Below are positions 1 through 64,000 of a stretch of DNA of 64,000 nt, one piece after another. The notes under the pieces were generated by a model that was given only the letters and a program-made list of their open reading frames with translations, made no database searches and was not told the origin of the DNA. The stretch lies in assembly GCA_944388995.1 (NCBI GenBank), contig CALXKN010000008.1, positions 17,160 through 81,159 of the forward strand, in the 5' to 3' direction. Both the position numbers and the translations under genes were made by a program. The first letter of the stretch is position 1. Each line of letters begins with the position of its first letter. This stretch comes from an uncultured Spirochaetota bacterium. GTDB taxonomy: Bacteria; Spirochaetota; Spirochaetia; JAFGXN01.

Positions 1-1
1 G

Positions 2-826
2 CATTCGGTAGCGTTTCAGGGTGAGCACGGTGCGTTCAGCGAAATCGCACTGAAAAAATTTTTCGATCCTGAAAAATACTGCTCTCTGCCGTGTAAAACT
101 TTTCACGATGTTTTCGAATCGGTTCTGAAAGGCGAAGCCGAATTCGGTATTGTTCCGATTGAAAATTCGCTGGCTGGGTCGATTCATACAAACTACGATT
201 TACTGCTGCGCTATCCCGACCTGACGATTTGCGGCGAAACAAAAATTCGCGTTTCACACAACCTTATCGGTATCAAAACCACAGAATTGAAAAATATCAA
301 ACGGGTTTATTCGCATCCTCAGGCGCTTAGTCAGTGCGCGCGGTTTATCGAAGAGCACGGTTACCGGACATTCGCCGTTGTCGATACGTCGGGCTCCGTC
401 GCCATGGTGAAAGAGATGAACGACCCGCAGGCGGCCGCCATTGCCGGCGACGCGGCGGCCGAATACTGGGACATGAAAATCCTCAAACCGGGAATCGAGT
501 CCGATCCGAAAAATTTCACCCGTTTCTACATCGTCTGCCGCAAAGAAAACAAACCGAAAACCGAAAATCCGGACAAAGTGTCGATTGTCTTTTCAACAAA
601 GGACGAACCGGGCGCCTTGCTGAAAATTCTGAAAATCTTTGCCGACGGCGGCCTGAACCTTTCCAAACTCGAATCGCGGCCGATTTTCGGCAAACCGTGG
701 GAATACCTTTTCTACGCCGCTCTCGATACGGACGGAAAAACCGACACAAAGGGGATTTTCGAAAGCGTCAAAGACCACTCCGAATTTTTTAAAGTGCTCG
801 GCAGCTTTAAAAAAATGCAGGACTGA
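2..826 (+). CDS. pheA: Prephenate dehydratase, 5'-partial (PDT catalytic domain plus C-terminal ACT domain)
   Basis: Frame is open from the window start. The translation carries PDT-domain motifs (…TRFYIV…, ESRP) and an ACT-like C-terminus. Stop at 824-826. Confidence 0.75.
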   Translation, partial: HSVAFQGEHGAFSEIALKKFFDPEKYCSLPCKTFHDVFESVLKGEAEFGIVPIENSLAGSIHTNYDLLLRYPDLTICGETKIRVSHNLIGIKTTELKNIKRVYSHPQALSQCARFIEEHGYRTFAVVDTSGSVAMVKEMNDPQAAAIAGDAAAEYWDMKILKPGIESDPKNFTRFYIVCRKENKPKTENPDKVSIVFSTKDEPGALLKILKIFADGGLNLSKLESRPIFGKPWEYLFYAALDTDGKTDTKGIFESVKDHSEFFKVLGSFKKMQD

Positions 827-839
827 AATCCGGCGGCAG

Positions 840-2429
840 TCAGCAGACTGTCCGCCGTTTTTTTATTTTTCTTTTGAAATACAGATAACCAAATGTTATC
901 GGCAAAAAAGCTCCGATCAGTAATAAGCAGGCATAAAGCGCTAAATTTAAAAAATTCCACTGTATTGTTTTCAGAACGGGAAGAACCTGAAAAAAAACTC
1001 CCGCCGCAATTAACAGAACAAGAACAGAACATCCCCATTTGAAAATCAAAACAAACGGAGACCGTCCTAAAACAATTTTATTAACCGTAAACATCTGTAG
1101 CAAATCATACGTTAAAAACGATACGACAGGAGCTGTACTGACCGTTAAAAGCTGCTTATCCGGCGTTTCAAAAATAAGCAGTCCGACAATGGAAAATGTA
1201 AAAATGACGACAGCCTCAATAACAGCGATATACTTTGTCTTTTTATAATTTCCGGTAATATCGATTAAAATTGTAAAAGGAATCCTTATGCTTCTGAAAT
1301 AGTAGTGCGCGGAAAACAGAACCATCAGTGAAATAATCGAATAATCGGGCTTGTCGTGCAGATACCACTGCATAAACGGATAAAATCCGAACAGCAGTAA
1401 TATTGTAAAACAAGTAATCAGAATAAATGAAAAATTTTCATATTTCTTATATATAAGAGAAAACCGTTCTTTATTTTCGTTAAGTAAATTCCCCAAAGAA
1501 TTTTGAGGCGCCCGCAGCATTAACCCGGCAATAATGCTCACATAACCGATTAGCAAATAATAGACGCTGTATACAGAAACCGTTTTTAATGTAGAGAAAA
1601 ATGACAGCAGAATCGGAATTGTATTAAAAACCAATAAATCCGCTATTTTATGCGGAAGCAAGTCTTTTGTCATTCCGAAAATAGATGTGTCTTTTTCTTC
1701 CTTGTGCCTGTATAAAAACGGATAATGTCTGCGTACATAAGTGACGGTTATCAGCGATGAAAGAAAAGAAATCCCCGCTTTACAACATAAAATAACAATA
1801 TATAAAAAATTTTTATCCGTTTCAGGAAAAAACCGAACCGAATAAAAAATAATAATTGAAACCAACGGAATTCCCAGTGATGAAAAAATTCCTAAAATTC
1901 GTTGAATATAACCCTTTTGATTTGCCGTCAAAAACAACGATTCGGGAGCGGAAATAAAATATCCGTATATAGAAGAAAGACCCAACAGTAAAATTGTTAA
2001 AAAAGGCAAAATAAAAGGGAATTGTCCGCTACGGACATCTTTTATAAGAAAAGGATATAAAAAAGCCGCTGTTATCAACAAGGTTGCAAAAACATACCCT
2101 ATGCGTCTCATAATAATTTTTGCGCCGTTAAAAACAGCGCAAATTCTCAGCGTATCCCGCTCCGCCAACGGCTTGTAAAAATGAAAAATAAAAGCAGATC
2201 CGACGCCTAATTCGATAATATTCAAATAAGCCAAAACCTGCCCGGCTGTGCTTTGCAGTCCGTTGATTTCATCTCCCAGAACGGATAAAAAAAGCCGTAC
2301 TTCAAAAAACTTCAGAAATACGGTTCCGATCATAAACAAAGTCGGTATGAAAAAATTATAAAAGGTGTTTTTCTTTCTGGACTCGCCGGCCATGGAATAG
2401 AGTAAAACACAGAAAGCCGATATTGTCAA
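840..2429 (-). CDS. Polytopic membrane protein, probable MOP-superfamily polysaccharide/lipid flippase (Wzx/MurJ-like)
   Basis: 529 aa, hydrophobic throughout with more than 12 predicted TM segments. Resembles polysaccharide-biosynthesis flippases in general architecture. Confidence 0.45.
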   Translation of the reverse strand: MTISAFCVLLYSMAGESRKKNTFYNFFIPTLFMIGTVFLKFFEVRLFLSVLGDEINGLQSTAGQVLAYLNIIELGVGSAFIFHFYKPLAERDTLRICAVFNGAKIIMRRIGYVFATLLITAAFLYPFLIKDVRSGQFPFILPFLTILLLGLSSIYGYFISAPESLFLTANQKGYIQRILGIFSSLGIPLVSIIIFYSVRFFPETDKNFLYIVILCCKAGISFLSSLITVTYVRRHYPFLYRHKEEKDTSIFGMTKDLLPHKIADLLVFNTIPILLSFFSTLKTVSVYSVYYLLIGYVSIIAGLMLRAPQNSLGNLLNENKERFSLIYKKYENFSFILITCFTILLLFGFYPFMQWYLHDKPDYSIISLMVLFSAHYYFRSIRIPFTILIDITGNYKKTKYIAVIEAVVIFTFSIVGLLIFETPDKQLLTVSTAPVVSFLTYDLLQMFTVNKIVLGRSPFVLIFKWGCSVLVLLIAAGVFFQVLPVLKTIQWNFLNLALYACLLLIGAFLPITFGYLYFKRKIKKRRTVC

Positions 2430-2744
2430 TTATTGCAATAACAAGAAGTTCCGTTCAAGGCGCTCCGGTTACCGGCGTATATTCTCCGGTAAGGGAATAT
2501 TGTTTTACCCGGAAATGCCATGTTTATATGCCTCTCCGATAAACATGAAGAAACAAAAAAGAAAGAATTCTTTTTCCAATATCTTTAAACAAATAAGGAA
2601 TCATTTCTTCCTTTGTTTTCGGAAAAAAAGACCTTCGGAATACAGTTCTTTCTAATTTTGTTTGCGTCAAAATAAACAGACAGCAAAAGTTCGCCAAAGA
2701 AACCCACCAATAATCATACATTGCGGTTGCATTATATAATAAAA

Positions 2745-3389
2745 TTATTTCACCTGCAAGAGACTGATAATCGCCTGGTTGCGGTTTAAAACCGGATTGA
2801 CAAGAGCGTAGTCGTAAGCGGTGCGGCCGGAGTAGTCGGTGAGGGAAATGTCGGCGCCGCCGTTAATCAGAGCGATGATAATCTGCGGATTGTAACTTTC
2901 ATCGGCGGCAATCATCAGCGCGGTCTGACCGTCTTCGTCCTGTAAATCGGGATTGGCGCCCGCTTCCAACAGCGCGACAATGATATCCGGATTGCTATTT
3001 TCCTCAGCCGCACACATCAGCGCCGTTTCGCCGTCTTCTTCGACGGCATTCACGTCGGCTCCGAGACGGATCAGCGTTTTAATGATTTCGACATTACGGT
3101 TTTTTTCAGCCGCCATCATCAAAGCGGTCTTCTGATCTTCCTCGCGGGCGTTGACGTCGATTCCGAGTCCGACCAGCCATTCGATCACTTCGGGATGCTG
3201 ATTGCGTTCCGCGGCAATCATCAGTGCGGTTTCCATGTCATCAAAACGGAAAGTGAAGTCGGCTCCCGCGTCGCGGGCGGCCTGCAACTCCTTCACCGTT
3301 GCAACCCGCAGCAAATCTTCAAGATAATTTGCAAAAAGCAGAGACGGTAAAAATAAAAGAACTGCCAATAAGCCGACTTTTTTCATCAA
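2745..3389 (-). CDS. Secreted ankyrin-repeat protein
   Basis: N-terminal signal peptide (MMKKVGLLAVLLFLPSLLFA). About five ankyrin repeats of the form (TALMxAA…N…IIxxLxxxGADVNA). Confidence 0.8.
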   Translation of the reverse strand: MMKKVGLLAVLLFLPSLLFANYLEDLLRVATVKELQAARDAGADFTFRFDDMETALMIAAERNQHPEVIEWLVGLGIDVNAREEDQKTALMMAAEKNRNVEIIKTLIRLGADVNAVEEDGETALMCAAEENSNPDIIVALLEAGANPDLQDEDGQTALMIAADESYNPQIIIALINGGADISLTDYSGRTAYDYALVNPVLNRNQAIISLLQVK

Positions 3390-3448
3390 TTAAAGATACC
3401 ACGAGAAATTCTTTTTGTACAGAGCGGCGGTTTAAATATAATGAAAAT

Positions 3449-3781
3449 TTAATCTGTTTTTAAAGGAATCCACAGCTGGTAAGCGGTTTGTCCGTCCTCA
3501 AAAACCGTCCGGAAAACCGCCTGCTCAGGCCGGATTCCGATATTTTTATGAAGACAGAAGCTCTCCAAATCCGCCCGGTTTTGAGCGATAAAATCATCAG
3601 AAAGCGGTTCCCTCGACTGAAGAAAGACGTAAACGCCGCGGGGAATTGTCTTTCCGCCCTCCGGAGAACGGACGTAAAGCGCGGTTTCGCCGAAAAACCG
3701 GACGGTTTCCGCCGCGTTTTCATGACTTGCGGACGAGTAAAAAAAATCTTCGTACAAGCGCAGCCGTTTCCAGTTCAGCAT
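3449..3781 (-). CDS. Hypothetical protein (110 aa)
   Basis: ORF that overlaps pepD by 7 nt, suggesting translational coupling. No recognisable motif. Confidence 0.35.
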   Translation of the reverse strand: MLNWKRLRLYEDFFYSSASHENAAETVRFFGETALYVRSPEGGKTIPRGVYVFLQSREPLSDDFIAQNRADLESFCLHKNIGIRPEQAVFRTVFEDGQTAYQLWIPLKTD

Positions 3782-5196
3782 AGCGATAAAAGCATTTTCA
3801 GAACTTCGTAGGTACGGTCGGCAGAAGCGACGTCAAGAAATTCGCTGACCGAATGGACGTTTTCTGTCTGCGGTCCGAAGGAAATCATGTCAAGCCGCGG
3901 TTTCAGCGAAGCAAAGATTCCGCACTCCAATCCGGCGTGGATGACGGCAATCTGCGGCGGGCGGCCGGTTACTTTACGGAAGGCGGTCTGCGCCAGCTCT
4001 GACAGCGGCGATCGGGAAGCCGGTTCCCACATCGGATATTCGTCGGTTTTTTCGGCCTGAAAGCCGCAGGCGGCAAAAACGGCCGCGGTTTTTTCTTTGA
4101 CGGCGTTCAGTCCGCCGGCCGTCAGCGATCGGACGGAAACGGTCACCTGAACTTCTCCCCCTTCTTTGCAGCGGACAACCGCGACGTTGGCCGAAGTCTC
4201 CACCGTATCCGCAAAACGGCGGCTCATGGTTCCGACGCCGTTCGGCAGCGACGTTAAAAGCCGCAGAAGCGTTCCGCTTTCGTCAGCCGGAAAACATTCG
4301 GTTTCGGAAACCGGTGAAAGTCTGAATTCCGCTTCTTTCGGTAAAAATCCGGAAAGCCGCATCTGAAGTTCGGCCGCCGTCAGAGCGGTATTGACAACCG
4401 CCGACGAGCGCGACGGAATGACGTTGTGTTTGTCTCCGCCTTCAAAAGAAGCGATCCGAACGGGAGAGGTCCTGTTTACCTCCGCCAACGCTGCGGCGAG
4501 TGCGACAACCGCGTTCGGCCGGTTTTTACCGATGTCGCTTCCCGAATGACCGCCGGGAAGTCCGCTCAGTTCAATCCGGAAAAAACCCGCGGATTCTCCT
4601 TTTTCCCGTCTGATTTTCCGTCGGCCGCAAAACGTCGCGCCGCCGGCGCAGCCGACAATGATGACGCCGTCTTCTTCGGAATCCAGATTGATCAGCCGGT
4701 CGAAAGCAAGCGTTTCGGCGGACAGGGCGGCCGCACCGCAGAGACCTTCCTCTTCGCAGACGGTGAACAGCAGCCGCAGCGGCGGGTGAACGGCCTGCGG
4801 ATCATCGCATAACGCCAGCGCCATTGCCAGCGCTATGCCGTTATCGGCTCCCAACGACGTTCCGTCGGCCGAAAGCCGCTTTCCGTCGTCAATAACCGGA
4901 ATCGGATCGCGTTCAAAATCGACCGGCGAGGTTTCCGTTTTGACGCAGACCATGTCCATATGCCCCTGAATGAGGACGCCCGCATGCGTTTCAAAGCCGG
5001 CCGCCGCGGGAACGTCAATGCTCAGATTGCCGGCGCCGTCAACCGAATGCGCAAATTTTTTTTCTTCGGCAAACCGAATCAAATAACCGCGGATTTTTTC
5101 CTCCTTTCCGGACGGCCGCGGGATTTTCGCGATTTCCAAAAAGTAATCTTTCCAAGTCATCGTTCCGATTATACCGTTTTTTAAAAACGCGGACAA
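3775..5196 (-). CDS. pepD: Aminoacyl-histidine (Xaa-His) dipeptidase, M20 family
   Basis: 473 aa with M20 motifs (HMDMV, GADNGIALAMALAL). Length and motifs are typical of PepD. Confidence 0.8.
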   Translation of the reverse strand: MSAFLKNGIIGTMTWKDYFLEIAKIPRPSGKEEKIRGYLIRFAEEKKFAHSVDGAGNLSIDVPAAAGFETHAGVLIQGHMDMVCVKTETSPVDFERDPIPVIDDGKRLSADGTSLGADNGIALAMALALCDDPQAVHPPLRLLFTVCEEEGLCGAAALSAETLAFDRLINLDSEEDGVIIVGCAGGATFCGRRKIRREKGESAGFFRIELSGLPGGHSGSDIGKNRPNAVVALAAALAEVNRTSPVRIASFEGGDKHNVIPSRSSAVVNTALTAAELQMRLSGFLPKEAEFRLSPVSETECFPADESGTLLRLLTSLPNGVGTMSRRFADTVETSANVAVVRCKEGGEVQVTVSVRSLTAGGLNAVKEKTAAVFAACGFQAEKTDEYPMWEPASRSPLSELAQTAFRKVTGRPPQIAVIHAGLECGIFASLKPRLDMISFGPQTENVHSVSEFLDVASADRTYEVLKMLLSLC

Positions 5197-5300
5197 GCGG
5201 AGTTAAAAGAGAAAATCGGGAAAAAACGTCCGGAATTTCTGTTTTAAACCGGAAAATTTCCCCCGCTTGCAAGATTTACTTTAAAAAGGTATAGTCGGTT

Positions 5301-6020
5301 ATGGGCGAATTGTACATGGTGGCCACACCGATCGGAAATCTCGGTGACATTACGCTGCGCGCGCTTGAAACGCTGAAATCGGTCGATTTGATCGCGTGCG
5401 AAGACACCCGCCGCACGCTGCAGCTTTTAAACCGTTTTTCGATTGCCAAAAAACTGATCAGCTGCCGGGCTCAGAACGAAGCGGCCGCCGCGCAAACCGT
5501 CTGCCGCGCCCTGGAAGCGGGGCAGTCGGTGGCCTACTGCAGCGATGCGGGAACTCCCGGCGTCAGCGACCCCGGAGCGCGTCTGGCGCAGACCGTCCGC
5601 CGGAACGGTTTCCGCGTCGTACCGATTCCGGGAGCGTCGGCAGTTACTGCGTTAATCAGCGTCTCTGCAACGGAAAGTAAAGGCTTTCGATTTGAAGGCT
5701 TTCTCAGTCCGAAAGAAGGCCGCCGTAAACGACGTCTCGAAGAGCTGATGAACGGCGACGTTCCGTTTATTCTGTACGAATCTCCGTTCCGCATTATTAA
5801 ACTTTTGCACAACATAGCCGATACAGACAGTGAACGGCTTATTACCGTCGGCCGCGAACTGACGAAACAGCATGAAGAAATCGCCGAAGGAACGGCCGCT
5901 TCGATTCTGAATTTATTTGAATCGAGAAATATGATCAAAGGCGAGTGGGTTTTACTGATAAACGGAAAAAAAGAGTTAAAGTCGGAAATCAAAAAAACCG
6001 ATAATAAAAAAGAGAGGTAA
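5301..6020 (+). CDS. rsmI: 16S rRNA (cytidine1402-2'-O)-methyltransferase
   Basis: N-terminus MGELYMVATPIGNLGDITLRALETLKSVDLIACEDTRRT is the RsmI/tetrapyrrole-methylase-family signature. Confidence 0.85.
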   Translation: MGELYMVATPIGNLGDITLRALETLKSVDLIACEDTRRTLQLLNRFSIAKKLISCRAQNEAAAAQTVCRALEAGQSVAYCSDAGTPGVSDPGARLAQTVRRNGFRVVPIPGASAVTALISVSATESKGFRFEGFLSPKEGRRKRRLEELMNGDVPFILYESPFRIIKLLHNIADTDSERLITVGRELTKQHEEIAEGTAASILNLFESRNMIKGEWVLLINGKKELKSEIKKTDNKKER

Positions 6021-6022
6021 TC

Positions 6023-6304
6023 ATGTTGGGAAAAATCAACGGAATCAATCCAATTTCTAATACGACTCGAATCGAAGAAACGGTAAAAACGAAATCGGTT
6101 GCGGGATCCGATTCTATTTCGATTTCTTCCGATGCCGAAAAAATGAGCCGCCTTCACGCCCTGTGCGAAAAAGTAGCTCAAACTCCCGATATCCGCCAGG
6201 ACAAAATCGACGAGGTGATGAATCAAATGAAAAATCCGGACTTCATCAACGACAAGGTTTTATCCGTTGTTGCGGATAAGTTAATGGAGATTTTCAAAAT
6301 CTGA
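6023..6304 (+). CDS. flgM: Anti-sigma-28 factor FlgM
   Basis: 93 aa. C-terminal region (RQDKIDEVMNQMKNPDFINDKVLSVVADKLM) matches the FlgM sigma-28-binding helix pattern. Followed by a terminator. Confidence 0.6.
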   Translation: MLGKINGINPISNTTRIEETVKTKSVAGSDSISISSDAEKMSRLHALCEKVAQTPDIRQDKIDEVMNQMKNPDFINDKVLSVVADKLMEIFKI

Positions 6305-6331
6305 AAACCGGCTTTTGCCGGTTTTTTTTTA
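6302..6331 (+). terminator. Rho-independent terminator after flgM
   Basis: Hairpin aaaaccggc-tttt-gccggtttt followed by a T9 run. Confidence 0.75.
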
Positions 6332-6355
6332 TCTCCGGCGCGGTGAAAGAAAGGG

Positions 6356-6384
6356 TTGAAAAAACGAATTTTTCCGTCTATAAT
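6356..6384 (+). promoter_or_regulatory. Consensus sigma70-type promoter (TTGAAA-17 bp-TATAAT) abutting the nif3 start codon
   Basis: -35 TTGAAA at 6356-6361, 17-bp spacer, -10 TATAAT at 6379-6384. The ATG is at 6390, only 5 nt after the -10, implying a leaderless mRNA. Confidence 0.5.
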
Positions 6385-6389
6385 GCGTT

Positions 6390-7145
6390 ATGAAGTTGAA
6401 AGAGCTTTGCGCCTATTACGAATCGCTGCTGCGGATTTCCGAAACCGACGACATCAGCCTGAACGGACTTCAGGTCGGCGACGACGAGGCGGAAATCAAA
6501 ACCGTCGCGTTTGCCGTTGACGCGGCGAAGGAAACCATCGGAAAAGCGGCCGATGCGGGCGCCGATTTGCTCTTTGTTCATCACGGTCTGTTTTGGGGGA
6601 AGCCGTACCCGCTGACCGGCTCCGTTTACAGACGTTTTGATTTGCTTTTCCGGCGGCCGCTGGCGTTGTTTGCCGTTCATCTTCCGCTGGATCTGCACCC
6701 GACGCTCGGCAACAACGCCCGGCTGGCGCAGACGCTCGGCCTGCGGAATCTCCGCCCGTTCGGCGAATACCGCGGCGTTAAAATCGGTTTCAAAGGGGAG
6801 TGGAGCCAACCGCTTTCAGTTGACGACGTCCTCGGCCGTTTGGGGCTGACCCGCGGCGACTGCCTGAAAGTGTACGGCTTCGGCAAAAAAGAAGTTCGGA
6901 ACGCCGCCGTCATTTCGGGCGGAGCGGTCGACGAACTCTCCCAAGCGGTCGCCGAAAACCTCGATTTGTACATCACGGGCGACGCCGGACACGAGATTTA
7001 CCACTTCTGCAAAGAATCGCATATCAATATGCTGAGTATCGGTCACTACGCAAGCGAAACTTACGGCGTGAAAGCCGTCGCCGCCCAAACGGAAAAAGAC
7101 TGCGGTTTGAAAACGCTGTTTATCGATTGTCCGACCGGACTGTAG
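6390..7145 (+). CDS. Nif3-family dinuclear metal centre protein (GTP cyclohydrolase 1 type 2 homologue, YqfO/YbgI)
   Basis: 251 aa with Nif3-type motifs (…LLFVHHGLFWG…, HxxxE). Confidence 0.75.
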   Translation: MKLKELCAYYESLLRISETDDISLNGLQVGDDEAEIKTVAFAVDAAKETIGKAADAGADLLFVHHGLFWGKPYPLTGSVYRRFDLLFRRPLALFAVHLPLDLHPTLGNNARLAQTLGLRNLRPFGEYRGVKIGFKGEWSQPLSVDDVLGRLGLTRGDCLKVYGFGKKEVRNAAVISGGAVDELSQAVAENLDLYITGDAGHEIYHFCKESHINMLSIGHYASETYGVKAVAAQTEKDCGLKTLFIDCPTGL

Positions 7146-7153
7146 GAGATTTT

Positions 7154-7795
7154 ATGGGAATCATTGCTAAAAAGAAAAAAGACAAAAAAAGTTTTCAAAC
7201 CGTTTTGAAGGAATTTCCGTCCGAAGTGAAAAAAAATTGGAAAATGAAGACGGCGATTTTGATGATTGCACCGATTGCGCTGCTGATCGATCAGATTACA
7301 AAATCGTTGGTCGTCCGCTTCATTCCGCTTTACGGTTCGCTTTGGGGCGATCCTTACGAAGGGATTCTGCGCATTATTCACGTCCGCAATACGGCGATCG
7401 CTTTCGGTTTGGGACGCGGTTTTGCCGACGAGGTGAAAGCGGTTCTGTTTATTCTGCTGCCGCTGATCATCGTCGTCGCGCTGATTGTTTATTCACTTTA
7501 CAAAAACGAACAGCCGCTTTATCAGCGGATTGCGTTTGCGCTGATTATCGGCGGCGGTTTGGGAAATCTGACGGACCGGATTTTCCGGCCCGGAAACGTC
7601 GTTGATTTTGTTGACACGGTTTGGTTCGGTATCGACGCGCTGCGCGATATTCCGCTTCTCAAGCTGCTGTCGTATGAACGGTGGCCGACCTGGAATTTTG
7701 CCGACGCCTGCGTTGTCGCCGCCGTCGCCATTCTTTTGGTCGGAATGATTGCCGAAGAAATTCAAATGAAGAAAAAAAAGAAACGGCCGGCTTAA
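7154..7795 (+). CDS. lspA: Lipoprotein signal peptidase II
   Basis: Motifs GGGLGNLTDR and WPTWNFADACV (FNxAD). GGAG RBS 6 nt upstream of the ATG at 7154. Lys-rich C-terminal tail. The ORF-track start at 7127 overlaps nif3 and is less likely. Confidence 0.75.
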   Translation: MGIIAKKKKDKKSFQTVLKEFPSEVKKNWKMKTAILMIAPIALLIDQITKSLVVRFIPLYGSLWGDPYEGILRIIHVRNTAIAFGLGRGFADEVKAVLFILLPLIIVVALIVYSLYKNEQPLYQRIAFALIIGGGLGNLTDRIFRPGNVVDFVDTVWFGIDALRDIPLLKLLSYERWPTWNFADACVVAAVAILLVGMIAEEIQMKKKKKRPA

Positions 7796-8073
7796 ACGCC
7801 GACTGTTTCCGTTAACGCCGCAGTTTCCGCTTGAAATTCAGCAATCAGTTTTTCTTTTTGCTTTTTTGTCAGCTTTTTCAGGCGCGCCTCTTCCTTTAAT
7901 GCTTCCGGCCAGCCGGCTGTTTCGCGTAAAAAAACGACAGACAGCGGCTGACGGCCGCGGGTGTATTTGGCGCCTTTTCCGCTGCGGTGCTCTTCAAGCC
8001 GCGCCTTCCAGTCAGCCGCGGCTCCGGTGTAAAACGTTCCGTCACCGCAGGCCAGAATGTAAACGAATGCCAT
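7792..8073 (-). CDS. GIY-YIG nuclease-domain protein (UPF0213 family)
   Basis: MAFVYILACGDGTFYTGAAADWKARLEEHRSGKGAKYTRGR is the GIY-YIG signature. Confidence 0.8.
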   Translation of the reverse strand: MAFVYILACGDGTFYTGAAADWKARLEEHRSGKGAKYTRGRQPLSVVFLRETAGWPEALKEEARLKKLTKKQKEKLIAEFQAETAALTETVGV

Positions 8074-8076
8074 TTT

Positions 8077-9729
8077 TCAGTACCCGTCTGACTGGCTGCG
8101 GTTGATGTCCTTTTTGTACAGCTCGTTGTAGGCGAATCCGCGGTTTCTCAAATCGTCTTTGATTTCCTGCTTAAACGGCAGATACCGCCAAAAAATCTGA
8201 CGGACTTCCTTGTCAAGTTTCTGAATTCCGTGACTTTCCTTGGTAATCCAAATGACGTAATCGCGGATGAAATAATCTTTCAGATTACCTTTGAGTTTGT
8301 TATCATAAGCCCACTGATAGTAATTGCCGGTAATGCCTTCTTCCATCCAGTATTGAGCCGCCTTTTCCTTGGCAGTTTGCCAACGAAGATCGGCTACCGC
8401 AGTTAATACGGCAAATTCCAAATTTTTCGGATACATCGGAACGGCAACGCGGCCGCGGCTGGTAGCGCGGTTGTATTTTTCAAACGGCTCCCAACAGATT
8501 CCGAAATCCCCGTAACAAGGAACGGCAATGACATACGGTGGAATTCGATACTCTTCCCGTTTATACGGTCGCTTGAAAACCCCCGGTTCGATGTCTTCAA
8601 TTTTTGCCAAAATCCGCAAAATGTTTTCCCTGGTTCCCAAATTGTTTTTATCGGCAACAAAGTATGAAGAAAAGAAAATCGGAAAATGGTTTCCCTGACG
8701 ACCGACGCACATTTTCATCATCTGCCGAACGATTCCGAATTCCTCTTTCATGACATCTTCGTCAAAAACTGCGGAACTGCCGCCGGCTTCTGCAAGCGTT
8801 CCTTTCACCTGTTTGAGATTTTCCCGATACCGCTCCAAACTGTTCATGTCGGCGGTTAATTCGGCATCGATAGATTTGGCTTTTTGCATCAACATTCCGA
8901 ACTGATTAAATAGCTGCTTCTGCTGCGCATCATAAGGAAACAAAACACCGGGATATGACTGCGATTCTTTCTTTTGAAGGAAACAGGTCACCAACCGCTC
9001 CAACTCGGATTCCAGCTCCCTGCGCTGTGAAGATTTGGTTTTCGCATGATCGACGGTTGCCTGAATACTGGCTTCCACCCGCTGAATCTGTGATTCAAGA
9101 TGGCGGTTTTTGTTGTTGGCGTTAACGGTTTTCGTCTCGTCACCGGCAGAAGCTCCGATTTGGTTCTGTGCTACGCATTTCAGCCATTCGTCGACGTAAT
9201 ACACCGGGTTGTCGTTTTCTTTATCCAAAATCACGTGCGACAAAAGCAGTTTCGCATCACTGTTCATCAACGCCAAATTCAATACTCCGAAACGAATCAA
9301 ACCTTCCCGTTCCGGCGTCGGCTGCAGAATCATTTCGCGAATATGGTTTTCCAAAAAATTCCAAAAAGCGGAAATAACCTTTCCGCGGTACATGGTTTTT
9401 TCCTGCGAATCGGTCGCTTTTACGAATGCATTTAGATTTTTATGAAGAGCCGCCGCTTCCGTGCCGCCGTTTTCCAACAGCTTTCGGTAATAATCGGAAT
9501 CTTGGAAAAGACCGTTGGGGTCCGCCGAAAAAAATGAAGTAATTTCTTTGAATTGTGTTTGCGTTAAATCAACTGTCAGCCGCGTTTTTTTCTCTGCCTG
9601 CGGTTCATCCTGAGATCCGACCGTTTCTGAACCGCCGATGACATCGGAAGTTTCCGCATCGCGGTCGATTTGACCTTCAAACCGGTCAAGCATATCGCTC
9701 AAATCACCGAAATCATTCTGTTCGTCCAT
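8077..9729 (-). CDS. Conserved hypothetical protein (550 aa), acidic N-terminus with coiled-coil segments
   Basis: Long ORF with normal coding bias. No catalytic motif recognised. Confidence 0.5.
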   Translation of the reverse strand: MDEQNDFGDLSDMLDRFEGQIDRDAETSDVIGGSETVGSQDEPQAEKKTRLTVDLTQTQFKEITSFFSADPNGLFQDSDYYRKLLENGGTEAAALHKNLNAFVKATDSQEKTMYRGKVISAFWNFLENHIREMILQPTPEREGLIRFGVLNLALMNSDAKLLLSHVILDKENDNPVYYVDEWLKCVAQNQIGASAGDETKTVNANNKNRHLESQIQRVEASIQATVDHAKTKSSQRRELESELERLVTCFLQKKESQSYPGVLFPYDAQQKQLFNQFGMLMQKAKSIDAELTADMNSLERYRENLKQVKGTLAEAGGSSAVFDEDVMKEEFGIVRQMMKMCVGRQGNHFPIFFSSYFVADKNNLGTRENILRILAKIEDIEPGVFKRPYKREEYRIPPYVIAVPCYGDFGICWEPFEKYNRATSRGRVAVPMYPKNLEFAVLTAVADLRWQTAKEKAAQYWMEEGITGNYYQWAYDNKLKGNLKDYFIRDYVIWITKESHGIQKLDKEVRQIFWRYLPFKQEIKDDLRNRGFAYNELYKKDINRSQSDGY

Positions 9730-9761
9730 TTACTCCTCCTTTTTTCTGTCCTCTTCGGGAT

Positions 9762-10583
9762 TCAATTCACTTTTTCGGCTAAAACGGTTCGTTCGCGTTC
9801 ACTCAAATCGGGTTCTTCACCGGCCAGCAGCGCTTTGACCGCTTTTTTCTCTTTTTCCGACAATTTTACGCTTTTCAAAACGTGGTTACGGAACGCTTCG
9901 CATGCATATGGGCATACTTTTTCAGCAATCATCAGCAGAACTTCGGCATAACTTCGAATTTCTTTTTGCGCATGACCGTCGAGCCGCAATTTTAGAAAGT
10001 GAAACAGATTATGCAAATCGATTTGCCAATACCATTCCGTGTATAAACTGAGCGGCAGGTTGATTCGCGACAGTTCACGTGCAATGTTTTCGCCGATCAA
10101 CTTTTCGTAAGAATCGTAAGCGGCAGTTTGCTGATCAATTAAATTTTGCAGAACCGCTTCCCGAAGCACGGCAGGAACTTCTTCCTCCGAACGCCCTTGT
10201 TTATTATTCTGACTTTGAAACGCAATATCTTCGGCGGCCGGAACGTAAAACTCATTACGCATAACAGAATAACGGCCGGAAATTTCGTTCAGCCGCGCTG
10301 TTCGGTGACGAATCCATTGACGAGCAACAAAAATCGGCAGTTTGACGTGAAATGTGAAAACCACCTGTTCGAACGGAGAAGTGTGTTCGTTTCGCAGTAA
10401 ATAATTGATAAGCCCCTGATCTTCCCGAACTGTTTTCGTTCCGTCGCCGTAGGAAACGCGTGCCGACTGCACAATCCGCGAATCGCTTCCCATATAATCG
10501 ACCAAGCGAACAAATCCTTTATCCAAAACGGGAAACGCTTTGTCCAATACGGCTTCCGCTTCCGGAACGACACAATGCGCCAT
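9762..10583 (-). CDS. thyX: FAD-dependent thymidylate synthase
   Basis: ThyX motif RHRTARLNEISGRYS (RHRx7S). Length 273 aa. Confidence 0.85.
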   Translation of the reverse strand: MAHCVVPEAEAVLDKAFPVLDKGFVRLVDYMGSDSRIVQSARVSYGDGTKTVREDQGLINYLLRNEHTSPFEQVVFTFHVKLPIFVARQWIRHRTARLNEISGRYSVMRNEFYVPAAEDIAFQSQNNKQGRSEEEVPAVLREAVLQNLIDQQTAAYDSYEKLIGENIARELSRINLPLSLYTEWYWQIDLHNLFHFLKLRLDGHAQKEIRSYAEVLLMIAEKVCPYACEAFRNHVLKSVKLSEKEKKAVKALLAGEEPDLSERERTVLAEKVN

Positions 10584-10636
10584 AATCTTACCTCAATTTC
10601 GATTATAATATATTGAACGAAATTTGTCACGTCTTT

Positions 10637-11974
10637 TTAAAAAACAACCGAAACCGCCGGCGCTTCCGGCAAAGGCAGAGCGGCGGCTGGGTTTTCCGCC
10701 GCGCCGTTTTTTTGGACAATGACAACGGAACCGTCGGGCGCGTTTCCGTTGTCCGTATCGTAAGTCGAAAAATTGTACCGGTACAGATAATCCTGCATGG
10801 TGCGGCCGTCGGCGTAAGTATAAACGGCCTTTTCAGGATTTTTCAGTTCGCCGTCATAATAGGAAACGTCGTAGGCGTAGACAAATGTGCCGTCCGCACT
10901 GTAATACTCGCCGCGGACAATGGCAGATCCGTTGACGGCAAAAGTGTAGTAAAAAGTGATTTCTCCGGAGGAAGAGTAGTGGTTTTCCTTAATGGACCGC
11001 GGTGAGCCGCCGCTGTAATTGTAAATCCGTTCCTTTGAAAGAACAAAATACTGCGTCAGAAACTCATTGTCGGACAAACCGGCGCCGGTTTCGTTTTCCG
11101 TTCCCGGACGGCGGGTAAAGTATTCGATCCGTTCGATTTTACCGCTGCGGATGACGCGCCGCTCCGTTCCCTCCCACCGCGTGCGGTCGGGTTCGGTTTG
11201 GTTAAAATCTTTCGAATAATACTGATTGATGTTCAGATAGCGAACCTCCGAATCGGCATTCGCTGTTTCTTCTGTTACTGAGTAATAAAAATGGGCGCGG
11301 TAATGCGACGGCTGTGCTTTCGGATCGGTGTAAATTCCTTCATATCTCAAAAGTCCGTCGCTGTCGTAACCGTAAACGATTGTTTCGATATGCCGCTCTT
11401 CGGAGACGCCCGAAACGGAGGTGTAAAGATAATACGTATCTTCTTTTTTGTACAATCCGTCGTTGGTGTAACTGTAAACCGAATAATTTGAATCATCCGC
11501 CCAGCCTGCTTTGATTTGCTTCAGTTTTTGTGTGAACGTTGTCGGCCGCGACCATGTGACGAAGCGATTGCCGGTCGATTCATTGGAGACGGAAGCGCGC
11601 ACAAAATACGTTCCGGCACCTAAGCGATCCAAATACTGTGAATTGTAGGCAATAAACCAGCCGCCGTTTTGCGTAAAGGTTTCTGTCGTAATCAATCGAG
11701 AGGCGGAAAAAACGCCTTGATAGTTGTCGATATGATATGAAAAATCTTCGTTTTTAGAGAATTCCAGATAATAAACTGAATCGGAAATTGAAGTCCAAAC
11801 GAGGGCAGGATAGTAACACTCCCCGTAATCGGTTTTCGAAAAGACAACCGCATTGGTTCCGATCTCAACAGGAAAACCGACGTAATTTCCGCTTTTCGGA
11901 TCAACGGGATTTTCGAATGCAAAACAGGAAAAAAGAAAAAAAACCGACAATAAGACTAAAATTTTCTTTTTCAC
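10637..11974 (-). CDS. Tyr-rich lipoprotein, function unknown
   Basis: Signal peptide plus lipobox (LFSC). 445 aa. Overlaps the next gene by 4 nt. Confidence 0.5.
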   Translation of the reverse strand: MKKKILVLLSVFFLFSCFAFENPVDPKSGNYVGFPVEIGTNAVVFSKTDYGECYYPALVWTSISDSVYYLEFSKNEDFSYHIDNYQGVFSASRLITTETFTQNGGWFIAYNSQYLDRLGAGTYFVRASVSNESTGNRFVTWSRPTTFTQKLKQIKAGWADDSNYSVYSYTNDGLYKKEDTYYLYTSVSGVSEERHIETIVYGYDSDGLLRYEGIYTDPKAQPSHYRAHFYYSVTEETANADSEVRYLNINQYYSKDFNQTEPDRTRWEGTERRVIRSGKIERIEYFTRRPGTENETGAGLSDNEFLTQYFVLSKERIYNYSGGSPRSIKENHYSSSGEITFYYTFAVNGSAIVRGEYYSADGTFVYAYDVSYYDGELKNPEKAVYTYADGRTMQDYLYRYNFSTYDTDNGNAPDGSVVIVQKNGAAENPAAALPLPEAPAVSVVF

Positions 11975-12579
11975 AGACTGTTCCTGTTTAAATAAGTCTG
12001 GCGATATTTTTCTTCAGCTGCATTGATAAATGCCGTCTTTTGAGGTCGGTCTCCGGAAAACAGAACCGCCGCCGCAATCAAAAAACCGCCGGCCGCTGCA
12101 GTGCAAACTCCGGCAGGAACCAGACAAGCAACCGTTTCTTTGCGTGCCTGAACGGCAATCGATGTTTCGACAGCGGCTGTGTAGCGGCTGTACGGAACGA
12201 GCGCACCGCCGAACAAGGCGGCGCCCGCAGCCGCCAGCCCGGCGCCGCTGCCGAGAAACTGAAACGCCAACCGATCACGTTTGCGTCTTGTTTCCAGACG
12301 ACCGATTTTTCCATCGGTTTTTTCGCTCTCTTTTGAAACAATCCGCCTCGATACGTCGAAAAATCGGGCAACAGTCGCCGGTGATTCTTCGGCGATCATC
12401 CGGTCAAAGGCGGCCGTCAGCGTTTGAAATTCATGCAGCAGATCTTCGTCTAAAGGCAGCGGATTCGCCAAAGAGGCTTCGGCTTTTATCAAAAAAAGTT
12501 CCGTCCGGCTGCCGTCAATTCTCTGAGCCGCCGCCGAAAGAGCCGTAAAAAGAAAAACCGTTACAATAAAATTTTTCAT
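11971..12579 (-). CDS. Hypothetical secreted/membrane protein
   Basis: The likely start is the internal Met (MKNFIVTVFLFTALSAAAQ signal peptide). The longer ORF-track start at 12693 overlaps the upstream gene. Confidence 0.4.
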   Translation of the reverse strand: MKNFIVTVFLFTALSAAAQRIDGSRTELFLIKAEASLANPLPLDEDLLHEFQTLTAAFDRMIAEESPATVARFFDVSRRIVSKESEKTDGKIGRLETRRKRDRLAFQFLGSGAGLAAAGAALFGGALVPYSRYTAAVETSIAVQARKETVACLVPAGVCTAAAGGFLIAAAVLFSGDRPQKTAFINAAEEKYRQTYLNRNSL

Positions 12580-12643
12580 GCCGCAAAAAAAAGCATCAAC
12601 CGTTATTTTAAACCGATTGATGCTTTTGTCACTGATTTTTATC

Positions 12644-13891
12644 TTATTCGGCAACCGTTTCCGCAGCTGTCTCTTCTCCCGTTCCGGCATCATCGGTTTC
12701 GGTTTCCATCACCGAATCGTCGATTCCGTCATCAACAACGGGGGAATCTTCCGGAGGCAGAACAATCTCTTCCTCTTCCAAAATGATTTCTTCTTCGGCC
12801 GCAAGACGGTCGGCTTCATTGTAAACCACGTCGGCCGCGGCAATTTTCTCGTTGAACTGACGGACAGCTTCCTGATTCAGCTGAAAGCCGGTTTCGATTT
12901 CGGCAAACGCCCGGATTTGATCCAACTCAATCGTGTGTTCGGGAATCATCGAATAAACGTAAAAAACAATATAAGCGTTATAATCACTGTAATCGTACAC
13001 AGCGCTGACGCCGCCGTTCGGAACATCTTTCAATAAATCATCCACGTCTTTTGTGTTCTCGGTGATATAAACAAATCCACGGTTGGCTTTGTAGTCTTTT
13101 CTATCAAAATACGGATTGTCTTTCATGTATTTGGCTGCGGTCTTCATAAAGGCTTTTTCGGAATCGATTTTTGCAATATCCGCTTCCAGTTCTTTGAGAA
13201 GTTTTTCCGCAGCCGTCTCTTCGACAACCTCTTCGACGGTTTCCTCAACGCCTTCCACAATTCCGACCGTTTCTTCCGTTCCGTCGGCATTTTCTTCCGT
13301 AATTTCGCCTTCAATGACCTCTTCCGTTACTTCTTCCTCAACCGGTTTTGTAACAAACAGCTGACTGACATAATAACATTTCGGAACTGTGAAAAAATCT
13401 TCTTTTCTTTCGTCGTACCAACTCCGAACCTGATCTTCCGTCGGTTTTTGGTAAGTGTCGGCATAAATGGTTTCAATCAGTTTGTTCTGTAAAAGCGCAT
13501 CGGCCGTCATCTGACGGACTTCTTCCTTTGTTTTTCTTTCATAATAAGGAAACAACTCTTCGGCAATTTCCAGCGTCGGATAACGGCGGGCGCTTAAAAC
13601 AAAGTAATTGTAAATTTGATCGATTTCTTCATCTTCCAACTGAATCTGATACTCTTGCTGTAATTGCTCTACAACTGTTTCCCGAATAAACTGAGATTCA
13701 ACCATGCTTTTGGCCTGTTCTTCAATTCCCGGAAACCTCTCTTCTTCAGGCGGCAGAATATCTTCTACGGCTTTATTGAATTCGCTGACCGTAATGACTT
13801 TTCCGTTAACGGTCATATACGGACGGTTTCCGCAAGCGGCAACAGTCAAAATAAAAATTACGGACAAAGCCGCAAATAAAGATCTTTTCAT
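12644..13891 (-). CDS. Lipoprotein with SurA/PrsA-like N-terminal chaperone region and long acidic low-complexity linker
   Basis: Lipobox (LTVAAC), a 'TVNGKVITVSEF' SurA-N-like segment, and an E/T/V-rich acidic tract. Confidence 0.45.
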   Translation of the reverse strand: MKRSLFAALSVIFILTVAACGNRPYMTVNGKVITVSEFNKAVEDILPPEEERFPGIEEQAKSMVESQFIRETVVEQLQQEYQIQLEDEEIDQIYNYFVLSARRYPTLEIAEELFPYYERKTKEEVRQMTADALLQNKLIETIYADTYQKPTEDQVRSWYDERKEDFFTVPKCYYVSQLFVTKPVEEEVTEEVIEGEITEENADGTEETVGIVEGVEETVEEVVEETAAEKLLKELEADIAKIDSEKAFMKTAAKYMKDNPYFDRKDYKANRGFVYITENTKDVDDLLKDVPNGGVSAVYDYSDYNAYIVFYVYSMIPEHTIELDQIRAFAEIETGFQLNQEAVRQFNEKIAAADVVYNEADRLAAEEEIILEEEEIVLPPEDSPVVDDGIDDSVMETETDDAGTGEETAAETVAE

Positions 13892-13982
13892 GCGTTTTGC
13901 TCCTTGATATCATTTATTAAATTATAAACCGATTTTCCGCCGCCGTCAAGTCATTTTTACGCCGCGCGGAGATTACGGACCA

Positions 13983-14696
13983 CTACCAACAACCGCCGCG
14001 CTCCAAAATCAATGCCGCGGCGGCGGCCGCTGCCGTTTCGGTCCGCAAAATCCGCTCACCGAGAGCGTAAACGGAAAAACCGTAATCCGCAAACAGCCGC
14101 CGTTCATTGTCGGTCCAGCCGCGTTCACTGCCGACTGCCGCCGTTGCCGGAAGTAAAAACGCACTCTGATGCCGAAACGAAACGGCATTAGGCCGATTAT
14201 CGAAAACAAACCGCGGCTCTTCCGGCGGAAGTTTTTCCAAGGCGGCTTTCAGCGAATAAGGAACGGCAATTTCCGGAAGACGGGTTTCTCCTGCCTGAAC
14301 CGCGCCTTCAATCAGAAATTTTCGATAATTTTCCTCCTTCCACAAAGATCCGGCGCGGTAACTTTTATCGGTCAGTTCGGTCTGTGCAAACCAAATCCGG
14401 CCGACGCCCATGGCGGTTAAATCCTTTAAAAGCCGCCGCGCGGTAATCGGTCTTACCATGCCGACAATCAGGGTCAGTGCAAACAGCGGCGGCGATTCCG
14501 ACTGCGGCTCAAACCGGCAAACGCACTCTTTTCCGTCCATCGCCTCGATGTAAGCCGTTCCTTTCATGCCGTTGACAATACCGGCGGAAAAAGTGTCGCC
14601 TTTGCCTTTTTTCAGGATTTCTTTTAAATGACGGTAGCGTCCGTCATCCGAGGGCAGCACAAATGCCCCCGGTTCGAACAAAATCAGGTTCATCAA
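13983..14696 (-). CDS. rsmE: 16S rRNA (uracil1498-N3)-methyltransferase
   Basis: C-terminal SPOUT motifs (…YALGERILRTETAA…). Confidence 0.8.
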   Translation of the reverse strand: MMNLILFEPGAFVLPSDDGRYRHLKEILKKGKGDTFSAGIVNGMKGTAYIEAMDGKECVCRFEPQSESPPLFALTLIVGMVRPITARRLLKDLTAMGVGRIWFAQTELTDKSYRAGSLWKEENYRKFLIEGAVQAGETRLPEIAVPYSLKAALEKLPPEEPRFVFDNRPNAVSFRHQSAFLLPATAAVGSERGWTDNERRLFADYGFSVYALGERILRTETAAAAAAALILERGGCW

Positions 14697-15718
14697 GCCT
14701 CCGGAACCGCATCGTATTCCAAAGAGAAAACGATTTCGGCATCCTCAAAAAGCAAATCGGTGAGCCGGTAATAAAGATTTTCATTTTTTTGAAGCGTGAG
14801 CAGCAACGCCGCCCAATCCCTCCACTGCGCTTCGGGAAGCGTTTCCGCCGGCAAAATTTCCCCGACATAAAAAACGGAAAAGGAGAGCGGTTCGCCCTCA
14901 TACACGGCGGAACATTCTCCCGGCTCCAACGCCCAAACCGTATCAGTCACGGCCTTTCCGTAACCTCGAAACTCCGGCCAAAAAGCGCCTAAAAATGTTG
15001 CCGGATCATCGAATTCCAAATCAGAGTATTTTTTGACGGCTTTCTCGAATTCCATGCCGTTCTCGACAGCTTTTTTCGCTTTTTCAAGCGTTTTTCGCGC
15101 TTTTTGTTTCCCTTTTTCTGTTCCGTCATGACGTTTCAGAATTTGAAAAACGATTTTGCGCTGCGGTTTTTCGGCAAAAGTTTTTCGATTCTCTTCGACA
15201 AATTGATCGATTTCGGCATTCGTCGGCTTTTCAGCTTCGGGCAAACCGGCTAAAAATTTCATCTTTTTATATTCAATTAAATTATCTCGCAGCATTTCCG
15301 AAACGGGAATATTTTTGTATGCGGCGGCTTTTTCAATCCGGCTTCTGTCTTTGTAAACGAACTCCATAAGAATTTCGGTTTGAGCATCTTCTTCGGCCGT
15401 TGTCATCGTTCCGTTTTCAGCCGCTTTTTGATCAAGCAGCAGCGCTTCGGCTATAGACAGTGCAACGGTTTTTCGAGCGCCGCGAATGTCGTCTTCGCCC
15501 GCAAACGGGTTGTAAATAAGGTAGGCGCCGAGTTTGGCGTCCGTCATGTCTTCCGTGATTTCGGTTCCGTTGACGGTTAAAACGACCTGTTCCGGACTGC
15601 CTTCCGGTACTTCCGGAATATTGTCTGAATTTTCTTTTTTGCAGCCGCTCATCAAAAAGAGGGCGCACAAAACAAACACAATTCTGTTCTTAACAAATAA
15701 ATCCTGCAAAACCGACAT
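14693..15718 (-). CDS. Peptidyl-prolyl cis-trans isomerase lipoprotein (PpiC/parvulin type, PrsA/SurA-like)
   Basis: Lipobox (LMSGC), a SurA-N-like segment (LTVNGTEITEDM) and a C-terminal parvulin-like domain. Confidence 0.55.
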   Translation of the reverse strand: MSVLQDLFVKNRIVFVLCALFLMSGCKKENSDNIPEVPEGSPEQVVLTVNGTEITEDMTDAKLGAYLIYNPFAGEDDIRGARKTVALSIAEALLLDQKAAENGTMTTAEEDAQTEILMEFVYKDRSRIEKAAAYKNIPVSEMLRDNLIEYKKMKFLAGLPEAEKPTNAEIDQFVEENRKTFAEKPQRKIVFQILKRHDGTEKGKQKARKTLEKAKKAVENGMEFEKAVKKYSDLEFDDPATFLGAFWPEFRGYGKAVTDTVWALEPGECSAVYEGEPLSFSVFYVGEILPAETLPEAQWRDWAALLLTLQKNENLYYRLTDLLFEDAEIVFSLEYDAVPEA

Positions 15719-16703
15719 AATCTCCTTTATAAAATACGCAAAGTTGTCCCGGCGTCACGGCGCGAACCGACGTTTCCCATTCGATAACAATACGACCGTC
15801 GGCTTTCACCTCTTTTACGCGGCCGGGGCGGCCTTCGTCGCGGTAACGGATTTTAACGGTTCCTTCCGTTCCGACGGAACACTCTGTCAGAGCCGAAAAA
15901 TTGACATCACGAATAGTGACTGTTTTGCTAAGAAGCATCTCTTCTTTACCGACGTAAACGGTATCCGATTCGGCGTCAATTTTCAATACAAACAGCGGAT
16001 AGCCGATTCCGATATTTAATCCGCGCCGCTGTCCGACTGTGTAACGGTGAATTCCGCGATGGCGGCCGACTTCTTTTCCGTTCGGCAGCTCTATAAACGG
16101 ACCGTCGGTTTCATCGGAAAAAAACCGTTTGTAATCACCGACGCACAAATCCTGACTCTCTTTTTTTTCGGCTGTCGGAAGACCGGCTGCCGCCGCTATT
16201 TTGCGTACTTCCGCTTTTGTCATTTCTCCCAGAGGAAAAATCGTTTTCGCTAACTGCCGCTGTGAAAGCATCGCTAAAAAATACACCTGATCTTTTTCGG
16301 CATGAGCACCCTTTTTTAAGCGATAGCGCCTCATTTTTTCGTCGTAATCAATGACGGCATAGTGTCCGGTTGCAAAACGGTCGAATTCGATTCCAAGTTC
16401 TTCCGCTTTCTCCCAAAAAATTCCGAATTTAACTTCTCGATTGCAGCGGACGCACGGATTGGGCGTTCTCCCGTTTTCATAATCTTCTTTGACATAAGCG
16501 ATAATTTTTTCGCGATACTCTTTTGTCAAATCAATTTCATAAAACGGGATCTTTAAAAATTCCGCCGTTTTCTTGGCGTCACTGTGGTCATCTTCGGAGG
16601 TCAGTTTCATGGTAATTGCCGTCACATCATGTCCCTGTTGTTGCAGCAAATAAGCACAGACGGAAGAATCGACTCCGCCGCTGAGTCCGATAGCAATTTT
16701 CAT
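15690..16703 (-). CDS. mnmA: tRNA-specific 2-thiouridylase
   Basis: PP-loop SGGVDSS at the N-terminus and a conserved Cys motif (PCVRCN). Confidence 0.9.
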   Translation of the reverse strand: MKIAIGLSGGVDSSVCAYLLQQQGHDVTAITMKLTSEDDHSDAKKTAEFLKIPFYEIDLTKEYREKIIAYVKEDYENGRTPNPCVRCNREVKFGIFWEKAEELGIEFDRFATGHYAVIDYDEKMRRYRLKKGAHAEKDQVYFLAMLSQRQLAKTIFPLGEMTKAEVRKIAAAAGLPTAEKKESQDLCVGDYKRFFSDETDGPFIELPNGKEVGRHRGIHRYTVGQRRGLNIGIGYPLFVLKIDAESDTVYVGKEEMLLSKTVTIRDVNFSALTECSVGTEGTVKIRYRDEGRPGRVKEVKADGRIVIEWETSVRAVTPGQLCVFYKGDYVGFAGFIC

Positions 16704-16792
16704 GTTGTTATTATAACAGAATTCGTGTAAATTTTAAATATTTTTATTGAAAATTCGCCCGTCATCCTCCATAATAAAAATAGGAGTTTTTT

Positions 16793-17659
16793 ATGAAAGA
16801 GATTAAAGGTATTATTCCGGCAATGGTGACTCCGTTTGACCAAAACGGCGAAGTCAATACCGATTCCGTAAAAAAATTGGTCAACGTTTTGATTGATGAA
16901 AACGCTGACGGGTTTTATGTCTGCGGCAGCACGGGTGAATCGCTTTTGCTTTCCTTAAACGAACGGAAACTGATCCTGGATACGGTTTTGGAAGCCGTCA
17001 ATGGCCGCGTACCGGTTATTACGCAGGTTGGCTGTATTGCTACCCGCGAAGCGGTTGAATTGGCGGCGCACGCAAAAAAAGCCGGCGCCGATGCGGTCTC
17101 TTCTCTTCCCCCGTTTTATTACAAATTCTCCGGAAAAGAGTTGGAGACCTACTACAAAACCGTTATGGATGCTGCCGAACTGCCTATGATTGTTTATAAC
17201 ATTCCGGCTCTGACAGGCGTCAATATGTTTTCCCAGTGTCCGAATTTATTTAAAGATGAGCGCGTTTACGGCGTAAAACACACCACAACAGACTTATACC
17301 AAATGTCGATGTTCAGGGAATTAAACCCGAAACTGAAACTTTATTTCGGAAGTGACGAGCAAATGATTGCCGGACTTTCCATGGGAGCCGACGGCGCCAT
17401 CGGTTCAACATTTAACTTTCAGTGCAAAGAAACCGTCGCTTTATACCGAACGCTGCAGAACAATGATTTCATCGGAGGGCTGCCGCTTCAAAAGAAACTG
17501 AACGAAGCGATTACACTGATTTTGGAAACCGGTTTATATAACTCGATTAAATATATTATCGAGAAAAAATACGGCTTCCCGATGGGAGAATGCCGCAAAC
17601 CGTTCGCTTCTTTGCCCGATGCGGAAAAGACCAAACTGAACCGGTTTTTCGGATTTTAA
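16793..17659 (+). CDS. DapA/NanA-family class I aldolase; best guess N-acetylneuraminate lyase
   Basis: GSTGE motif, YNIPALTG, and Schiff-base Lys in a GVKHTTTDLYQM context (NanA-like TSGDLYQM). AGGAG RBS. Confidence 0.6.
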   Translation: MKEIKGIIPAMVTPFDQNGEVNTDSVKKLVNVLIDENADGFYVCGSTGESLLLSLNERKLILDTVLEAVNGRVPVITQVGCIATREAVELAAHAKKAGADAVSSLPPFYYKFSGKELETYYKTVMDAAELPMIVYNIPALTGVNMFSQCPNLFKDERVYGVKHTTTDLYQMSMFRELNPKLKLYFGSDEQMIAGLSMGADGAIGSTFNFQCKETVALYRTLQNNDFIGGLPLQKKLNEAITLILETGLYNSIKYIIEKKYGFPMGECRKPFASLPDAEKTKLNRFFGF

Positions 17660-18252
17660 TTGTTTTCGAGAAAGCGGACGCGGGCGGCTGTCAGTTCCGA
17701 AATTCCGCTTCGAAATTCGCCGGCTTTCGACAGCGGAACAACAACGGAACAGCCGACCGTTTCTCCGAAATTTTCTTTTTGCCATTCGCCGCCGTTTTTC
17801 TCTGCAAAACGGCGGATTTTTTCGTAATCGGCGTAAGAAACTTCAAACGTCACAGCCGCTTTTTCCGTCAATTCTTCGGTTTCCAAATGCGTCAGCAGCT
17901 CTTTGACCGCATCGGAGTATGCACGCACCAATCCGCCGGTTCCCAGCTTGGTTCCGCCAAACCATCGGACGACAGTCACCAAAATGTCGGTCAGTCCGCT
18001 GCCTTTCAAAACTTCCAGCATCGGCCGCCCAGCCGTTCCGGAAGGTTCATGATCATCGGAACAGCCGGCAAACTCTCTTCTTGGGCCGCAAAGGAATGCA
18101 TGACAGACGTGCGTCGCGTCGGGATAACGTTCTTTTTGCCGCCTGATAATTTCTTTGACTTGAGCCGGATTATCAATAAGAAAGTTTTCAGCAAGAAATT
18201 TCGATTTGCAGACAACTGTTTCGCTTTGTCCGCTGCCGACAGCTCTTTTCAT
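17656..18252 (-). CDS. yigZ: IMPACT/YigZ-family protein (UPF0029)
   Basis: HEPSGTAGRPML and RWFGGTKLGTGGLVRAY motifs. Confidence 0.8.
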   Translation of the reverse strand: MKRAVGSGQSETVVCKSKFLAENFLIDNPAQVKEIIRRQKERYPDATHVCHAFLCGPRREFAGCSDDHEPSGTAGRPMLEVLKGSGLTDILVTVVRWFGGTKLGTGGLVRAYSDAVKELLTHLETEELTEKAAVTFEVSYADYEKIRRFAEKNGGEWQKENFGETVGCSVVVPLSKAGEFRSGISELTAARVRFLENN

Positions 18253-19289
18253 ACGATCAGCTTTTCAAATAAACTGCCGATTTTGTTCTTCAATGATGGA
18301 TTTTCATTGAATTTTGAACGAATCAGGCGGGAAATCTCTTCGAAACGATATAAAACAATGCGCTCAAAGTTGAAATGTTTTGCCAACACATCGGCAACGG
18401 CAATTTCCGGTTTGATATAATAACGCAGATTTTTCGGCATAAGACGGCGGTATTCTTCCGATAATCCGGGATTCAGCAGTTTTCCGCGGGCTTTCAGGGC
18501 GCATTCGTCCTCTTCTATAAAATAATCGGTTCCGAAACAGCGGCCGAAAATTTTCAGCGTATCCAAATATCCCAAACGGCAGAAACGATCCAGAAATTCG
18601 CTTTCAAAATCAAAAACGCCGAAAAGCGTCGAAATTTTTCCGAAATCAATCGAATTTTTGATGTAAATCAGATTGACGCCTTCGTAATCGGGCGCTTTAT
18701 TCCGTCCCAATCCGGAAATATCGACGGTAATGATGTTTTTGTATCCGCTGTCGCGGACAATCCGGAAAGGGATATTGTCGGCAATACCGCCGTCCATGCA
18801 CCGTTTTCCGTGAAGCGGCTGCGTTTTGATGCCGGGAAAGGCTGTGGCCGCCAGAAGATACGGAATCAGTTCTCCTTCGGGAATCTCTTCGATAAACAGC
18901 TCTTCCTGCCGAAGCCGGGAGAGGTTAAACGTTGTCAGACCGTAACGGATTCCGCTTGTTCTGATTTTTTTCTCGTCAATATGCCGTTCAAGCAGCCGTT
19001 TCAGAGGCGCGGCGCTGACGCCGAAATTTTTAACAACTCCGATAAGGAAATCTTTTACTCCGGCGTCCGGCGGCAGTCCGAGAATTTTTTCGAGGGTAAC
19101 GGCGCGCCACAACTCAAAGGCCGAATCCCAATCGTTTTGCGCCATCAGAGCGCCGTTTACGGCGCCGATACTGGAACCGATAACAACGTCGTAACAAATG
19201 CCAAGCTCCCGCAACGCTTTCCATACGCCGATTTGGTAAATGCCTTTGGCGCCTCCGCCGGCCAAAACCAGCGCATACCGGTTTTCCAT
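18249..19289 (-). CDS. Patatin-like phospholipase
   Basis: Oxyanion-hole motif GGGAKG, nucleophile elbow GSSIG, and DGG. Confidence 0.85.
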   Translation of the reverse strand: MENRYALVLAGGGAKGIYQIGVWKALRELGICYDVVIGSSIGAVNGALMAQNDWDSAFELWRAVTLEKILGLPPDAGVKDFLIGVVKNFGVSAAPLKRLLERHIDEKKIRTSGIRYGLTTFNLSRLRQEELFIEEIPEGELIPYLLAATAFPGIKTQPLHGKRCMDGGIADNIPFRIVRDSGYKNIITVDISGLGRNKAPDYEGVNLIYIKNSIDFGKISTLFGVFDFESEFLDRFCRLGYLDTLKIFGRCFGTDYFIEEDECALKARGKLLNPGLSEEYRRLMPKNLRYYIKPEIAVADVLAKHFNFERIVLYRFEEISRLIRSKFNENPSLKNKIGSLFEKLIV

Positions 19290-19299
19290 ATACGCCTCC

Positions 19300-20655
19300 T
19301 TAAATCCCGGAATTTTCCTGCCCGATTTTCCGTCTCAGCCGGAAAATCAAGGCGGCCGAAATCAAAAGCGTTACGGCTTCGGCGGCGGGAACGGCCGTAT
19401 AAATTCCGTGAATTCCGAACGCTTTCGGGAAAAAGGTCAGAAACAAAACCGGCAGAACCAAGGCCCGCGCTCCGGAAATCAAAAGCGATTCGACGGGCCG
19501 GTGAACGGCCGTCATCCACGCCGAATTAATCATATTAAAACCGATAAAGAAAAACGCAAACCGGATGTACTTCGTAAATTCGCAGCCGATTTCATACGCC
19601 TTCGAAGATTTGTCGTCCAAAAAGAGATGAACCGCCGCGTCGCCGAAAAACGTTAAGAACAGAATACAGCCGGCGGAAAAGGCAAACGCGGTTATCCTCG
19701 AAATTTTTAAAATTCCGCGGATTCGGTCGCGGCGCCCGGCGCCGTAATTGACAGAAACCAACGGAGTAATGGCGTCGCTGACGGCGTACAAAGTCATTTG
19801 CCCGAACCATAAAATGTAATTGATTGCCGTAAAGGCAGCGACCCCGTCCGTACCAAAACCGGCAATCATAATCCGGTTGAAGAGAAAAACCACCACTCCC
19901 GCCGAAATTTCCGACAGAAATTCTGAGGAACCGTTAAACGCCGCCAGAAGCAGTTCATGCCAACGCCCGTCCGGCCGTTTCAGTTTCAGATTTTTCGAGA
20001 AAAAGAGAATGTAAACCAAAAACACGGCTGTCGGTCCGACCGAAGAGAGTCCGGTTGCCAACGCGGCGCCGGAAACGCCCCATTGAAAACCGACAATGAA
20101 CAGCGCGTCCAAAGCAATGTTAATGACAGCCGTCGATAACAAGCCGAACGTTGCCAGCTTCGGTCTGCCGTCAACCCGGATAAACAACGAAAACGTGTAA
20201 ACGAGTCCCCATGTCAGAAAAAACGGACTGACAGCGCGCAAATAAGCGACTGCCAGCGTGTGAAGCGAACCTTCTTTGGCTCCCAAAAAAGAGGTGACTT
20301 CTTCGGCAAAAACGAAAAAGAAAACCGAGAAAAAAATCATAACGGAAGAAACGGCTACAACCGTTTTTGTGAACATGGCGTGCGCTTTATCAAAGCGGTT
20401 TTCACCCAGATATTTTCCGACCCTCACCGATCCGCCGCTGCCGAAAACCAAATTCAGTCCGCTCATCAGCGACATAACGGGGGAAATCAGGTTGACGGCC
20501 GCCAATGACTCTTTTCCGCAAAAATTCCCGACAAACATGGCGTCGATCATGCTCGCCGACGATAACGCCAACAATGAAATGACGTTGGCAATTCCGAATT
20601 TAAAAAAAAGAGGCGTAATGCTTTTTGTCAGAATTTCGTTTTGGTTTTCATTCAT
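19300..20655 (-). CDS. MATE-family efflux transporter
   Basis: 12-TM MATE architecture. The start is probably the internal Met (MNENQ…). The ORF-track start at 20760 would leave only 14 bp to the divergent gene. Confidence 0.7.
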   Translation of the reverse strand: MNENQNEILTKSITPLFFKFGIANVISLLALSSASMIDAMFVGNFCGKESLAAVNLISPVMSLMSGLNLVFGSGGSVRVGKYLGENRFDKAHAMFTKTVVAVSSVMIFFSVFFFVFAEEVTSFLGAKEGSLHTLAVAYLRAVSPFFLTWGLVYTFSLFIRVDGRPKLATFGLLSTAVINIALDALFIVGFQWGVSGAALATGLSSVGPTAVFLVYILFFSKNLKLKRPDGRWHELLLAAFNGSSEFLSEISAGVVVFLFNRIMIAGFGTDGVAAFTAINYILWFGQMTLYAVSDAITPLVSVNYGAGRRDRIRGILKISRITAFAFSAGCILFLTFFGDAAVHLFLDDKSSKAYEIGCEFTKYIRFAFFFIGFNMINSAWMTAVHRPVESLLISGARALVLPVLFLTFFPKAFGIHGIYTAVPAAEAVTLLISAALIFRLRRKIGQENSGI

Positions 20656-20774
20656 AGCCGAAATGTTCGTCATTCTATTAAATTTACTCCGAAAAGTAAA
20701 GCAACGGAATATTTTTTTCTTGTTTTTCAAAAAAATCATGGTATAATTTTGTATAATCAAACAAGAGGTATTTT

Positions 20775-21587
20775 ATGCATCCGTTTTTTTCTCCGAACCC
20801 GGTTGTTTTGGCTCACCGCGGCGATTCAAAACGTTTTCCCGAAAATACGATGCCGGCTTTCCGTTCCGCACTGCAAATGAAAGTCGATGTTATCGAAACC
20901 GACGTTCACATTACAAAAGACGGAACGGTTGTTATCTGGCACGACGACGACTTGTCCCGGCTTTGCGGAGAAGCGGTTCCCGTTTACGAAAAAACCTATG
21001 AACAACTGCTGACGTATGACGCCGGCTGTTTTTACGTTGACGAAAACGGAAACAAACCGTTTGAAGGAAAAGGAATCACGATTGCCCGTTTTGACGAGCT
21101 TCTTGAGGCGGATGCGAATCAAAGAATCAACGTTGACATGAAAGACCCTAAACCGGAACTGGTGCGGGCCATGGCGGATCTGCTGCAGAAATACAACGCG
21201 GCCGGACGGGTTTGCGTAGCGTCGTTCCATCCGCAGAATATCCTGCTTCTGAGAAAAATCATGCCGGAAGCGTTAACGTCTTTTACTTCAAAAGAGGTGG
21301 CAAAATATGTTCTGACTGTCAATTTGGGACTCGGATTTTTATGGAAGCGTTTTCCCTCCTGTGTGTTTCAGATGCCGGAACGGATGCCGGAAACCAAACA
21401 CGGAATCCGGCTGCTGACAAAGCGTTTCATCAGATATTGCCATAAAAGAGACATCAAAATTCAAATTTGGACGATTAACGAAGCCGACGAAATGCGGCGG
21501 CTTTTGGCGATGGGAGTCGACGGATTGTTTACCGATGATCCGTCGCTGATGCTCGAAGTTCTGAAACGGCCGGTTCAAAATCCATGA
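20775..21587 (+). CDS. glpQ: Glycerophosphodiester phosphodiesterase
   Basis: GDPD motifs HRGxxxxxPENT and E.D.H.TKDG. Confidence 0.85.
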   Translation: MHPFFSPNPVVLAHRGDSKRFPENTMPAFRSALQMKVDVIETDVHITKDGTVVIWHDDDLSRLCGEAVPVYEKTYEQLLTYDAGCFYVDENGNKPFEGKGITIARFDELLEADANQRINVDMKDPKPELVRAMADLLQKYNAAGRVCVASFHPQNILLLRKIMPEALTSFTSKEVAKYVLTVNLGLGFLWKRFPSCVFQMPERMPETKHGIRLLTKRFIRYCHKRDIKIQIWTINEADEMRRLLAMGVDGLFTDDPSLMLEVLKRPVQNP

Positions 21588-22246
21588 CACTTTCAATCAC
21601 CGGTATTCTGATTCTCTTTGCCCTTTACGCTTTTTTGCTGGCGGATATTTTTGCCATTTCGTTTCACAAACCGTATTTACGGTGGGTTTTGGGGAAACCG
21701 GAACTGATGCCGATTCTGGCGCTGTTCTACTGGTACAATGCGCCGGAAATCAACCCGTTTATTATGGCGGCACTGTTCTTCGGATGGATCGGGGATCTTT
21801 TTCTTCTGAAAAAAGAAAAAACGGTATGTTTCCTTGCCGGAACGGGAGCTTTTCTCATCGGACATATTTTTTACATTCTGACCTTTGCCGAAATTTCCGG
21901 GTTTTACAAAACCGTTCCGCCGTTTGCATGGCTGATTTTAGCGGTCGGAATCGTTTTGTTGTTCGCCGCTTACTTTATTGTTCTTCAATACAAAAAAATT
22001 ATGATCCTTCCCGGACTGATTTATTATTCAGCCGTTATTTTTCTGAATTTCACTATTGCCTGTTGTTATTCTCATTTAAATCAAACGGCTTTCACTGTGA
22101 CGCTTTTAGGAAGTCTGCTTTTTTTGATTTCCGACTCACTCTTGGCTTTGCGCTCCATCGCCAAAAAACTGCCGCCGCATACGCCGTTGATTATTCTGAC
22201 TTATGTACCGGCTCAGTTTTTATTGATTATGGGAACGCTGCTGTAA
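21584..22246 (+). CDS. YhhN-family membrane protein (lysoplasmalogenase-like)
   Basis: Seven to eight TM helices with YhhN-like conserved acidic residues. Overlaps glpQ by 4 nt. Confidence 0.5.
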   Translation: MTLSITGILILFALYAFLLADIFAISFHKPYLRWVLGKPELMPILALFYWYNAPEINPFIMAALFFGWIGDLFLLKKEKTVCFLAGTGAFLIGHIFYILTFAEISGFYKTVPPFAWLILAVGIVLLFAAYFIVLQYKKIMILPGLIYYSAVIFLNFTIACCYSHLNQTAFTVTLLGSLLFLISDSLLALRSIAKKLPPHTPLIILTYVPAQFLLIMGTLL

Positions 22247-22248
22247 TT

Positions 22249-23049
22249 TTACCGCCACAAATAAATTTTGTACAATTTCCTCGCATAAAAATAATAGACC
22301 GCAAAATACAGAACCGTCAGAACCGCCAGAACGGGAAGCCGGTTCAAGCTGTAAATCGCCAGAAACAGGAACGAAAAAACCAGCTCGGAAAACATCAGCA
22401 GCAAATTGTCTTTCAGAGTGTTGACCTTCCGATCCGCCAGATAAATAACAGCCGTCAGCAATTCCAAAAGAATAAAAAGCAGACAAATGTACAAAAGAAC
22501 ATAAGAACGGTAATAAAGTTCCTTTCCAACGGTTGCCGAATCAATCGGAATCAGAACGGAAAGAAACGCGAATCCGACAAGCAGAACGTAAAAAATGACA
22601 TCAAACCGGTTGTTTTCGCTTCCCAGAGAAAAAAACGCGCCGCAAAACGAGTAGAGCGGAACCAGCAAAATCACCGCATAAAAAATTTTCATCCCGTAAA
22701 CGAAGAAAAAATCAAGTCCGGTTAAAATCGGATAATTCAGAAAAAATGTCTTTAAGTGAATGAACAACAGAACAAAAAGGGACAGAATATGGAAAAAAAT
22801 CTCATTGGACATAATCGTGCGGAACCGGTAATAAGTCAGTCCGATAAAACCGTAAATGAGAATCGTCAGAACAAAGAGAAAAACATAAAACGCTGCTATC
22901 GAAAAAAAATCGGGAAAATCGGCAAAACGGTAATCGTAATGGCTGCGGTTCGTCAAAAAAAAGACAAAGTTGAAAACCGATAGCAGCGGCAAAAAAAGTC
23001 CCGCCGCAAAAACGATTTTCAGCAATCGGTTGCGCATTCGGAGTGTCAT
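22249..23049 (-). CDS. Polytopic membrane protein, unknown function
   Basis: 266 aa, hydrophobic. Confidence 0.5.
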   Translation of the reverse strand: MTLRMRNRLLKIVFAAGLFLPLLSVFNFVFFLTNRSHYDYRFADFPDFFSIAAFYVFLFVLTILIYGFIGLTYYRFRTIMSNEIFFHILSLFVLLFIHLKTFFLNYPILTGLDFFFVYGMKIFYAVILLVPLYSFCGAFFSLGSENNRFDVIFYVLLVGFAFLSVLIPIDSATVGKELYYRSYVLLYICLLFILLELLTAVIYLADRKVNTLKDNLLLMFSELVFSFLFLAIYSLNRLPVLAVLTVLYFAVYYFYARKLYKIYLWR

Positions 23050-23126
23050 ACTTCATTATTATAAAAAAACGAAAATCATTCAAGGATTTTTTCGTTTTGT
23101 TCGATAATATAAAGACGGGAGGTTCC

Positions 23127-23804
23127 ATGAAGAAATTCGTTTTTATCGCTTTTTGTCTGCTGTCCGCGTTTTCGGCAACCGCAAACGATGTCGCTTCTTT
23201 TGCCAATTTAGGTTTTTCAAATGATTCCCGGTTCTTTTTGTTTGCCGAAACGGGGCAAAATCTCGAAAAAGGGCAAATTTACGCCAACGGATATTTGGTT
23301 GACGTTGTTAAAAATCAGTTTGTCAGAAACGGTATAAAAAAAGCCGTTTACGAAGGATCGGTCAATGCCGGTTATTCCGATGCGGGCGCTTTATTTAATT
23401 TACTTGCCGAATGGAACAATTTTTTGAAACCGTACGCCATCAACCATTTGAACACCGGCCGTTTGATTTATTCGTTGGAACCGGGAGCCGAAGCGAAGAA
23501 CGTTTTGACTTACCGTGATTTTTTTACAAAGAAAAATTACGAAATCGAGCTGAACCAAATGAAAATCGAAAATCCGTTAAAGTCGTCGTTTTTCATTTCA
23601 GTGAAGGTGACGGACGCCGACGGAAACCGGCTGGCGAAAGCGGTCGGAATGCCCGATTTTCAGCGGGAAAATGTTTCCGATTACTTTATCCGGCAAGTCA
23701 TCATATCTCCGGATAACAAACAGATCGTATTTGTAATAGCAAAAACCGTTATTATTGACGGAGAGACCTCCATTCGTTATATGGTGGAAACGCTTTCGTT
23801 ATAA
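23127..23804 (+). CDS. Secreted hypothetical protein
   Basis: Signal peptide MKKFVFIAFCLLSAFSATA. The start is set at this Met rather than the ORF-track start at 23043. Confidence 0.5.
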   Translation: MKKFVFIAFCLLSAFSATANDVASFANLGFSNDSRFFLFAETGQNLEKGQIYANGYLVDVVKNQFVRNGIKKAVYEGSVNAGYSDAGALFNLLAEWNNFLKPYAINHLNTGRLIYSLEPGAEAKNVLTYRDFFTKKNYEIELNQMKIENPLKSSFFISVKVTDADGNRLAKAVGMPDFQRENVSDYFIRQVIISPDNKQIVFVIAKTVIIDGETSIRYMVETLSL

Positions 23805-23855
23805 TATTGTCTTTGAAAGAAGAACGACGCTTTTGTGAAAACCTTTTCGGTATCG

Positions 23856-23884
23856 TTGACAAAACGCCGTTCTCTCTTTATAAT
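23856..23884 (+). promoter_or_regulatory. Consensus sigma70 promoter (TTGACA-17-TATAAT) driving tRNA-Ser/SRP RNA/dnaX
   Basis: Exact -35 and -10 hexamers with a 17-bp spacer. Ends 9 nt before the tRNA 5' end. Confidence 0.6.
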
Positions 23885-23893
23885 AATTCCATT

Positions 23894-23980
23894 GGAGAGA
23901 TGTCCGAGTGGTTTAAGGTGCACGCTTGGAAAGCGTGTGTACGGTAACACGTACCGGGGGTTCGAATCCCCCTCTTTCCG
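23894..23980 (+). tRNA. tRNA-Ser (anticodon GGA)
   Basis: Cloverleaf with acceptor GGAGAGA/TCTTTCC, anticodon stem cacgc/gcgtg with loop ttGGAaa, long variable arm (gtacggtaacacgtac), and T-arm ggggGTTCGAATCcccc. Confidence 0.9.
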
Positions 23981-23983
23981 TTT

Positions 23984-24090
23984 CCCTTGGGTAAGACGGC
24001 AGACAAATCGGAGCGGCTCAACCCTGCCAGGTTCGGAAGAAAGCAACAGTCGGCTGTTTCCGGTTGTGCCTGTTTTGTTTTATTCAAGGG
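23984..24090 (+). ncRNA. ffs: Signal recognition particle RNA (small/4.5S-type)
   Basis: Domain-IV motif ccAGGuuCGGAAgaAAGCAaCag (GGAA tetraloop flanked by AGG and AAGCA). Terminal helix CCCTTG…CAAGGG. Position immediately 5' of dnaX, as in Bacillus. Confidence 0.6.
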
Positions 24091-24108
24091 TTTTCTTTGG
24101 GAAAAGCC

Positions 24109-25830
24109 ATGTCCTACGAAGTCACAGCCATCCGAAAGCGTCCCCATACCTTTGAATCCCTCGTCGGGCAGGAATTTGTTGTCTCTGCCTTAACGAATTC
24201 CATTGCCAACGGAAATTTTGCCCGCGCCTACCTTTTTTCCGGTCCCCACGGGGTCGGAAAAACATCCGTTGCGCGTATTTTGGCGGCCGCTTTAAACTGT
24301 GAACACGGTCCGACGCCCCATCCGTGCTGCCGGTGCGCTTCCTGCAAAGAAATCATTGCCGGCAATTCCCTTGACGTTACCGAAATTGACGGTGCTTCCA
24401 ACACATCAGTCAGCGATATCCGCGTGATAAAAGACGAAATTCTTTTTCCTCCGAATTCATCGCGTTTTAAAATCTATATTATTGACGAAGTTCATATGCT
24501 TTCCAACAGCGCGTTCAACGCTTTATTGAAAACCATTGAAGAGCCGCCTGAACACGTTGTTTTTATTTTCGCCACAACCGAAGTTCACAAAGTTTTGCCG
24601 ACCATCCGCAGCCGCTGCCAGCAGTTTCATTTCCGGTTAATCGATACCGACGTCGTTAAAAATCTGCTGAAGGACCGCTGTCTGGAAAGAACCATCCGTT
24701 TCGAAGACGACGCCCTGCTCTGGATTGCGAAGGAAGCGGCCGGTTCCGTGCGCGATGCCTATATGCTTTTCGATCAGATTTTAACCTTTTCTAATGGAGA
24801 AATAACGCTTCAAAAAATCCGGGAAAACATGGGCGTCATCGGGTTCGACCGTATCAACGATTTGGTCGTGCTGATGGCGGAGGGAAAGGAAAAAGAAGTC
24901 TTGGAAACCGCTTCCGCAATTCTTTCAGCCGGCGTTTCCATCGAACAATTAATCAACGATTTGGCCGAATATTTCCGCGGAATTCTGCTGATAAAAACCG
25001 GTATTGAAAAGGAATCTTTAATCGGAGTGCGGAAAGACCGTTATCATGCGGAAGCCGTCGGGGCATTCTCCGTTTCCGGAGTCGAAAACGCTTTATCCCT
25101 TCTGTTTTCTCTTTACAGGGATATCCGCTTTTCCGTCAACCCCCGATTTGAATTGGAATTGATTTTAAGCCGTTTATCCCGTCTAAAAGATTTTCTGACA
25201 AAAACGGAAATTTTGGAAGAACTCGGCATTCTGAAGCAACAGCTTTTAAAACAGATTTCCCTGCACGGCTCGTCCGTTTCTGTACCGGAAAAAGAGAGGG
25301 AAATTCCTGCTAAAACAACGGAGCGTCCTCCTGCCGAAGACTTGCTGTCGTCTCCGGCCGAAACGGTTTTCCGCCAACCGCCTGCCGGGTTCGCGCAACG
25401 GTCGGAGCAACCGCTGCCGGCGGCCGCGGAAACACACTCTGCCGGCGGAACGGCGGAACGGCCGCTGACCTCAAAAGAAATTCTGCCGCTTTTAATCCGG
25501 ATTGCGGTCGAAAACAAAAAACCTCTTTTGAAAACCGTCCTGTCGGAAATCAAAAAAGCGCACGCCGACGGAACGCGGCTGACGCTTTACTGTAAAAATG
25601 ATTACGGCCGGGATGCGGTTTGCCAATCGGCTCCGCTGCTTGAAAGAGAGGTTTTTGAGAAAACCGGTATCGCTTACAAAATCGACGCGGAAACCGCCCC
25701 CGATTTATCGGCCAACCTTCAGACGCCGTCGGAAGCGGCCGAACTCGAACTTTTCAGGCAGGTCTTCAACGCCGAACCGGTCGGGAAGAATCCTGTTCCT
25801 TCCGCAGAAAGCGGGGACTTGAATTTTTAA
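24109..25830 (+). CDS. dnaX: DNA polymerase III subunits gamma/tau
   Basis: Walker A GPHGVGKT, Zn module CxxC…CxxC, SRC motif, and clamp-loader boxes. Confidence 0.9.
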   Translation: MSYEVTAIRKRPHTFESLVGQEFVVSALTNSIANGNFARAYLFSGPHGVGKTSVARILAAALNCEHGPTPHPCCRCASCKEIIAGNSLDVTEIDGASNTSVSDIRVIKDEILFPPNSSRFKIYIIDEVHMLSNSAFNALLKTIEEPPEHVVFIFATTEVHKVLPTIRSRCQQFHFRLIDTDVVKNLLKDRCLERTIRFEDDALLWIAKEAAGSVRDAYMLFDQILTFSNGEITLQKIRENMGVIGFDRINDLVVLMAEGKEKEVLETASAILSAGVSIEQLINDLAEYFRGILLIKTGIEKESLIGVRKDRYHAEAVGAFSVSGVENALSLLFSLYRDIRFSVNPRFELELILSRLSRLKDFLTKTEILEELGILKQQLLKQISLHGSSVSVPEKEREIPAKTTERPPAEDLLSSPAETVFRQPPAGFAQRSEQPLPAAAETHSAGGTAERPLTSKEILPLLIRIAVENKKPLLKTVLSEIKKAHADGTRLTLYCKNDYGRDAVCQSAPLLEREVFEKTGIAYKIDAETAPDLSANLQTPSEAAELELFRQVFNAEPVGKNPVPSAESGDLNF

Positions 25831-25853
25831 CCGAAATTCTCTTTAATACCGGT

Positions 25854-26174
25854 ATGAATCCTTTTGAAGCCTTTAAAAATTTAGGAAAAATCCAGTCCCA
25901 AATGAAAGAAATTCAGGATAAACTTGACCGCCTGTCTGAAACGGGATGTTCATTGGGGGAAACCGTCCGTGTCACACTGAACGGAAAATTTGAAATGACC
26001 GACATTCAGATCGATCCCACGTCTCTGAAGCCGGAAGATTGGGATTTGCTTCCGCCGCTCATCAAAGCCGCCCACGCCGACGCCGTTGAAAAAATTCGCA
26101 GCGCCGTGCAACGAGAAACGGCCGCTTTAACCGGCAGTTTAAATATTCCCGGTTTTCCCGGATTCGGAATGTGA
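25854..26174 (+). CDS. ybaB: Nucleoid-associated protein YbaB/EbfC
   Basis: 106 aa. Conserved position between dnaX and recR. Confidence 0.85.
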   Translation: MNPFEAFKNLGKIQSQMKEIQDKLDRLSETGCSLGETVRVTLNGKFEMTDIQIDPTSLKPEDWDLLPPLIKAAHADAVEKIRSAVQRETAALTGSLNIPGFPGFGM

Positions 26175-26175
26175 A

Positions 26176-26760
26176 ATGGACGCGCTTGACGCTTTGGCAC
26201 TCAGTTTTTCCAAACTGCCGGGAATCGGCCGCAAAAGCGCCCGGCGGATTGCTTTCTCGCTTTTAAAAACCGATGACCGTTTCAACGCGCTTTTGGCTTC
26301 TCAAATCATTGAACTGAAAGAAAAAATCCGGGAGTGTTCGGTTTGCGGCGCTTACTGCGAAGGAGAAATTTGTCCGATTTGCGATAACCCGCAGCGGGAC
26401 AGAACTCAAATCTGCGTTGTGGAACAGTCATCCGATTCGGCTTCGATTGAAAGCACGGGAGAATTCCACGGTCTGTACCACGTTCTGCACGGAACCATTT
26501 CCCCGCTGGACGGCGTCGGCCCTCAGGATCTGACCATTGACAAGCTGCTCAGGCGGTGCGACGGAACCGTCAGAGAGGTGATCATTGCAACAAACGCAAC
26601 GGTTGAAGGCGACACGACAGCGCTTTACCTTGTTTCATTGTTAAAAGAAAAAAACGTCAAAGTTTCCCGATTGGCATCGGGGCTTCCTGTCGGAGGCGAT
26701 TTGGAATACATCGACAAAATCACGCTTTCCCGCTCGCTGCGGGGACGAATTGAATTTTAA
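26176..26760 (+). CDS. recR: Recombination protein RecR
   Basis: HhH (LPGIGRKSARRIAF), C4 zinc finger (CSVCGAYCEGEICPIC) and Toprim domain. Confidence 0.9.
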   Translation: MDALDALALSFSKLPGIGRKSARRIAFSLLKTDDRFNALLASQIIELKEKIRECSVCGAYCEGEICPICDNPQRDRTQICVVEQSSDSASIESTGEFHGLYHVLHGTISPLDGVGPQDLTIDKLLRRCDGTVREVIIATNATVEGDTTALYLVSLLKEKNVKVSRLASGLPVGGDLEYIDKITLSRSLRGRIEF

Positions 26761-26773
26761 CGCTTTGAATCGC

Positions 26774-29700
26774 TTATTCAGTCAGTTGCTGAACAAGAAG
26801 ATCCATTCGGTATTCAGCCGCTTCAAACGCCGACAGATGACGGAAAAATTCTTTTGCCGCCTTTTCGGGCGCGGCACCGCTCAAAACGCGGTAAAAAGCA
26901 AAAACCGCAATCAAATCAAGCATTTTTTCGCCGCGGAACCAATACTTTTCCCGGTACAGATTGACTTCCGCAAACGACAAGATTTTTTTATCTTTTAAAG
27001 CGGAAGCAAGCGTTTTATCTTTGCGGCACAACAACCGCGCAAAAACCGACAGCAAAGCGAATGTCCGGCTGCGATCTGCCTTAACGGAAGAGCGGCCGTT
27101 CAATGCTTCGAAAACCGTTTCAAACAGAATCTGTCCGTTTAAAAACTCTTCGGTCTCGGGAATACCGGCTAAAAGAGACAAAGCGGCGGTAAACGTCCAC
27201 TCTTCATGATAACCGATAAGAGAAGCCAACCACTCTGTTTGTGACGGAGAGGCGTCCGAAAGCGTTTGAGCAATTTTACCGAGCTTTTCGCAATTTTTCC
27301 CGATTCGGCTGAAAATCCGTTCCTTCCGGGTAAAAAGCGTCTGAAAGCGTTCTTTTTCTTTCAGTTTTTCGGCTGCCTTTTCGGTCTCTTTCCGGATTTT
27401 TTCGTCAAATTTCCACTGCGGAAGCTTTCCGGTTTTTTTTCCGAGAACAACGGCCGTCAGTTTTTCAAAATTCGCTTTATTTTTGTCAAAAAACGGTCTG
27501 AAAAATGCCGAAACTGCTTCAAATTCGAGTTTTTCAGCTTCAAACGCGACATCTTCGCAGCCGCTGCCGTTTAACTTCGCTCTCAGATTTTCATAACGGC
27601 CATCGAAATCTTCAACGATATGAAAATCGGTGAACAACTGATATTCGTAACCTGCCAAAAGGCAAAACAAACCGTTGTCAACCAGATCGCGAGCAGAACG
27701 AATGTACGACAAGCTTTTAATGAAATCGGTAAAAATAACATACCGCCGCTCCGTCTCTTCTATTCCGATAAAATCAGCCAACACAGTGTGTTTCATTTGC
27801 CCATCAGCTTTGTCTTTATATAAAACAGTGTGTTTTATGGTTCCGGCTGTTGATTCGTATTTATTGTTGTAAACAACCAATGCGTTTTCGTTACCGCATT
27901 TATTGGAATAGGCAAAAACATTTTCGTTTAGTCGTCCTTCGGTATCATTGAAATTGTAAAGCCGAAAATTGACGACTTCCGAAAATAGATAGCGTTTGCG
28001 AAAAATGGGGAAAATTTCCCTTTCATGCCGGTCTATCAGCCACTGATCGGGTTTTTCGTCCCATTGCGGACGGGAAAATTCCATTCCGTACTTTTCGTAA
28101 AAACCTTCGATTTGACCGTGACCGATCATCGGTAAACCCGGCATGGTTGCCAGGAGCAGACAAACTCCGAAGTATTTATCTCCTTTTCCGAATTGTTCGG
28201 CAGCAGTCTTTTCATCGGGATTGTTCATGAAATTAACATACCGCTTGAGAATATCGGGATCAAACTCCAGTGTTTCCCGAATCAAATAACGGTATTTCGC
28301 ATTTTCTTCTTTTTTGAGCATATTCATAAAAGCGCTGTTGTAAACGCGGTGCATTCCGAGAGTCCGGACAAAATAACCTTCCATCATCCAGAACGCTTCC
28401 GCCAACAGCAGTGTGTCGGGAACTTCCGCCGCCACTCGATCAACCACTTCCCGCCAAAACTCCTGCGGCATAGCTTTATTGAAATCAACCGTCAGCATTC
28501 CGTGTTCGGCACGCGTCGGAATATCTCCGCCTTGCCCGGGAGCAGGGAACCACAGCCGCTGAATGTGACGCTTGGCAAGCGTCATTGCCGCGTCAAAACG
28601 GATAATTGGAAAATTGCGGGCCACATGAAGAATCACCTGAATGACTGCTTCTTTTGCTTCCGTATTCAAAAAATTAATTTGCGCCGTATCGTTCCACGGC
28701 AAACCGGTCCCGTCGTTTCCATGGTAAATGTAACGGTTTTCATTTTTGTTTTTATCGTAGCGGCGGAACACAACGGCGCAGTCTTCTTTGCTGTAATATT
28801 TATCTTCGATTTGAACCGTAATGTTCGGATCGCCGCTCAGATCGGGTCCGTTAAAGTTGTACTGCGGATACGGATTCTCCGGCAGCTGAAGAAACCAATC
28901 CGGATGGATACTGATCCACCGCGAATCGATGGCCGTATGATTGGGAACCATGTCAGCCGAAAGCCGAATTCCCCGTTTGGAACACCGCTCTTTTAAACGT
29001 GTCAACGCCGGCCAACCGCCGAGCGAAGCGGCAATTTCGTAATCGTAAAGGGAATAAGCTGAAGCTTCCGCATCCGGATTTCCGCAAATCTGTTTGATAC
29101 GCTTGGAAGCGGCACTTCGTTCCCACAAACCGATCAGCCATAATGCTGTAATTCCTCTATCCCGTAAAATATCCAATTCGGCGTCAGGAATTTGATCCAA
29201 ACGGCGGATTTCTTTTTCGTATTTTTGCGACAGCTGCGAAAGCCAAACCAGAGTGCTTTTAGCAATCATAATGACTTTTGGCATCCAGTCGCGGTCTTCA
29301 CTGTACGCTTCAAATTCATCCAGTCCCAACCCGTAATCCGGAATTTCCGATGAACCCTCTTCGCCGCCGCTCCAAGGAAGTTTGTAATCTTCCTTGAGCA
29401 TATTGAGCGCCAGCTGCAGATCGAACAAAAAATCGGGAATTAAATCTGCCCAATTTTCAGCAATAAACGCCAACTGATCAAAAATCGAATTTGGAAAGCG
29501 CTTAAACGGTTCCCTTAAAAAATCATCAAATGAAAGCCCTTTCAATTTTCCTGAAGTTTTAAAAACCGCAGCATCGCTTTTGATTTTTTTCCGGTACAGA
29601 CTGTTTTGAAGAAGTTTTGTATTATCAAAAACCGGTTTGTATCTTAAAAGAGCCGGATTTTCATTATTTAAATCAATAATCAGGGATTTAACAAAAAATC

Positions 29701-30076
29701 CTTCAAATAAATCGAATTTTTCTCTTTTTTCGGGAAATTCGGTAAAAAATTCTTTTTTTAAATCTTCCTGTTCGGTTGTTGTCAAAGCCGCGTTTAACGA
29801 TTTTTCCAATCTTTCAGCCAAATCCGGCTGAACGGTTTCTGTGTAAACGCGGACAATCGTCAGATAAACGGCATTAATCAATCCGATGGCGCTGATTTCC
29901 GCCGGACCGGCAAAAGATGTCTCGGAACGACTGTTTAAAGCAAATGCCAATCTCCGAGCAACCGTTGCCGACTTGATTTTAAGATACGTTTCAGGAGAAA
30001 ACTCAAATTCTGTCAACCGATAGCGGGTAACAGCGTTTTTATTTACGGGAATGAAAGAATCTGCTTTCTTTGCCAT
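26774..30076 (-). CDS. Large GH13 (alpha-amylase family) multi-domain glycoside hydrolase
   Basis: GH13 regions I-IV (DMVPNH, IRFDAAMTLAK, AEAFW, FMNNPDE) embedded in an 1100-aa protein with long N- and C-terminal extensions. Confidence 0.7.
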   Translation of the reverse strand: MAKKADSFIPVNKNAVTRYRLTEFEFSPETYLKIKSATVARRLAFALNSRSETSFAGPAEISAIGLINAVYLTIVRVYTETVQPDLAERLEKSLNAALTTTEQEDLKKEFFTEFPEKREKFDLFEGFFVKSLIIDLNNENPALLRYKPVFDNTKLLQNSLYRKKIKSDAAVFKTSGKLKGLSFDDFLREPFKRFPNSIFDQLAFIAENWADLIPDFLFDLQLALNMLKEDYKLPWSGGEEGSSEIPDYGLGLDEFEAYSEDRDWMPKVIMIAKSTLVWLSQLSQKYEKEIRRLDQIPDAELDILRDRGITALWLIGLWERSAASKRIKQICGNPDAEASAYSLYDYEIAASLGGWPALTRLKERCSKRGIRLSADMVPNHTAIDSRWISIHPDWFLQLPENPYPQYNFNGPDLSGDPNITVQIEDKYYSKEDCAVVFRRYDKNKNENRYIYHGNDGTGLPWNDTAQINFLNTEAKEAVIQVILHVARNFPIIRFDAAMTLAKRHIQRLWFPAPGQGGDIPTRAEHGMLTVDFNKAMPQEFWREVVDRVAAEVPDTLLLAEAFWMMEGYFVRTLGMHRVYNSAFMNMLKKEENAKYRYLIRETLEFDPDILKRYVNFMNNPDEKTAAEQFGKGDKYFGVCLLLATMPGLPMIGHGQIEGFYEKYGMEFSRPQWDEKPDQWLIDRHEREIFPIFRKRYLFSEVVNFRLYNFNDTEGRLNENVFAYSNKCGNENALVVYNNKYESTAGTIKHTVLYKDKADGQMKHTVLADFIGIEETERRYVIFTDFIKSLSYIRSARDLVDNGLFCLLAGYEYQLFTDFHIVEDFDGRYENLRAKLNGSGCEDVAFEAEKLEFEAVSAFFRPFFDKNKANFEKLTAVVLGKKTGKLPQWKFDEKIRKETEKAAEKLKEKERFQTLFTRKERIFSRIGKNCEKLGKIAQTLSDASPSQTEWLASLIGYHEEWTFTAALSLLAGIPETEEFLNGQILFETVFEALNGRSSVKADRSRTFALLSVFARLLCRKDKTLASALKDKKILSFAEVNLYREKYWFRGEKMLDLIAVFAFYRVLSGAAPEKAAKEFFRHLSAFEAAEYRMDLLVQQLTE

Positions 30077-30181
30077 GATGACTCCTTCCAGATTATAGCA
30101 CAGCTTTTAAATTTCGGCTACTTTTTTATTTTTTCTTTTCAAAAGCCATTTTTTATTGTATAGTGATAATGGAGAGAAATC

Positions 30182-31438
30182 ATGAAACAAATTCAAATAG
30201 CCGAAAATACGTGGAAAATCGGCAGTAATTTGGGAAACGAAGAACTTTTTGAAGGAATTTGGCCGACTCCCGACGGAGTTTCCGTCAATTCGTATTTTAT
30301 CCGTGAAGAGAAATCGGTTTTAATTGATATTGTCAAAAAAGACAGCGGATTCATTGACGAATACGAAGAAGAACTGAACGCCGTCGGCGCTTCCCTGAAA
30401 ACCATCGATTATTTGATTGTCAACCATATGGAACCGGATCACACCGGCGCGCTGCTGCAATTAACCCGCTTCAATCCGGAGGTCAGGATATTCTGCACAA
30501 AAAAATCCGTTCCGATGCTCAAAGCGTTTTACGGAATCGAAAAAAACGTGACCGCCGTTTCCGACGGCGAAACTTTGGATTTAGGCAACGGACGGGTTTT
30601 AACCTTTCTGGAAACGCCTAATATTCATTGGCCGGAAACAATGATGACCTACGATTCAAAAAACCAAATTCTGTTTTCCTGCGACGCTTTCGGTTCGTTT
30701 AAAGCGCTTCCGGAGGGAAAAACCTTCGACGATGAAATGACCGGGCAGGAGATGAATGAATTTCAGGCGGAAACGCTGCGTTATTATTCCAACATTGTTT
30801 CGACTTTTACGCCGTTTGTCATTAACGGACTGAAAAAACTCGAGGCTCTGAAGGTTAAAATCATCGCGCCTTCCCACGGAATGGTGTGGAGAAAAAATCC
30901 GCAAACCATTGTTTCCTGGTACCAAAAACTGTGCGACTTTGCTGTCCGCGGCGGCCGGCGTATCACGGTGATTTGGAGCAGCATGTATGGCAATACGGAA
31001 GCGATGTTAAAAACCGTTACCGATACTCTGAACGAAACCGGAATTCCGTATTCAGTCTACCGCATTCCCGACGAACCGAAACTTTCGTATATTTTGGCCG
31101 ACTGTTGGCGTTCGGAAGGCATCATTCTCGGAATGCCGACATACGAATACCGGATGTTTCCGCCGATGGCGCACGTCATCGATTTGCTTGACAGAAGCCA
31201 CATAAAAAACCGGCTGGCGTTCCGTTTCGGTTCGTTCGGTTGGTCCGGAGGCGCCCAAAAACAGCTTGATGAACTGACAGCCAAACTGAACTGGACGTTT
31301 TTGAATCCGGTTGAATTTCAAGGCGCGCCGAAAGAGGAAGACAAGGCTAAAGCTGCCGCTGAAATCCGCGAAATGGCAAACCGGATTAACGCCGGACGCG
31401 GTAATGATTCTCCGCTGAAAGACGGCGCCGTTTTCTGA
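30182..31438 (+). CDS. Flavodiiron protein (metallo-beta-lactamase + flavodoxin; O2/NO reductase)
   Basis: Di-iron site HMEPDH (HxExDH) and C-terminal flavodoxin-like region. Confidence 0.8.
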   Translation: MKQIQIAENTWKIGSNLGNEELFEGIWPTPDGVSVNSYFIREEKSVLIDIVKKDSGFIDEYEEELNAVGASLKTIDYLIVNHMEPDHTGALLQLTRFNPEVRIFCTKKSVPMLKAFYGIEKNVTAVSDGETLDLGNGRVLTFLETPNIHWPETMMTYDSKNQILFSCDAFGSFKALPEGKTFDDEMTGQEMNEFQAETLRYYSNIVSTFTPFVINGLKKLEALKVKIIAPSHGMVWRKNPQTIVSWYQKLCDFAVRGGRRITVIWSSMYGNTEAMLKTVTDTLNETGIPYSVYRIPDEPKLSYILADCWRSEGIILGMPTYEYRMFPPMAHVIDLLDRSHIKNRLAFRFGSFGWSGGAQKQLDELTAKLNWTFLNPVEFQGAPKEEDKAKAAAEIREMANRINAGRGNDSPLKDGAVF

Positions 31439-31439
31439 C

Positions 31440-31492
31440 GCCCGTCCGTAAAAAAAATCCCGCGCCGAAAAAAGCGCCGGGATTTTTTTTAC
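31440..31492. terminator. Bidirectional Rho-independent terminator between convergent genes
   Basis: aaaaaaaatcccgcgcc-gaaaaaa-gcgccgggatttttttt: GC stem flanked by A-run and T-run. Confidence 0.7.
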
Positions 31493-31509
31493 GTTAAAAT
31501 ACCGCGGAA

Positions 31510-32184
31510 TCAGGCGTTGAAATTCTTCTTGTAAATAACCCTTACTTTTTTGTAAAGCCCTTCGCCTTCGCTGATGGTTTCAATATCTTCCCATTCCGCC
31601 AACGTCAAATGAATAATTCTCCGTTCAAACGGATTCATCGGATCCAGTAAATGCGAAGTTTTCGTCCGCCGCACGTGTCTTGCCGTTTTTTCCGCCAAAT
31701 CCTGCAGCGAATGCTCGCGGCGGCCGCGGTAATTTTCGATGTCAACGACGATTTTCAAATCTTCTTTTTTCTTGGAAACAAAAACATTCGCCAATAATTG
31801 AAGCGCGTCCAATGTTGAACCTTTGCGGCCGATTAACAGGTTGGTTTTATCGCTTTCAATATTAATGTGAATTTTGTTTTCTTCCGTTTTGTTGATTTCC
31901 AAAGTCGCCGAAATACCCATTTTTTCAACGATATTTTTCAGAAAATCAACGGTTTCCAGTTCGATTTCCGTAATTTCATACGATTCGGCGGATGATTCCT
32001 CCTCCTCTTCTTCTTTTTCCTCAATCCCGTCGTCAATATAAACCTTGATTTTGACGGGGCCTTTTTTGAAAAAACCTTTTTTTTCTACGACTTCAACGTC
32101 AAAAGCGTCTCTTTCCAATCCGAGCTCGTTGACGGCATTCTGAACGGCTTCTTCTTCTGTTTTTCCTGTAAACTCATATGTCAT
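31510..32184 (-). CDS. jag: Jag/KhpB RNA-binding protein (KH + R3H)
   Basis: Position after yidC. Acidic linker and R3H motif in the C-terminus. Confidence 0.8.
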   Translation of the reverse strand: MTYEFTGKTEEEAVQNAVNELGLERDAFDVEVVEKKGFFKKGPVKIKVYIDDGIEEKEEEEEESSAESYEITEIELETVDFLKNIVEKMGISATLEINKTEENKIHINIESDKTNLLIGRKGSTLDALQLLANVFVSKKKEDLKIVVDIENYRGRREHSLQDLAEKTARHVRRTKTSHLLDPMNPFERRIIHLTLAEWEDIETISEGEGLYKKVRVIYKKNFNA

Positions 32185-32201
32185 ATTTTTCTCCTTAAAA
32201 A

Positions 32202-33974
32202 TTATTTTGCAAACGCTTTTTTCTTTCCGGCAATTTTCTTTCCGCCGGAAGAAGAATTTTTATTCCGGGCATTTTTCTTTACCGCGTTGTAAATCAACTG
32301 CTGAATGACCGACAGAATATTCATGACAATCCAGTAAACAAACAGACCGGACGGCATATTGTAAAGCGTAAAAAAGAAAATAACCGGCAGCAGATACATC
32401 ATGATTTTCATCTGTTTATTGGCCGCCTGTTCCGTTCCGATTTGCATGATTTTCATCGACAAAAGCTGAGTGACAATGAACAAAATCGGCAGAATCCGGA
32501 TACTGTTTTGCGAAAACGCGGTAATTAACGGAATATTCTTTTCCCAAGTATAAACCGAATCGGGCGATGAAAGGTCGGTAATCCACCAAATAAACGGTTC
32601 CTGAAAAAGATCATAATCGGAACGCAGTAAATTGAACAGCGGAATTAAAATCAGCATCTGCAAAATCATCGGCAGACAGCCTTTCATCGGATTGATTTTA
32701 TTATCGCGGTAAAAATTAGCCATTTCGGCCTGCATTTTCTGCGGATTGTTTTTGTATTTATCCTGAATTTCTTTGATTTTCGGTTGGAGTTTCTGCATCG
32801 CCGCCGAAGATTTCATTTGTGACATGGAAAAAGGAACCAAAATCAACTTGATAAAAATCGTCAGAAGAACGATGACCCAACCCCAGTTATGAATGTGAAG
32901 AATATTGTGAAAGAAATTCATCACTCCTTTCAGAGCAACCGAAATGATGCCGCGGCCGGCGCCGGCTTTATCCAGCGACATTCCGCTGTAACCGAATGCG
33001 TTGTCATTGCTGTTGTTGTAAACGGCCAAAAAATGTTTGACGCGCGGACCGATGTAAAACCGGTACGTATCCGTAATTTCGATTTCGTTAAAAGGCTTCC
33101 GTTCAAAGAAAATTTCGCTGAAGACATAACCGTTATCGGAATATTTATCCATAACGATTCTGTGAGTTGTCAGTTTCGGTTCGACGCCGATAGCGGCAAA
33201 ATAACGGCTTTCGATTCCGACCCAATCAACCCGCGTCGTAATCAGAACCCGTTCATAGTCGGAATATTTTCTCAGTTTTTCATCTTTATAGATGATAAAA
33301 TCCCTGTAATTGGCCGAACCGGATTTGTTTTTTTTGGAGGTTTCGACAAACGCCGGACCGATTTGCGGTAAAAATTCCAATGTGTAGGAAGGCTGTTCGT
33401 TGGACAAAAACGGAATTTTCGTTTCCTGACTGAGAATTTCAACGGTCAGTTCAATCATGAACTCACCGTTAAAAATCCTGTATTTCTTGTTCAAAGTGAA
33501 AGGAACGCTGTTTTTATCCGTAAAATCTCGGGTAAAAACAACCGATGTTTCATTTTCCTTCTGTTCAACCGTGTAATCAAAAACGGAATCAATGTCGTTG
33601 CCGCGGTAATTCCCGAATCTCAAATCGAAAGCCTTTTCCGTTCCGTTACCGTGAACCAAATCAATCACTTCCTGAGATTTTTCATTCGGTCTGACAAAAA
33701 TATGGGAAACGGTTCCGCCGACAGGGGAAAACACAATATCGTAGACATCGGTTTTAACCGAAAACTCTTCCTTATCTGCCGCATCCTCTCCGATCGGCAG
33801 AACGGGAACGTTGTTAAATTCAGCGTTTTCCGGCCGCGTATCGGCAACAGCGGATCGGTTTTCGCCGACAGTATTGTTCCGGTTTTCGAACGAACGGTTA
33901 AACCAGAAAATAATCAAAAACGAAACGGTTCCCAAAAAAAGGAAGAACATAAAATTCTTTATAAAATTAACCAC
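32202..33974 (-). CDS. yidC: Membrane protein insertase YidC
   Basis: Periplasmic domain plus conserved C-terminal 5-TM core, and a basic C-tail. Confidence 0.9.
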   Translation of the reverse strand: MVNFIKNFMFFLFLGTVSFLIIFWFNRSFENRNNTVGENRSAVADTRPENAEFNNVPVLPIGEDAADKEEFSVKTDVYDIVFSPVGGTVSHIFVRPNEKSQEVIDLVHGNGTEKAFDLRFGNYRGNDIDSVFDYTVEQKENETSVVFTRDFTDKNSVPFTLNKKYRIFNGEFMIELTVEILSQETKIPFLSNEQPSYTLEFLPQIGPAFVETSKKNKSGSANYRDFIIYKDEKLRKYSDYERVLITTRVDWVGIESRYFAAIGVEPKLTTHRIVMDKYSDNGYVFSEIFFERKPFNEIEITDTYRFYIGPRVKHFLAVYNNSNDNAFGYSGMSLDKAGAGRGIISVALKGVMNFFHNILHIHNWGWVIVLLTIFIKLILVPFSMSQMKSSAAMQKLQPKIKEIQDKYKNNPQKMQAEMANFYRDNKINPMKGCLPMILQMLILIPLFNLLRSDYDLFQEPFIWWITDLSSPDSVYTWEKNIPLITAFSQNSIRILPILFIVTQLLSMKIMQIGTEQAANKQMKIMMYLLPVIFFFTLYNMPSGLFVYWIVMNILSVIQQLIYNAVKKNARNKNSSSGGKKIAGKKKAFAK

Positions 33975-33990
33975 AACATCTCCTTATATC

Positions 33991-34311
33991 TCATTTTAAA
34001 GGATCGTAACCGCCCGGATGAAAAGGGTGACACTTTAAAATTCTTTTGACAGTCAGAAACAAACCTTTAACCGGTCCGTATTTTTTCAGCGCCTGAACCG
34101 CATAAGCGGAACAGGTCGGATAAAACCGGCAGGTCGGCGGAAAAAGAGGAGAGATGCAAATCTGATAGAAACGAATCGGTAAAATCAAAAGAGCCGAAAA
34201 AAACGAACCGGCTTTAACACACAAAAAATTTATTTTTGAGAATTTTATTAAATTGTTTTTCCCGTTCTTCGTATTCATACAGACCCGGATAAACGATAAA
34301 AACAAAATCAA
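33991..34311 (-). CDS. yidD: Membrane protein insertion efficiency factor YidD
   Basis: Motif FYQxxISPxxPxxCRFxPTCSxYA. The true start is probably downstream of the ORF-track start, which overlaps rnpA. Confidence 0.75.
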
Positions 34312-34555
34312 ATCCCGTTTTGATTTTTTTCTTGTTTTTTCTGAAAATTTCTTTTAACTGTCTTCTGATTTTGTTTCTTTTGACGGAACACCCGAATTTT
34401 CTGACAGGACAAATTAAAACACGGCTGTAGTTTAAACCGTTTTTCCGATAGCGTAAACTCATCCCTTCCGCAGAAATTTTTTCCGCCTCCGCAAAGAGCG
34501 TTTTTATGTCTTTACGGAGGCGGATAATTTCTTTCTTAGTAAGGCTTTCTCTCAT
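34214..34555 (-). CDS. rnpA: Ribonuclease P protein component
   Basis: 113 aa, basic, RNR-motif region ([11 protein letters not shown]). Confidence 0.85.
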
Positions 34556-34691
34556 CGGAAACGGTTAAATTCTTTCTGCCTTTTTTTCTTCTTCTGGCCA
34601 AAACCAAACGGCCGCCTTTGGTTGCCATTCTCGCTCTGAAACCGAATTTTCTGTTTCTTTTAACCCGACTGGGCTGATAAGTCATTTTCAT
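34536..34691 (-). CDS. rpmH: 50S ribosomal protein L34
   Basis: Not in the ORF track (under 60 aa). Translation is [44 protein letters not shown]…. The 3' end overlaps the rnpA start. Confidence 0.85.
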
Positions 34692-34759
34692 CTTCTTTTC
34701 TCCAATTCAGCAATTTATCTTTATATTAAATTAAGACGATTCAGATTGATTGTCCTGTC

Positions 34760-34788
34760 AGTATAAATTTTACATCCAAGATTGTCAA
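34760..34788 (-). promoter_or_regulatory. rpmH operon promoter (TTGACA-17-TATACT)
   Basis: Minus-strand -35 at 34783-34788 and -10 at 34760-34765, about 70 nt upstream of the rpmH ATG. Confidence 0.55.
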
Positions 34789-34793
34789 GGGCT

Positions 34794-35228
34794 TCAATTT
34801 TCCGATATTATTTTTTTGATTTCTTTTATAACGGAATTTAGTTTTTTCTGTTCTTCTTTACTTTTCGGAATCAAGTCGGAGCAGTAGCGGTCTTTAAATA
34901 AATCGGGACGGGAAACATAAAAAATTTCTTTGAGATTTTCACATCCTTTGTTTTTTCTCAAACCGTCAATGATTTTTCCCTCTATGAATTTCATCGTAAT
35001 TTGGAACGATGAATGGGAAACGGCTGCAATCAGTCTGGTTCCGTTTTTATCAAAATATAAAGGATAACTGTTTTCAGCCAAACCGGCGCCAACAATTTCC
35101 TTCCAGTTATGAAAAGGCGATTTTTTTACAATTTTTGATTCTTCCAGTAAAGAAGCGAGTGAAACCGTTTTTATAACTTTTCCGTATTCTTTTAATTTCA
35201 ATTCTTCAAAAAACGGACGACCGTTCAC
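34794..35228 (-). CDS. DUF721-family protein (recF-linked)
   Basis: 144 aa. Conserved position immediately downstream of recF. Confidence 0.6.
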   Translation of the reverse strand: MNGRPFFEELKLKEYGKVIKTVSLASLLEESKIVKKSPFHNWKEIVGAGLAENSYPLYFDKNGTRLIAAVSHSSFQITMKFIEGKIIDGLRKNKGCENLKEIFYVSRPDLFKDRYCSDLIPKSKEEQKKLNSVIKEIKKIISEN

Positions 35229-36291
35229 TGATTTCTCCTCCTTCGACGAATAAAACCGTTGTCTCTTTCTTCATATAATCGCTGTAATTTTCTTCCGGTA
35301 AAAAAGTAAAAAAAATTTGGTCGTAAAAATTCAGTCGTTTTAAAAATCTTTTTCTTTTTTCGCCGTCCACTTCGAGAATTACGTCGTCAAGAAGCAGAAT
35401 CGGTCTGATTCCGGCTTCTTTTAAAAATTCGGTCTGAATCAGCTTCAAAATAAGCGACAGAATGCGTTTTTGTCCTGTCGAAGCGGTTTTTGAAAAGTCT
35501 TTTTTTTCCGAAACAAAAACAAAGTTGTCGCGGTGAGGCCCTTTTGAAGTTGTTAAAAACCGGATATCGTCGTTTCTGGCCCCGCGGATTTCTTTCAGCT
35601 GTTCTTCTTCCGTTTTTCCTTTTAACGAAGAACGGTAAACCAGCTCAATATCTTTTCTTTGGCCTGTGATGTCTTTATAAATTTCCGAAAACATTCCGTT
35701 GATTTTTTTTACCTGTTCTTCCCTGAAACGGAAAACGGAGAATGCCGTTTGAGACAACTGACGGTCGTAAATATCAAGAAGATGGTAGTTTTTTTCTTTC
35801 AGTAAAGTATTCCTTTGGTTTAAAATCAGTTTGTATCTGCGTTTCAAATCGATATATTCGCAGTGATAAAAACAGATAATCTGATCAATGTATTTCCGTC
35901 TCAAATCCGGTTCTCCGGTAATAATGTGAAAATCCTCATGAGAAAACAAGACAACGGGATTAAGACGAATCATCTCCTTTCTGTCTTTTAAAGGATTTCC
36001 GTTCAGTAAAATCTGACGGTTTTTTTCTTCTTTGAAGCGGATTTCGTTGTCTTCGTCTTCTTCAATATTGAATTTTCCGGTTAAAGAACAGCTGTTGGTT
36101 CCGTATTTTTTGAAAATTTGTTCGCTTTTCCGTTTAAAAGAGGAACCGTAAGAGAGAATATACAATGATTCGAGAATGTTTGTTTTTCCCTGTCCGTTAT
36201 TCCCGACAAGAAAAATTTCTCTGGACGGAAAGCGGACGGTTCCGTTCCGGATGTTGCGGAAATTATAAAATGTAACCGATCGGAAACTCAT
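35206..36291 (-). CDS. recF: DNA replication and repair protein RecF
   Basis: Walker A GNNGQGKTN and an ABC-type signature in the C-terminus. Confidence 0.9.
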   Translation of the reverse strand: MSFRSVTFYNFRNIRNGTVRFPSREIFLVGNNGQGKTNILESLYILSYGSSFKRKSEQIFKKYGTNSCSLTGKFNIEEDEDNEIRFKEEKNRQILLNGNPLKDRKEMIRLNPVVLFSHEDFHIITGEPDLRRKYIDQIICFYHCEYIDLKRRYKLILNQRNTLLKEKNYHLLDIYDRQLSQTAFSVFRFREEQVKKINGMFSEIYKDITGQRKDIELVYRSSLKGKTEEEQLKEIRGARNDDIRFLTTSKGPHRDNFVFVSEKKDFSKTASTGQKRILSLILKLIQTEFLKEAGIRPILLLDDVILEVDGEKRKRFLKRLNFYDQIFFTFLPEENYSDYMKKETTVLFVEGGEISERSSVF

Positions 36292-37400
36292 TGAGATGCT
36301 GTCATCGGCATAACGATGTGCAGAAATTTCTCCTGAGGCACGCTGTAAACCGTCACGGCTTTTTCCGGATGAGAAAAACGGATTTCGATGTTTTCGGAAT
36401 CAATGATTTTTAAAGGATCAAGAAGAAACATATAATTCAGTGAAATCGTAACGTTACCGCCGCCGGTATAAACGCACGGAATTTTTCCGAACGCCTTTCC
36501 GAACGTGTTTTCTTTATCGGTTTCGACCGACATTTCATTGTCCGTAATCCGCAAGTTGATTCTGTTGGTCTTATTCTCAATCATAACGGAAATTCTGTTG
36601 ATAACGCTGATCAGCTCGTTTTTATTCACAACGATTGATTTGTCGTCGTCTTTGGGAATGATTCTTTCGTAGTCGGGATAGGAATTATTGATGATAAACG
36701 AATACAGATAAGTGCTGCCGAATTTAAAGACGATTTTTTTATCGCCGATCATAATTTCAAAATCACCATCGTTGCCGGTCAGTCTTTTGAAAAGGGTCAG
36801 CGCTTTTTTCGGAATGATGATGTCTTTAAAGTCGGGAACTTCCGTTTCGGAAGAATCAATAATCGACATCTGTTTCATATCGGTGGAAACCATTCTCAGC
36901 GAAGAGTTTTTTTTGCAGAAGAGAACGCCGGTCAGATAAATTCTGTTTTCGTCGTTGGAAACGGAAAACAGAGTGTGATTAATCATTTTCAGAAATTCTT
37001 TTTGTGAAAATGAAAAAGAAACGACATTCTCATCCATACCGATTTCGGGAAAGGTATCGGAAACAGTCATTTTCAGAGTATAAAAAAGACTGTCGTTGTT
37101 TTTTAAAGATACATTGAAATCCGTATGAACCGATTCAAAAAGAAGTTCTTCATCGGGACAGCTTCTCAGCACTGTTAAAAACTTATCGCAGTAAACGACG
37201 GCCGATCCTTCTTCCAGAACATCGACCTTCAGCGAAGTTTCATAACTGAAATTGGAGTCGGTTGCTTTGATAATCAGTATATTGTCGGCAGCCTGAAGAT
37301 AAACGCTCGACATGAAAGAGGCAAAATTCCTCGAAGAAGCAATTTCGTAAGCGATACCGATTTCTTTTAAAAGAGCTTCTTTTTGACAGGTGAATTTCAT
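36288..37400 (-). CDS. dnaN: DNA polymerase III beta sliding clamp
   Basis: 370 aa. Position between dnaA and recF. Confidence 0.9.
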   Translation of the reverse strand: MKFTCQKEALLKEIGIAYEIASSRNFASFMSSVYLQAADNILIIKATDSNFSYETSLKVDVLEEGSAVVYCDKFLTVLRSCPDEELLFESVHTDFNVSLKNNDSLFYTLKMTVSDTFPEIGMDENVVSFSFSQKEFLKMINHTLFSVSNDENRIYLTGVLFCKKNSSLRMVSTDMKQMSIIDSSETEVPDFKDIIIPKKALTLFKRLTGNDGDFEIMIGDKKIVFKFGSTYLYSFIINNSYPDYERIIPKDDDKSIVVNKNELISVINRISVMIENKTNRINLRITDNEMSVETDKENTFGKAFGKIPCVYTGGGNVTISLNYMFLLDPLKIIDSENIEIRFSHPEKAVTVYSVPQEKFLHIVMPMTASQ

Positions 37401-37646
37401 AAAATTTCTCCTTATAAACAGATAACGATTAATATATTAATATATATTAATTCATTATCTTTATTACACTGTTGATTTGTTGATAATCCTTTTAAATCCT
37501 TTTAACATATAAAATAAGCTGTATAACAGTCTGTCAGTTAAAAGTGTTTTCATGTATGTAAATTGTCAGTTTCTCCTTTTTCTTTTAAAAAGCATATTCA
37601 TATCATATCAAAAAAAACAGAGTTTGCACAGTTTTTATATAAGTTA
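37401..37646. other. Candidate oriC: AT-rich dnaA-dnaN intergenic region with degenerate DnaA boxes
   Basis: 246 bp at about 25% GC in a ~50% GC genome. DnaA-box-like TGTTGATAA (37478-37486) and TTATCAACA (37645-37653). The dnaA-gyrB gap is only 94 bp. Confidence 0.45.
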
Positions 37647-39029
37647 TCAACAGTTTTTCAGACTGTTTTGAATTTCATTGATGTCGGATTTTAAAATGGA
37701 GTCAAACTGAATGCGGTTCGAAATTTTATTTTTTGAATTAATGACTGTTGAGTGATCCTGTCCGAAATACTCTCCGATTTCGGTTGTGGTCAGTTCCGTC
37801 ATTTGAGTTGCGATGTAAACGGCGGCTTGTCTGTGTATGATAATATTTTTTTTTCTGCTTTTTGATTTTATATCGGCGGTCGGAATATTGTAAAAGTCGG
37901 CAACTTTTTTGACAATCAAATCCATGGAAATTTTTGTATTGTTCTGAACTTTGGACATATTTTTATTCTCTTTGATATACTCTTTTGCATCTTCCAAAGT
38001 TCCCGTATCCGAATTAAAATCGATAAAGAAGAGAAAGGATTTTAAAATTCCTTCCAAATCACGGACGTTTCCGAAAATATTTTCCGAAAGATAAAAGTAG
38101 ACCTCCTCTTCCAGTTTTAAATTTTTATGATTGAAGATATTCTCTTTTTTCAGCTGTTCGGTTTTCTGCTTTAAAATTTTGAATTTAACGTCTGCCGTCG
38201 GTTCGGAAATATCAACCGTAATTCCGCTTTTAATCCGCGAAGCCAGTCTGTCGGTAAAATTCGGAAGTTCCGAAATCGGTCTGTCGCAGGTAAAACAAAT
38301 CTGTTTTCCGTTATCTTTCAGTTTATTGAAAAGAATAAAAAGTTCATGCTGAAGACCGTCTTTGCCTTTAAAAAGATGAATGTCGTCAATTAAAAAAGCG
38401 TCGGCATTTTCGAATAAAGAAAAACTTGTGTTGTTTTTTTTATCCATTTTGGATTTTACATTGTCGTAAAGGGCGTCAATTAAATCCTGGGAACTGATAC
38501 AGATGACATTCATTTCCGGATTTTCTTTGAGAATACGGTGGGCAATGGCCTGCATTAAATGGGTTTTTCCCATTCCGACCTGACCTAAAATCAAAAGCGG
38601 GTTACAGGCTTCCGATCCGATGTGTGACGCTGCCAGCAAAGCGATTTTTTTTGCGTGGCTGTTGTTCTGTCCTTCGATAAAAGTTTCGAATGTGTACAGC
38701 GGATTCAATTTACAGAATCTGTTTTCCTTGTTTTGTTTTTCCGGTGTTTCCGACGGGGATTCTTTTTTTGACGGATTCGCTACCGCAACCGGTTCTTCGC
38801 TGATGACGTAGTTTAAGGAAATTTCGTCGTCAAAACTGATGTTCAGATAGTTTTCGATATCGGACTGATAATTTTTTTTGATTTTTGATTCGATGAAAGA
38901 AGGACAGGTGATTGTCAGTGTTTTTCCGTTCAGAGAAAACGAAACATAGTCGAAAAAAGGAGTAAAATTTTTCTTTTTAATCTTTTTCAGATAATCAACC
39001 AAGTCTTCTTTCAACTCATCGTTATTCAT
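37647..39029 (-). CDS. dnaA: Chromosomal replication initiator DnaA
   Basis: AAA+ Walker A GQVGMGKTHL and a C-terminal DnaA-box-binding HTH. Confidence 0.95.
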   Translation of the reverse strand: MNNDELKEDLVDYLKKIKKKNFTPFFDYVSFSLNGKTLTITCPSFIESKIKKNYQSDIENYLNISFDDEISLNYVISEEPVAVANPSKKESPSETPEKQNKENRFCKLNPLYTFETFIEGQNNSHAKKIALLAASHIGSEACNPLLILGQVGMGKTHLMQAIAHRILKENPEMNVICISSQDLIDALYDNVKSKMDKKNNTSFSLFENADAFLIDDIHLFKGKDGLQHELFILFNKLKDNGKQICFTCDRPISELPNFTDRLASRIKSGITVDISEPTADVKFKILKQKTEQLKKENIFNHKNLKLEEEVYFYLSENIFGNVRDLEGILKSFLFFIDFNSDTGTLEDAKEYIKENKNMSKVQNNTKISMDLIVKKVADFYNIPTADIKSKSRKKNIIIHRQAAVYIATQMTELTTTEIGEYFGQDHSTVINSKNKISNRIQFDSILKSDINEIQNSLKNC

Positions 39030-39123
39030 AAATATCCCCTCACCATCATAACACAGGATTTGAAAAAGTCCAAGGAAAAAAAGCGAATGTTTACTTTTTA
39101 TCGGAAAAAATGTATAATGACCT

Positions 39124-41058
39124 ATGCAGAAAGATTATTCGGCAAGTAATATTCAGATTTTAAAAGGTTTGGAAGCGGTCAGAAAAAGGCCTGGTATGTA
39201 CATCGGTACGACAGGCGAAGAGGGGCTTCATCATCTTGTTTATGAGATTGTCGATAACAGTATTGACGAGGCTTTAGCCGGTTACTGCGATCAAGTTGAT
39301 GTTTTCATCGAACAAGGAAATATTATAAGAGTTGAAGATAACGGACGCGGAATTCCGACAGATATTCATCCCGAAGAGGGAGTTAGCGCTCTGGAGGTGG
39401 TTTTAACTAAACTTCATGCCGGAGGAAAATTTGATAAGAATTCGTATAAAGTTTCCGGAGGTTTGCACGGCGTCGGTGTTTCTGTTGTCAACGCTCTTTC
39501 GGAATGGCTGGAAGTAACCGTTTACAGAAACGGAAAGATTTTTTATCAGCGTTATAAAAGAGGAATTCCGGAAAAGGCGGTTGCCGTCCTGGGAGAAACG
39601 GAAAGAACGGGAACGGTTGTCAGATTCAAACCGGACGGGGAAATTTTTAAGGATACGCAGATTTTCAAATTCGACATTCTTTCATCGCGTCTGCGTGAAC
39701 TTTCGTTTTTGAATAAAGGAATCAAAATCAACATTACCGATTTCAGAACTCCCGTTCCGAAAGAAAACAAATTTCTGTTTGAAGGCGGGGTAAAATCGTT
39801 TGTGTCGTTTTTAAACGAGAACAAAAAACCGCTTCAGTCGGAACCGATTTATTTTGAATCCGAAAAAGAGACCGAAAAAGGCGTTGTAAAAATTGAAGTG
39901 GCGATGGAGTACAGCGAGAGCTACAACGAGCTGATTTTGTCTTTTGTCAACAATATCAATACGCGCGAAGGCGGAACCCATCTCAGCGGGTTTAAAACGG
40001 CTTTGACAAGAGTTTTTAACGAAAAGTTAAAAACATCCAAAGTCGGTAAGCGTTCGAAGCTGACCGAACCTTTGAGCGGTGAAGATACCCGCTTCGGTTT
40101 GACGGCCGTCGTCTCGGCAAAAGTTCCCGACCCTCAGTTTGAAGGGCAGACAAAAGCCAAACTGGGAAATACCGAAATCAGAAAAATTACGGAAACAATC
40201 GTTTACGATAATCTGCTGCTGTATTTTGAGCAGAATCCCGATACGGTCGAAGTGATACTTTCAAAAGCGGTGGAATCTTCCATGGCGCGGATGGCCGCTC
40301 AGCGCGCGCGCGCGAATGTGCTTCGGAAAAACAGTCTGGAAAGCGGATCCCTTCCCGGAAAATTGGCCGACTGTTCGGAAAAAGATCCGTCGCTTTGTGA
40401 GATTTACATCGTTGAGGGAGATTCAGCAGGAGGAAGCGCCAAAGGAGGGCGTGATAGCAAACATCAGGCCATTCTTCCTCTTTGGGGAAAAATGCTGAAT
40501 GTCGAAAAAGCCAGAATCGAGCAGGTGGTAGACAACGATAAACTGAAGCCGGTGATTCAGGCTTTGGGAACAAACGTCGGAAAGCACTTTAATTTGGAAA
40601 AGTTACGGTATGACAAAGTCATCATTATGGCCGATGCCGACGTTGACGGTTCCCATATCCGTACACTGCTGCTGGCGTTTTTTTTCCGCTATATGACGCA
40701 GTTAATCGAGACCGGGCATGTTTATCTGGCAATGCCGCCGCTTTATAAAATCGAATATAAAAAAAAGCACCATTACGCATACGACGATAATGAAAAAGAC
40801 CGGATTCTGAACGAGATCGGCGTTTCGGAAGAAGAGAATTCTGTAAAAATTCAACGGTACAAAGGTCTCGGAGAGATGAATCCGGAACAACTTTGGGATA
40901 CAACGATGAATCCGGAAACAAGGCAAATGATGAAAGTGACAATGGAAGATGCCGTTGAAGCCGACAGAATTTTTACCGTTTTAATGGGAAGCGAAGTCGA
41001 GCCCAGGAAAAAATTCATTGAAGAAAACGCGTTGTCGGTCACTAATCTGGATATTTAG
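39124..41058 (+). CDS. gyrB: DNA gyrase subunit B
   Basis: GHKL ATPase motifs, Toprim EGDSAGG, and C-terminal signature. Extended -10 TGTATAAT at 39107-39114. Confidence 0.95.
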   Translation: MQKDYSASNIQILKGLEAVRKRPGMYIGTTGEEGLHHLVYEIVDNSIDEALAGYCDQVDVFIEQGNIIRVEDNGRGIPTDIHPEEGVSALEVVLTKLHAGGKFDKNSYKVSGGLHGVGVSVVNALSEWLEVTVYRNGKIFYQRYKRGIPEKAVAVLGETERTGTVVRFKPDGEIFKDTQIFKFDILSSRLRELSFLNKGIKINITDFRTPVPKENKFLFEGGVKSFVSFLNENKKPLQSEPIYFESEKETEKGVVKIEVAMEYSESYNELILSFVNNINTREGGTHLSGFKTALTRVFNEKLKTSKVGKRSKLTEPLSGEDTRFGLTAVVSAKVPDPQFEGQTKAKLGNTEIRKITETIVYDNLLLYFEQNPDTVEVILSKAVESSMARMAAQRARANVLRKNSLESGSLPGKLADCSEKDPSLCEIYIVEGDSAGGSAKGGRDSKHQAILPLWGKMLNVEKARIEQVVDNDKLKPVIQALGTNVGKHFNLEKLRYDKVIIMADADVDGSHIRTLLLAFFFRYMTQLIETGHVYLAMPPLYKIEYKKKHHYAYDDNEKDRILNEIGVSEEENSVKIQRYKGLGEMNPEQLWDTTMNPETRQMMKVTMEDAVEADRIFTVLMGSEVEPRKKFIEENALSVTNLDI

Positions 41059-41067
41059 GAGTCGGCC

Positions 41068-43518
41068 ATGGAAGAAACGCAGCCGGGAAATATCATTCCC
41101 GTATCCATAGAAGATGAAGTCAAACAGTCTTATCTGAATTATGCCATGTCGGTTATCGTCAGCCGCGCGTTGCCGGACGTCCGCGACGGACTGAAACCGG
41201 TTCACCGCAGAATCTTATACGCGATGAATGAACTGGGACTGGCGTCAAATAAAGAAACCAAAAAATGCGCCCGCATTGTCGGTGAAGTTTTGGGTAAGTA
41301 CCATCCGCACGGCGATCAGTCGGTTTACGACGCGTTGGTCCGTATGGCGCAATGGTTTTCGCTGAAGTATCCTCTGATTTACGGCCAGGGCAATTTCGGA
41401 AACTTGGACGGCGATTCGGCCGCCGCCATGCGGTATACCGAAGCCAAAATGGAAAAGTACGCTGAATTGATGATGACAGACATCAATAAAGATACGGTTG
41501 ACTGGATGCCGAATTATGATGAATCGACGCAGGAACCGACCGTTCTTCCTTCAGCTTTTCCGAATTTGCTTGTCAACGGATCAAACGGAATTGCTGTCGG
41601 TATGGCGACGAATATGGCTCCGCATAATATCAACGAAGTCTGCGCTGCTGTTTCCGCCTATATCCGGAATCCCGATATTACCGTTGAAGAATTGATGCAG
41701 TATATAAAAGGCCCCGATTTTCCGACCGGCGGTCTTATTTACGGTACAGAAGGAATTAAAAAAGCGTACAGAACGGGTCGCGGAAAAGTTTTGATTCGGT
41801 CAAAGTGTTCGATTGAGACAATGAAATCCGGAAGGATGTGCATTGTTGTTACCGAAATTCCTTACATGGTCAACAAAAAGTCGTTGCTGGAACGGATTGC
41901 CGATTTGGTGAAAGACAAAAAAATCGAAGATATTTCCGCTCTGCGCGATGAATCTTCCGACAGGGTTGGCGTCCGGATCGTTATTGAGTTGAAAAAAGAC
42001 GCCAATGTCAAATTGGCGCTCAATAAACTTTATCTGCTTTCCGATCTCCAGAAAAGTTTCAGTATTATCAATTTGGCTTTGGTGAAAGGCCGTCCGGAAA
42101 CATTAAATTTAAAACAGCTGATTTTTCATTATGTTGAACACCGGAAAGAAGTGGTTACCCGCAGAACGGTTTTCGATTTGAATAAAGCCAAAGCCCGCTG
42201 TCATATTCTGGAAGGGTTAAAAATTGCGCTTGCCAATATCGATGAAATCATCGCCCTTATTAAAGCGTCAAAAACGGTTGATGAGGCAAGAAAGCGCTTG
42301 ATTGAACGTTTTGCCTTTTCCGAAATTCAAGCCAACGCCATCCTCGAAATGAGACTTCAGAAACTGACCAACCTGGAAACGGAAAAAATCCTGAACGAGT
42401 TGGCGGAAATCCTGAAAATGATTGCGTATTACGAAGACTTGCTGACACATGAAGATAAACTGATGGGGGTTGTACGGTCGGAAATCGAGCAAGTTTCCGA
42501 AGCAAATCAGTCAGACCGGCAAACCGAAATTCTGCTGCAGGAAGCGGAAGAAATCGACGCCGAAGACATGATTGCCGAAGAAAACGTGGTTGTTCTGATT
42601 TCAAACAAAGGTTTTATCAAACGGCAGCCCGTTTCATCATACCGGATTCAAAACCGCGGCGGCGCCGGTTCTTCTTCGACAAAATTTCATGTTGACGATT
42701 TTCTTGAACATCTTTTTATTGCCTCAACTCATGAGTACATCGTCTTTCTGACAAACGAAGGACGGGCTTATTATCTGAAAGTTCACGAAATTCCCGAAAG
42801 CAGCAAAGCGGCTAAAGGAACGCATATCAAACAGCTGCTTTCCATTACCGCAAACGAAGAGATTTCCGCTGTAGTAGCTTTAAAGGAATTTAATGAAACT
42901 TCGTTTTTATTTATGGCAACCGGATGCGGAAATGTTAAGCGTCTGGCTACATCAGAGCTGGAAAACGCCAAAACGCGCGGAAAAATCGTAATCCGTCTGC
43001 AGCAGGGCGACCGCCTTGTCAGCGTTATTCCGACAGACGGAAAACGGGAAATGTTTCTCGTTACAAGAAGGGGGCTTGCCCTCCATTTTAAAGAGGAAGA
43101 CGTCCGCGTTATGGGAAGAACCGCCTCCGGCGTGCGCGGAATCAGATTAACCAAAGGTGATGAAGTCGTTGCCGTTCTGTCTTTTAAGGAAAACGAACAG
43201 CTTTTTCTGATTTCCGAATTTGGATTTGCAAAGAGAACTAATCTTGAAAACAGCACTTCGCACTCGCGCGGATCGAAGGGAATCATTTACTATAAAGCCG
43301 GAGAAAAGACAGGCGAACTGGTCGGCGCTCTATGCGTTTCAGAAAAAGACGAATTGGTCTGCATTACCTCTCAAGGAATGACATTAAAATTGAAAGTTGA
43401 TCAAATCCCCGTATTGGGAAGATCTGCTTCAGGCGTGCGTGCGGTTCGCGTAAAAGAACCTGATTGTCTCGTCGGAGTGGCGCGCGTTGTTAACGAAGAT
43501 GCTCCGGATGAAAAATAA
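41068..43518 (+). CDS. gyrA: DNA gyrase subunit A
   Basis: Active-site Tyr region (AAMRYTEA) and C-terminal beta-pinwheel repeats. Confidence 0.95.
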
Positions 43519-43542
43519 TCCGCAGAACGACATCAGCACCCC

Positions 43543-43582
43543 GAAGCCGAATGGCTTCGGGGTGCTTGTTTTATTATAAAGA
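43543..43582 (+). terminator. Rho-independent terminator after gyrA
   Basis: Hairpin gcaccccgaagcc-gaat-ggcttcggggtgc followed by ttgtttt. Confidence 0.8.
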
Positions 43583-43590
43583 CAGTACCG

Positions 43591-43614
43591 TCAATGTTCC
43601 ACGTGGAACATTGA
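43591..43614. promoter_or_regulatory. parS-like centromere site 1 (perfect 24-bp palindrome)
   Basis: tcaaTGTTCCACGTGGAACAttga. The core TGTTCCACGTGGAACA differs from consensus parS TGTTTCACGTGAAACA at one symmetric position. Confidence 0.6.
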
Positions 43615-43641
43615 GAGCTTCTTCACGGCTTTATCGATTTT

Positions 43642-43665
43642 TGAATGTTCCACGTGGAACATTGA
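43642..43665. promoter_or_regulatory. parS-like centromere site 2
   Basis: Second copy of aaTGTTCCACGTGGAACAtt, 51 bp from site 1, about 1.7 kb upstream of parAB. Confidence 0.6.
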
Positions 43666-43696
43666 CATGGATTTTTATCCGTGTTAATTATACGGT

Positions 43697-44992
43697 ATGA
43701 AACGGTGTGTTTTTCTATTTTTAACGGTTTTTACGGCGTTCGGTTCGTTTGCTGAACAAAATGGAATTCGGATTGAAATTGACGGATCCGGGGAAAAGAC
43801 CGTTGCTGTTAAAGAATCTGAAGTTGCGGGAACCTCTGCTTTTGTTTTTTCTTTTAAAAAACAAGTCGGGTTATTTGCCGATAAAGTTACCGTTGAAGAT
43901 GCAGTGAAGGGGTTTAAATTTTATTCCGAGATTCGGGAAAAGGCAAATTTATACCGCAAAGAAGAAGAAAAAATTCGCAGCGATATTCTTGAAAAAGAAA
44001 AACATTTCAAAAAGGAAGCTGATCGCTTATATGATATTTACAACAGAAAACTCGAACCTCTTGTCCGAGCATTGACCGTTTTAGAAAAAAGCCGCTCTTC
44101 CGGCGGAGAAGTCGATGTAAATTCGGTTAAACAAAAGATTATTGAGCTGGAAACGGCACGCGATGAGGAAATTGCCGGCGAGAGAAAAAAATATTTTCCC
44201 GACGGATTGCAAACGAATATTGAAGTGACGATTGAAGAAACGGTTGAGGAAAAAATTATCGAAGAGTTCCGGCTGAACCGTTCTTCGTTTTCGGGGACAC
44301 AGATGTCACTTTCCGATGTAAAGAATTCCGTTTCTCTTCAAAATGCTGTACTTTCTTTTGTTCCGGTGAAAAATCTTAAATTGATTTATGAAGACGAAAA
44401 GACGGAAACATCATCAACAGTTTTAAAAAACGCAGCGCCGGACTTTCAAGCCGTAGGATTGCGTTTAAATTTTCCGAATACAGAAAAAACGTTTCGTTTT
44501 GACTGTGAAGAATTTCTTCGTTTGCTTTCGTCTTTTTTTGATTCACAAAACACGGCGCCGGTCGAAGTTCCGAAAACGGCGGCGGCTCAACAGGTCGGTT
44601 ATGTACTGAAAGCAAGGCGCTGCCTTCCCGAGGAATTTGGTTTAAGAAAAACACGACGCATCAGCAAAGAGTTGTTTGTTCCTGTTTCATTTGAAACCAA
44701 AACAGCGAACATTTCCGTTTCAGCGGCTGAGGTCGGCGGAAAGCGTTTTGTGTTTGTTCTTCCCGAAAAACAGGAAGGGAGTTTGGCTGAACATGTTTGC
44801 CTGATTTTTGAAGAAGCCGAAGTTGTCCGTTTGATACGGCTGATTGAAGAAAAACAAAAGTCTGTCGGTACGGTTTCCGTTGATTGGGATTTTCTTTCGT
44901 TCGATTCTGATTTGAAGACGGAAGTCGAAATAACGGATAACGGAGCGATTTTTCCCGAAGAAAAAATGAAGCAGCTGTTTCGGATAAAGTAA
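43697..44992 (+). CDS. Secreted hypothetical protein (431 aa), charged and coiled-coil rich
   Basis: Signal peptide MKRCVFLFLTVFTAFGSFA. No enzymatic motif. Confidence 0.5.
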   Translation: MKRCVFLFLTVFTAFGSFAEQNGIRIEIDGSGEKTVAVKESEVAGTSAFVFSFKKQVGLFADKVTVEDAVKGFKFYSEIREKANLYRKEEEKIRSDILEKEKHFKKEADRLYDIYNRKLEPLVRALTVLEKSRSSGGEVDVNSVKQKIIELETARDEEIAGERKKYFPDGLQTNIEVTIEETVEEKIIEEFRLNRSSFSGTQMSLSDVKNSVSLQNAVLSFVPVKNLKLIYEDEKTETSSTVLKNAAPDFQAVGLRLNFPNTEKTFRFDCEEFLRLLSSFFDSQNTAPVEVPKTAAAQQVGYVLKARRCLPEEFGLRKTRRISKELFVPVSFETKTANISVSAAEVGGKRFVFVLPEKQEGSLAEHVCLIFEEAEVVRLIRLIEEKQKSVGTVSVDWDFLSFDSDLKTEVEITDNGAIFPEEKMKQLFRIK

Positions 44993-45038
44993 ATTTACAA
45001 AAAAAGCGGGCCTTCGCCCGCCTGTCGTTAAATCCGAA

Positions 45039-45257
45039 TTAAACCGATTCGACGCCTTCCAGTTCAGGAATATTGTCTTTTAAGTATTTTTCGATACCGT
45101 TTTTCAGAGTCATTTGAGCCATCGGACAGCCGTGACAGCTGCCTTTCAGTTTTACATAAGCGATGTTTCCTTCCATTTTAACAAATTCTACATCGCCGCC
45201 GTCGGCTTGAAGGGAAGGGCGGACATGCTCGATATATTGTTTGACTTGTTCTTCCAT
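45039..45257 (-). CDS. NifU-like (Nfu) Fe-S cluster scaffold domain protein
   Basis: 72 aa with the CxxC motif GSCHGCP. Confidence 0.75.
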   Translation of the reverse strand: MEEQVKQYIEHVRPSLQADGGDVEFVKMEGNIAYVKLKGSCHGCPMAQMTLKNGIEKYLKDNIPELEGVESV

Positions 45258-45369
45258 AAAAATCTCCTTATTTGCAGTTTAACACTTTTTTTGTGCGGAG
45301 ACAAGAAATTTCGATTTTTTTTTGTTTTTATTGAAGAAAAAATCCTTTTTGACTATTATTATTTATAGT

Positions 45370-46131
45370 ATGAAAACAAAAATTACGGCATTTGTCAATC
45401 AAAAGGGCGGCGTCGGAAAAACGACGACAACAGTAAATCTCGGTGCGTATTTAGCCGACGCGGGGAAAAAAGTTCTTTTAATCGATTTTGATCCACAAGG
45501 AAATCTTTCTTCAAATGTCGGTATTGCCGACGTTGAGAAGGGTATTTACGAATTGCTGGCAGGGCAGGCCGATGCAAATGAATGTGTTTATGAAACGCCT
45601 GTTGACAATCTTTTTGTTTGTCCGACCGATATCAATTTGGCGGGAGGAGCTGTCGAATTGATTTCGGTTGATGATCGGGAATTTGTTTTAAAAGAAGCGA
45701 TGGATGAATGGCGCGGCGTTTACGATTATATTTTTATTGACTGTCCGCCCGCATTGGGAGTACTGACTATTAACGCGTTGACGGCAGCCGATGAGGTGAT
45801 TGTTCCGCTTCAATGTGAATATTTTGCGTTGGAAGGTTTGTCACAGTTATTGGATACGATTGAAATGGTGCGGAATACCACTAACCCGAAATTAACATTT
45901 CCTCGTATACTGTTTACAATGTACGATTCAAGAACCCTTCTTTCCCGCGACGTTGTGGATAATTTGAATCAAAACTATCCGGATCGGCTTTTTAAAACCA
46001 TCATTCCTCGGAATGTCAAGTTGGCAGAAGCGCCGTCTCATGGCGTTCCGATTAATTTATACGACAGTTTATGTCTTGGAGCAAAGAGTTACGAAAATTT
46101 GGCAAAGGAGTATATGAACGATGGCAAATGA
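45370..46131 (+). CDS. parA: Chromosome partitioning ATPase ParA/Soj
   Basis: Deviant Walker A KGGVGKTT. Start set at MKTKITAFVNQKGGVGKTT. Confidence 0.9.
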   Translation: MKTKITAFVNQKGGVGKTTTTVNLGAYLADAGKKVLLIDFDPQGNLSSNVGIADVEKGIYELLAGQADANECVYETPVDNLFVCPTDINLAGGAVELISVDDREFVLKEAMDEWRGVYDYIFIDCPPALGVLTINALTAADEVIVPLQCEYFALEGLSQLLDTIEMVRNTTNPKLTFPRILFTMYDSRTLLSRDVVDNLNQNYPDRLFKTIIPRNVKLAEAPSHGVPINLYDSLCLGAKSYENLAKEYMNDGK

Positions 46132-47029
46132 AAATCGTCCTGCAAGAATGAAACGATCGGGATTAGGAAAAGGGATCGAAAATCTGAAACCGAAGGCAGC
46201 GGCTCCTTCCGTAAAAAAGTGGGAAGAAGAGGCGGCCCAAAACGGCGGTATTCGCGAAATTGCGCTCGATGATATTTTTGCCTATACCGATCAGCCGAGA
46301 AAATATTTTGATGAAGAGTCTTTAAACGAACTGGCCGATTCGATTCGGCAAGTCGGCGTTCTGCAGCCGATTTTGGTTATCAGTCGCGAGTCGCGGTATA
46401 TGATTGTTTCCGGAGAACGGCGTTACCGCGCCGCGGTCAAAGCCGGCTTGAAAACCATTCCGGCAGTGGAAATGTCGTTGACTGACGAAAAAGCGGATGA
46501 AATTGCGGTTATTGAAAATATTCAGCGTGAAGATTTAACTCCACTGGAAGAAGCGCGCGCTTATCAGGCGTTAATGCGCCGTTACGGTTATACGCAGGAG
46601 CAGGTTGCCGAAAAAGTCGGAAAAAAGCGTTCGACAATCACCAATGCCGTCCGTTTACTGAAATTACCTGAAGACATTTTAACCGGATTGGAAGAAAATA
46701 AAATTACAGCGGGACATGCACGGAGTTTGGCCGGGTTAAAAAAAGAATCGGAAATGCGGAAGTTTTATCAGATGATTATCTCAAAAGGTTTAAGCGTCCG
46801 CGATATTGAAAAACTTCTGGCAAAAGACGAAAAAAAGGCGGAACCGACAGCGGCCGCCGGAAAACCGTCCAAATCGGAGGATATTCTCGCCGTTGAATCG
46901 CAGTTGATGGAACGGCTGGGAACTCACGTTCTTATCAACGGAACGGAAAAACGGGGAAAAATTGTCATTGATTATTATTCGCTCGATGATTTAAATCGAT
47001 TGATCGAACTGTTGGGAGGCGGTTTTTAA
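46121..47029 (+). CDS. parB: Chromosome partitioning protein ParB/Spo0J
   Basis: ParB box (GERRYRAA) and HTH (QEQVAEKVGKKRSTITNAVRLLKLP). Overlaps parA. Confidence 0.9.
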   Translation: MANENRPARMKRSGLGKGIENLKPKAAAPSVKKWEEEAAQNGGIREIALDDIFAYTDQPRKYFDEESLNELADSIRQVGVLQPILVISRESRYMIVSGERRYRAAVKAGLKTIPAVEMSLTDEKADEIAVIENIQREDLTPLEEARAYQALMRRYGYTQEQVAEKVGKKRSTITNAVRLLKLPEDILTGLEENKITAGHARSLAGLKKESEMRKFYQMIISKGLSVRDIEKLLAKDEKKAEPTAAAGKPSKSEDILAVESQLMERLGTHVLINGTEKRGKIVIDYYSLDDLNRLIELLGGGF

Positions 47030-47046
47030 CCGCCGCGCAGAGAGTT

Positions 47047-48054
47047 TTAAAATTCCAATTCAATCAAAAGCGGGAAGTGATCCGAAACTCCGGTAAATGT
47101 TTTGGTTGAAAACGAACGCGGTTTTCCGTTCCGGTTGACCATAAAATCGTATTCCGGAATTTCGCAGCGAATTAAATTCGGTTTTTGGGTCGGATCGATA
47201 ATCGGTTCATTGACAAAAATGTGATCGATTTTTTCCCATTCGGAGCTGTAAAAATAGCTGCCTTTTTCCGGCGGCAGTTCGCTCCAAATCGAATACAAAA
47301 CATCGCCTTTTACTTCTTCTTTGTTTTCGGAAAAAACCAAACAGCGATTCCGTTCTTCTTTCGGAATACGGTGCAGGTTCTTTTTCGAAACCAGTGCTGT
47401 CGGGTAACGAAACTCCTGTTTTTTGAATTCATACAGATCTTCGTTTAAGTCGCCCGCCACAATCACCGGCAGCGGGTTATTTTGAATCAGCCGTCTCACC
47501 GTTTGAGCTGACAGTTTGCGTTTTTCTTCGGTCTCTTCATCGCCGCCGAGTTTACTCTTCCAATGGTTGAGGATGATTTCGAATTCGATTCCGCGGTATT
47601 CGAAAAAGACTTCATTAATATTGCGTAAAATACTGCGGCCGAGTTCAAGTCGGTGGGTTTTGACTTCGTTTACCGGAATGCGTGAAATCACGGCGGAGTT
47701 AATATTGGAATTTTCCTGATCCAGACAGTAATTAAAACGATACCCGCGCGTCGGTAAATAGAATCGAACAAGAGAGTCAATACAGTTTTGATTTTCGACT
47801 TCAAATAAAAGAACGATGTCGGCATCGGTTTCTCGAATCACCTCTGCCAAATTGTTCAGTTTGTTTTGAAACATTTCCGAACCCCATTGACCGGATTCGG
47901 GATTGTAATTGTGATATTCTCCGCCGTCGGCAACGTCGTCAAAAAGATTTTGAACGTTGTACGACAAAATGGAAAGCGATTCGGCCGGCACAAAACAGCT
48001 GCACGAAAGCAGAAGAACCAAAATCAAAACCGGGAAAATATTTCTTGTTTTCAT
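47047..48054 (-). CDS. Endonuclease/exonuclease/phosphatase (EEP) family lipoprotein
   Basis: EEP motifs (LSYNVQNLFD…, SDHFPL). Lipobox LLLSCSC. The internal start avoids overlap with corA. Confidence 0.7.
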   Translation of the reverse strand: MKTRNIFPVLILVLLLSCSCFVPAESLSILSYNVQNLFDDVADGGEYHNYNPESGQWGSEMFQNKLNNLAEVIRETDADIVLLFEVENQNCIDSLVRFYLPTRGYRFNYCLDQENSNINSAVISRIPVNEVKTHRLELGRSILRNINEVFFEYRGIEFEIILNHWKSKLGGDEETEEKRKLSAQTVRRLIQNNPLPVIVAGDLNEDLYEFKKQEFRYPTALVSKKNLHRIPKEERNRCLVFSENKEEVKGDVLYSIWSELPPEKGSYFYSSEWEKIDHIFVNEPIIDPTQKPNLIRCEIPEYDFMVNRNGKPRSFSTKTFTGVSDHFPLLIELEF

Positions 48055-48092
48055 ATAAATAATAATGCGGTTTTTAAGCGAATTCTGCATTT

Positions 48093-49121
48093 TTACCACC
48101 ATTTTTTCTTTTTAAAATAAATAATCATTCCGAGTGTCACGGCAGTCATCAGCAAAAGGGCAAACGGATAGCCGAATTTCCAACGCAGCTCCGGCATATC
48201 GGTGAAATTCATCCCATAAACACCGGCAATAAATGACAACGGCATAAAAACAGTTGAAACGATAGTCAGAACCTTCATAATGCGATTGACCGATTGCGCG
48301 TTTTTCGAATCCAAAGAGTCAATTAGAAAAGAAAACGAATCGCGCAGTTTTTCGGTGAGGTTGACTGCCTGTGTGACGTTGTTTGTCAAATTAGCAAACA
48401 GTTTTTTGGTTTTTGAAGAAGCGAATGAAAATTCCGGTTGACAGATTTTGTTCAGAATAACAAGGAGAGGCATCAATGAACGGGAGAGTCGTGTCACTTG
48501 TTTCCGAAATGCGTGAAGCTTCGAAATGTCGTCAAAATCGGAGAAAAAAAGCTGTTCTTCCAAATCATCGTAGTAGTCAAGCATGCTCTTTGCCGTTTTG
48601 TACGCATTGTCAATCAAAAAATTGAGAATCGAAAAAAGTAAATAATCAGATCCGAGGGTACGTACGTTGGAAGAGGGGTCGGTTAATCTTGTTAACAAAA
48701 AGTTTAAATCGCTATTGGCTGCTTCGGAGAGCGAAATCAGCAGTCGTTTTTTCCATAAAAAAGACATTTGATTTTCTTCGATACAGTGTTCCTGCTCGTT
48801 CCAATCGACGGCGTTGAGCGTTAAAAAACAGCTGTCGTCATATTCGTCCAGTTTCGGCGGCTGAGGCACGACGGCGGCGTCTTCGAGAATCAGTTTGTTG
48901 AAGCCGAATCGTTTTCCCAATCGGTCGGTGAGTTCCCGAGAAATGCCGCTGCCGCATTCGATCCACACATTATCGGGTTCCGGCAGTTCACTGAGTTCCG
49001 GTAAGTCTATTCGGCAGGCGTATTTTTCTTTCGAGTACTGGTGATAGAGAATTTTTGCCTCGCCCCTCTCTTTGCGTTTGGAAACAGCGGCCGGCGGCTT
49101 CTGTTTTTGTAAAGAATTCAT
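48093..49121 (-). CDS. corA: Magnesium transporter CorA
   Basis: YGMNF motif followed by two C-terminal TM helices. Confidence 0.85.
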   Translation of the reverse strand: MNSLQKQKPPAAVSKRKERGEAKILYHQYSKEKYACRIDLPELSELPEPDNVWIECGSGISRELTDRLGKRFGFNKLILEDAAVVPQPPKLDEYDDSCFLTLNAVDWNEQEHCIEENQMSFLWKKRLLISLSEAANSDLNFLLTRLTDPSSNVRTLGSDYLLFSILNFLIDNAYKTAKSMLDYYDDLEEQLFFSDFDDISKLHAFRKQVTRLSRSLMPLLVILNKICQPEFSFASSKTKKLFANLTNNVTQAVNLTEKLRDSFSFLIDSLDSKNAQSVNRIMKVLTIVSTVFMPLSFIAGVYGMNFTDMPELRWKFGYPFALLLMTAVTLGMIIYFKKKKWW

Positions 49122-49195
49122 AAAAAACTCCGAAATACGAAAAACCGATGGAAAAAATTTTTCCTTTTATATATTATATCGGCAAGAGGGAAAGA

Positions 49196-50356
49196 ATGAA
49201 ACAGAAAATTGTTTATATTGCCGGCTTTCGTCAGCATGCCGGAAAAACAACCACCTCGCTCGGCATGATCCATTCGTTGAGCCGAATTTTCGATCCCGAC
49301 GACATCGGCTACATTAAACCGGTCGGTCAAGAAACCGTCGAAATCGAGGATGGAAAAAAAATCGATAAAGACGCGGCTGTCATCAAAAAATTCTGTCTGC
49401 CCAATCTCGACCTACGCTATGTTTCTCCTGTTCAAATTGCTTCCGGCGTCACGAAACAGTATTTGACTTCAAAGCATAAATCGCATTTGACAAAAGAGTA
49501 TGCGCAGAAAATTGCCGACTCCGTCGAAAAAATGAAAGATAAAAAAATCATTATCGCTGAAGGAACCGGACACCCCGGCGTCGGCAGCCTCATCGGATTA
49601 TCGAATGCCGACGTCAGCAAAATGCTGAAAGCGCCGGTTTTGTATTTAGCAGGCGGCGGCTTGGGTAAAAGCCTCGATATGCTTTCGCCCGATTTGAGTT
49701 ACTTCACCGTCAACGGCGCCGATTTCCGCGGTGTGATTTTCAATAAACTTTTTCCGCAAAAATTGGATGAGATGAAAGGATACCTCTCCGAAAAAAATAT
49801 CAACGACATTTACCGCCGCCGTCGCTCACTGTCGGTGCTCGGCTATTTTCCCGAAGACGATATTTTGAATCAGCCGTCAATGGCGCTGTTGGTCCGCAAA
49901 TTTCCCAATGCGTATTTAACGGAAATTGTCAGTGAAAAACAGTGGGAGAAGCCGTCGCGTTCGGTAAAAATCATCACTCTTCCTCATCAAATTTTCGAAC
50001 CGGAAGAGTATCTTCATGCCGGAGATATTGTTCTTCTGAATGCGGCTTCGACAAGAAGGTTAAAGAAGATTTTGGAATTCAACAGTGTTCTTGAAGATAA
50101 ACTCGGCGGCATCATCCTCTCTTGCAGTGACAAACAGCCTCGGGAGGTTTTAGAGGAAAAAGCAAAGCTGCTTGAAAAACAGAATCTGCCGTTCTTTTTC
50201 GTTCCGCTGACAACAAGTGAAATTGAGACAACAGTCAGAAAAGCCGCTGAAAATACAAAATTGCAAATCTACGACGATGATAAAATCGCCAAAGTCAAAG
50301 CCATGTTCGATCACTATTTTGACTTGGAAAAATTTCGGAGAATTTATAAAATATGA
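49196..50356 (+). CDS. P-loop protein with BioD/CobQ-like (AAA_26) N-domain and DRTGG-like C-domain (phosphotransacetylase N-terminal-like module)
   Basis: P-loop AGFRQHAGKTT and AEGTGHPGVG (BioD-like EGAGG). Confidence 0.4.
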   Translation: MKQKIVYIAGFRQHAGKTTTSLGMIHSLSRIFDPDDIGYIKPVGQETVEIEDGKKIDKDAAVIKKFCLPNLDLRYVSPVQIASGVTKQYLTSKHKSHLTKEYAQKIADSVEKMKDKKIIIAEGTGHPGVGSLIGLSNADVSKMLKAPVLYLAGGGLGKSLDMLSPDLSYFTVNGADFRGVIFNKLFPQKLDEMKGYLSEKNINDIYRRRRSLSVLGYFPEDDILNQPSMALLVRKFPNAYLTEIVSEKQWEKPSRSVKIITLPHQIFEPEEYLHAGDIVLLNAASTRRLKKILEFNSVLEDKLGGIILSCSDKQPREVLEEKAKLLEKQNLPFFFVPLTTSEIETTVRKAAENTKLQIYDDDKIAKVKAMFDHYFDLEKFRRIYKI

Positions 50357-51177
50357 AAAATCCCAATGAAGACTTTAAACGCATTACGGTTGACCAAAAT
50401 CTCTTCGACACCATTCGCCGAAAAAACGCCTTTATCTGCGATATGGATGGTGTTCTGTATCACGGCAATCGCCTGATTCCCGGCGCCAAAGATTTTATCG
50501 AGTGGCTGAAACGGGAAAAGAAAAAATTCCTGTTTCTCACCAACAGCTCCGAACGATCACCGCAGGAGTTGGCTGACAAACTGCACCGGTTGGGAATTGA
50601 TGTTGATAAGGAGCATTTTTATACCAGTGCTCTGGCGACAGCCGAATTTCTGGCGTCCCAAAAACCGGGCGGCAGTGCCTATATTATCGGGGAAGCAGGA
50701 CTGATTAATGCTCTTTACAATGTCGGATATACAATCAATGATGTCAATCCCGATTATGTGGTAGTCGGAGAGGCCCGAACCTACAATTTGGAGGTACTGA
50801 CTCATTCCGTCAATCTGGTTCGACGCGGCGCACGGCTGGTCGGCACCAACCCCGATATTACGGGACCGGTTGAGAAAGGAATTATGCCGGCGACGGGAGC
50901 GCTGGTCAAACCGATCGAGCTGGCAACGGGGAAAAAATGCTACTTTGTCGGAAAACCGAATCCGCTGATGATGCGCACCGCTTTGAAAAAATTGGGGTGT
51001 GTGCGGGAAGAAACGGCGATTATCGGCGACCGGATGGATACCGATATCCTCGCCGGCGTCGAAACCGAAATGGATACCGTTCTCGTCTTATCCGGCGTCA
51101 CATCGCCCGAAGAAATCGACACCTATGCTTACAGGCCGAAAATTGTTATCAATGATGTCGGGGATTTTGCCCGGTAA
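50353..51177 (+). CDS. HAD-IIA family phosphatase (NagD-like)
   Basis: HAD motifs: I (ICDMDGVLY), II (TNSS) and III/IV (K…GDRMDTD). Confidence 0.8.
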   Translation: MKNPNEDFKRITVDQNLFDTIRRKNAFICDMDGVLYHGNRLIPGAKDFIEWLKREKKKFLFLTNSSERSPQELADKLHRLGIDVDKEHFYTSALATAEFLASQKPGGSAYIIGEAGLINALYNVGYTINDVNPDYVVVGEARTYNLEVLTHSVNLVRRGARLVGTNPDITGPVEKGIMPATGALVKPIELATGKKCYFVGKPNPLMMRTALKKLGCVREETAIIGDRMDTDILAGVETEMDTVLVLSGVTSPEEIDTYAYRPKIVINDVGDFAR

Positions 51178-51324
51178 CAGATAACCGGGTTATATCCGAA
51201 AAAAGAGAAAAAAACGGACGAAATATGAACGTCCGCTTTTTTTATATTGACAGAAAAATGAACATAAATTATATTTGTAGTGAGTGTATCACTCATTTTA
51301 AAACATTTTTTATGAGAGGAAGAG

Positions 51325-53007
51325 GTGGAGTTTATGGGAAGTTTTTCTGTTCGGAAACGGAAACAGTTCGTTTGTTTTTCTGTATTAAAAGCGTTGACAG
51401 CAGCAGCCGTCTTAACGGTCATGTCGTGCGGCGGAGCCGTAGCTGTCGAAAATGTCAAAGTCACGCCGACGGCACTGTCGCTGGGCATCGGCGAAACGGC
51501 GGTTTTAAAAGCGGAAGTGGAACCGGCAGACGCCTCCGTGAACGCGGTGCTTTGGAGCGTTACGCAAGGAACGGCCGTCACGGTGGACGGATACGGCAAG
51601 GTCACGGCAATGACAGCCGGTACGGCAACCGTCACAGCGGAAACGGTCGACGGCGGTAAAACGGCTTCGTGTACGGTGACGGTCGGCAGTATCAGCGACG
51701 GAACAGGCGGAACAGACGGAACAGGAGAAACAGGCGGAACGGTGGCCGTTGAATCCGTTACGCTTGACCGTTCGTCGGTGACGCTGGGAGTCGGCAACTC
51801 GGTCACGCTGCAGGCAACGGTCGAACCGGCGGAAGCAGCCGCCACGGTGGTCTGGAGTCTGGCTTCCGGTGACGGCATTGTGACGGTCGACCAGAAAGGA
51901 CGTATTACGGCAAAAGCGATCGGTGCGGCAACTGTGGCTGTCGAAGCCGGCGGTGAAACGGCCACCTGTCTGGTTACGGTCATTCGGGAAGGTGTCATTG
52001 CCGATTTGGCTTTTATTGACGCGGTTGAAAGAGATATGCAATCAACTTGGGGCCTTAACGACGGTTGGGTTAAAGAAATTGACGGAACCGTACGGATGAA
52101 TTGGCGAAATATGAAAATCGTTAAAGAGGTTACAGAATTGTACTTGAGTAATGAAAATCTTTCTTCTTTGGACGGAATCGAATATTTTACCGGTTTGGAA
52201 TTGTTATCCTGCAGCAATAACCGGCTGACAGCATTGGATGTCGGAAATTTGCACAATTTAAAAACATTGTATTGCGGTAACAATCAGATAGAAACAGGGA
52301 AGCTGATTTTACCGCCGCAGCTTACCTATTTGAGCTGCTCTGATAACCGGTTGGAACAACTGGATGAAACGGTATTACCGGCCGGTCTGACGGAATTGTA
52401 TTGCCAAAATAATCCGCTGACAAAATTGGAAGTGGGAACGCTTACGAAACTGACAAAATTGGACTGTGCCGGAGGACAATTAACACGATTATCGGTAAAC
52501 GGATTAACCGAATTGACCTATCTGGCCTGCGGTTTTAACAATCTTTCTCATCTGGATATAGCAATGGGTAGAGAAGAAATCAATTCAAATCTGGAAACAT
52601 TGTACTGTCAGTATAATAATTTGGCTTATATAAACGTATATGAAATAAAGACATTGAAAGTTCTTGTCTGTGACAATAATAAAATCAGCAGTTTGAACCT
52701 ACCGTACTCGACTTCCACAGAGCAAAGTCCGTTGTACTATCTGACATGTTCCGGAAATAATATAAGCCGGCTGGATGTGGCAAAGTACATAAAGCTCAAC
52801 GCTCTGGATTGCGAAAAAAATGAAATAACCGAATTAAATATTACTAAGCTGACCGGTTTAACATCAACATCTTTTTTCCGCTGCGGAGGGCAGAGAAATG
52901 AAAGCAATCAAATGGTTTTACATCTGACAAGTGATCAGAATACTTTATGGACAAAGAATTGGAAAAAATATAACAACGGTGTCGAAACCCGAATCGCAGA
53001 GCCGTAA
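51325..53007 (+). CDS. Surface lipoprotein with three bacterial Ig-like (BIG2) domains and C-terminal leucine-rich repeats
   Basis: Lipobox VMSCGG. Three ~85-aa BIG2 repeats (VxVTPxxxSLxxGET…). About 12 LRRs (LxxLxCxxNxLTxLDV). Alternative start at 51334. Confidence 0.75.
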   Translation: MEFMGSFSVRKRKQFVCFSVLKALTAAAVLTVMSCGGAVAVENVKVTPTALSLGIGETAVLKAEVEPADASVNAVLWSVTQGTAVTVDGYGKVTAMTAGTATVTAETVDGGKTASCTVTVGSISDGTGGTDGTGETGGTVAVESVTLDRSSVTLGVGNSVTLQATVEPAEAAATVVWSLASGDGIVTVDQKGRITAKAIGAATVAVEAGGETATCLVTVIREGVIADLAFIDAVERDMQSTWGLNDGWVKEIDGTVRMNWRNMKIVKEVTELYLSNENLSSLDGIEYFTGLELLSCSNNRLTALDVGNLHNLKTLYCGNNQIETGKLILPPQLTYLSCSDNRLEQLDETVLPAGLTELYCQNNPLTKLEVGTLTKLTKLDCAGGQLTRLSVNGLTELTYLACGFNNLSHLDIAMGREEINSNLETLYCQYNNLAYINVYEIKTLKVLVCDNNKISSLNLPYSTSTEQSPLYYLTCSGNNISRLDVAKYIKLNALDCEKNEITELNITKLTGLTSTSFFRCGGQRNESNQMVLHLTSDQNTLWTKNWKKYNNGVETRIAEP

Positions 53008-53039
53008 TCCGCACCGGACTTATTGATTCAACAGATAAA

Positions 53040-53072
53040 ACGAAAACGGCCCGGATTCGGGCCGTTTTCGAT
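53040..53072. terminator. Bidirectional terminator hairpin
   Basis: aaaacggcccg-gattc-gggccgtttt. Confidence 0.7.
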
Positions 53073-53403
53073 AAGGAATATTGTGCGGAAAGCGGATCAT
53101 AAAGAGAGAAAACACTCATTATAAATGAGATAAAAATTCAATTTAAACAAGGACAAAAAAGAAATCCGTTCGGGCATTCCGAATACTTTAATGAGTACAT
53201 TAATCATTTAAAATGAGTAAACCGGCCGTCTTCCGGGTTGCGCCGGAAAAATGTCTGTTTGTCCTTGGCAGAAATCACTGCCGTCGGAAAGAATCGCCGA
53301 CAGGTTAAACTGTCGACGGTCTGATTCGGTCGGCATGGTTTTACAGCGGCTTTTCAAACCGATCGAGGCGGCGCCATTCTGCCTGAGCACTCATAAATGA
53401 TTC

Positions 53404-55218
53404 CTATTCTTTTTTTTCGAAAACGTATCTGATGTCAAAACTGTCGAGAGCATCAAATGTCACATTTTCCCATTTATTGCGAACGGCCAAAAACGCATAC
53501 GGCCGCACCAGATAAACCAGCGGCACCTCTTCCCAAATGATTGACTGGTAACGGTCCCACAACGCTTTCGCCTTTTCGGCATCCGCGGTGTAGGAGGCTT
53601 CCGTATACAGACGGTCGATTTCGGCTTCCCATTCGGTTGCCGGCGTTTTCTGATTTGGATACCACATATGGAGGTTGCCGCCGCTCGGCCACACGTTGAC
53701 GCCCTGGCTCGGAAACAGGTTGCTGCCGGAAAGCGCAATCGACAACGACTGCCAATCGAACGAGTAGAGGAGGGAGTCTACCATTTTCGCAAAATCGACC
53801 GTGCGGATTTCCATCGCAATTCCCTGTTTTTTCAAATCATCGGCATAAATGTTGGCAATGTCCGACAGCTGCGGATTGTCAGCGGAAATCCAAAAGTCAA
53901 ACGCGACGGCGTTGCCCTCTTTATCGCGTAAAACGCCGGCAGAGTCCTTCTCCATTCCGATAGACGTCAACAGCGCGGCCGCTTTTTCCGGATTGTAAAA
54001 ATAGTTGAAAACAAGACTCTCCTCAAACACCGGCGAGGCTTCATGAAAAAAGTGGGTGACCGGTTTCGCTAAACCACGGTAAACATTGCGGATGATTTTT
54101 TCCCGATCCAGAAGGCAGCTCATTGCCTGCCGGAACTCTTTCTGTGAAAACCAATTATAATACTTGCGAGGCAGCGCACTGCGGTTAGGGTTTTGATTCC
54201 ACGTGATAAAAGCCGCTGTCGGAGCCGGACCGCCGTTAATCACCTCGTAACCGCCTTTTTCCTGTTCGGACAGCACGGAATCCAAATCGGCAGGCATCAC
54301 CGACAGCGTTTCCAGTTCGCCGTTTTTGAAAAGCAGCAGCTGCGTTGAAGGATTGGAAACGAACGAAAAACGCACCGTATCAAGGTAGGGCAGCCGCTGA
54401 CCGACGCTGTCTTCCAAAAAATAGTGCGGGTTGCGCCGCAGCTCCAAAACCAGTCCGGGCGTGTAACGGCTGATGTAAAACGGTCCGGCAGTCGGAACGG
54501 TGCTCGGATCGGTATTAATGGTAATAAAATCAATGACACGTTGAGAGCCGCCTTCCTTCTTTGCCGCCTCATAAAGAAACCGCGGCCCGATTTGCAGATT
54601 CGCCGCCAACAAAGGATCGGCGACAATTCGCGGAAAAGTCAGCCGAAACGACGAATCGGTCAGCTTCTCCGCGGTAATTTCGCCGCGGCTCCCGTCCGGC
54701 ATCGGCACAAACATCCCCGAATATTCAGCCATATTCAAAGCCGGATCTTTGATGATTTCCTCAATCCAAAAAACAGCGTCGTCGGCATTGAATGCGATTG
54801 TTTCGCCTGTCTTCGGCACAAACCAACACAAACCCGACTTAAATGTGAAATCAACCTCGGTGACCTGACGCTGCTCATCAACACGGACTTCAAAATCGGC
54901 AATGTGCCCCGACCATTTTTTTTCATAAACATCATATTCCAACAAATACGGACAAAGGTAACTCATCACAGCGCTCGTTGGTAAATCATTGATACGCGTC
55001 AAATTGAATGTCGACGGGTCCGACTCCATCGCCTCGTTCCAAACCCCACCGTAACGTCCGATTTTCCGCTCTCCGCCGCCCGGCCGAACCGTCATCTGCG
55101 ACAGAAAGCCGTTTTGGGCTTCCGCCCGCAAAGCCGCCGCCTCCTGCGTCGACACTTCCTTTTTCGGACCGCATGAAACTGCAGCCGCCGCCAAAACCGC
55201 CAAAAAAAAGCCCTTCAT
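53404..55218 (-). CDS. ABC transporter substrate-binding lipoprotein, family 5 (peptide/nickel, OppA-like)
   Basis: Lipobox AAVSCG. 604 aa with SBP_bac_5-like length and pattern. Confidence 0.75.
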   Translation of the reverse strand: MKGFFLAVLAAAAVSCGPKKEVSTQEAAALRAEAQNGFLSQMTVRPGGGERKIGRYGGVWNEAMESDPSTFNLTRINDLPTSAVMSYLCPYLLEYDVYEKKWSGHIADFEVRVDEQRQVTEVDFTFKSGLCWFVPKTGETIAFNADDAVFWIEEIIKDPALNMAEYSGMFVPMPDGSRGEITAEKLTDSSFRLTFPRIVADPLLAANLQIGPRFLYEAAKKEGGSQRVIDFITINTDPSTVPTAGPFYISRYTPGLVLELRRNPHYFLEDSVGQRLPYLDTVRFSFVSNPSTQLLLFKNGELETLSVMPADLDSVLSEQEKGGYEVINGGPAPTAAFITWNQNPNRSALPRKYYNWFSQKEFRQAMSCLLDREKIIRNVYRGLAKPVTHFFHEASPVFEESLVFNYFYNPEKAAALLTSIGMEKDSAGVLRDKEGNAVAFDFWISADNPQLSDIANIYADDLKKQGIAMEIRTVDFAKMVDSLLYSFDWQSLSIALSGSNLFPSQGVNVWPSGGNLHMWYPNQKTPATEWEAEIDRLYTEASYTADAEKAKALWDRYQSIIWEEVPLVYLVRPYAFLAVRNKWENVTFDALDSFDIRYVFEKKE

Positions 55219-55254
55219 GCCGCCATAGTAAAAGAAAGCCGCCGTCCTGTCAAC

Positions 55255-55421
55255 CTTTTCGTTTTTTGGGCGCGCGCCCCTGCGGGGCGCCGGGCTTTCC
55301 GCTGCAATTCGCAGCCTCCCTGCGCCTTCACCGCGGCAAAGCTGCCGCTTTGCCCTGCGCCTTCTCTCCGTCGGCAGCTCATTTCCGCTTCAATCCCTCG
55401 CGCCTTCGGCAAGGTGCTGCG
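55255..55421. repeat. GC-rich 166-bp direct repeat, copy 1
   Basis: Near-identical (1 indel) to 56426-56591. About 70% GC with internal hairpins (ggcaaagc-tgcc-gctttgcc; gggcgcgcgcccc…ggggcgcc). Confidence 0.9.
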
Positions 55422-55515
55422 GAAATCGGCATTTTATTGTTTTAGTGTAAAAATGGGAACTTCCGAAAACAGTCAACCGTTTTTCGGAAAAATAACTGCC
55501 CTAAACGTATTTTTG

Positions 55516-55524
55516 TGTTATAAT
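55516..55524 (+). promoter_or_regulatory. Extended -10 (TGtTATAAT) upstream of the MNT/HEPN pair
   Basis: tgtTATAAT at 55516-55524, about 90 nt before the MNT start. Confidence 0.4.
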
Positions 55525-55616
55525 AACTCCAATAAAAATTTCGTATGGCAAACACAGCAAAAGCAAAACCCGAAAAAAACGCCGATTAAAACCGGAGCGG
55601 AAGATTCGGGAGAAAC

Positions 55617-55922
55617 TTGGAGCGATCGGGTATGAGCTGTAATCTTCCTGAAAGCGTGGTTTTCGATATTGAACGATTCGCAAAGAAAAACAAGATTAAA
55701 AAGGTCGTTCTGTTTGGCTCCCGCGCGAGGGGCAATCATTCGGAACGAAGCGACATTGATTTGGCGGTCAGCGGTGGAAACGCGGCGGATTTTTATTACG
55801 ACGTCAATGAAGAAGCGCGGACTCTTTTAATTTTTGATGTGGTCAATCTGGACGGACCGGTCAGCGGCGAACTGCGCGCCGAAATAGAAAAGGACGGAGT
55901 TTTACTCTATGAAGAAATTTGA
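55617..55922 (+). CDS. Minimal nucleotidyltransferase (MNT) antitoxin-type protein
   Basis: GSRARG…SDIDL motif (Pol-beta NTase fold). Confidence 0.8.
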   Translation: MERSGMSCNLPESVVFDIERFAKKNKIKKVVLFGSRARGNHSERSDIDLAVSGGNAADFYYDVNEEARTLLIFDVVNLDGPVSGELRAEIEKDGVLLYEEI

Positions 55923-56304
55923 CAATTTTTGCAAAGCGCTTTCGAATTTGCGGGAAGGATTGCAGCTTGAAGAACCGTATTCTGTCGTCGAACGGACGGG
56001 CATCATCGGGCTGTTTGAAATTTGCTTTGAGCAGGCATGGAAGCTGATGAAAGCGGTTTTGGAAGAGCACGGCAGGACAATCGACCGCGTCGGTTCCCCG
56101 AAAGTTGTCATTCAGCTTGCATATCAGAGCGGGATGATTGACGACAGCGAAAAATGGCTTTCCCTGCTCAGAGATCGAAATATCCTTGCTCACACCTACA
56201 GCGACGAAGATTCGCTTGCCGTGATTCGAACGTTAAAGACGGACTACGAGCCCTTGTTCGCCACCCTCAAAGAAGAGATTGAAACGCGCCGGCTTTCGGC
56301 GTAA
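55909..56304 (+). CDS. HEPN-domain toxin-type protein (HI0074/nucleotidyltransferase-substrate-binding family)
   Basis: Rx4-6H motif (RDRNILAHTY). Overlaps the MNT gene by 14 nt. Confidence 0.75.
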   Translation: MKKFDNFCKALSNLREGLQLEEPYSVVERTGIIGLFEICFEQAWKLMKAVLEEHGRTIDRVGSPKVVIQLAYQSGMIDDSEKWLSLLRDRNILAHTYSDEDSLAVIRTLKTDYEPLFATLKEEIETRRLSA

Positions 56305-56425
56305 AGCGGAGGCGCGAAACAACTGAGTCCGGTATGAAAGTAGAAGAAATGGGAGCGAAAACTCTTTCAATCGCCACTGATTCTGCCAGCATCTTTACAT
56401 TTGGCTCCGCCCCCCCTCGCTGAAT

Positions 56426-56591
56426 CTTTTCGTTTTTTGGGCGCGCGCCCCTGCGGGGCGCCGGGCTTTCCGCTGCAATTCGCAGCCTCCCGCGCCTTCA
56501 CCGCGGCAAAGCTGCCGCTTTGCCCTGCGCCTTCTCTCCGTCGGCAGCTCATTTCCGCTTCAATCCCTCGCGCCTTCGGCAAGGTGCTGCG
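56426..56591. repeat. GC-rich 166-bp direct repeat, copy 2
   Basis: See copy 1. Preceded by a C7 tract (56410-56416). Confidence 0.9.
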
Positions 56592-56655
56592 AAAGAGGCG
56601 TCTGAAAACTATAAATATGAGAACAATCTCATTTAAACCTCATCCATTTTTATCT

Positions 56656-59541
56656 TCAGCAGAAATGCGCCATATCGCGCGGATAATACTTGCAGTCGTG
56701 CAGTTCCGTGTCGTCAAGCCCCAGCGCCTTTACCAGGGCAGCAGACGCTATGCACCAGTACCCGCGGTACTGGTTCTTTTTCAAGTCAAATTTTGTTATA
56801 AGCCCATCAGTCTTCGTGTGAATCCACTGTCTTTTAAGATACCGTTTTAACCGCTCAACAGCCGCCGCTTTATTCTCTTTTGAAAGCAGTACCACCTCAT
56901 ATACCGCATTGGAATATTTCGGACAGCAGAGCTTTTCCGTGCGTATCTGCCAGGATGAGTCCAGCGTCTGCATAAGGAAATCCAGATAAAAATCCCGCTG
57001 TTCCGATTTTTGTAACAATTTTCGATAGTCATCCAGAAATTCAGTCCTGTTAAAAAGCATAATCAAGTACAGAACAGTTTCCATATCTTCATAATTATCA
57101 TTGCCGTCCTGTGCGTCTATCAAATGACGCAAAATCAGGTCTACTTCGGGAAGCAGCTCATGCATATCTAGCCCTAAGGAATATCCTGTATAAAATTTGT
57201 AAAATGCATAAGTATATATTTGATATTTAAACGCTCTTATGTCCGATTCTGCCTGATGTTCATCAGTCTCAATATTATGATGATGATACGTTTGCAGTAT
57301 TTCTTTCAGCTTTTGGGAATCTTTCTTGAATCTTTCGTCAAAATATTCCTGGGGTTTGACTTTATCCCTCATCATTCTTACCCGGGGCGGAAGTTTTTCC
57401 CGCTCCTCCTCCGTAAGAAATTGCGACAGTTCAACTAAAAAGGGCTCTATAAACTCCGACATGAGTTTCGCTTTATTCCCGGCTGAGTGATCATAAGGTA
57501 TTTCAATTGCCGATGTCCGCCGTTTCTCATCCTTCCACAAGCGTCCTATTTTAATAAATGAACCGCCTTTCTCAAATATGTACAACGATATAATCAGTGT
57601 GCAGTCTTCATACTCACATTCTATATAATCTTGCTCCCCCAAGCAGTAATCTCTGTAGGTAAGATTCCTCAAAGTGGTTATTATCCAGGGTATCCACTCT
57701 TTTTTGATGACAACACTATCCCATGACTGCCATGACCCGGTACCGAAACGGCTGCCGGTTCTGGTGTTGATTCGTAGTTCGCCTTTGGGACTCCAGGGCG
57801 TGGGAAGTTTTTTCCGTTCTTCTTCAGGAAGAAATTGTGACAAGGCCACTAAGAAGGGTTCTATAAATTCCGACATGATTTTCAAGTCGTTGTCCGATTC
57901 TTCAAAATTAAATTCGAAACGGGTATAACGCCACTTTGATGTCAGGGTATAACTCTGCTCATTTTTTGCATGCCAAGGAAAATAAGGTATTTCAAGTGCC
58001 GGCGATATCTTCTTTTCATCCTTCCACATGGGAAATATTTTTATATAGGAATACCCATCCCCTATAGGACAGATACTTAATGTTAATTGGCACGTTCCCC
58101 ATTTATTTATGATGCTTTCAACTCCTGTTTGATAATTATCAACACTAAGATTTCTCAATGTGCTTATTATCCAGGGTATCCGGTTTTTTTGTATAACAAT
58201 ACTTTTCTGCTGCCCGCCGCCGAATGTACCGGTTCTTTTTCCGTTAATCCGTAATTCATCGTTATCTAATTCCTCGAAGCTGTATTCAAAATCGGCATTC
58301 AGAGTTTTTTTGCTTTGATATTTTGTTATCTTCTCTATTTTGGCTACTATCGATTCGTCGTCCGACTTATCGGTTTCGCCTGCATACCAATCTTTGCCTT
58401 CGAGCCATACCCCGAACCAGAAAGGAAGATCCCCCCAAGGTCTTTGACAGAGTTCTTTCTTTTCGTTGACACTCCAGGGGGGCGACAGTTTACCCCTTTC
58501 TTCTTCCGTGAGAAACTGCGACAATGCAACCAGAAACGGCTCTATAAATTCCGACATTAATTTTGTTTCTTTCCGGGATACATAGGGTATTTCAATATTC
58601 CATGAACTCTTATTTTCATTTTTCCAGACAGGATAAATTTTGATATAGGAATAATCAAAGGGTACTACATTTATAATAAAACTTAAATTACAGTAACCGT
58701 ATTCATATACGAGAGTTTGCGGGGTGTTATAATCGTCGATAGTGGCATTTCTTAGTGTGGTAATGATCAAAGGTATCCACGCTTTTTTTATGATAATACT
58801 TTCCCATTGTCCCCTGCCGAATGAATCTGTTCGCTTTGCATTGATTTCCAACTCGTCATCATTTAATTCTTCATTGTCAGCTTTTTCCTCAAAATAAAAT
58901 TCGAAATGAACATTCCCGCCCTTACTGATCAGGTATTCTTTTTCTGCCAGTCCGTATTGTGTTATACCGGTCATTGCTTTGAAAAAATTGAGGGAACCGC
59001 TTTCCTTATCGGCAAAAATGATGTTCTGTTTTTTGTTTTCCCTCCAGGGAGGCGGAAGTTGTGTTCTTTCTTCTTCGGTAAGGAATTGTGCCAATTCAAC
59101 CAAAACAGGTTCGATAAATTCCGCCATTAACCTGCTTTTATCCCAGGGTAGATATGGTATTTCAATAAACGGTGTCGTTTTTTCCTTCGGTTCCTTCCAT
59201 ATGGGCATTATTTGAAGGGTCGCATAATCTTTGGCAGATGGTAAAAACTCCAGATTGACTTGACATTCTTCATATTCGTGAACGATATGTCTGTTCCAAA
59301 TCCCTTCCGGAAAGTTGATGTCGTAATCCTCAAAAGGAAGGGTTCTCAGTGTGGTGATAATCCGGGAAATCCACGCTTTTTTTATGACGATACAGTAATA
59401 CAAAGGCATACGTTCCGCTTCATCCAACAATGGAAAGGTTATTTTTTCGAAAATCCGTATTTCGTCGTTGTCCGATTCCTCAAAATGAAATTCAAAGGTA
59501 TCGGATATTTCGGCATCTCCCCTTCTGCCTGTAATGAACAT
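56656..59541 (-). CDS. Novel 961-aa protein: four tandem ~180-aa repeats plus C-terminal ~210-aa domain (paralogue of the next gene)
   Basis: Repeat hallmarks FEFxFEESDNDELRI…KRTxxFGxGxWxSxxIKKxWIPxIITTLRN…YIKIxPxWKxE…IEIPY…SEFIEPFLVxLSQFLTEEERxKLPPPW occur four times. The C-terminus is about 65% identical to the 59781-60401 product. Confidence 0.7.
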   Translation of the reverse strand: MFITGRRGDAEISDTFEFHFEESDNDEIRIFEKITFPLLDEAERMPLYYCIVIKKAWISRIITTLRTLPFEDYDINFPEGIWNRHIVHEYEECQVNLEFLPSAKDYATLQIMPIWKEPKEKTTPFIEIPYLPWDKSRLMAEFIEPVLVELAQFLTEEERTQLPPPWRENKKQNIIFADKESGSLNFFKAMTGITQYGLAEKEYLISKGGNVHFEFYFEEKADNEELNDDELEINAKRTDSFGRGQWESIIIKKAWIPLIITTLRNATIDDYNTPQTLVYEYGYCNLSFIINVVPFDYSYIKIYPVWKNENKSSWNIEIPYVSRKETKLMSEFIEPFLVALSQFLTEEERGKLSPPWSVNEKKELCQRPWGDLPFWFGVWLEGKDWYAGETDKSDDESIVAKIEKITKYQSKKTLNADFEYSFEELDNDELRINGKRTGTFGGGQQKSIVIQKNRIPWIISTLRNLSVDNYQTGVESIINKWGTCQLTLSICPIGDGYSYIKIFPMWKDEKKISPALEIPYFPWHAKNEQSYTLTSKWRYTRFEFNFEESDNDLKIMSEFIEPFLVALSQFLPEEERKKLPTPWSPKGELRINTRTGSRFGTGSWQSWDSVVIKKEWIPWIITTLRNLTYRDYCLGEQDYIECEYEDCTLIISLYIFEKGGSFIKIGRLWKDEKRRTSAIEIPYDHSAGNKAKLMSEFIEPFLVELSQFLTEEEREKLPPRVRMMRDKVKPQEYFDERFKKDSQKLKEILQTYHHHNIETDEHQAESDIRAFKYQIYTYAFYKFYTGYSLGLDMHELLPEVDLILRHLIDAQDGNDNYEDMETVLYLIMLFNRTEFLDDYRKLLQKSEQRDFYLDFLMQTLDSSWQIRTEKLCCPKYSNAVYEVVLLSKENKAAAVERLKRYLKRQWIHTKTDGLITKFDLKKNQYRGYWCIASAALVKALGLDDTELHDCKYYPRDMAHFC

Positions 59542-59780
59542 TGCATCTACCAGTTTAAGAAAAGCTTTTGTATCAGCGGATTGGGCAGATTCTTCATGTT
59601 GATCGTCTTCTTTATTATATTTTATTCCGACTCCTAAGGAACGCAGCCGTCATATCGAAGGGGTGCAACGGTATGACGGCCAACACTCCGCTTTCACGCG
59701 GTGGTCTTATGCTGTTCATGTCGATACCGGACCGCTTCCGACACAACCGAATGAAGTTTTCCGATTTTCCGAATCAATTT

Positions 59781-60401
59781 CTAACAGAAATGGGTCATAT
59801 CGTAGGGATAGTATTTACAGTCTTTCAGTTCCGTATCGTCAAGTTTGAGGGCTTTTACCAAAGCGGCGGCGGCGATGCACCAATACCCCCGGTACCACCC
59901 TATTTTCAGATCCCGGTTGGTTATAACACCTTCGGTTAATGACATAAACCACTGCCTTTTAAGATACCTCTTTAACCGCTGGACGGCTTCCGCCTTGTTT
60001 TCTTTTGACAGCATTACCACCTCGTATACCGAATTGGTCTCTTTGGGGCAACGAAGTTTTTCCGTACTTATCTGCCATGTGGAGTCTACTATCTGTACAA
60101 GATAATCCAGGTAAAAATCCCGCATTTTCGATTTTTGTAATAACTCCTTATATTCATCCAGAAATTCTGTCCGGTTAAAAAGAATGATTAAGTATATAAT
60201 CATTTCCATATCATCATAACCTCTGTCCCTTTCTCTCGTTGTATCAATCAAATTTCTTATGATAAGGTCTACTTCGGGAAGCAGCTCATTCATACCAAGC
60301 CCCAGGGAATAGCCTGCATAAAATTTACAAGCTGCTTCCATATATATGTGATATTTAAACGACCATACATTATATTTTTCCGGATGGCTTATTCTCTTCA
60401 T
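59781..60401 (-). CDS. Stand-alone 206-aa paralogue of the C-terminal domain of the 961-aa protein
   Basis: YxGYSLGLxMxELLPEVDLIxRxLID…CKYYPxDMxHFC is shared with the 961-aa protein. Confidence 0.7.
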   Translation of the reverse strand: MKRISHPEKYNVWSFKYHIYMEAACKFYAGYSLGLGMNELLPEVDLIIRNLIDTTRERDRGYDDMEMIIYLIILFNRTEFLDEYKELLQKSKMRDFYLDYLVQIVDSTWQISTEKLRCPKETNSVYEVVMLSKENKAEAVQRLKRYLKRQWFMSLTEGVITNRDLKIGWYRGYWCIAAAALVKALKLDDTELKDCKYYPYDMTHFC

Positions 60402-60643
60402 ATTTACTCATCCGTTCAGCAAGATCAGACGCATCCTTATTATATCTTTCCCTAAAATATTCTTCTGTTTTTATGGTGTCTCTCATCTGTTATTCCTTGT
60501 GTATTTTGTAAATTTTTGGTTTATTCTCGTTATACATAACATTGCCATTTTCATCAAGTTGGTAATATGTTACTTTTCCTCCCTTCGGAACGCCTGCGGC
60601 GTGGCTACAATCCTTTGTGCGAGAAGATTTTTATCAATGGTGT

Positions 60644-60700
60644 CCGTACACACCCATTGATGTTGTCAAAGAACTCCTTCTGTACGGAGATAGGGGGAGG
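60644..60700. repeat. 57-bp exact repeat with 7-bp inverted repeat (CCGTACA…TGTACGG), copy 1
   Basis: Identical to 63943-64000. Starts 2 nt after the stop of the 75-aa gene. Confidence 0.9.
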
Positions 60701-60701
60701 G

Positions 60702-60929
60702 TTATTCAAAAGTTATTACCATATGCGAACCTGCCGTTTTTTCGGTTACTTTCTGTATAATCTCTTTTTTGTCATCTTCAGTTAATGGCTCGTTTTCTGG
60801 AACAAGCCAATTTTTCATTGAACTTTTATAACAGACAAAACCGCCTACTATCATTTCGCCTGCGATTCTCGCAGTTCTGCCATCGAGTTCTACATCTATG
60901 TATGTGTTTGTTCCGGTTATTTTTGTCAT
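60702..60929 (-). CDS. 75-aa hypothetical protein (partner of DUF600-like gene in duplicated module)
   Basis: MTKITGTNTYIDVELDGRTARIAGEMIVGGFVCYK…. A truncated second copy lies at 62300-62353. Confidence 0.5.
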   Translation of the reverse strand: MTKITGTNTYIDVELDGRTARIAGEMIVGGFVCYKSSMKNWLVPENEPLTEDDKKEIIQKVTEKTAGSHMVITFE

Positions 60930-60938
60930 ATATTAATC

Positions 60939-61271
60939 CTATGCATTATCCCATTCGTCTTGAAGAGCCTGATCCCATTCAAAGGTCATATCAAAGTGAC
61001 CGTTCTTTTCAAGGGTGTAAATAGCTTTGTTCCATTGTGCAAAATGTAACTCTTTTGCACTATTATGAAATTTTATTAAATCAATTTTTGTTTCTCGATT
61101 AAGTGCTAAGTTTAAAGCATTTTTCCATTCTCCATTAATCTGATATTTTGCATTCGTACCAATATATTTATCACTACATTCAATATTCAGTTCAATTTTA
61201 TCCCAAGAGGAATCAATACTATCATTCAATTGCGAACCAATATTTTTATATATATCTTCAATATTTTTCAT
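60939..61271 (-). CDS. DUF600 (YezG/EsaG)-like putative immunity protein, copy D
   Basis: N-terminus IEDIYKNI…SSWDKIEL and C-terminus WNKAIYTLEKNGHFDMTFEWD fit the DUF600 pattern (…EWEKVYLY…, W.NL.L..ER.G.F.IDYDY). AGGAG RBS overlaps the upstream nuclease-fragment stop. Confidence 0.5.
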   Translation of the reverse strand: MKNIEDIYKNIGSQLNDSIDSSWDKIELNIECSDKYIGTNAKYQINGEWKNALNLALNRETKIDLIKFHNSAKELHFAQWNKAIYTLEKNGHFDMTFEWDQALQDEWDNA

Positions 61272-61282
61272 AAATACTCCTA

Positions 61283-61657
61283 TTAATTTAAGAAGAACAA
61301 ATTTTCTGTTTTTTCTATTTTTCCATCCGATGTTTTTATAATGTATGTTACATCAAAATCTGTCGGTCTTAGATTATCAGCATAGTTTATTTTTATATCA
61401 ACTTCAACCTTTTTTCCCTCTGAAAGTGCATCGTTCCATTTTTTTTCCATGGTTTTCCATTCACCATTATTTAGTGTGGCGGTTTGTGGAACATAATTTA
61501 TTTGTTCTCCAGGACCATTGAAAATTCTTGCAATAATATGTCCGCCCTGGTCATCACCTTTAATACCATCTTTTATATCAACTGATTTTCCTTGTTGATA
61601 AACATTTCTGTCTTTTGTTTCAAGTTTTAATTCTCCGCTTACTTTGTTTTACAACTA
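61283..61657 (-). pseudogene. Orphan/pseudogenised nuclease toxin C-terminal domain (Serratia NucA-like bba-Me / Endonuclease_NS_2, EsaD/YeeF-type)
   Basis: Minus-strand frame encodes …GDDQGGHIIARIFNGPGEQINYVPQTATLNNGEWKTMEKKW… (compare Serratia DRGHQ…NITPQKSDLNQGAW). It has no start codon and in-frame TAG (61655-61657) and TAA (61649-61651). An upstream fragment (…DADYEDIVAALNRFGTIASKRK) in the same frame extends to 61731. Confidence 0.6.
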
Positions 61658-61731
61658 TTTTCTTTTACTTGCAATTGTTCCAAAACGATTAAGTGCAGCA
61701 ACAATATCTTCATAATCAGCATCTATTTCAT

Positions 61732-62262
61732 CTAACTGTCCCAGATTTCCTTAAATTTTAAACCTTTGATACTGTTTTTCTTAACAATATCTATAAACTC
61801 ATCTGTTACAAAATAATCTCGAATAATTAATTGATTTTGTAGTTTAACTTGAAAAAGAGGTGGATAATTGTTTTCCTTAAAATAATATTGCTCAACACCT
61901 AAAATATCATTCTCAAAATACTTATATTTAGTTTTTTTTCGATCTAAGCAGTCCAAAACAGTTAAATTATTTAATAGTACAAAATCGTCATTAAGCGGAA
62001 CAAATCTTATATTTATTTGAGAAATGTCAGAAAGTACTGCCATAAATTTTTTATTTATGAAGAATCCTCTACAATCATAACATTCACAAATATCCCCTGC
62101 AGGATTATTAGAATCTCTATCGTATTCTAATTGAAAATCAGAAGGAATGCTTATTTCTATACCTTTATTAAACTGACGTAAAATTTTTCTATCAGTTTCT
62201 TCGTTTTTTATATAGCATCCTTTGTAATTATCAATATCTGTTTCTAAAATGTATATTTTCAT
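61732..62262 (-). CDS. 176-aa hypothetical protein (AT-rich, possible immunity-type protein)
   Basis: ORF with a G8 tract serving as its RBS. No known motif. Confidence 0.45.
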   Translation of the reverse strand: MKIYILETDIDNYKGCYIKNEETDRKILRQFNKGIEISIPSDFQLEYDRDSNNPAGDICECYDCRGFFINKKFMAVLSDISQINIRFVPLNDDFVLLNNLTVLDCLDRKKTKYKYFENDILGVEQYYFKENNYPPLFQVKLQNQLIIRDYFVTDEFIDIVKKNSIKGLKFKEIWDS

Positions 62263-62299
62263 ATATCCCCCCCCTAATTGTGAATTTTTAAGAAACCAC

Positions 62300-62353
62300 T
62301 CAATAATTCCTTTCGGATTGTTTGTATGTGTTTGTTCCGGTTATTTTTGTCAT
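62300..62353 (-). pseudogene. Truncated remnant of 75-aa-family gene (MTKITGTNTY then divergent, stop after 17 codons)
   Basis: The first 10 codons and 5' flank are near-identical to the 60702-60929 gene, then homology breaks. Confidence 0.6.
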
Positions 62354-62362
62354 ATATTAATC

Positions 62363-62686
62363 CTATGCATTATCCCATTCGTCTTGGAGAGTTTGATCCC
62401 ATTCAAATGTCATATCAAAATGACCATTCCTTTCAAGAGAGTAAACAGCTTTGTTCCATTTATGCTCAGGCGACATAGATTCTTGAAGTTCAAAAACGCT
62501 ATCCATTAAAGTATTTACAGTTAATAAAGGAAACTTTAATTCTTTTTTTTCAAACGATGATAAAGTATATTCTGCCTGAAATGAACACATTTTATTTAGA
62601 CTTGATTCTATTTTTACAGTCACTTTTTCCCATTTACCGGAAATATTATCTTGAACCGCCTTGCCTAATTCTTTATATAAATCCAT
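62363..62686 (-). CDS. DUF600 (YezG/EsaG)-like putative immunity protein, copy B
   Basis: C-terminus WNKAVYSLERNGHFDMTFEWDQTLQDEWDNA is near-identical to copy D. Confidence 0.5.
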   Translation of the reverse strand: MDLYKELGKAVQDNISGKWEKVTVKIESSLNKMCSFQAEYTLSSFEKKELKFPLLTVNTLMDSVFELQESMSPEHKWNKAVYSLERNGHFDMTFEWDQTLQDEWDNA

Positions 62687-62732
62687 AGCATCTCCATTAA
62701 TTGTTGAATATTTTTTTGAATAGTTGGCTCAT

Positions 62733-63842
62733 TTATTTCTCTTTATTTAAAATAAACAGATACTCAGAGACGTGTATATTACGGTTATTCAAATTTCTGC
62801 TTCCCCGGAATGTATTATAAGTCATTTCAACGGTTTTCAGTTTTCCGTAGTGTTCCAGCATTGTTTTCATTTGCTCAAAAGTAATAAATCCTTCAGAATT
62901 ATAAGAGATAATGACAAACTTTGAATCAATTTTATCTATGATTTTTTCCATGGATTTTAAGGCTGAATAAGGTTTGTTGAATTCCGAGCGGTTCCAATCC
63001 TGAGTTATCCCTGAAACTTTACTGATTTCAGCATCCAGCCTGTTCTTTATGATAAGATTCAGCATAAAATAATTTGAACCATAGGGATGCTGGTTATACG
63101 GGGGATCCAGATAAGTAATATCTATTTTTTTTAATTCCCCGGCAAGTTCCACAGCATCTTTTTTATAGATTTTAACCTTTGAATTGAAATTGCTTAAAAC
63201 CGGCTCTTTCAGTTCTATTTTTCCAAAAATGCGGGTTAAAGCGTTTTTCCCGGCAGCGCCGAAACATCCGATTCCGGTATTTTTGTCCTTGTAAAACCCT
63301 TTGAAAACCCCGCTTGTATTGACATGAACCGAAGCCTCCGTTACGAGCGGCGCTAAAAAAAATTTTTTCATGTCTTCTTCCTGCACCACTTTATCAATCA
63401 GACTGCGGTAAGTGTCGATTAACAGAGCGTTCTCATGGGTATAAAAAACCCTTTCTCCTCTTTGAATATTTCCGTCATCCTGAGGGGCATAATTTTTTGT
63501 GATAATTCTCGGTTCTTTTTTGCTGCGGCACATTTCTTCTATTATTGATTTATATTCCCGCCATTTTTCATGCGGAAAATCTTTTTTGTCAGTCAGATAG
63601 CATTCATTGATGAGGCGGGAATATTCTTCCAGATCATTGGCAATTAAAACACTGCTGTATTTTTTCAGCATCCGGGCAACAATTCCCGAACCGGAGAAAA
63701 TATCCGCACAAACAAGTTTTTCTTTTCCCAATAAACCGGCAATTTTTTTGACTTCTTCTTCTATATTCCTGATAAGCTGCCGTTTGTTCCTGATATAAGT
63801 AATGATCTGTGCAGTAAGATATTCTTTATTTTCTTCTTTCAT
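62733..63842 (-). CDS. DNA N6-adenine methyltransferase, D12 class (Dam-like, alpha type)
   Basis: Motif I DIFSGSG and motif IV DPPY in alpha-class order. 369 aa. Confidence 0.7.
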   Translation of the reverse strand: MKEENKEYLTAQIITYIRNKRQLIRNIEEEVKKIAGLLGKEKLVCADIFSGSGIVARMLKKYSSVLIANDLEEYSRLINECYLTDKKDFPHEKWREYKSIIEEMCRSKKEPRIITKNYAPQDDGNIQRGERVFYTHENALLIDTYRSLIDKVVQEEDMKKFFLAPLVTEASVHVNTSGVFKGFYKDKNTGIGCFGAAGKNALTRIFGKIELKEPVLSNFNSKVKIYKKDAVELAGELKKIDITYLDPPYNQHPYGSNYFMLNLIIKNRLDAEISKVSGITQDWNRSEFNKPYSALKSMEKIIDKIDSKFVIISYNSEGFITFEQMKTMLEHYGKLKTVEMTYNTFRGSRNLNNRNIHVSEYLFILNKEK

Positions 63843-63942
63843 GGCTGTAAAGATTTATATTGTTCCAAATTTCCGGTTTATTCTATGCTTTTTGACAGAC
63901 CTTTATACTCAGTATCCCTCTCCGCAAAAATCAACCCGGATT

Positions 63943-64000
63943 TCCGTACACACCCATTGATGTTGTCAAAGAACTCCTTCTGTACGGAGATAGGGGGAGG
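63943..64000. repeat. 57-bp exact repeat, copy 2 (runs into window end)
   Basis: Identical to 60644-60700. Confidence 0.9.

Follow-up and report, generated by a model that had tools for sequence, protein, structure and literature searches.

An ordinary housekeeping unit, consisting of a strong predicted promoter, a tRNA-Ser gene, a gene for the small signal recognition particle (SRP) RNA, ffs, and dnaX, is found in the window, the 64,000-nt stretch of DNA from an uncultured Spirochaetota bacterium that was analysed here. The tRNA, ffs and dnaX–ybaB follow one another on the plus strand (as called with ARAGORN, Rfam and Pfam over the 64 kb), with gaps of 9 nt between promoter and tRNA, 3 nt between tRNA and SRP RNA, and 18 nt between SRP RNA and dnaX (Table 1). 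Because the latter two gaps are so short and no internal −10-like hexamer is found, the sequence almost forces the conclusion that a polycistronic RNA runs from the tRNA to dnaX. The reading preferred here, to which a probability of about three in four is given, is that a single transcript would be processed by RNase P and RNase Z, that the SRP hairpin would act as a leaky terminator, and that dnaX would be expressed by read-through. The gene order itself is conserved in many phyla and is already known in kind, and none of the elements is of a new type. A preliminary description of this DNA had named the promoter, tRNA-Ser(GGA), SRP RNA and dnaX; the Rfam covariance models and Pfam concur with these identities, and the Rfam scan that it had put forward as a check matched both RF00005 and RF00169 at the locus.

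Table 1. Features of the tRNA–ffs–dnaX unit and of the chromosomal origin region, in window positions
Feature	Position	Strand	Basis or remark
Sigma-70-type promoter (predicted)	23856–23884	+	−35 TTGACA 23856–61, 17-nt spacer, −10 TATAAT 23879–84
AATTCCATT, leader between −10 hexamer and tRNA +1	23885–23893	+	9 nt; read from sequence
tRNA-Ser, anticodon GGA	23894–23980	+	Rfam RF00005, 52.2 bits, E 2.5e-8; ARAGORN
UUU spacer, tRNA discriminator to SRP hairpin	23981–23983	+	Inferred RNase Z trailer/cleavage region; read from sequence
ffs, small 4.5S-type SRP RNA gene	23984–24090	+	Rfam RF00169, MFE fold, covariation
T-run TTTTCTTT	24091–24098	+	Directly after hairpin base; read from sequence
GGGAAAAGCC, short dnaX leader with weak purine-rich ribosome-binding region	24099–24108	+	Sequence only
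dnaX, DNA polymerase III gamma/tau, 573 aa	24109–25830	+	Pfam DNA_pol3_delta2 7e-47, DNA_pol3_gamma3 3e-13, DNAX_ATPase_lid
ybaB/ebfC, nucleoid-associated protein	25854–26174	+	Pfam YbaB_DNA_bd 3.5e-21
recR	26176–26760	+	Pfam RecR_HhH, RecR_ZnF, Toprim_4, RecR_C
jag–yidC–yidD–rnpA–rpmH	31510–34691	−	
DciA-like ORF	34794–35228	−	
recF–dnaN–dnaA	35206–39029	−	Divergent from gyrB–gyrA
gyrB–gyrA	39124–43518	+	
parA/parB	45370–47029	+	

The predicted promoter has −35 and −10 elements within the 16–18-nt spacing of sigma-70 promoters and is placed to drive the gene downstream of it. It scores 12/12 and is the sole exact TTGACA-17-TATAAT on either strand of the 64 kb, where 0.01 are expected from shuffled sequences; the exact match that had been described 9 nt before tRNA-Ser(GGA) agrees with these results in both coordinates and score. 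Since the usual distance from the −10 element to the start of transcription is ~7 nt, transcription would begin near A23891, giving a 5′ leader of ~3 nt. Three relatives likewise carry a promoter directly before the tRNA, at a distance of 12–17 nt: these are L045 (TTGACA-18-TAAACT), L117 (TTGAAG-17-TATATT) and L039 (TTGACA-18-TTAAAT).

Upstream of the promoter, plus-strand genes for GDPD, YhhN and DUF2259 proteins stop at 23804, and neither reading of the sequence nor the terminator scan revealed a convincing terminator between 23805 and 23855. As these genes end without an obvious terminator, some transcription from them may enter the unit. The same arrangement of same-strand genes could be taken to mean that the RNAs are made mainly by this upstream read-through, the −35/−10 match being coincidental or of minor importance. 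Such an explanation is very unlikely, given that a 12/12 match expected 0.01 times per window is suitably spaced from the tRNA, and that good promoters precede the single tRNA in the three relatives named above.

The tRNA gene encodes an ordinary class II tRNA-Ser of 87 nt, with a cloverleaf, a serine anticodon and a long variable arm that contains an insertion. ARAGORN reads the same anticodon (gga) and places the gene at 23893–23981. The Rfam bounds are preferred, because the acceptor stem GGAGAGA/TCTTTCC, which includes one G·U pair, and the discriminator G23980 fit them. The gene has no encoded CCA; TTT comes next.

The RNA encoded downstream of the tRNA is an ordinary RF00169 (Bacteria_small_SRP) RNA. 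The match covers 23990–24087 and the full length of the model (1–97 of 97) at 61.5 bits (E 4.1e-11), where the gathering score is 40 bits, and it is the only RF00169 match in the 64-kb window; any Rfam-based pipeline would call this gene. In the minimum free energy (MFE) fold the SRP RNA is a single hairpin of 107 nt with 14 contiguous base pairs at its base, where CCCTTG (23984–89) pairs with CAAGGG (24085–90). The domain IV motif, AGGUUCGGAAGAAAGCA, lies at 24029–24045 and has a GGAA tetraloop of the GNRA type, and a UGUGCC stretch is found at 24064–69. The preliminary description had proposed an element of ~107 nt, beginning 3 nt past the tRNA, with a domain IV motif and a closing CCCTTG/CAAGGG helix, all of which is borne out by the coordinates and the family match. 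Within the predicted 208-nt primary transcript, the tRNA, its acceptor stem closed, and the SRP hairpin form two separate domains (z = −3.9).

Conservation of this RNA was followed by aligning 18 spirochaete SRP RNAs, 17 from relatives and one from the window. The A, G and C residues of the domain IV motif are invariant across the 18 sequences, and compensatory (double-sided) changes occur in 26 of the 32 consensus pairs. The window's own deviations are compensatory as well, with UUC/GAA in place of ACC/GGU in the apical stem and U–A in place of C–G in the next helix. The basal helix varies in length and was left unaligned by MAFFT, and covariation there was inspected sequence by sequence, without pair counts; its sequence differs between genomes with the pairing always present, as in CCCCTTCAG/CTGAAGGGG, GGAGACAG/TTGTCTCC and CCTAGGAC/GTCTTAGG. 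Closer to the window, six metagenome contigs of the same species are 99.0–100% identical to it, and their ffs is either 100% identical or carries one pairing-preserving change. Strains L003 and L006 (99.0–99.5% identity) have only two substitutions in the 304-nt intergenic region. These are C23948T, in the variable arm of the tRNA, and G23990A, which converts a G·U pair of the SRP basal helix to A–U.

It might be supposed that the hairpin at 23984–24090 is only a terminator for the tRNA, or a decaying duplicate, and that a functional ffs lies elsewhere: the DNA visible here is 64 kb of the genome, and 61.5 bits falls at the low end of the 49–74 bits found in 18 spirochaete relatives. This supposition is extremely improbable. 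The match is full-length and well over the gathering score, every invariant residue of domain IV is present, and the differences from relatives preserve pairing, as does the variation among the six contigs of the same species. Moreover, in each of the 18 spirochaete loci that were run against Rfam, RF00169 is matched above threshold directly after a tRNA, and ffs there has the same syntenic place as the hairpin in the window.

The 3′ boundary of ffs has a further property. The outermost three pairs of the basal helix are G–C, and UUUUCUUU follows directly, so that helix and U-run together resemble an intrinsic terminator, presumably a leaky one. At 107 nt the hairpin is far above canonical terminator length, and the terminator scan, which accepts loops of 3–8 nt only, gave no call for it. 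A comparison by a structure-free criterion (at least 6 T in 8 nt), made alongside control segments, found a T-run after the SRP RNA in 27 of 30 spirochaete loci as opposed to 3 of 28 control segments, among the matches listed. The boundaries of MFE hairpins over the 120 listed loci were noisy in some GC-rich genomes, where the fold over-extends, and were used for spirochaetes only. In Borreliella, the T-run stays at the SRP hairpin even though dnaX is more than 230 nt away. Since the run adjoins the hairpin also where dnaX is distant, it belongs to the SRP gene rather than to the ribosome-binding site of dnaX.

dnaX begins at the ATG at 24109, 18 nt past the SRP RNA as had been described, and its identity is supported by the Pfam domain DNA_pol3_delta2; the N-terminus of the protein aligns with that of its relatives from residue 1. 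The exact DnaX protein was found on metagenome contigs only, and among named genomes the best tblastn identities were to Spirochaetia and Spirochaetaceae MAGs. The start of the next gene, ybaB, differs with the gene caller, giving a product of 106 aa or 90 aa on contigs of the same species.

The question of how dnaX is transcribed turns on the DNA between the main promoter and its start codon. A −10-like hexamer was required to have A in second and T in sixth place and at least 4 of 6 matches; a hexamer scan found neither such a hexamer nor an extended −10 in 23885–24108, and the best internal candidate, TTTATT at 24079–84, is without the key A at position 2. As dnaX has no recognised promoter of its own in this interval, it would need some read-through from the tRNA promoter.

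The comparison with Borrelia burgdorferi, a member of the same phylum, bears on this point. Fig. 1A of Krusenstjerna et al. 2022 (PMC9879097) draws two tRNAs, srp and dnaX–ebfC, the same order of tRNA, SRP RNA, dnaX and ybaB/ebfC as in the window. In B. burgdorferi, dnaX has a 179-nt 5′ UTR, and mapping placed its promoter within the 3′ end of srp (PMC9879097). Borrelia thus has two tRNAs, a 179-nt UTR and a promoter in srp, whereas the window has one tRNA with its promoter, a gap of 18 nt and no recognisable internal promoter. The Borreliella loci L013, L035 and L104 resemble the window in having tRNA-Ser(GGA), a 3-nt spacer, the SRP hairpin and a T-rich run. Four relatives (L125, L120, L016 and L117), with gaps of 50–67 nt between SRP RNA and dnaX, carry extended −10-like motifs just past the U-run (TGTATAAT, TGTATACT, TGTATGAT and TGGTATAAT). 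These motifs suggest a separate dnaX promoter that has no counterpart in the window. Taken with the mapping in Borrelia, they indicate that a separate promoter for dnaX does occur in the clade, and the window is the compact extreme of a variable theme, seeing that the relatives with longer gaps carry the −10-like motifs and that the Borrelia promoter lies inside srp.

On this evidence it could be proposed that dnaX in the window is also transcribed from a promoter of its own, weak or non-canonical, within the 3′ part of ffs; the U-run would then end essentially all tRNA–SRP transcripts, and the locus would be made up of two overlapping, independent units. The position of the B. burgdorferi dnaX–ebfC promoter, just inside the end of srp in the mapping reported (PMC9879097), and the TGnTATAAT-like motifs after the U-run in the four relatives speak for this proposal. 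It is nonetheless unlikely for the window, where no TAnnnT hexamer in 23885–24108 reaches 4 of 6 matches and where dnaX follows the SRP RNA after 18 nt, compared with the 179-nt 5′ UTR given for Borrelia.

Under the preferred reading of a single transcript, RNA polymerase would start ~3 nt 5′ of the tRNA, and the ~3-nt leader would be trimmed by RNase P. The preliminary description had suggested RNase P-dependent processing of a polycistronic RNA; a role for the enzyme limited to the trimming of this leader is plausible, since rnpA is present in the same window (34214–34555, minus strand; Pfam Ribonuclease_P, 6e-19), which points to an ordinary ribonucleoprotein RNase P. The cut between tRNA and SRP RNA is more probably made by RNase Z than by RNase P, because the tRNA has no encoded CCA and UUU comes next; in CCA-less tRNAs, RNase Z cleaves immediately after the discriminator (PMC8549757). 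RNase Z would cut right after G23980 and free the tRNA for CCA addition. The same cut would define where the SRP RNA starts, apart from up to three extra U residues that may be trimmed afterwards. RNase P may remove these leftover U residues as well, since the precursor of E. coli 4.5S RNA is one of the classical substrates of this enzyme (PMC12439589). The 64-kb window contains no gene for RNase Z, the CCA-adding enzyme or Ffh.

At the other end of the SRP RNA, the majority of transcripts would stop at the U-run past the basal helix, the SRP hairpin doubling as an intrinsic terminator. A minority would read through and provide the dnaX–ybaB–recR mRNA. In this way one strong promoter would yield abundant stable RNAs together with scarce clamp-loader mRNA.

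Several known systems share parts of this arrangement. E. coli ffs is, on established knowledge, monocistronic, has a leader of ~22 nt and adjoins neither a tRNA gene nor dnaX. Like that in the window, the RNA belongs to RF00169 and forms one hairpin in which domain IV carries a GGAA tetraloop, and its 5′ end is matured from a precursor. In the window, by contrast, the SRP RNA would probably owe its 5′ end to 3′ processing of the tRNA and its 3′ end to the U-run at the hairpin. In the E. coli thrU–tyrU–glyT–thrT–tufB operon, tRNAs and an mRNA share a promoter, and the parts are separated by tRNA-processing enzymes; the genes are different from those discussed here, and no SRP RNA is among them. 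In Bacillus subtilis, scr, the gene for SRP RNA, lies directly upstream of dnaX–yaaK(ybaB)–recR, and the ffs–dnaX linkage that had been noted for Bacillus is indeed established knowledge. The order in the window, with the SRP RNA gene directly 5′ of dnaX–ybaB–recR, is the same save for the adjacent tRNA. B. subtilis SRP RNA differs in being of the large Alu-domain type, in being cut by RNase III and other enzymes, and in having no tRNA immediately adjacent. The B. subtilis scRNA is excised from a precursor, with 354 nt reduced to 271 nt (PMC1935012).

The spread of the arrangement was assessed with a pattern scan over one genome per species, 185,579 species in all. The pattern, GGTTCRAWTCC-N45-75-AGGNNNGGAAGNNAGCA, combines a generic tRNA T-loop with the SRP domain IV motif 45–75 nt later and leaves the type of tRNA open. 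At least 120 loci across many phyla were found. ARAGORN called tRNA-Ser(GGA) in 110 of the 120 matches listed; the others are one Ser(CGA), two Ala(CGC) and seven uncalled, mostly with the tRNA cut by the end of the locus. The Ala(CGC) loci (L058 and L062) are from Calditrichaceae/Caldithrix MAGs and still have dnaX on the 3′ side. Hosts among the matches listed include Spirochaetota (Borreliella, Brachyspira and Treponemataceae), Myxococcota, Gamma- and Betaproteobacteria, Nitrospirota, Aquificota, Desulfobacterota, Acidobacteriota, Synergistota, Binatia and others. One short contig of 1403 nt assigned to a Methanococcoides sp. MAG (L040, MPPA01000048.1) shows a bacterial-type tRNA-Ser(GGA) with the domain IV pattern of SRP RNA and a T-run after it, and is probably bacterial DNA placed in the wrong bin.

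Of the 104 listed matches that extend for at least 600 nt downstream, 73 have the start of dnaX no more than 400 nt away (22 of 26 in spirochaetes and 51 of 78 in others). An encoded CCA is present in 0 of 30 spirochaete loci as against 58 of 91 other loci, again among the matches listed. The spacer between tRNA and SRP RNA is mostly 2–9 nt in the spirochaete relatives and often U-rich. Most of these relatives have two to six tandem tRNA genes before the SRP RNA (L016, L019, L028, L052, L114, L120, L125 and others), with ffs as the last gene of the tRNA cluster, whereas in the window only one tRNA is present, preceded by a consensus promoter of its own. For tRNA-Ser–ffs–dnaX synteny, a search of the literature collection used here turned up only a Borrelia figure legend (PMC9879097), and no paper that takes as its subject either the pan-bacterial linkage or SRP RNA as a dnaX attenuator.

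The presence of tRNA-Ser(GGA) before ffs in many phyla, together with the spirochaete U-run, suggests a scheme in which one promoter would provide abundant stable RNAs and a trickle of replication mRNA. A wider version of this scheme is offered tentatively, as possible but doubtful: tRNA-Ser(GGA)–ffs–dnaX may be an ancient order kept for its function, in which ffs has neither a promoter nor a 5′-end signal of its own and relies on the promoter and the 3′ processing of the tRNA, and in which the spirochaete basal helix and U-run form a leaky terminator that meters dnaX–ybaB–recR. If this were true, clamp-loader synthesis would be tied to the activity of a stable-RNA (growth-rate) promoter. Of mild comparative interest are how widely tRNA-Ser(GGA) is kept in front of ffs and the probable use of the SRP hairpin as a leaky terminator; both extend known principles. 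For annotation, the analysis allows confident labels for ffs, the tRNA and the promoter that they share, and it fixes the start of dnaX at 24109.

The chromosomal origin region also lies within the window, at 31510–47029 (Table 1). The cumulative GC skew has its minimum at ~36 kb, and a stretch of low G+C (0.36) extends over ~34–38 kb. DnaA boxes (TTATCCACA, with at most one mismatch) number 18 against 10.8 expected, which is no clear enrichment. The tRNA–ffs–dnaX–ybaB–recR unit (23856–26760, plus strand) lies left of the inferred origin (~39.1 kb), at a distance of ~15 kb. Being on the plus strand and to the left of the origin, it would be read towards the origin and so meet the replication fork head-on, an unusual orientation for stable-RNA genes with high expression. 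The tRNA–ffs–dnaX unit of Borreliella americana (L013) is found in 480001–488000 of the 904.7-kb chromosome. Two ORFs in the window are without a Pfam match, one at 22249–23049 on the minus strand (266 aa) and one at 43697–44992 on the plus strand (431 aa). Towards the right end of the window (60001–64000), G+C is 0.33–0.34, compared with ~0.45–0.50 in most of the rest, and the GC skew is negative again past ~54 kb.

Follow-up and report, generated by a model that had tools for sequence, protein, structure and literature searches.

Paired palindromes behind gyrA in an uncultured spirochaete: probable parS centromeres of a chromosomal ParABS system

The biology of ParABS systems has been reviewed (PMC7022226), and a spirochaete example has been described (PMC9712426). 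The parS consensus of Livny et al. (2007), in the form in which it is quoted in PMC7022226, reads TGTTNCACGTGAAACA. One 16-bp sequence, TGTTCCACGTGGAACA, is the wild-type sequence of both parS2 and parS3 of P. aeruginosa, which have been validated experimentally (PMC4368675). The same sequence is listed as the parS of P. putida, and the parS listed for M. xanthus is TGTTCCACGTGGAACG (PMC7022226).

Here we describe two palindromes, each with TGTTCCACGTGGAACA as its core, that lie just behind gyrA in a 64-kb stretch of DNA from an uncultured spirochaete; this whole stretch is called the window below. A first-pass annotation of the window had proposed that the palindromes are chromosomal centromere sites for ParB. 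Their agreement with the consensus, their location, the cognate proteins encoded nearby and their conservation support that proposal, and we put the probability that they serve a ParABS system as its chromosomal centromere (parS) at roughly 0.9.

The cores are identical in all 16 bp to parS2 and parS3 of P. aeruginosa and to the parS of P. putida, and like those sites they are origin-proximal, clustered and accompanied by cognate ParA and ParB. Pseudomonas, however, belongs to the Gammaproteobacteria and has four sites near the origin, distributed over several kb, together with weaker distal ones, whereas the window is from the Spirochaetota and has two visible sites placed 51 bp apart at the 3' end of gyrA. 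The cores have the 16-bp inverted repeat in common with parS of the Bacillus/Caulobacter/Thermus type (TGTTNCACGTGAAACA), as well as the CACGTG center and the TGTT/AACA ends, and the window ParB has the same recognition residues (the equivalents of R173 and G201) and CTPase motifs. The difference from the canonical parS lies in positions 5 and 12 of the cores, which are C and G rather than T and A.

Among spirochaetes, B. burgdorferi also has its parS in an oriC-proximal par/gyr/dnaA neighborhood, and this site is presumably next to gyrA as well. The construct coordinates given in the Methods of PMC9712426 place it directly beside parB, and after binding to parS the B. burgdorferi ParB spreads and recruits SMC (PMC9712426). 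B. burgdorferi has a single parS, a ParB without the N-terminal ParA-activating peptide, a parA paired with parZ, and divergent parA and parB genes; the window, in contrast, has two sites, a parA-parB operon and a ParB that keeps LGKGI. The only spirochaete examined in detail is B. burgdorferi, where ParB/parS has a supporting role only and ParZ controls ParA (PMC9712426); the division of labor in spirochaetes can thus depart from that of the textbook ParABS system.

Two palindromes in the spacer behind gyrA

The genes and sites of the neighborhood are the following.

35206 to 36291, minus strand: recF (Pfam annotation)
36288 to 37400, minus strand: dnaN (Pfam annotation)
37401 to 37646, no strand assigned: probable oriC, predicted from the AT-rich dnaN-dnaA intergenic region, DnaA-box-like motifs of the TTATCAACA type and the GC-skew minimum
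37647 to 39029, minus strand: dnaA (Pfam annotation)
39124 to 41058, plus strand: gyrB (Pfam annotation)
41068 to 43518, plus strand: gyrA, with the putative parS sites of this spirochaete group conserved in position at its 3' end
43535 to 43566, plus strand: predicted intrinsic terminator for gyrA (GC-rich stem of 14 bp, then a T-run), 5' of the putative parS sites
43595 to 43610, no strand assigned: putative parS site 1, 16-bp core TGTTCCACGTGGAACA inside a 24-bp perfect palindrome (43591 to 43614)
43646 to 43661, no strand assigned: putative parS site 2, 16-bp core TGTTCCACGTGGAACA inside a 20-bp palindrome (43644 to 43663)
43697 to 44992, plus strand: 431-aa ORF with no family match, clade-specific, with a signal-peptide-like N-terminus
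45039 to 45257, minus strand: small NifU-like gene (Pfam annotation)
45370 to 46131, plus strand: parA, encoding a ParA/Soj-type ATPase
46121 to 47029, plus strand: parB, encoding the protein presumed to bind both sites

The perfect 24-bp palindrome of site 1 reads tcaaTGTTCCACGTGGAACAttga, and the perfect 20-bp palindrome of site 2 reads aaTGTTCCACGTGGAACAtt, with a g/c as the next flanking pair ending its symmetry. The cores start at 43595 and 43646, which gives 51 bp from start to start and a gap of 35 bp. When the 64-kb window was searched with TGTTCCACGTGGAACA at up to three mismatches, the two cores were the sole matches; with the pattern TGTTNCACGTGNAACA at up to two mismatches they were again the sole matches, both of them exact. 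Only 1.3e-5 exact copies of TGTTCCACGTGGAACA are expected by chance per 64 kb from base composition, and perfect 16-bp palindromes of any sequence number just four in the entire window. The palindrome pair is therefore real and far beyond chance, and the coordinates and the uniqueness of the cores bear out the earlier description of two perfect palindromes 51 bp apart downstream of gyrA. Half-sites of 7-8 bp from the 16-mer are not enriched in the 64-kb window, and no Rfam family matched the parS region. A dispersed repeat or mobile element was considered and rejected, as the window holds only two copies in a syntenic place and the half-sites are not enriched. Besides the two cores, the only perfect 16-bp palindromes in the window are AAACCGGCGCCGGTTT at 11076-11091, within or close to the ORF at 10637-11974, and ATTAATATATATTAAT at 37436-37451, in the AT-rich dnaN-dnaA spacer (putative oriC).

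Both cores differ from the canonical TGTTTCACGTGAAACA by two symmetric mismatches. The first-pass annotation had described this difference correctly as one symmetric position (T to C, A to G); the resulting form is nevertheless no untried departure from the canonical site, being the sequence of the validated parS2 and parS3 of P. aeruginosa and of the P. putida parS. Canonical parS sites elsewhere near the origin, which that annotation had named as evidence that would speak against a centromere, are absent from the 64-kb window: searching it with TGTTTCACGTGAAACA at up to three mismatches added just two positions, 7918 and 44683, both poor matches with three mismatches.

The minimum of the cumulative GC skew lies near 36-38 kb, within the recF-dnaN-dnaA/gyrB-gyrA setting. 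This minimum, together with the AT-rich dnaN-dnaA spacer and its motifs of the TTATCAACA type, indicates that oriC likely lies about 6 kb from the palindromes, and the pair is thus likely to be origin-proximal with respect to a predicted oriC. The measured distances (4.6 kb to the start of dnaA at 39029, 1.7 kb to parA) agree with the approximately 4.5 kb and 1.7 kb given previously for dnaA and parAB. The gyrA terminator hairpin at 43535-43566 has a folding energy of -30.2 kcal/mol (z = -8.0).

The 431-aa ORF at 43697-44992 begins with the signal-peptide-like sequence MKRCVFLFLTVFTAFGSFAEQ, and neither Pfam nor NCBIfam contained a family that matched it. In the window, this ORF has no obvious Shine-Dalgarno sequence and a predicted -10 element ends 5 nt before its ATG, so its mRNA could be leaderless.

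Several other features of the window were noted. Near 24 kb, a tRNA gene (23894-23980) is followed by a small SRP RNA (23990-24087) and dnaX (24064-25830); the dnaX ORF as mechanically listed overlaps the end of the SRP RNA (24064 versus 24087). Toward the other end, the minus strand carries a 961-aa ORF (56656-60401) with approximately four internal repeat units of about 590 nt, which ends in PoNi_N and PoNi_C domains (PoNe-toxin immunity), and a 206-aa PoNi_C paralogue lies at 59781-60401. The region 56656-60401, part of a stretch with a GC content of 0.33-0.41, resembles an array of immunity genes against polymorphic toxins, either fused or in tandem. Three pairs of direct repeats bracket segments of about 1.2-3.3 kb in the low-GC end of the window: 55252-55424 and 56423-56594 (175 nt, 98-99% identity), 60643-60700 and 63943-64000 (58 nt, 100%), and 60899-61036 and 62323-62460 (138 nt, 93%). 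The segments may be mobile or recombining cassettes. An ORF for a D12-class N6-adenine methyltransferase is found at 62733-63842 on the minus strand.

ParB and ParA encoded near the sites

The genes for ParA and ParB form an operon that begins 1.7 kb downstream of the palindromes with parA, parB following at 2.5 kb. The 302-aa ParB has ParB_N, HTH_ParB and ParB_C domains (Pfam) and passed the NCBIfam model parB_part (TIGR00180) with 186.9 bits against a cut-off of 58.45. It matched the structures of ParB/Spo0J proteins solved for Thermus, Myxococcus, Caulobacter, Bacillus and Helicobacter with E values of 1e-45 to 4e-55 (of the order of 1e-49 to 1e-55 for those of T. thermophilus, M. xanthus, C. 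crescentus and B. subtilis). In these alignments the CTP-binding motif GERRYRA, ENIQREDL and the helix-turn-helix TQEQVAEKVGKKRSTITNAVRLLKLP...ITAGHAR can be recognized. From the conserved Q162 onward, the window protein maps without indels on Q162, G170, K171, R173, N178, G201 and R204 of the Caulobacter ParB. According to Jalal et al., R173 and G201 contact parS and are conserved in all ParB orthologues, and are Q and R in Noc (PMC7383237). Residues 14-19 of the window ParB are GLGKGI, a ParA-activating motif of the LG(R/K)GL type that has been defined for the N-terminus (PMC9712426). Judged by these features, the protein bears every hallmark of a parS-specific chromosomal ParB.

Noc of the Firmicutes is a ParB paralogue that likewise acts on a palindromic site of 14-16 bp, and the window ParB shares its K184 type. 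Positions 179 and 184 (Caulobacter numbering), which are variable among ParBs, are A and K in the window protein. The lysine type at 184 (RLLKLP) is present in every spirochaete ParB aligned, with R173 and G201 still of the ParB type; according to Jalal et al. it is almost invariant among Noc proteins and "permissive" for binding to the Noc-binding site, NBS (PMC7383237). The NBS, however, is ATTTCCCGGGAAAT, without the CACGTG center, and Noc has Q173, K179, K184 and R201, whereas the window ParB has R173 and G201. We rejected an NBS on the grounds of the differing site sequence, the presence of R173 and G201, and the score against the Noc model TIGR04285, which at 226.7 falls under the curated cut-off of 315.

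ParA contains the deviant Walker A motif KGGVGKT and AAA_31/CbiA domains. Its mechanically called ORF begins at a TTG at 45322; the 253-aa form that begins at the ATG at 45370 fits the relatives.

Sites in relatives and in metagenomes

The gyrA-ORF spacer of the window was compared with that of syntenic relatives (L001, L002 and L063-L072, seven of them distinct), L063-L072 having been picked via their ParB homologues. By GyrA the closest genomes are uncultured Spirochaetes/Spirochaetales MAGs, and the identity to the window is 87-98% for GyrA (98% in L002, 87% in L001) and 68-72% for ParB. Each relative has exactly two parS-like sites in approximately 20 kb, both within the gyrA-ORF spacer. 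In the alignment of this spacer, conservation is confined to the terminator hairpin, both 16-bp cores and the ATG, and the flanks and the sequence between have diverged; an exact 34-nt query comprising site 1 and its flank had no match in the genome contigs, as the flank has diverged even in close relatives. All relatives have, 5' of site 1, a hairpin with a T-tract equivalent to the gyrA terminator. Across the seven distinct relatives the cores show little or no change. Site 1 of L063 and L065 is TGTTCTACGTGGAACA, with one mismatch, and is perfect in L064, which encodes the same ParB; site 2 of L066-L068 is TGTTTCACGTGGAACA, a half-canonical T/G hybrid. The extension of the palindromes to 20-24 bp is not conserved, the 24-bp palindrome being broken already in L002 with its GyrA identity of 98%. 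As judged from the alignment, purifying selection on the 16-bp cores is demonstrated. The 431-aa ORF is present in L001, L002 and L063-L072, where it sits between the parS doublet and nifU-parAB.

The start-to-start spacing of the cores in the gyrA-ORF spacer of the relatives is 51, 51, 41, 42, 42, 36 and 37 bp. Given this variable spacing, the two sites most likely represent independent, redundant loading sites rather than a phased cooperative operator. Helical phasing of the paired sites was rejected, since spacings of 36, 37, 41, 42, 51, 58 and 82 bp share no phase.

The last two of these spacings come from more distant Spirochaetia/Spirochaetota MAGs (58 bp in L074, 82 bp in L076). These two and a third, L077, encode ParB proteins 44-45% identical to that of the window and keep the order dnaA/gyrB-gyrA ... 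nifU-parA-parB. Sites of the canonical TGTTTCACGTGAAACA type occur within about 100 bp after gyrA in all three (two each in L074 and L076, one in L077), and the 431-aa ORF is absent from all three. The presence of sites at the gyrA 3' end in genomes without that ORF indicates that the parS sites predate it. In L074 and L076, dnaX-ybaB-recR follows directly after parB, unlike in the window. L075 was left out of this comparison because its contig stops short of the gyrA side, and L073 served as a contrast only, with the non-spirochaete order rnpA-yidC-jag-trmE-gidAB-parAB and canonical parS flanking parAB.

The DNA-contact residues of ParB are identical in the lineages with C/G-type and T/A-type sites. 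These shared contacts, the T/A form in the related MAGs and the T/G hybrid in L066-L068 suggest drift tolerated at the "N" of the consensus and no new specificity, and the C/G core accordingly looks like tolerated variation rather than a specificity change. A more elaborate history, which we regard as doubtful, is that, in this branch of the Spirochaetota, the centromere was fixed ancestrally at the gyrA 3' end and that the clade of the window then switched all four half-sites together from T/A to C/G with the ParB contacts unchanged, L066-L068 representing a T/G intermediate. If such a switch had been selected rather than neutral, it could tune ParB loading or, alternatively, couple ParB occupancy to the clade-specific secreted-protein gene behind the sites; were this true, either cause would make the locus a small natural experiment in the co-evolution of a centromere and its protein.

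Metagenomes were scanned for two copies of TGTTCCACGTGGAACA placed 15-45 bp apart, and at least 120 contigs with such a doublet were found, with GC contents from 0.26 to 0.74. Among the matches listed, 51 of 120 stretches carried a ParA or ParB homologue (tblastn with the window proteins), and the distance from doublet to parA was mostly 70-450 bp, with a few up to 1 kb; other listed doublets adjoin gyrA, gyrB or dnaA. The scan and these ParA/ParB neighbors suggest that close doublets of TGTTCCACGTGGAACA are a common centromere layout. Four metagenome contigs with GC contents of 0.27-0.35 (L166, L190, L152 and L160) contain arrays of 5-10 exact copies of TGTTCCACGTGGAACA within about 0.3-1.5 kb, far larger than the doublet of the window. 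In L152, L166 and L190, a gyrA homologue is located 90-590 bp from the nearest copy of the array; in L160 the array is beside a dnaA homologue, with gyrA about 7.7 kb off.

Alternative readings and proposed function

The sites might be bound by ParB and yet be kept mainly for transcription, silencing or tuning the 431-aa secreted-protein gene, parAB or both, with segregation secondary. Such a role would overlap with that of a centromere, and effects of ParB on transcription near parS are known in other bacteria (PMC7022226). Site 2 lies just 17-35 nt 5' of the ATG of the ORF in the window and its relatives, so that any intergenic promoter must overlap the sites, and in the window a promoter-like match (TTGACA-18-AATTAT) starts 1 nt past site 2. 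The match has no conserved counterpart in L064 or L001, however, and neither the spacing between the sites nor that between site 2 and the ATG is conserved; L074, L076 and L077, moreover, have parS at the gyrA 3' end without having the 431-aa ORF. We therefore consider a mainly transcriptional purpose unlikely, and the lack of conservation of TTGACA/AATTAT beside site 2 likewise led us to reject a sigma-70 promoter/operator. That another dimeric transcription factor uses the CACGTG-centered palindromes as an operator for the downstream gene, their likeness to parS being coincidental, is very improbable. Two perfect palindromes close to a promoter are what such an operator might look like, but the match to a validated parS extends over all 16 positions, the gene for a parS-specific ParB is close by, and the same type of site is found beside parAB in dozens of unrelated contigs. 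The sites also remain where the downstream gene has been replaced, and neither phasing nor a promoter is conserved.

It is scarcely credible that the palindromes act as RNA hairpins, whether as extra terminators or as stabilizers, at the gyrA mRNA 3' end. They do fold, at -13.6 and -9.7 kcal/mol, and a simple terminator scan flags some of the copies in relatives, but the far stronger canonical terminator (-30.2 kcal/mol with its T-run) stands 5' of them and is kept in the relatives, and in the window no T-run follows either palindrome. An RNA stem would also allow compensatory changes, yet the primary sequence of the core is invariant or nearly so. The scan of the window flags 43535-43566 alone, as the gyrA terminator, and the palindromes were rejected as intrinsic terminators.

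The reading of the two palindromes as parS sites is the one we favor, and binding of ParB to the cores and a role in segregation are inferred by analogy with described systems. On that analogy, dimers of the window ParB would recognize each 16-bp core through the helix-turn-helix, bind CTP, close into clamps and slide to neighboring DNA, and the 431-aa ORF would be the first gene that the sliding clamps reach. Sliding ParB would build an origin-proximal partition complex, which in turn would stimulate the ATPase of ParA through the N-terminal LGKGI peptide of ParB, allowing sister origins to separate, and would probably load SMC.

The sequence, the proteins and their arrangement all fall within well-described ParABS biology, and the locus raises no new mechanistic question. 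Its value is mostly one of annotation: in an uncultured lineage of spirochaetes, the pair would mark the chromosomal centromere and hence the region of the origin. The putative parS doublet directly after gyrA is a conserved landmark of the group, one that can help to locate oriC and the par loci in fragmented MAGs.

Follow-up and report, generated by a model that had tools for sequence, protein, structure and literature searches.

Direct repeats around an MNT/HEPN gene pair

The window, that is the whole 64,000-nucleotide stretch of DNA that was analysed, contains a sequence, named E here, that occurs twice in direct orientation between an OppA-like solute-binding protein (SBP) gene and a gene for a 961-aa PoNi-type immunity-repeat protein (Table 1). 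BLAST aligned 173 nt of copy 1 (55252-55424) with 172 nt of copy 2 (56423-56594) at 98.3% identity (E 1e-82), the differences being one T indel (CCCTGCGCC versus CCC-GCGCC) and one base at each edge. The preliminary description had reported 166-bp repeats with a single indel and about 70% GC. The repeats are real, and these values apply to the perfectly matching core (55255-55421 and 56426-56591), the GC content of which is 70%, as compared with 65.3% and 64.5% for the full copies 1 and 2, 47% for the cassette that they bracket and 44.3% for the window. Strain comparison indicates that a tail of lower identity (GAAATCGGC / AAAGAGGC) is also part of E and extends the two copies to the limits given in Table 1. 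On the plus strand, copy 1 reads as a T-run, hairpin 1, two central hairpins, a 3' hairpin and a short variable tail (55422-55430). No more than these two copies of E are present in the window, and the repeat search of the window returned no inverted repeat pairs of at least 20 nt. The distances previously given to the oppA-like and 961-aa genes hold, and correspond to 33 nt (from the SBP gene start) and 61 nt (from the stop of the 961-aa gene) when measured from the 173-nt and 172-nt copies.

Table 1. Features of the SBP locus, in window coordinates
Feature	Coordinates	Strand	Basis and remarks
SBP_bac_5 (OppA/peptide-nickel type) solute-binding protein gene, 604 aa	53404..55218	-	Core gene, on the T-run side of copy 1
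Predicted sigma-70-type SBP promoter, TTGACA-N17-TACTAT	55225..55253	-	Motif; -35 box adjoins copy 1 at its T-run end
Repeat copy 1 (element E, subfamily A)	55252..55430	+	Alignment and strain comparison
Cassette leader, with predicted extended -10 promoter TGtTATAAT at 55516-55524	55431..55631	+	Sequence; leader repeated in L100
MNT (minimal nucleotidyltransferase) antitoxin-like gene, 96 aa	55632..55922	+	GSX10DXD motif; alternative start TTG 55617
HEPN toxin-like gene (HI0074 family, NTase_sub_bind/HepT-like), 131 aa	55909..56304	+	RX4H motif = RNILAH
Remnant, 5' part of a paralogue of a 239-aa secreted-protein gene (L082 1242-1961)	56363..56410	-	Between the HEPN stop and copy 2
Repeat copy 2 (element E, subfamily A)	56423..56599	+	Alignment and strain comparison; without the extra T at the indel; tail 56592-56599
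961-aa PoNi-type immunity-repeat protein gene	56656..59541	-	First gene of a variable immunity/defence island beyond copy 2

Between the repeats, the promoter and the MNT-HEPN pair that had been noted from the sequence were both recovered. The MNT motif GSX10DXD is present as GSRARGNHSERSDID, the two genes overlap by 14 nt, and their Pfam matches are Polbeta/NTP_transf_2 and NTase_sub_bind/HepT-like. The HEPN protein passes TIGR01987 with 92 bits (cut-off 55.8). By gene pair, overlap, size and the motifs GSX10DXD and RX4H, the cassette resembles the MNT-HEPN modules of the HI0073/HI0074 type (type VII HepT/MntA), and we assign it as a predicted HI0074-type MNT/HEPN toxin-antitoxin (TA) pair with its own promoter. 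Unlike the MntA equivalogs, its MNT protein scores 44.8, below their cut-off of 60, and the toxin and antitoxin functions are predictions from sequence. The TA proteins themselves show nothing unusual. The short gene remnant located between the HEPN stop and copy 2 is missing in strain L099.

On the other side of copy 1, the -10 box of the SBP promoter ends 6 nt ahead of the ATG, so that the SBP mRNA is probably leaderless; this box and the ATG are kept in the sister species. At L082, this promoter and ATGAAGGGC were copied together with E. The genes within about 8 kb of the locus are the SBP, Big_2/LRR, HAD, CorA, ParAB and immunity genes, and neither an integrase nor a transposase gene was called within this distance.

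A dispersed and hairpin-forming intergenic repeat

The repeat had been proposed to be a local regulatory or structured element hosting the TA module, and a generic repetitive element with many dispersed copies had been named as the outcome that would speak against recombination between the two copies. The family was counted by searching with an invariant 21-mer, leading to 10 copies in a single GTDB genome, the MAG BRZ_M__bin37. This MAG contains at least 10 copies on at least 8 contigs, and five of the copies abut contig ends. The view of a local element does not hold, since E is a dispersed family whose copies lie beside unrelated genes. The repeat is indeed generic, but this does not refute recombination because dispersed repeats supply the homology for it.

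The copies are about 165-180 bp long, all are intergenic, and each carries a T-run at one end. Once aligned, they share a core of about 150 nt and fall into three tail subfamilies. The neighbouring genes unrelated to TA modules are htpG, rseP, fumC and the genes for thymidine phosphorylase, Fe-hydrogenase, a sulfatase, a Big_2 giant protein and Rpn-family proteins; housekeeping, Rpn-nuclease and surface-protein genes are thus all represented. Copies of E lie immediately ahead of the promoters or behind the terminators of core genes and in many cases border on accessory DNA; the Big_2 gene is bracketed by two direct copies. In two cases E lies directly upstream of an Rpn-family gene (TIGR01784, 122 bits), and these two loci, E and Rpn gene together, are 98.8% identical across at least 913 nt. 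A third Rpn paralogue is preceded by only the last ~35 nt of E, and most E copies have no Rpn gene. All three plus frames are open across the repeat of the SBP locus. No ORF is conserved, however, since the copies differ by a 1-nt indel and, in hairpin 1 of other copies, by one of 7 nt; this agrees with the earlier observation and excludes a coding role of E. Gene callers place no ORFs in E, and its translated frames were for this reason set aside as pseudo-protein queries.

The host range of E was examined in several collections. The invariant 21-mer gave no copy in other GTDB species, and its one match in JGI metagenomes was a chance match within a gene on a 67% GC contig and not E. A 29-mer of E found nothing in IMG/VR viral contigs, where 60 matches to two occurrences of the internal motif CCTGCGCCTTC were all judged by nhmmer to be unrelated GC-rich DNA; BLAST searches of plasmids and phages with E found nothing. 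A profile HMM built from the 10 copies detected no extra or diverged copy in the window and in all related loci, including those of the sister species. At the fumC locus, E is absent in L096 (89.5% DNA identity at fumC) and in a sister species; the upstream regions are rearranged in both comparisons, which makes a precise E-less site or a target duplication unreadable there, and no empty site differing by E alone was recovered. E is a lineage-restricted interspersed GC-rich hairpin-forming intergenic repeat of an uncultured Treponema-like spirochaete, and represents a previously undescribed family whose sequence is shared with no described one. Copies of E break short-read assemblies of the host (L002, L009-L012 and L088-L090 end exactly at E), which is relevant to binning and pangenome work.

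The stable hairpins mentioned in the preliminary description were recovered by folding: the minus strand has a predicted fold of -88.7 kcal/mol (z = -2.9), the plus strand reaching z = -1.7. A closing helix and five hairpins are conserved among the copies, with 99.5% of cells paired. Compensatory double changes occur at three pairs of hairpin 1, all other helices being invariant, and several copies end in a terminator-like hairpin followed by the T-run. The compensatory changes, together with the constant placement on the promoter or terminator side of genes, hint at some selected structure or function. Rfam gave no family, either for the whole window at the gathering score or for three E copies at the E-value threshold (Flavo-1 only, 21 bits versus 42), and the tRNA/tmRNA search found none. 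The orientation of E relative to its neighbours is mixed, the T-run end facing a gene start in 7 copies and a gene end in 4.

Filled, empty and hybrid alleles

The filled allele, E-TA-E, is the common and widespread form of the locus, with at least 15 ENA assemblies and 4 Logan runs. An empty site with one repeat and no TA had been predicted, and such an allele, consisting of the 961-aa gene, one E and the SBP gene, is present in two independent assemblies, L087 and L079. L087 (3.9x coverage) spans both complete flanking genes and aligns to window positions 60652-56423 (99.9%) and 55424-52455 (99.7%), the two alignments overlapping by exactly one 173-nt repeat. L079, which is also empty, represents another haplotype with private SNPs in both E and the SBP promoter, and its sequence begins only 229 nt before E. 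Both are short-read metagenome assemblies (samples ERZ24773320 (BRZ_FB) and BRZ_M), in which the assembler could skip the E-TA-E loop.

The two copies of filled alleles are patchworks of variants. Depending on the strain, the T indel lies in copy 1, in copy 2 or in neither, and the tail variants GAAATCGGC and GAAGAGGC as well as the L082-paralogue variant GCACCCTC are found in either copy. Copy 2 of both L099 and L103 has the B-type tail and, next to it, the 3' flank known from the MAG loci L075 and L081, beyond which lies a DUF285 gene. L100 has a second TA leader (97% identical) after copy 2, and this leader drives a different gene. L095, an E-less strain allele, keeps the SBP promoter but matches the window no further than the E boundary, and in the sister species purL lies 70 nt from the SBP gene, with no E, TA or island at this place. 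The region upstream of the SBP gene holds, as options, the TA, a second cassette, the PoNi immunity island, a DUF285 gene or a type I R-M gene, or is empty. Searches with the exact HEPN and MNT proteins and with a 96%-identical HEPN variant found no TA cassette at another E site, all contexts being the SBP locus.

As for the direction of the event at this locus, insertion of the TA is no likelier than its loss by deletion, because the E-TA-E allele is common and widespread. We had considered the empty allele to be ancestral, since the L082 paralogue shares the flank on the side of the 961-aa gene; this does not hold, since other strains identify the shared 9-12 nt as part of E, namely an allelic tail.

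Probable recombination between copies of E

We consider it likely that E, as a lineage-restricted interspersed repeat, is a portable stretch of homology on which homologous recombination acts in a defence/immunity hot spot, where exchange between copies would add, remove and swap small gene cassettes as part of ordinary bacterial genome plasticity. The general homologous recombination machinery could use the copies since they are 98-100% identical over ~170 bp. A crossover between copy 1 and copy 2 would loop out one E and the TA (1171 bp) and leave the single-E empty allele, while the reverse, by Campbell-type re-integration of the circle or by replacement after DNA uptake, would restore the cassette. 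Gene conversion between the two copies may homogenise and reshuffle their variants, and ectopic exchange with distant copies may attach new DNA to copy 2. As a result, the region upstream of the SBP gene would be a hypervariable, cassette-like hot spot for defence and immunity genes. The agent would be RecA-type homologous recombination, each event having taken a presumed direction, and E would have no dedicated function beyond being tolerated and structured. The earlier suggestion that the TA was inserted or can be excised by recombination between the repeats is supported by the empty alleles and by variant exchange; its other part, a local regulatory element receiving the TA, is contradicted by the dispersed copies. 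Further caveats apply to this homology-based explanation: E has far fewer copies than the classical REP/ERIC families, it has no clear terminal inverted repeats or target duplication that would account for its spread, and the 98.8% identity of the two E-Rpn loci over at least 913 nt might indicate a dedicated mobilising enzyme.

Other explanations were weighed against this one. The empty alleles might be assembly artefacts, all E-bearing strains being E-TA-E and the repeats a static duplication without ongoing cassette gain or loss. Both alleles do come from short-read metagenomes, at 3.9x for L087 and from 229 nt before E for L079, the many assemblies that break at E indicate that assemblers struggle here, and the filled allele is commoner by far. 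We nevertheless judge this unlikely, considering that the samples are independent, that L079 is a distinct haplotype, that L087 covers both whole flanking genes and that the MAG has no TA-flanked E copy; moreover, hybrid copies and swapped variants show E-E exchange apart from the empty alleles. It is very unlikely that E is a functional structured RNA or a cis-regulatory element, such as a 5' UTR or an sRNA, its duplication around the TA then being incidental. The stable minus-strand fold, the conserved helices with their compensatory changes and the terminator-like ends point in this direction, but the same hairpins could form equally well in DNA, the covariation is limited to one hairpin of closely related copies, no promoter is conserved along with E, no Rfam family reaches the gathering score and the orientation to neighbours is mixed. 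A 5' UTR of the SBP gene, as had been suggested, is probably not the case, because the TTGACA-N17-TACTAT promoter sits between the repeat and the ATG and the orientation is inconstant.

E could also be the recognition site of a dedicated RecA-independent cassette-exchange system, either integron-like or relying on cleavage and joining by Rpn-family PD-(D/E)XK nucleases, so that cassettes for defence and surface variation, such as the TA, Rpn genes and phase-variable genes, would be captured, excised and swapped at E sites chromosome-wide. The cassette-like arrays (E-TA-E, E-leader-TA-E-leader-gene in L100, two direct copies around the Big_2 gene), the duplication of E along with two Rpn genes and the preserved pairing of hairpin 1 are compatible with such a system, and Rpn proteins promote RecA-independent recombination in E. 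coli (PMC5350276). Against it, the copies are dispersed singly and not in an array, the patchworks imply several exchange points inside E as homologous recombination predicts, the TA cassette is found at the SBP locus only, most copies lack an Rpn gene, with only the ~35-nt end of E at the third paralogue, and Rpn genes are now seen as toxic defence genes (PMC10400941). E is not an attC site: its boundaries, AAC/TCTTTTCG... and ...GCTGCG(G/A)AA, have no GTTRRRY or RYYYAAC, hence no R''/R' core sites, it folds into several local hairpins and not into a single long bipartite stem or end-to-end imperfect palindrome, no integrase lies within ~8 kb, and the other copies lie apart from one another, next to housekeeping genes on at least 8 contigs. 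We find it very doubtful that E acts, as DNA or as a single-strand hairpin, in an integrase-free cassette exchange, possibly served by the multi-copy Rpn-family nucleases adjacent to some E copies. Equally improbable is a non-autonomous transposable element, MITE-like or derived from a hairpin-ended IS200/IS605-type element, of which the pair would form a composite unit moved, along with the TA, by a trans-acting transposase. E is a small, structured, dispersed and lineage-restricted family of high copy-to-copy identity with a T-run constant at one end, its absence from L096 (fumC), L095 (SBP locus) and the sister species suggests recent spread, and there are published examples, the IMU and NFM2-MITE pairs, of such repeats flanking cargo and mobilising it (PMC3184786). 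Yet E is not a classical MITE: it is small, non-coding and multi-copy (at least 10 copies of ~170 nt), but the repeat search and inspection of its ends found no terminal inverted repeats, the ends being unlike (T-run and GGGCGCG versus ...CCTTCGG and the variable tail; best inverted match 8/10, in subfamily C). No target-site duplication is consistent either: TTTTTCG occurs at both ends of L078, is inconsistent in L076 and L080, and belongs to a sequence that is also found upstream of an Rpn gene without E. Finally, the copies are direct, the empty allele contains exactly one E and no footprint, a signature of homologous recombination and not of transposition, and the DNA examined has no transposase with matching ends.

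With homologous recombination between copies as the preferred explanation, E can be compared with known repeats. Like REP/BIME, ERIC and the Neisseria Correia/NIME elements (PMC3184786), it is short, extragenic, rich in GC stem-loops, above its surroundings in GC and dispersed in a single lineage, without matching any described family. REP-type repeats also lie in plasticity regions where gene content differs by strain, as illustrated by the ccdO157 TA, present or absent in the REP-containing variable folA-apaH spacer (PMC3184786). Unlike these families, E has ~10 copies and not hundreds, a much longer multi-hairpin unit (~170 nt) and a one-sided T-run, and lies mostly just upstream of promoters and not within operons or at 3' ends. 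The NFM2-MITE pair of a Tn402-like integron and the IMU pair are near-identical direct structured repeats that also bracket a gene module; excision by homologous recombination between copies was suggested for the former, and for IMU transposition by a trans-supplied transposase has been demonstrated (PMC3184786). Both have terminal inverted repeats and 5-bp target duplications, whereas E has no terminal inverted repeats and no consistent target duplication, and its TA cargo is found at one chromosomal site only. The SBP site, with strain-variable whole-gene cassettes between conserved genes, also resembles the minimal mobile elements of Neisseria, whose cassettes are exchanged by homologous recombination (PMC3082526, citing Saunders and Snyder 2002, Snyder et al. 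2007). There, homology comes from the conserved flanking genes after transformation, whereas at the SBP site it would come from a dispersed repeat inside, also permitting intramolecular deletion.

Treponema species carry integrons, and TA cassettes occur in chromosomal integrons. As in integrons, structured repeats of similar size separate small, mostly single-function cassettes at the E locus, including a TA with its own promoter; unlike integrons, E has no attC cores, overall palindrome or nearby integrase/attI, its copies are scattered singly and its exchange points are unfixed.

Repeat-mediated recombination at variable loci is already well known, and nothing is overturned here. The locus offers a clean natural case of the gain or loss of a TA cassette at a pair of dispersed repeats, with filled, empty, hybrid, two-cassette and repeat-free alleles all obtained from gut metagenomes of an uncultured Treponema-like spirochaete for which no genetics exist. 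Accessory, defence and phase-variable genes have members of the new repeat family at their borders. The finding is useful for annotation, and may give an entry to the origin and spread of GC-rich structured repeats in a 44% GC genome.

The repeats and the cassette between them

The preliminary description had placed two direct GC-rich repeats (E) around an MNT/HEPN toxin-antitoxin pair (TA). BLAST and nhmmer bear this out, the copies being 98.3% identical (E-value about 1e-82) and the only two in the 64-kb window. They had been said to differ by one indel; this T indel is present, but one base also differs at either edge, and the real extents, with short variable tails, are those of the table. 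Likewise, the GC content of about 70% applies to the core (70%), whereas the full copies reach 65%, compared with 44% for the window and 47% for the DNA between the copies. The stable hairpins are predicted as proposed, several GC-rich ones on either strand (minus strand, -88.7 kcal/mol and z = -2.9; plus strand, z = -1.7). As had been thought, indels (1 nt between these copies, 7 nt elsewhere in the family) exclude a conserved ORF, although all three plus frames are open throughout.

Coordinates of the repeats, the cassette and neighbouring features (window positions unless a related locus is named)
Feature	Position	Remarks
E copy 1, aligned part	55252-55424	173 nt; BLAST/nhmmer
E copy 2, aligned part	56423-56594	172 nt; BLAST/nhmmer
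Short variable tails of E	copy 1, 55422-55430; copy 2, 56592-56599	from between-strain comparison
Leader with extended -10 promoter TGtTATAAT	promoter 55516-55524	between the repeats
MNT gene	55632-55922	Pfam Polbeta/NTP_transf_2; GSX10DXD motif
HEPN gene	55909-56304	overlaps MNT; NTase_sub_bind/HepT-like; TIGR01987 HI0074 family above cut-off; RNILAH motif
Gene remnant	56363-56410	48 nt, antisense, between HEPN gene and copy 2; fragment of a paralogue of the 239-aa secreted-protein gene of L082
SBP_bac_5 solute-binding protein (SBP) gene	53404-55218	minus strand
961-aa PoNi immunity-repeat protein gene	56656-59541	minus strand
Sub-threshold Flavo-1 matches	55284-55415; 56455-56585; L078 4417-4522	window matches on minus strand
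Second cassette of L100	4171-5175	poly-G ~4898-4910; no Pfam or PADLOC match

The promoter and MNT-HEPN pair announced between the repeats were both recovered, with domain and motif matches for the two genes. The leader also holds a 14-codon ORF (MANTAKAKPEKNAD, 55546-55590) without an obvious ribosome-binding site, followed by a small hairpin. Past copy 2 lies an immunity/defence island (56656-63842) with two PoNi (the second being PoNi_C), one Imm74, two YezG-like and one Imm11-like genes, followed by a D12 adenine methyltransferase; toxin genes were not seen there, the one exception being an Endonuclease_NS_2 fragment of 55 aa that was called in strain L004. The 961-aa multi-repeat PoNi gene contains internal 81-nt repeats (57389-57469 and 57803-57883). 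In the whole window, the sole Rfam matches at gathering score are a tRNA (23894-23980) and, directly downstream, the small SRP RNA (23990-24087).

The proposal that E forms the 5' UTR of the SBP gene was not retained, since a predicted TTGACA-N17-TACTAT promoter sits between E and the ATG. Its -10 box ends 6 nt upstream of the ATG (minus strand, 55219-55253), so that, judged from sequence, the SBP gene is probably leaderless. The same -10-to-ATG spacing is seen in sister-species locus L092 (~7985-8003, TACAAT-GGCGGG-ATG); sister-species locus L094 (~7985-8003) retains TACAAT with a different spacer and distance. Comparable promoters can be read by eye between E and rseP, htpG and the thymidine phosphorylase gene, and E therefore lies upstream of these predicted promoters, probably outside the 5' UTR.

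Alleles of the SBP locus with and without the cassette

Using exact-protein look-up, we recovered the locus from many independent assemblies. The filled allele (E-TA-E) occurs in four Logan runs and no fewer than 15 ENA assemblies, which come from three projects; in the collection's index, 88 blocks list the identical MNT protein. An empty site with one repeat and no TA was found twice. In L087 (ERZ24773320), a complete 961-aa gene, a single E and a complete SBP gene align to window positions 60652-56423 (99.9%) and 55424-52455 (99.7%), the overlap being exactly the 173-nt repeat; this allele lacks exactly 1171 bp, corresponding to one E and the cassette. L079, on contig 9 of the metagenome-assembled genome (MAG) BRZ_M__bin37, has the same structure on another haplotype.

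Other alleles differ around copy 2. In the hybrids L099 and L103, its TA-side flank is retained, and it continues into the B-type tail (the three subfamilies A, B and C are told apart by their tails) and 3' flank of MAG loci L075/L081, then into a DUF285 gene. Copy 2 joins a truncated 961-aa gene in L106, and the gene remnant is absent from L099. The two-cassette allele L100 carries, after copy 2, a second TA leader and promoter (97% identical to window 55425-55611) driving an unrelated gene of ~309 aa with an internal poly-G tract; the whole leader is conserved, and here it is reused before a different gene. The run of 11-13 G inside this coding region would change the frame.

E is missing from L095, in which the SBP gene is 96.7% identical (DNA) and its promoter is kept. 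Homology to the window runs up to the E boundary at 55258; directly upstream of the SBP promoter, a type I restriction enzyme R-subunit C-terminal gene (1691-3118) takes the place of E, TA and the immunity island. In the sister species, whose SBP proteins are 79-81% identical, the SBP gene is preceded by purL at a distance of 70 nt, and E, TA and island are all absent from the locus.

Sequence variants are exchanged between the copies. The T indel is located in copy 1 in the window, L005 and L007, in copy 2 in L100, L102 and L103, and in neither in L003, L004 and L006. Tail variants occur in either copy, as does the GCACCCTC variant otherwise typical of L082, a paralogue at another locus.

E is a dispersed repeat family

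An invariant 21-mer of E was scanned against one genome per species (185,579 species). The search for further copies proposed at the outset gave 10 matches, all in the MAG "uncultured Spirochaetes bacterium BRZ_M__bin37"; five adjoin a contig end, as is usual for repeats that break short-read assemblies. No copy was found in IMG/VR, PLSDB plasmids or INPHARED phages, nor in JGI metagenomes apart from a single chance match. Moreover, E is absent from a lineage 89.5% identical in fumC gene DNA, from the E-less SBP-locus allele and from the sister species, which suggests that it spread recently. Protein homologues place the organism among Treponema-like spirochaetes: its SBP shares 42-44% identity with SBPs of named Treponema, the closest named HEPN homologue is from a Treponema sp., and the neighbouring putative transposase belongs to TIGR01784, a family whose definition goes back to T. 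denticola.

Common to the aligned copies is a core of ~150 nt, ordered as T-run, variable hairpin 1, two invariant hairpins and 3' hairpin, and RNAalifold adds a 6-bp helix closing the entire E. Hairpin 1 shows compensatory double changes in three pairs, all other helices being invariant, which is modest evidence that the hairpins may matter, whether as RNA or DNA. E matches no Rfam family and contains no tRNA or tmRNA. The Flavo-1 RNA motif is matched repeatedly, but at ~21 bits where its gathering score is 42 (E-values of 0.06-0.14 in small searches); these sub-threshold matches are probably a chance similarity of GC-rich hairpins.

Every copy has a gene near its T-run end. This gene is read away from E in seven copies (SBP, the gene remnant, its intact paralogue, fumC, rseP, thymidine phosphorylase, htpG) and ends just before E in four (sulfatase, Fe-hydrogenase, Big_2 giant protein, one unnamed ORF), with a canonical terminator in between in two of these four. 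The other end faces the TA cassette, one of two Rpn-family gene copies, a Big_2 giant gene, a hydrogenase-regulator gene or a contig break. This dispersal beside unrelated genes in mixed orientation does not agree with a regulatory element local to the SBP site, and it speaks against an RNA that regulates in cis. The pattern fits a DNA repeat that is tolerated and may be selfish.

Two Rpn-family PD-(D/E)XK gene copies are 98.8% identical including E, with which they were duplicated. The MAG holds at least three such paralogues (TIGR01784 'putative transposase'; L076 997-1776 and 5972-6802, L080 7451-8000), two preceded by a full E and the third by its last ~35 nt. MAG contig 10 carries a Big_2 surface-protein gene (>1400 aa) between two direct E copies that are separated by 4.7 kb, and a poly-G13 lies in the spacer of its predicted promoter TTGACT...TATCCT (L078 ~4640-4655). 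This looks like phase-variable expression, which is known for Treponema tpr genes. In L082 (966-1961), a paralogous E, accompanied by the SBP promoter and the three initial SBP codons (ATGAAGGGC), precedes a gene for a 239-aa secreted protein without Pfam match.

Probable recombination between repeats and its alternatives

General homologous recombination and gene conversion would act here on dispersed stretches of ~170 bp with 95-100% identity. These processes are expected to yield what was observed: an allele with a single E and no footprint, copies whose variants are mixed at several positions within E, and copy-2 hybrids whose tail and flank are those of E at other loci. A crossover between direct copies would lead to loss of E and TA, and a reciprocal crossover, or replacement after DNA uptake, to their gain. 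The idea that the TA module can be moved by recombination between the repeats is thus supported by the empty and hybrid alleles and the swapped variants. The repeat family, its scatter over the genome and the alleles were observed directly; we infer that recombination of RecA type is responsible and that E does nothing else. The empty alleles may have arisen by deletion, a direction favoured by the higher frequency of the filled allele and its presence in more divergent strains.

The main reservation is that the empty alleles could instead be artefacts of short-read assemblies skipping the E-TA-E loop. We consider this unlikely because there are two independent empty samples, one on a distinct haplotype, and the hybrid alleles show E-E exchange regardless. 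A structured RNA would agree with the covariation of hairpin 1, but is not supported by Rfam, context or orientation. It is improbable that E is the site of a dedicated integrase-free cassette-exchange system, possibly acting via the adjacent Rpn-family nucleases: E and Rpn genes adjoin at two of at least 12 copies and cassette-like arrays occur, but a third Rpn paralogue lacks a full E and Rpn genes are regarded today as toxic defence genes (PMC10400941). Rpn genes raise RecA-independent recombination in E. coli (PMC5350276). An integron attC site was rejected, core sites, end-to-end palindrome and a nearby integrase all being absent and the copies scattered. A classical MITE or composite transposon is improbable, given the lack of terminal inverted repeats and of a consistent target duplication and the homologous-recombination signature of the empty allele.

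Homologous recombination on E recalls the REP, ERIC and MITE-like repeats described as engines of local plasticity: a spacer that contains REP either has or lacks the ccdO157 TA, and an integron lies between direct MITE-like repeats, with its excision by homologous recombination having been suggested (PMC3184786). E matches these in function, as a plasticity substrate, and the SBP site behaves like a Neisseria minimal mobile element as defined in PMC3082526. Confined to one lineage, E is unusual in being a long multi-hairpin unit, in its GC content (70%, the genome having 44%), in the T-run on one side only and in its placement beside promoters. The E family matches nothing described, whereas repeat-driven plasticity itself is already known, and the SBP locus overall is a defence/immunity hot spot.

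Follow-up and report, generated by a model that had tools for sequence, protein, structure and literature searches.

A probable acquired polyimmunity island in a gut Treponema with cassettes closely related to those of Mucispirillum-type genomes

The genes from position 56656 to beyond 64000, the end of the window (the whole stretch of DNA analysed, 64,000 nucleotides), probably form an acquired, heterogeneous polyimmunity island in which co-oriented orphan immunity genes stand beside inactivated toxin fragments. The window is of a gut Treponema type, that of Candidatus Treponema excrementipullorum, and members of the cluster to which its 961-aa protein belongs are labelled either with that name or as Spirochaetia bacterium.

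Results

On the minus strand, the island carries a D12 methyltransferase gene, two EsaG/YezG-like genes, two Imm74 genes (one truncated), an EsaD-like nuclease fragment, a 176-aa gene, a toxin tail with a frameshifted PoNi gene, a 58-bp repeat and the gene for the 961-aa protein. An earlier note on this DNA had described a co-oriented, AT-rich array of toxin/immunity cassettes, and nearly every item of that observation is confirmed. All credible genes from 63842 down to 56656 lie on the minus strand, GC content is 0.28–0.30 at 61.0–63.0 kb compared with 0.45 in positions 1–53000, and Pfam matches agree with the proposed families (DUF600/EsaG-like proteins, a nuclease C-terminal fragment with its immunity gene, and a D12/Dam-class methyltransferase). 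Since the DUF600 and nuclease relationships are present and the locus is not a conserved one of uniform composition, the observation stands, as does its general reading as toxin/immunity cassettes. By gene, GC content is 0.25 (176-aa gene), 0.29 (110-aa YezG-like gene), 0.31 (nuclease fragment), 0.315 (107-aa YezG-like gene), 0.36 (Imm74 and methyltransferase) and 0.40–0.41 (PoNi and the 961-aa gene). The low-GC cassettes in Treponema span 0.25–0.32, against 0.45 for the Treponema core and 0.29–0.31 for the donor-type contigs described below. Part of the island is decaying, because one PoNi gene is frameshifted and one Imm74 gene is truncated. Promoter and terminator scans of the island gave nothing above background, and the 10 kb that could be inspected towards the core showed neither a recombinase nor a mobile-element gene.

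The methyltransferase (62733–63842, minus strand, 369 aa), previously described as Dam-like, is a D12-class N6-adenine DNA methyltransferase with a DPPY motif (PF02086, 9e-18). Its region (62723–63905) shares 90% nucleotide identity with two Treponema contigs (L100/L101), where the methyltransferase gene is followed by that of an EcoRI-family restriction enzyme. The first 10 nt of this restriction gene (ATGAGCCAAC; 62723–62732, minus strand) persist as a relic at the end of the homology to L100, and homology to a low-GC cassette (L111) starts at 62733. The gene is the orphan of an EcoRI-type restriction system whose partner has been lost, lying within the cassette row.

As the earlier note had seen, a gap of 9 nt separates each of the two EsaG/YezG-like immunity genes from an Imm74 gene behind it (the note's 75-aa family). 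The first encodes 107 aa (62363–62686, minus strand; PF04634, 23.4 bits, above the cut-off) and shares 91.7% nucleotide identity with L111. The truncated Imm74 gene behind it (62300–62353, minus strand) begins with MTKITGTNTY, then diverges and stops after 17 codons; it falls within a 138-bp repeat, in which 62323–62460 matches 60899–61036 at 93%. The 176-aa gene (61732–62262, minus strand) is 45% identical (1e-52) to a 180-aa immunity gene found downstream of an intact AHH toxin in a donor-type locus (L103); its match to Pfam Imm11 is only 5e-4, below the cut-off, which makes Imm11 membership weak. Next comes an orphan coding fragment, LDEIDADYEDIVAALNRFGTIASKRK, ending in a stop codon (61658–61735, minus strand), in the same frame as the nuclease fragment with two stops between them. 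It had been taken for a pre-toxin segment, a proposal that fails: the fragment has no match among the toxin loci fetched, and homology to the intact toxin genes begins only at 61649. The start-less nuclease fragment itself (61283–61649, minus strand) is the C-terminal part of an EsaD-like toxin (Endonuclea_NS_2, PF13930, 4e-22, profile positions 52–130 of 132). After a gap of 11 nt it is followed by the second EsaG/YezG-like gene (110 aa; 60939–61271, minus strand), which occupies the cognate position for the nuclease. The fragment shares 96–97% nucleotide identity with the 3′ part of an intact 214-aa gene (L094/L095), and this intact relative matches Staphylococcus aureus EssD (3e-15). The full-length Imm74 gene (60702–60929, minus strand, 75 aa; PF15603, 1.3e-15) has an identical protein in NCBI, annotated as an Imm74 family immunity protein of Candidatus Treponema excrementipullorum. 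Other Treponema, too, have named relatives of the YezG-like proteins, at 45–67% identity, so such cassettes circulate more widely.

An exact repeat after genes of the 75-aa family, previously given as 57 bp, is real and correctly placed, but is 58 bp long. Its only two copies in the window, where none is expected by chance, lie at 60643–60700 and, at the window edge, 63943–64000 (both minus strand); the latter has Imm74 directly upstream in contigs that extend the window (L001/L002). The first 20 bp correspond to the Imm74/Mor junction of low-GC loci (L094/L095) and are followed by TCCGTACA, 30 further nucleotides and TGTACGGA.

Towards the Treponema core, a PoNe-like toxin gene is represented by its final 30 codons and its stop codon (GGKVTYYQLDENGNVMYNENKPKIYKIHKE; 60490–60582, minus strand), which are 52% identical to the tail of a 481-aa toxin that precedes PoNi in three contigs (L102/L104/L105). 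The PoNi immunity gene behind it (59781–60487, minus strand; PoNi_C, 6e-20) is split by a frameshift into a 38-aa N-terminal part (60371–60487) and a 206-aa open reading frame (59781–60401), and is intact at 235 aa in most cluster members and in L122. The 961-aa open reading frame (56656–59541, minus strand) has lost its start codon. Its N-terminal 722 aa (57376–59541) contain four Pur-alpha-like repeat units at about 59032–59517, 58456–58929, 57949–58314 (plus a displaced helix) and 57376–57792, and a PoNi domain forms its C-terminus (56656–57375; PoNi_N 1e-4, 22.7 bits against a cut-off of 22.4; PoNi_C 1.4e-17). The giant, internally repetitive protein of the earlier note is thereby upheld; its supposed single-domain paralogue, the 206-aa frame, is related to the PoNi domain and not to the repeats. 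The repeat domain has no Pfam match and is absent from the catalogue of Zhang et al. (2012, PMC3482391). It is 12% identical to Pur-alpha/Whirly-type nucleic-acid-binding domains (PDB 3k44; Borrelia Pur-alpha 3n8b), but the units occupy immunity-gene positions, and no sign of nucleic-acid binding was seen. In all Treponema homologues the unit is fused to PoNi, with 2 to 4 units in full-length proteins. Elsewhere, the unit stands alone: in 4 contigs it overlaps the stop codon of an 801-aa gene located behind an eCIS_core gene, and in L118 three such units lie in tandem after a possible toxin C-terminus. Because the domain takes the immunity-gene position in these loci, the 961-aa protein is probably a polyimmunity protein in which PoNi is joined to an uncatalogued Pur-alpha-like domain that is present four times.

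The only contigs in which these cassettes came with intact toxins have a GC content of about 30%, and one of them is firmly Mucispirillum. In this 137-kb contig (L094), both flanks of a 3.1-kb insertion (EndoNS2 (214 aa)-YezG110-YezG::AHH chimera-180aa-Imm74-Mor) are 99% identical to a Mucispirillum MAG (L007). Two further contigs (L111 and L095; GC 0.31) carry EndoNS2-YezG110-SUKH-70aa-chimera-YezG107-Imm74-Mor. The window matches the donor-type loci at 97.2% (60931–61649), 96% (60684–61649) and 91.7% (62323–62733) nucleotide identity. These comparisons show the low-GC cassettes (YezG-like, Imm74, 176/180-aa family and nuclease fragment) to be near-identical copies of modules that are intact in other genomes, which have about 30% GC and include at least one Mucispirillum. 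Recombination has reshuffled the cassettes at short common segments, one made up of the YezG 3′ end and the beginning of Imm74, the other being the 3′ flank of Imm74. A common, swappable N-terminal region is present in the intact AHH (324 aa) and EndoNS2 (282–316 aa) toxins. Together with eCIS_core genes, PoNe-like toxins and PoNi, they are encoded downstream of the genes for sheath, tube, AAA ATPase and spike. In these genomes the toxins (EsaD-like Endonuclea_NS_2, AHH and PoNe-like) thereby occupy the cargo region of a contractile injection system of the phage-tail-like kind. We infer from a GC content of about 0.29 and shared toxin sequences that the injection-system contigs (L102–L109) are of the Mucispirillum type.

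Past 64000, where the earlier note had placed the full-length toxin, if any, the sequence is continued by two kinds of contig that match the window at 99.9% where they overlap it. Both hold further orphan cassettes only (Imm74, a 180-aa immunity gene, a dead YezG::AHH chimera, a SUKH gene and a repeat-unit::nuclease-tail chimera); neither has an LXG, RHS or other trafficking domain, and no intact toxin gene was found in the window or in these extensions. One continuation leads into Mucispirillum housekeeping genes. In L001, a Mucispirillum flank is joined to the methyltransferase-bearing arrangement of the window, and an upstream AHH-chimera-180-Imm74 module is 99.07% identical to that of L094; either Mucispirillum also has this arrangement, or the assembly path is chimeric. 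On the core side, four independent assemblies from two projects (L087–L090), with contigs of up to 212 kb, run without a gap from the Treponema core (SBP, CorA, ParB) across the 961-aa gene and PoNi, at 99.7–99.99%. Three of them (L087–L089) continue into low-GC cassettes and L090 stops within the 58-bp repeat; island repeats are the only places where the four break, and assembled sequence does not reach the island's far end.

Discussion

The island resembles polyimmunity loci (Zhang, de Souza, Anantharaman, Iyer and Aravind, 2012, PMC3482391) in its tight, co-oriented row of unrelated, strain-variable families (YezG-like, Imm74, Imm11-like and PoNi, with SUKH in the extension), and polyimmunity proteins likewise combine several immunity domains in a single polypeptide. 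It differs in its spirochaete host, its uncatalogued repeated domain and the lack of any XerC/D-type recombinase seen adjacent to it. Many Imm families were reported in spirochaetes, and extended polyimmunity loci only in proteobacteria, bacteroidetes, firmicutes and actinobacteria (PMC3482391); the suggestion that such a combination had not been described for spirochaetes is therefore roughly fair. AID/rAID-1 clusters of gut Bacteroidales are also consolidated orphan immunity genes of lower GC than their host, horizontally acquired and corresponding to the toxins of bacteria that live in the same gut (Ross et al., 2019, bioRxiv 10.1101/471110). In contrast to these, the Treponema island would link two phyla (a Deferribacterota-type donor and a Spirochaetota host), a phage-tail-like contractile injection system with eCIS_core genes takes the place of the Bacteroidales T6SS as the weapon, neither an integrative conjugative element nor a recombinase was found with the island, dead toxin fragments are included, and protection is predicted.

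The individual modules have known counterparts. In the S. aureus T7SS, the nuclease EsaD (EssD) is paired with the antitoxin EsaG, and esaG (DUF600) paralogues form arrays (PMC9616950). Unlike that system, the island has no LXG or T7SS context and only a toxin fragment in the window, and its YezG-like proteins, at about 110 aa compared with about 160 aa for EsaG, are only 16% identical to it. PoNi_N and PoNi_C downstream of a toxin tail recall PoNe–PoNi (Jana et al., 2019, PMC6688995), and gut fungi that captured PoNi (bioRxiv 10.1101/2020.10.15.341461) similarly acquired an orphan PoNi without the toxin. In contrast to PoNe–PoNi, one PoNi domain of the island is fused behind four Pur-like units, and the donor-type toxin has an unassigned N-terminal region and lies in a cargo row by eCIS_core genes, not beside a T6SS marker. 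The donor-type loci, with sheath, two tube proteins, AAA ATPase, spike and eCIS_core upstream of toxins, resemble PVC/eCIS loci with DUF4157 (eCIS_core, "PVC-metallopeptidase"; Zhang et al., 2012; Geller et al., 2021, PMC8213781). They differ in having immunity genes adjacent to the toxins, called unusual for PVC by Zhang et al. (PMC3482391), and in an apparently vertebrate-gut host, whereas eCIS are reported to be enriched in environmental microbes (PMC8213781).

It is unlikely that the cassettes are neutral debris of horizontal transfer or hitch-hiking, merely decaying and without protective role. The frameshifted PoNi, truncated Imm74, chimeric frames and lost 961-aa start codon would fit such decay, as would a promoter signal no higher than background, but the damage is biased. 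In Treponema every toxin part lacks its start, is truncated or is chimeric, whereas most immunity frames are intact (the exceptions being one Imm74 and, in this strain, the stand-alone PoNi), as expected under selection for immunity. Moreover, most related strains have an intact PoNi, the 961-aa family keeps long open reading frames across variants 66–99% identical, and the same island is kept at 99.7–99.99% in samples of two projects.

There is also little probability that the cassettes are the orphan tail of Treponema's own polymorphic toxin system, with toxin and delivery apparatus elsewhere and the cassettes a reservoir for tip switching by recombination. Start-less toxin C-termini followed by immunity genes are indeed the classic orphan-module layout, other Treponema also have YezG-like genes, and the assemblies stop short of the island's far end. 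However, the toxin fragments lack the N-terminal homology arm that intact toxins use for swapping, the AHH motif is gone from the AHH remnant, and all four intact-toxin contexts inspected have a GC content of 0.29–0.31. Since both continuations hold only orphan or chimeric cassettes and intact toxins occur only in contigs of about 30% GC, an acquired polyimmunity island is favoured; the earlier interpretation is retained for the cassettes and abandoned for a resident toxin's tail.

A misjoin of Mucispirillum DNA to a Treponema contig through a common repeat is very improbable: both organisms occur in one sample series, L001 ties the same sequence to a Mucispirillum flank and all contigs break at island repeats, but the same junctions are spanned in three long Treponema contigs, which come from different samples and assemblers, the Treponema copies are 1–8% divergent from the Mucispirillum loci, the exact Imm74 protein occurs in NCBI MAGs labelled Treponema or Spirochaetia, and the rearrangements (truncated toxin, inserted Treponema-type methyltransferase, PoNe tail and PoNi at 0.40 GC) are beyond any assembler.

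In the chicken caecum, Mucispirillum and Treponema-like species both live in association with the mucosa (PMC13040750), and horizontal transfer from Mucispirillum-type bacteria in a common caecal mucus niche probably built the polyimmunity island, a direction suggested by composition. The kind of system is already known; its host phylum, donor and domain family are new. Because the island is largely copied, at about 92–99% DNA identity, from Mucispirillum-type toxin–antidote cassettes, it is most likely a shield against a neighbour's injected nucleases and not a weapon of its own. Each immunity protein would bind its cognate toxin, as in EsaG/EsaD and PoNi/PoNe, the 961-aa protein would be a polyvalent immunity protein with four Pur-alpha-fold immunity domains and PoNi, and the orphan methyltransferase would likewise be an antidote that came without its poison, in this case an EcoRI-type restriction enzyme. 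The island would thereby protect Treponema from the injected nucleases of Mucispirillum-type bacteria.

Gene content and composition of the island

All credible genes between 63842 and 56656 lie on the minus strand, as the earlier note had read them. Read 5′ to 3′ on that strand, the row opens with copy A of an exact repeat (63943–64000), which is 58 bp long rather than the 57 bp first counted. It is followed by a gene for a 369-aa D12-class N6-adenine methyltransferase with a DPPY motif (62733–63842; PF02086, 9e-18), previously described as Dam-like, a 107-aa YezG-like gene (62363–62686; PF04634, above cut-off) and, 9 nt further on, an Imm74 gene of which only the first 10 codons are retained (62300–62353). 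A 176-aa gene (61732–62262) and a short orphan coding fragment (61658–61735) precede a start-less Endonuclea_NS_2 fragment (61283–61649; 4e-22), a 110-aa YezG-like gene that begins 11 nt after it (60939–61271), and an intact Imm74 gene after a further 9 nt (60702–60929; 1.3e-15). Copy B of the 58-bp repeat (60643–60700), the final 30 codons of a toxin gene (60490–60582), a frameshift-split PoNi gene (59781–60487; PoNi_C, 6e-20) and a 961-aa ORF with four internal repeats and C-terminal PoNi_N and PoNi_C domains (56656–59541) complete the row. The earlier note had thus recognised the two DUF600/EsaG-like genes with their 75-aa partners (Imm74, one truncated) and the start-less nuclease fragment 5′ of one of them; the giant repetitive protein does contain four repeats, but its small paralogue resembles the PoNi end of that protein and not the repeats.

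The AT-richness noticed earlier is also real: GC content is 0.25–0.32 for the cassettes lying at 60.9–62.7 kb, 0.36 for the Imm74 and methyltransferase genes and 0.40 for the PoNi and 961-aa genes, against 0.45 over the window's initial 53 kb. No known RNA family was found between 55 and 64 kb at E ≤ 0.1, and promoter and terminator scans returned counts no higher than in shuffled sequence.

Beside the island, on the plus strand, a nucleotidyltransferase/HEPN toxin-antitoxin pair of the MNT-HepT type (55617–55922 and 55909–56304) lies between two direct repeats of 173 bp with 98–99% identity (55252–55424 and 56423–56594). Contig L090, from a different sample, carries one copy of this repeat without the pair, which is therefore a presence/absence polymorphism; in a further strain (L114), the position is occupied by two small ORFs of another kind.

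The nuclease fragment and the search for an intact toxin

The nuclease fragment covers positions 52–130 of the 132 in the Endonuclea_NS_2 profile. Stop codons lie upstream, there is no usable start, and an internal ATG yields 55 aa only. Its first residues mark the exact start of homology to the intact gene (…NKVSGELKLE…), and the peptide preceding it is unrelated to the native toxin. The “pre-toxin” peptide DADYEDIVAALNRFGTIASKRK, which the earlier note expected a full-length toxin to share, has no match anywhere outside this island.

That full-length toxin, if there was one, had been placed past 64000. The sequence continues there in short overlapping contigs, 99.9% identical over the overlap, which exist in two versions; these extensions (L001, L002, L005 and L006) hold orphan and chimeric cassettes only, and no LXG, RHS or other trafficking domain is found in either continuation. 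In the first (L002, L005, L006), Imm74 and a 180-aa gene are followed by a 142-aa chimera, whose initial 48 residues are those of a YezG-like protein and whose other 94 are the C-terminal end of an AHH nuclease, the AHH motif itself being gone. Upstream of this chimera lie a second one, in which half a repeat unit of the 961-aa family runs into the 39 C-terminal residues of an Endonuclea_NS_2 toxin, then a 70-aa ORF and a SUKH gene tail; neither the 70-aa nor the SUKH-tail ORF has a Pfam match. The second continuation (L001) repeats the Imm74–180-aa–chimera module and proceeds to an intact 212-aa Endonuclea_NS_2 gene, past which come a Na/alanine symporter, an ABC transporter and a LysE gene. 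The earlier note is borne out in what it observed; its interpretation was right in kind and wrong about the location of the toxin.

Donor-type loci in low-GC genomes

Intact EsaD-like Endonuclea_NS_2 genes were found in low-GC loci only. The symporter flank of L001 shares 98.6% identity with a metagenome-assembled genome (MAG) labelled uncultured Mucispirillum sp., and the symporter query matched nine more Mucispirillum-labelled contigs, with the same neighbouring genes in all five that were checked. Both flanks of a 137-kb contig, L094, are 99% identical to that same MAG (L007), and between them L094 carries a 3.1-kb insertion (9814–12953) where the MAG has 85 bp (L007 9799–9884). The insertion encodes EndoNS2 (214 aa), a YezG-like protein (110 aa), a YezG::AHH chimera, the 180-aa protein, Imm74 and a Mor-family protein. 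This Mucispirillum island is a clean 3.1-kb indel polymorphism between the Na/alanine symporter and a CheW/CheZ gene, and it terminates in the Mor-family regulator gene, which overlaps Imm74. A second low-GC locus (L095; L111, 107 kb, GC 0.31) adjoins an mraZ-rsmH-PBP cluster and contains EndoNS2, a 110-aa YezG-like gene, a 380-aa SUKH gene, the 70-aa ORF, a repeat-unit::nuclease-tail chimera, a 107-aa YezG-like gene, Imm74 and Mor.

Window positions 60931–61649 share 97.2% nucleotide identity with L094, 60684–61649 share 96.1% with L095, and 62323–62733 share 91.7% with L111. The 110-aa protein of the window is 99% identical to the protein that follows the intact nuclease in L094, and the upstream AHH-chimera–180-aa–Imm74 module of L001 matches L094 at 99.07%. 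Positions 5400–7600 of L001 itself link the Mucispirillum flank, together with the intact nuclease gene, to the arrangement that bears the methyltransferase in the window. Other contigs from that project break off at L001 6306–6388. Either Mucispirillum shares the methyltransferase-bearing arrangement, or the assembly path of L001 is chimeric and passes through a 1.3-kb segment, which is 99% identical in L094 and in the window-extending contigs.

Longer forms of both toxins exist (EndoNS2, 282–316 aa; AHH, 312–324 aa). They have a common N-terminal region (…PNVSKITTIDPDTMAETVIFERKAGTVYVKPNETLIKNGAWD…) and different toxic ends, the hallmark of polymorphic toxins. The 324-aa AHH toxin is found on contigs of GC 0.29–0.30 (L102–L106), in the order large protein, eCIS_core (PF13699), 442- or 481-aa toxin, PoNi, AHH toxin, 180-aa gene and Imm74. 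Genes for a phage sheath, a T4 gp19-type tube, CIS_tube, an AAA ATPase and a Phage_base_V spike lie 5′ of this toxin row and make up an eCIS/PVC-type contractile injection system. The 481-aa toxin ends in a tail (…GKLTYYKLDTYGKVMFDNITNSPIIYNINKE) that matches the window's toxin tail, and PoNi comes next in both. From their composition, and from the toxins they have in common with the placed Mucispirillum locus, we infer that these contigs derive from a Mucispirillum-type organism. The contractile injection system locus on L107–L109 (GC 0.29) has sheath, gp19 tube, CIS_tube, AAA ATPase, spike and eCIS_core genes together with DUF2997, a pentapeptide protein, an 1129-aa protein, a small radical-SAM-like gene and FHA/VWA genes; it appears to belong to a vertebrate-gut bacterium.

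Recombination joints and mobile-element readings

The first 20 bp of the 58-bp repeat correspond to the Imm74/Mor junction of the low-GC loci, and both Treponema copies have the same break base and the same 38 bp after it. A further repeat of 138 bp (93% identity) spans the 3′ end of YezG and the 5′ start of Imm74. The chimeric ORFs represent additional recombination joints, one of which, WKDE/VDIQIIY, is common to several diverged variants. The chimeras with this joint (L002 666–965, L005 544–855, L111 10413–10718; proteins P0080–P0086, P0093 and P0094) combine half of a Pur-like unit (the repeat of the 961-aa protein) with the C-terminal ~39 residues of an Endonuclea_NS_2 toxin. Their occurrence in several diverged variants and in low-GC genomes indicates that they are old and persistent, and no one-off accident. 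The island is therefore a mosaic joined at short shared segments, with pieces from one Treponema restriction-modification system and from two or more donor-type loci. Two other proteins are further recombination scars: P0074, in which the N-terminus of a serine recombinase (resolvase) is fused to the nuclease fragment, and P0455, in which the C-terminus of the 176/180-aa family is fused to a Pur-like unit.

No recombinase, XerD-like enzymes included, is encoded within 10 kb on the core side of the island. Integrons exist in Treponema, which is why the 58-bp repeat was considered as a possible attC site. This reading was dropped: inspection revealed no RYYYAAC/GTTRRRY core sites, the hairpin is no stabler than those of shuffled sequences (z −0.7), the element is the sole inter-cassette repeat and has two copies only in the window, it has no match in JGI metagenomes, and the available flanks contain no integrase.

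Immunity families and the orphan methyltransferase

The 107-aa YezG-like protein scores 23.4 bits against PF04634 (curated cut-off 21.7) and the 110-aa protein scores 20.8 bits, slightly under it; 32 of 33 aligned relatives match at E ≤ 0.01. NCBIfam returned weak TIGR01741 (staph_tand_hypo) matches only. Queried by sequence with the YezG profile and the 176-aa protein, the PDB gave no match; a fold search was needed, and it assigns the YezG-like proteins the EsaG fold. A YezG-like gene lies directly 3′ of the intact 194/214-aa nuclease in L094, L095 and L111, and directly 3′ of the nuclease fragment in the window.

The Imm74 gene scores 57.6 bits against PF15603 (cut-off 27.1). The usual partner of Imm74 is a Tox-ARC toxin (Zhang 2012; PMC3482391), and none was seen in any locus inspected. 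Imm74 ends every cassette row, in the window (60702–60929 and 62300–62353) as in L094, L095, L103 and L111; it may serve mainly as a conserved 3′ recombination arm, or have another target. The 176-aa protein scores 19.8 bits against Imm11 (PF07791), under the cut-off of 22.1, and two 180-aa relatives do not match. The gene context agrees with Imm11: this family is the reported partner of Tox-AHH (Zhang 2012), and a 180-aa gene, 45% identical to the 176-aa protein, lies directly 3′ of the intact AHH toxin. The PoNi domains score 64.9 bits for PoNi_C and 22.7 bits for PoNi_N (cut-off 22.4) in the 961-aa protein and 72.5 bits for PoNi_C in the 206-aa ORF of the split PoNi gene. The partner toxin of PoNi (PF08928/PF08929) is PoNe, a PD-(D/E)xK enzyme. 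PoNi is preceded by the toxin tail in the window and by the 442/481-aa toxins in L102–L105; these toxins have no Pfam nuclease match, and a D...ExK-like motif is visible by eye only.

The methyltransferase has a different source. Positions 62723–63905 are 90% identical to Treponema-type contigs with pallilysin- and TP_0752-family genes, in which the stop codon of the methyltransferase overlaps the start codon of the next gene, for an EcoRI-family restriction enzyme (L100 9937–11836). Of that restriction gene the window retains just the initial 10 nt, and from 62733 the sequence turns to homology with the low-GC 107-aa YezG cassette. The methyltransferase is thus an antidote without its poison, among other antidotes.

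The 961-aa protein and its Pur-like unit

The four repeat units of the 961-aa protein are ~150 aa each and have no Pfam match at E ≤ 1. By sequence they fall outside the PUR (Pur-alpha) family, and their likeness to it is at the level of the fold only; the database label of the protein is simply “DUF1911 domain-containing protein”. A word-based search returned only 23 clusters, all close relatives, with PoNi in every one that has a complete C-terminus and two to four units in full-length members, and a profile search of 1.84 billion representatives found the repeat unit in only 43 proteins.

Pur-like units also stand alone as proteins of 150–195 aa. On four contigs, including one from a sediment metagenome and one from an NCBI MAG (GC 0.47), such a gene overlaps the stop codon of an 801-aa gene (no Pfam match) that follows an eCIS_core gene; this is the slot that PoNi occupies in donor-type loci. 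On L118 (GC 0.31), three tandem stand-alone units follow a 134-aa ORF, and on one JGI contig a single unit sits next to an intact 235-aa PoNi gene. The 134-aa ORF (L118 799–1203) has a faint Ntox44 match (E 0.047) that covers the profile nearly end to end; no immunity partner is listed for Ntox44 (Zhang 2012). By association, we regard the Pur-like unit as a putative, uncatalogued immunity domain and the 961-aa protein as a probable polyimmunity protein in the sense of Zhang (2012). A 751-aa homologue stands by itself at a different locus in another Treponema contig, so the 961-aa gene is a Treponema accessory gene beside which the low-GC cassettes accumulated.

Homologues of 987–988 aa start 26–27 codons further upstream (MKDKEDDQ… or MKYNKEDDQ…). 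Window positions 59542–59619 encode the second form (as in P0320) with ATA in place of the start codon, and the 961-aa ORF therefore starts from the following Met. Where repeats 3 and 4 meet, the order is permuted (~57775–57950; residues ~531–589): the first strand of unit 4 (RFEFNFEESDND) precedes the last helix of unit 3 (IMSEFIEP…PW) in all homologues inspected, an arrangement that suggests a strand or helix swap between adjacent units.

Origin of the island

An acquired polyimmunity island is the best explanation of the locus, and a reasonably probable one. Bacteroidales acquired interbacterial defence (AID) clusters are orphan immunity arrays of foreign origin, and foreign origin is seen here both in the 92–99% nucleotide identity to low-GC toxin-immunity loci and in composition (GC 0.25–0.32 vs 0.45). 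That the row is functionless debris seems improbable to us. A toxin locus resident in Treponema itself is quite improbable; a polymorphic toxin locus in the strict sense has at the head of the array a full-length toxin with a trafficking or N-terminal domain, and none is present in the window or in the extensions L001, L002, L005 and L006.

NCBI records with 961-aa homologues of at least 90% identity or an exact Imm74 are labelled Candidatus Treponema excrementipullorum or Spirochaetia bacterium. Two projects supply four independent assemblies (L087–L090; 212, 55, 61 and 7 kb) that match the window at 99.7–99.99% over 46.6–62.4 kb. They extend from core genes of Treponema type (peptide-binding protein, CorA, ParB) across the 961-aa gene to PoNi. 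L087–L089 reach the low-GC cassettes, and L090 stops within the 58-bp repeat. Each of their ends (62409, 62377, 60893 and 60652) falls within an island repeat, and shorter contigs bridge 59537–64000. A misjoining of Mucispirillum DNA to a Treponema contig during assembly is very unlikely, since rearrangements and 1–8% sequence divergence separate the low-GC copies from their relatives elsewhere.

Comparison with known systems and implications

As an acquired polyimmunity island, the locus agrees with what Zhang (2012) described as heterogeneous polyimmunity loci and polyimmunity proteins, and in its presumed working it would resemble the AID clusters (Ross 2019; bioRxiv 10.1101/471110). It differs from the latter in the adversary's presumed weapon and in the absence, from the core-side 10 kb, of the mobile-element or recombinase hallmark that those clusters have. 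PoNi captured without a toxin has a precedent in gut fungi (bioRxiv 10.1101/2020.10.15.341461). The caecal mucosa of chickens is described as enriched in both Treponema-like species and Mucispirillum, and its mucosa-associated bacteria as expressing a type VI secretion system (T6SS; PMC13040750); Mucispirillum schaedleri is described as a T6SS carrier in another published study. These passages on caecal mucosa and on the M. schaedleri T6SS make no mention of an eCIS-type system.

A fuller reading can be offered tentatively, and we hold it with more doubt than confidence. A gut Treponema would have captured, near-unchanged, the antidote side of a co-resident Mucispirillum's arsenal, making this the first inter-phylum AID island and indirect evidence that an eCIS-type system is used by bacterium against bacterium in vertebrate gut mucus; the Pur-like unit would represent an uncatalogued Pur-alpha/Whirly-fold immunity family, deployed as single genes, tandem genes and a four-unit PoNi fusion, and possibly directed against nucleases.

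New here are the spirochaete host, the near-identical sharing across phyla and the candidate immunity domain; the kind of locus is already known. Orphan immunity islands shape strain coexistence in the human gut and, to our knowledge, have been worked out almost solely for Bacteroidales and the T6SS. The island supplies concrete, cheaply testable toxin-immunity pairs, and its Pur-like unit is a candidate new immunity domain overlooked by current annotation. Should the proposed role of the island hold, the orphan-immunity idea would reach spirochaetes and transfer between phyla; it would point to Mucispirillum and Treponema as a specific antagonist pair in the caecal mucus niche, and would suggest that a gut commensal aims a phage-tail-like injection system at bacteria.
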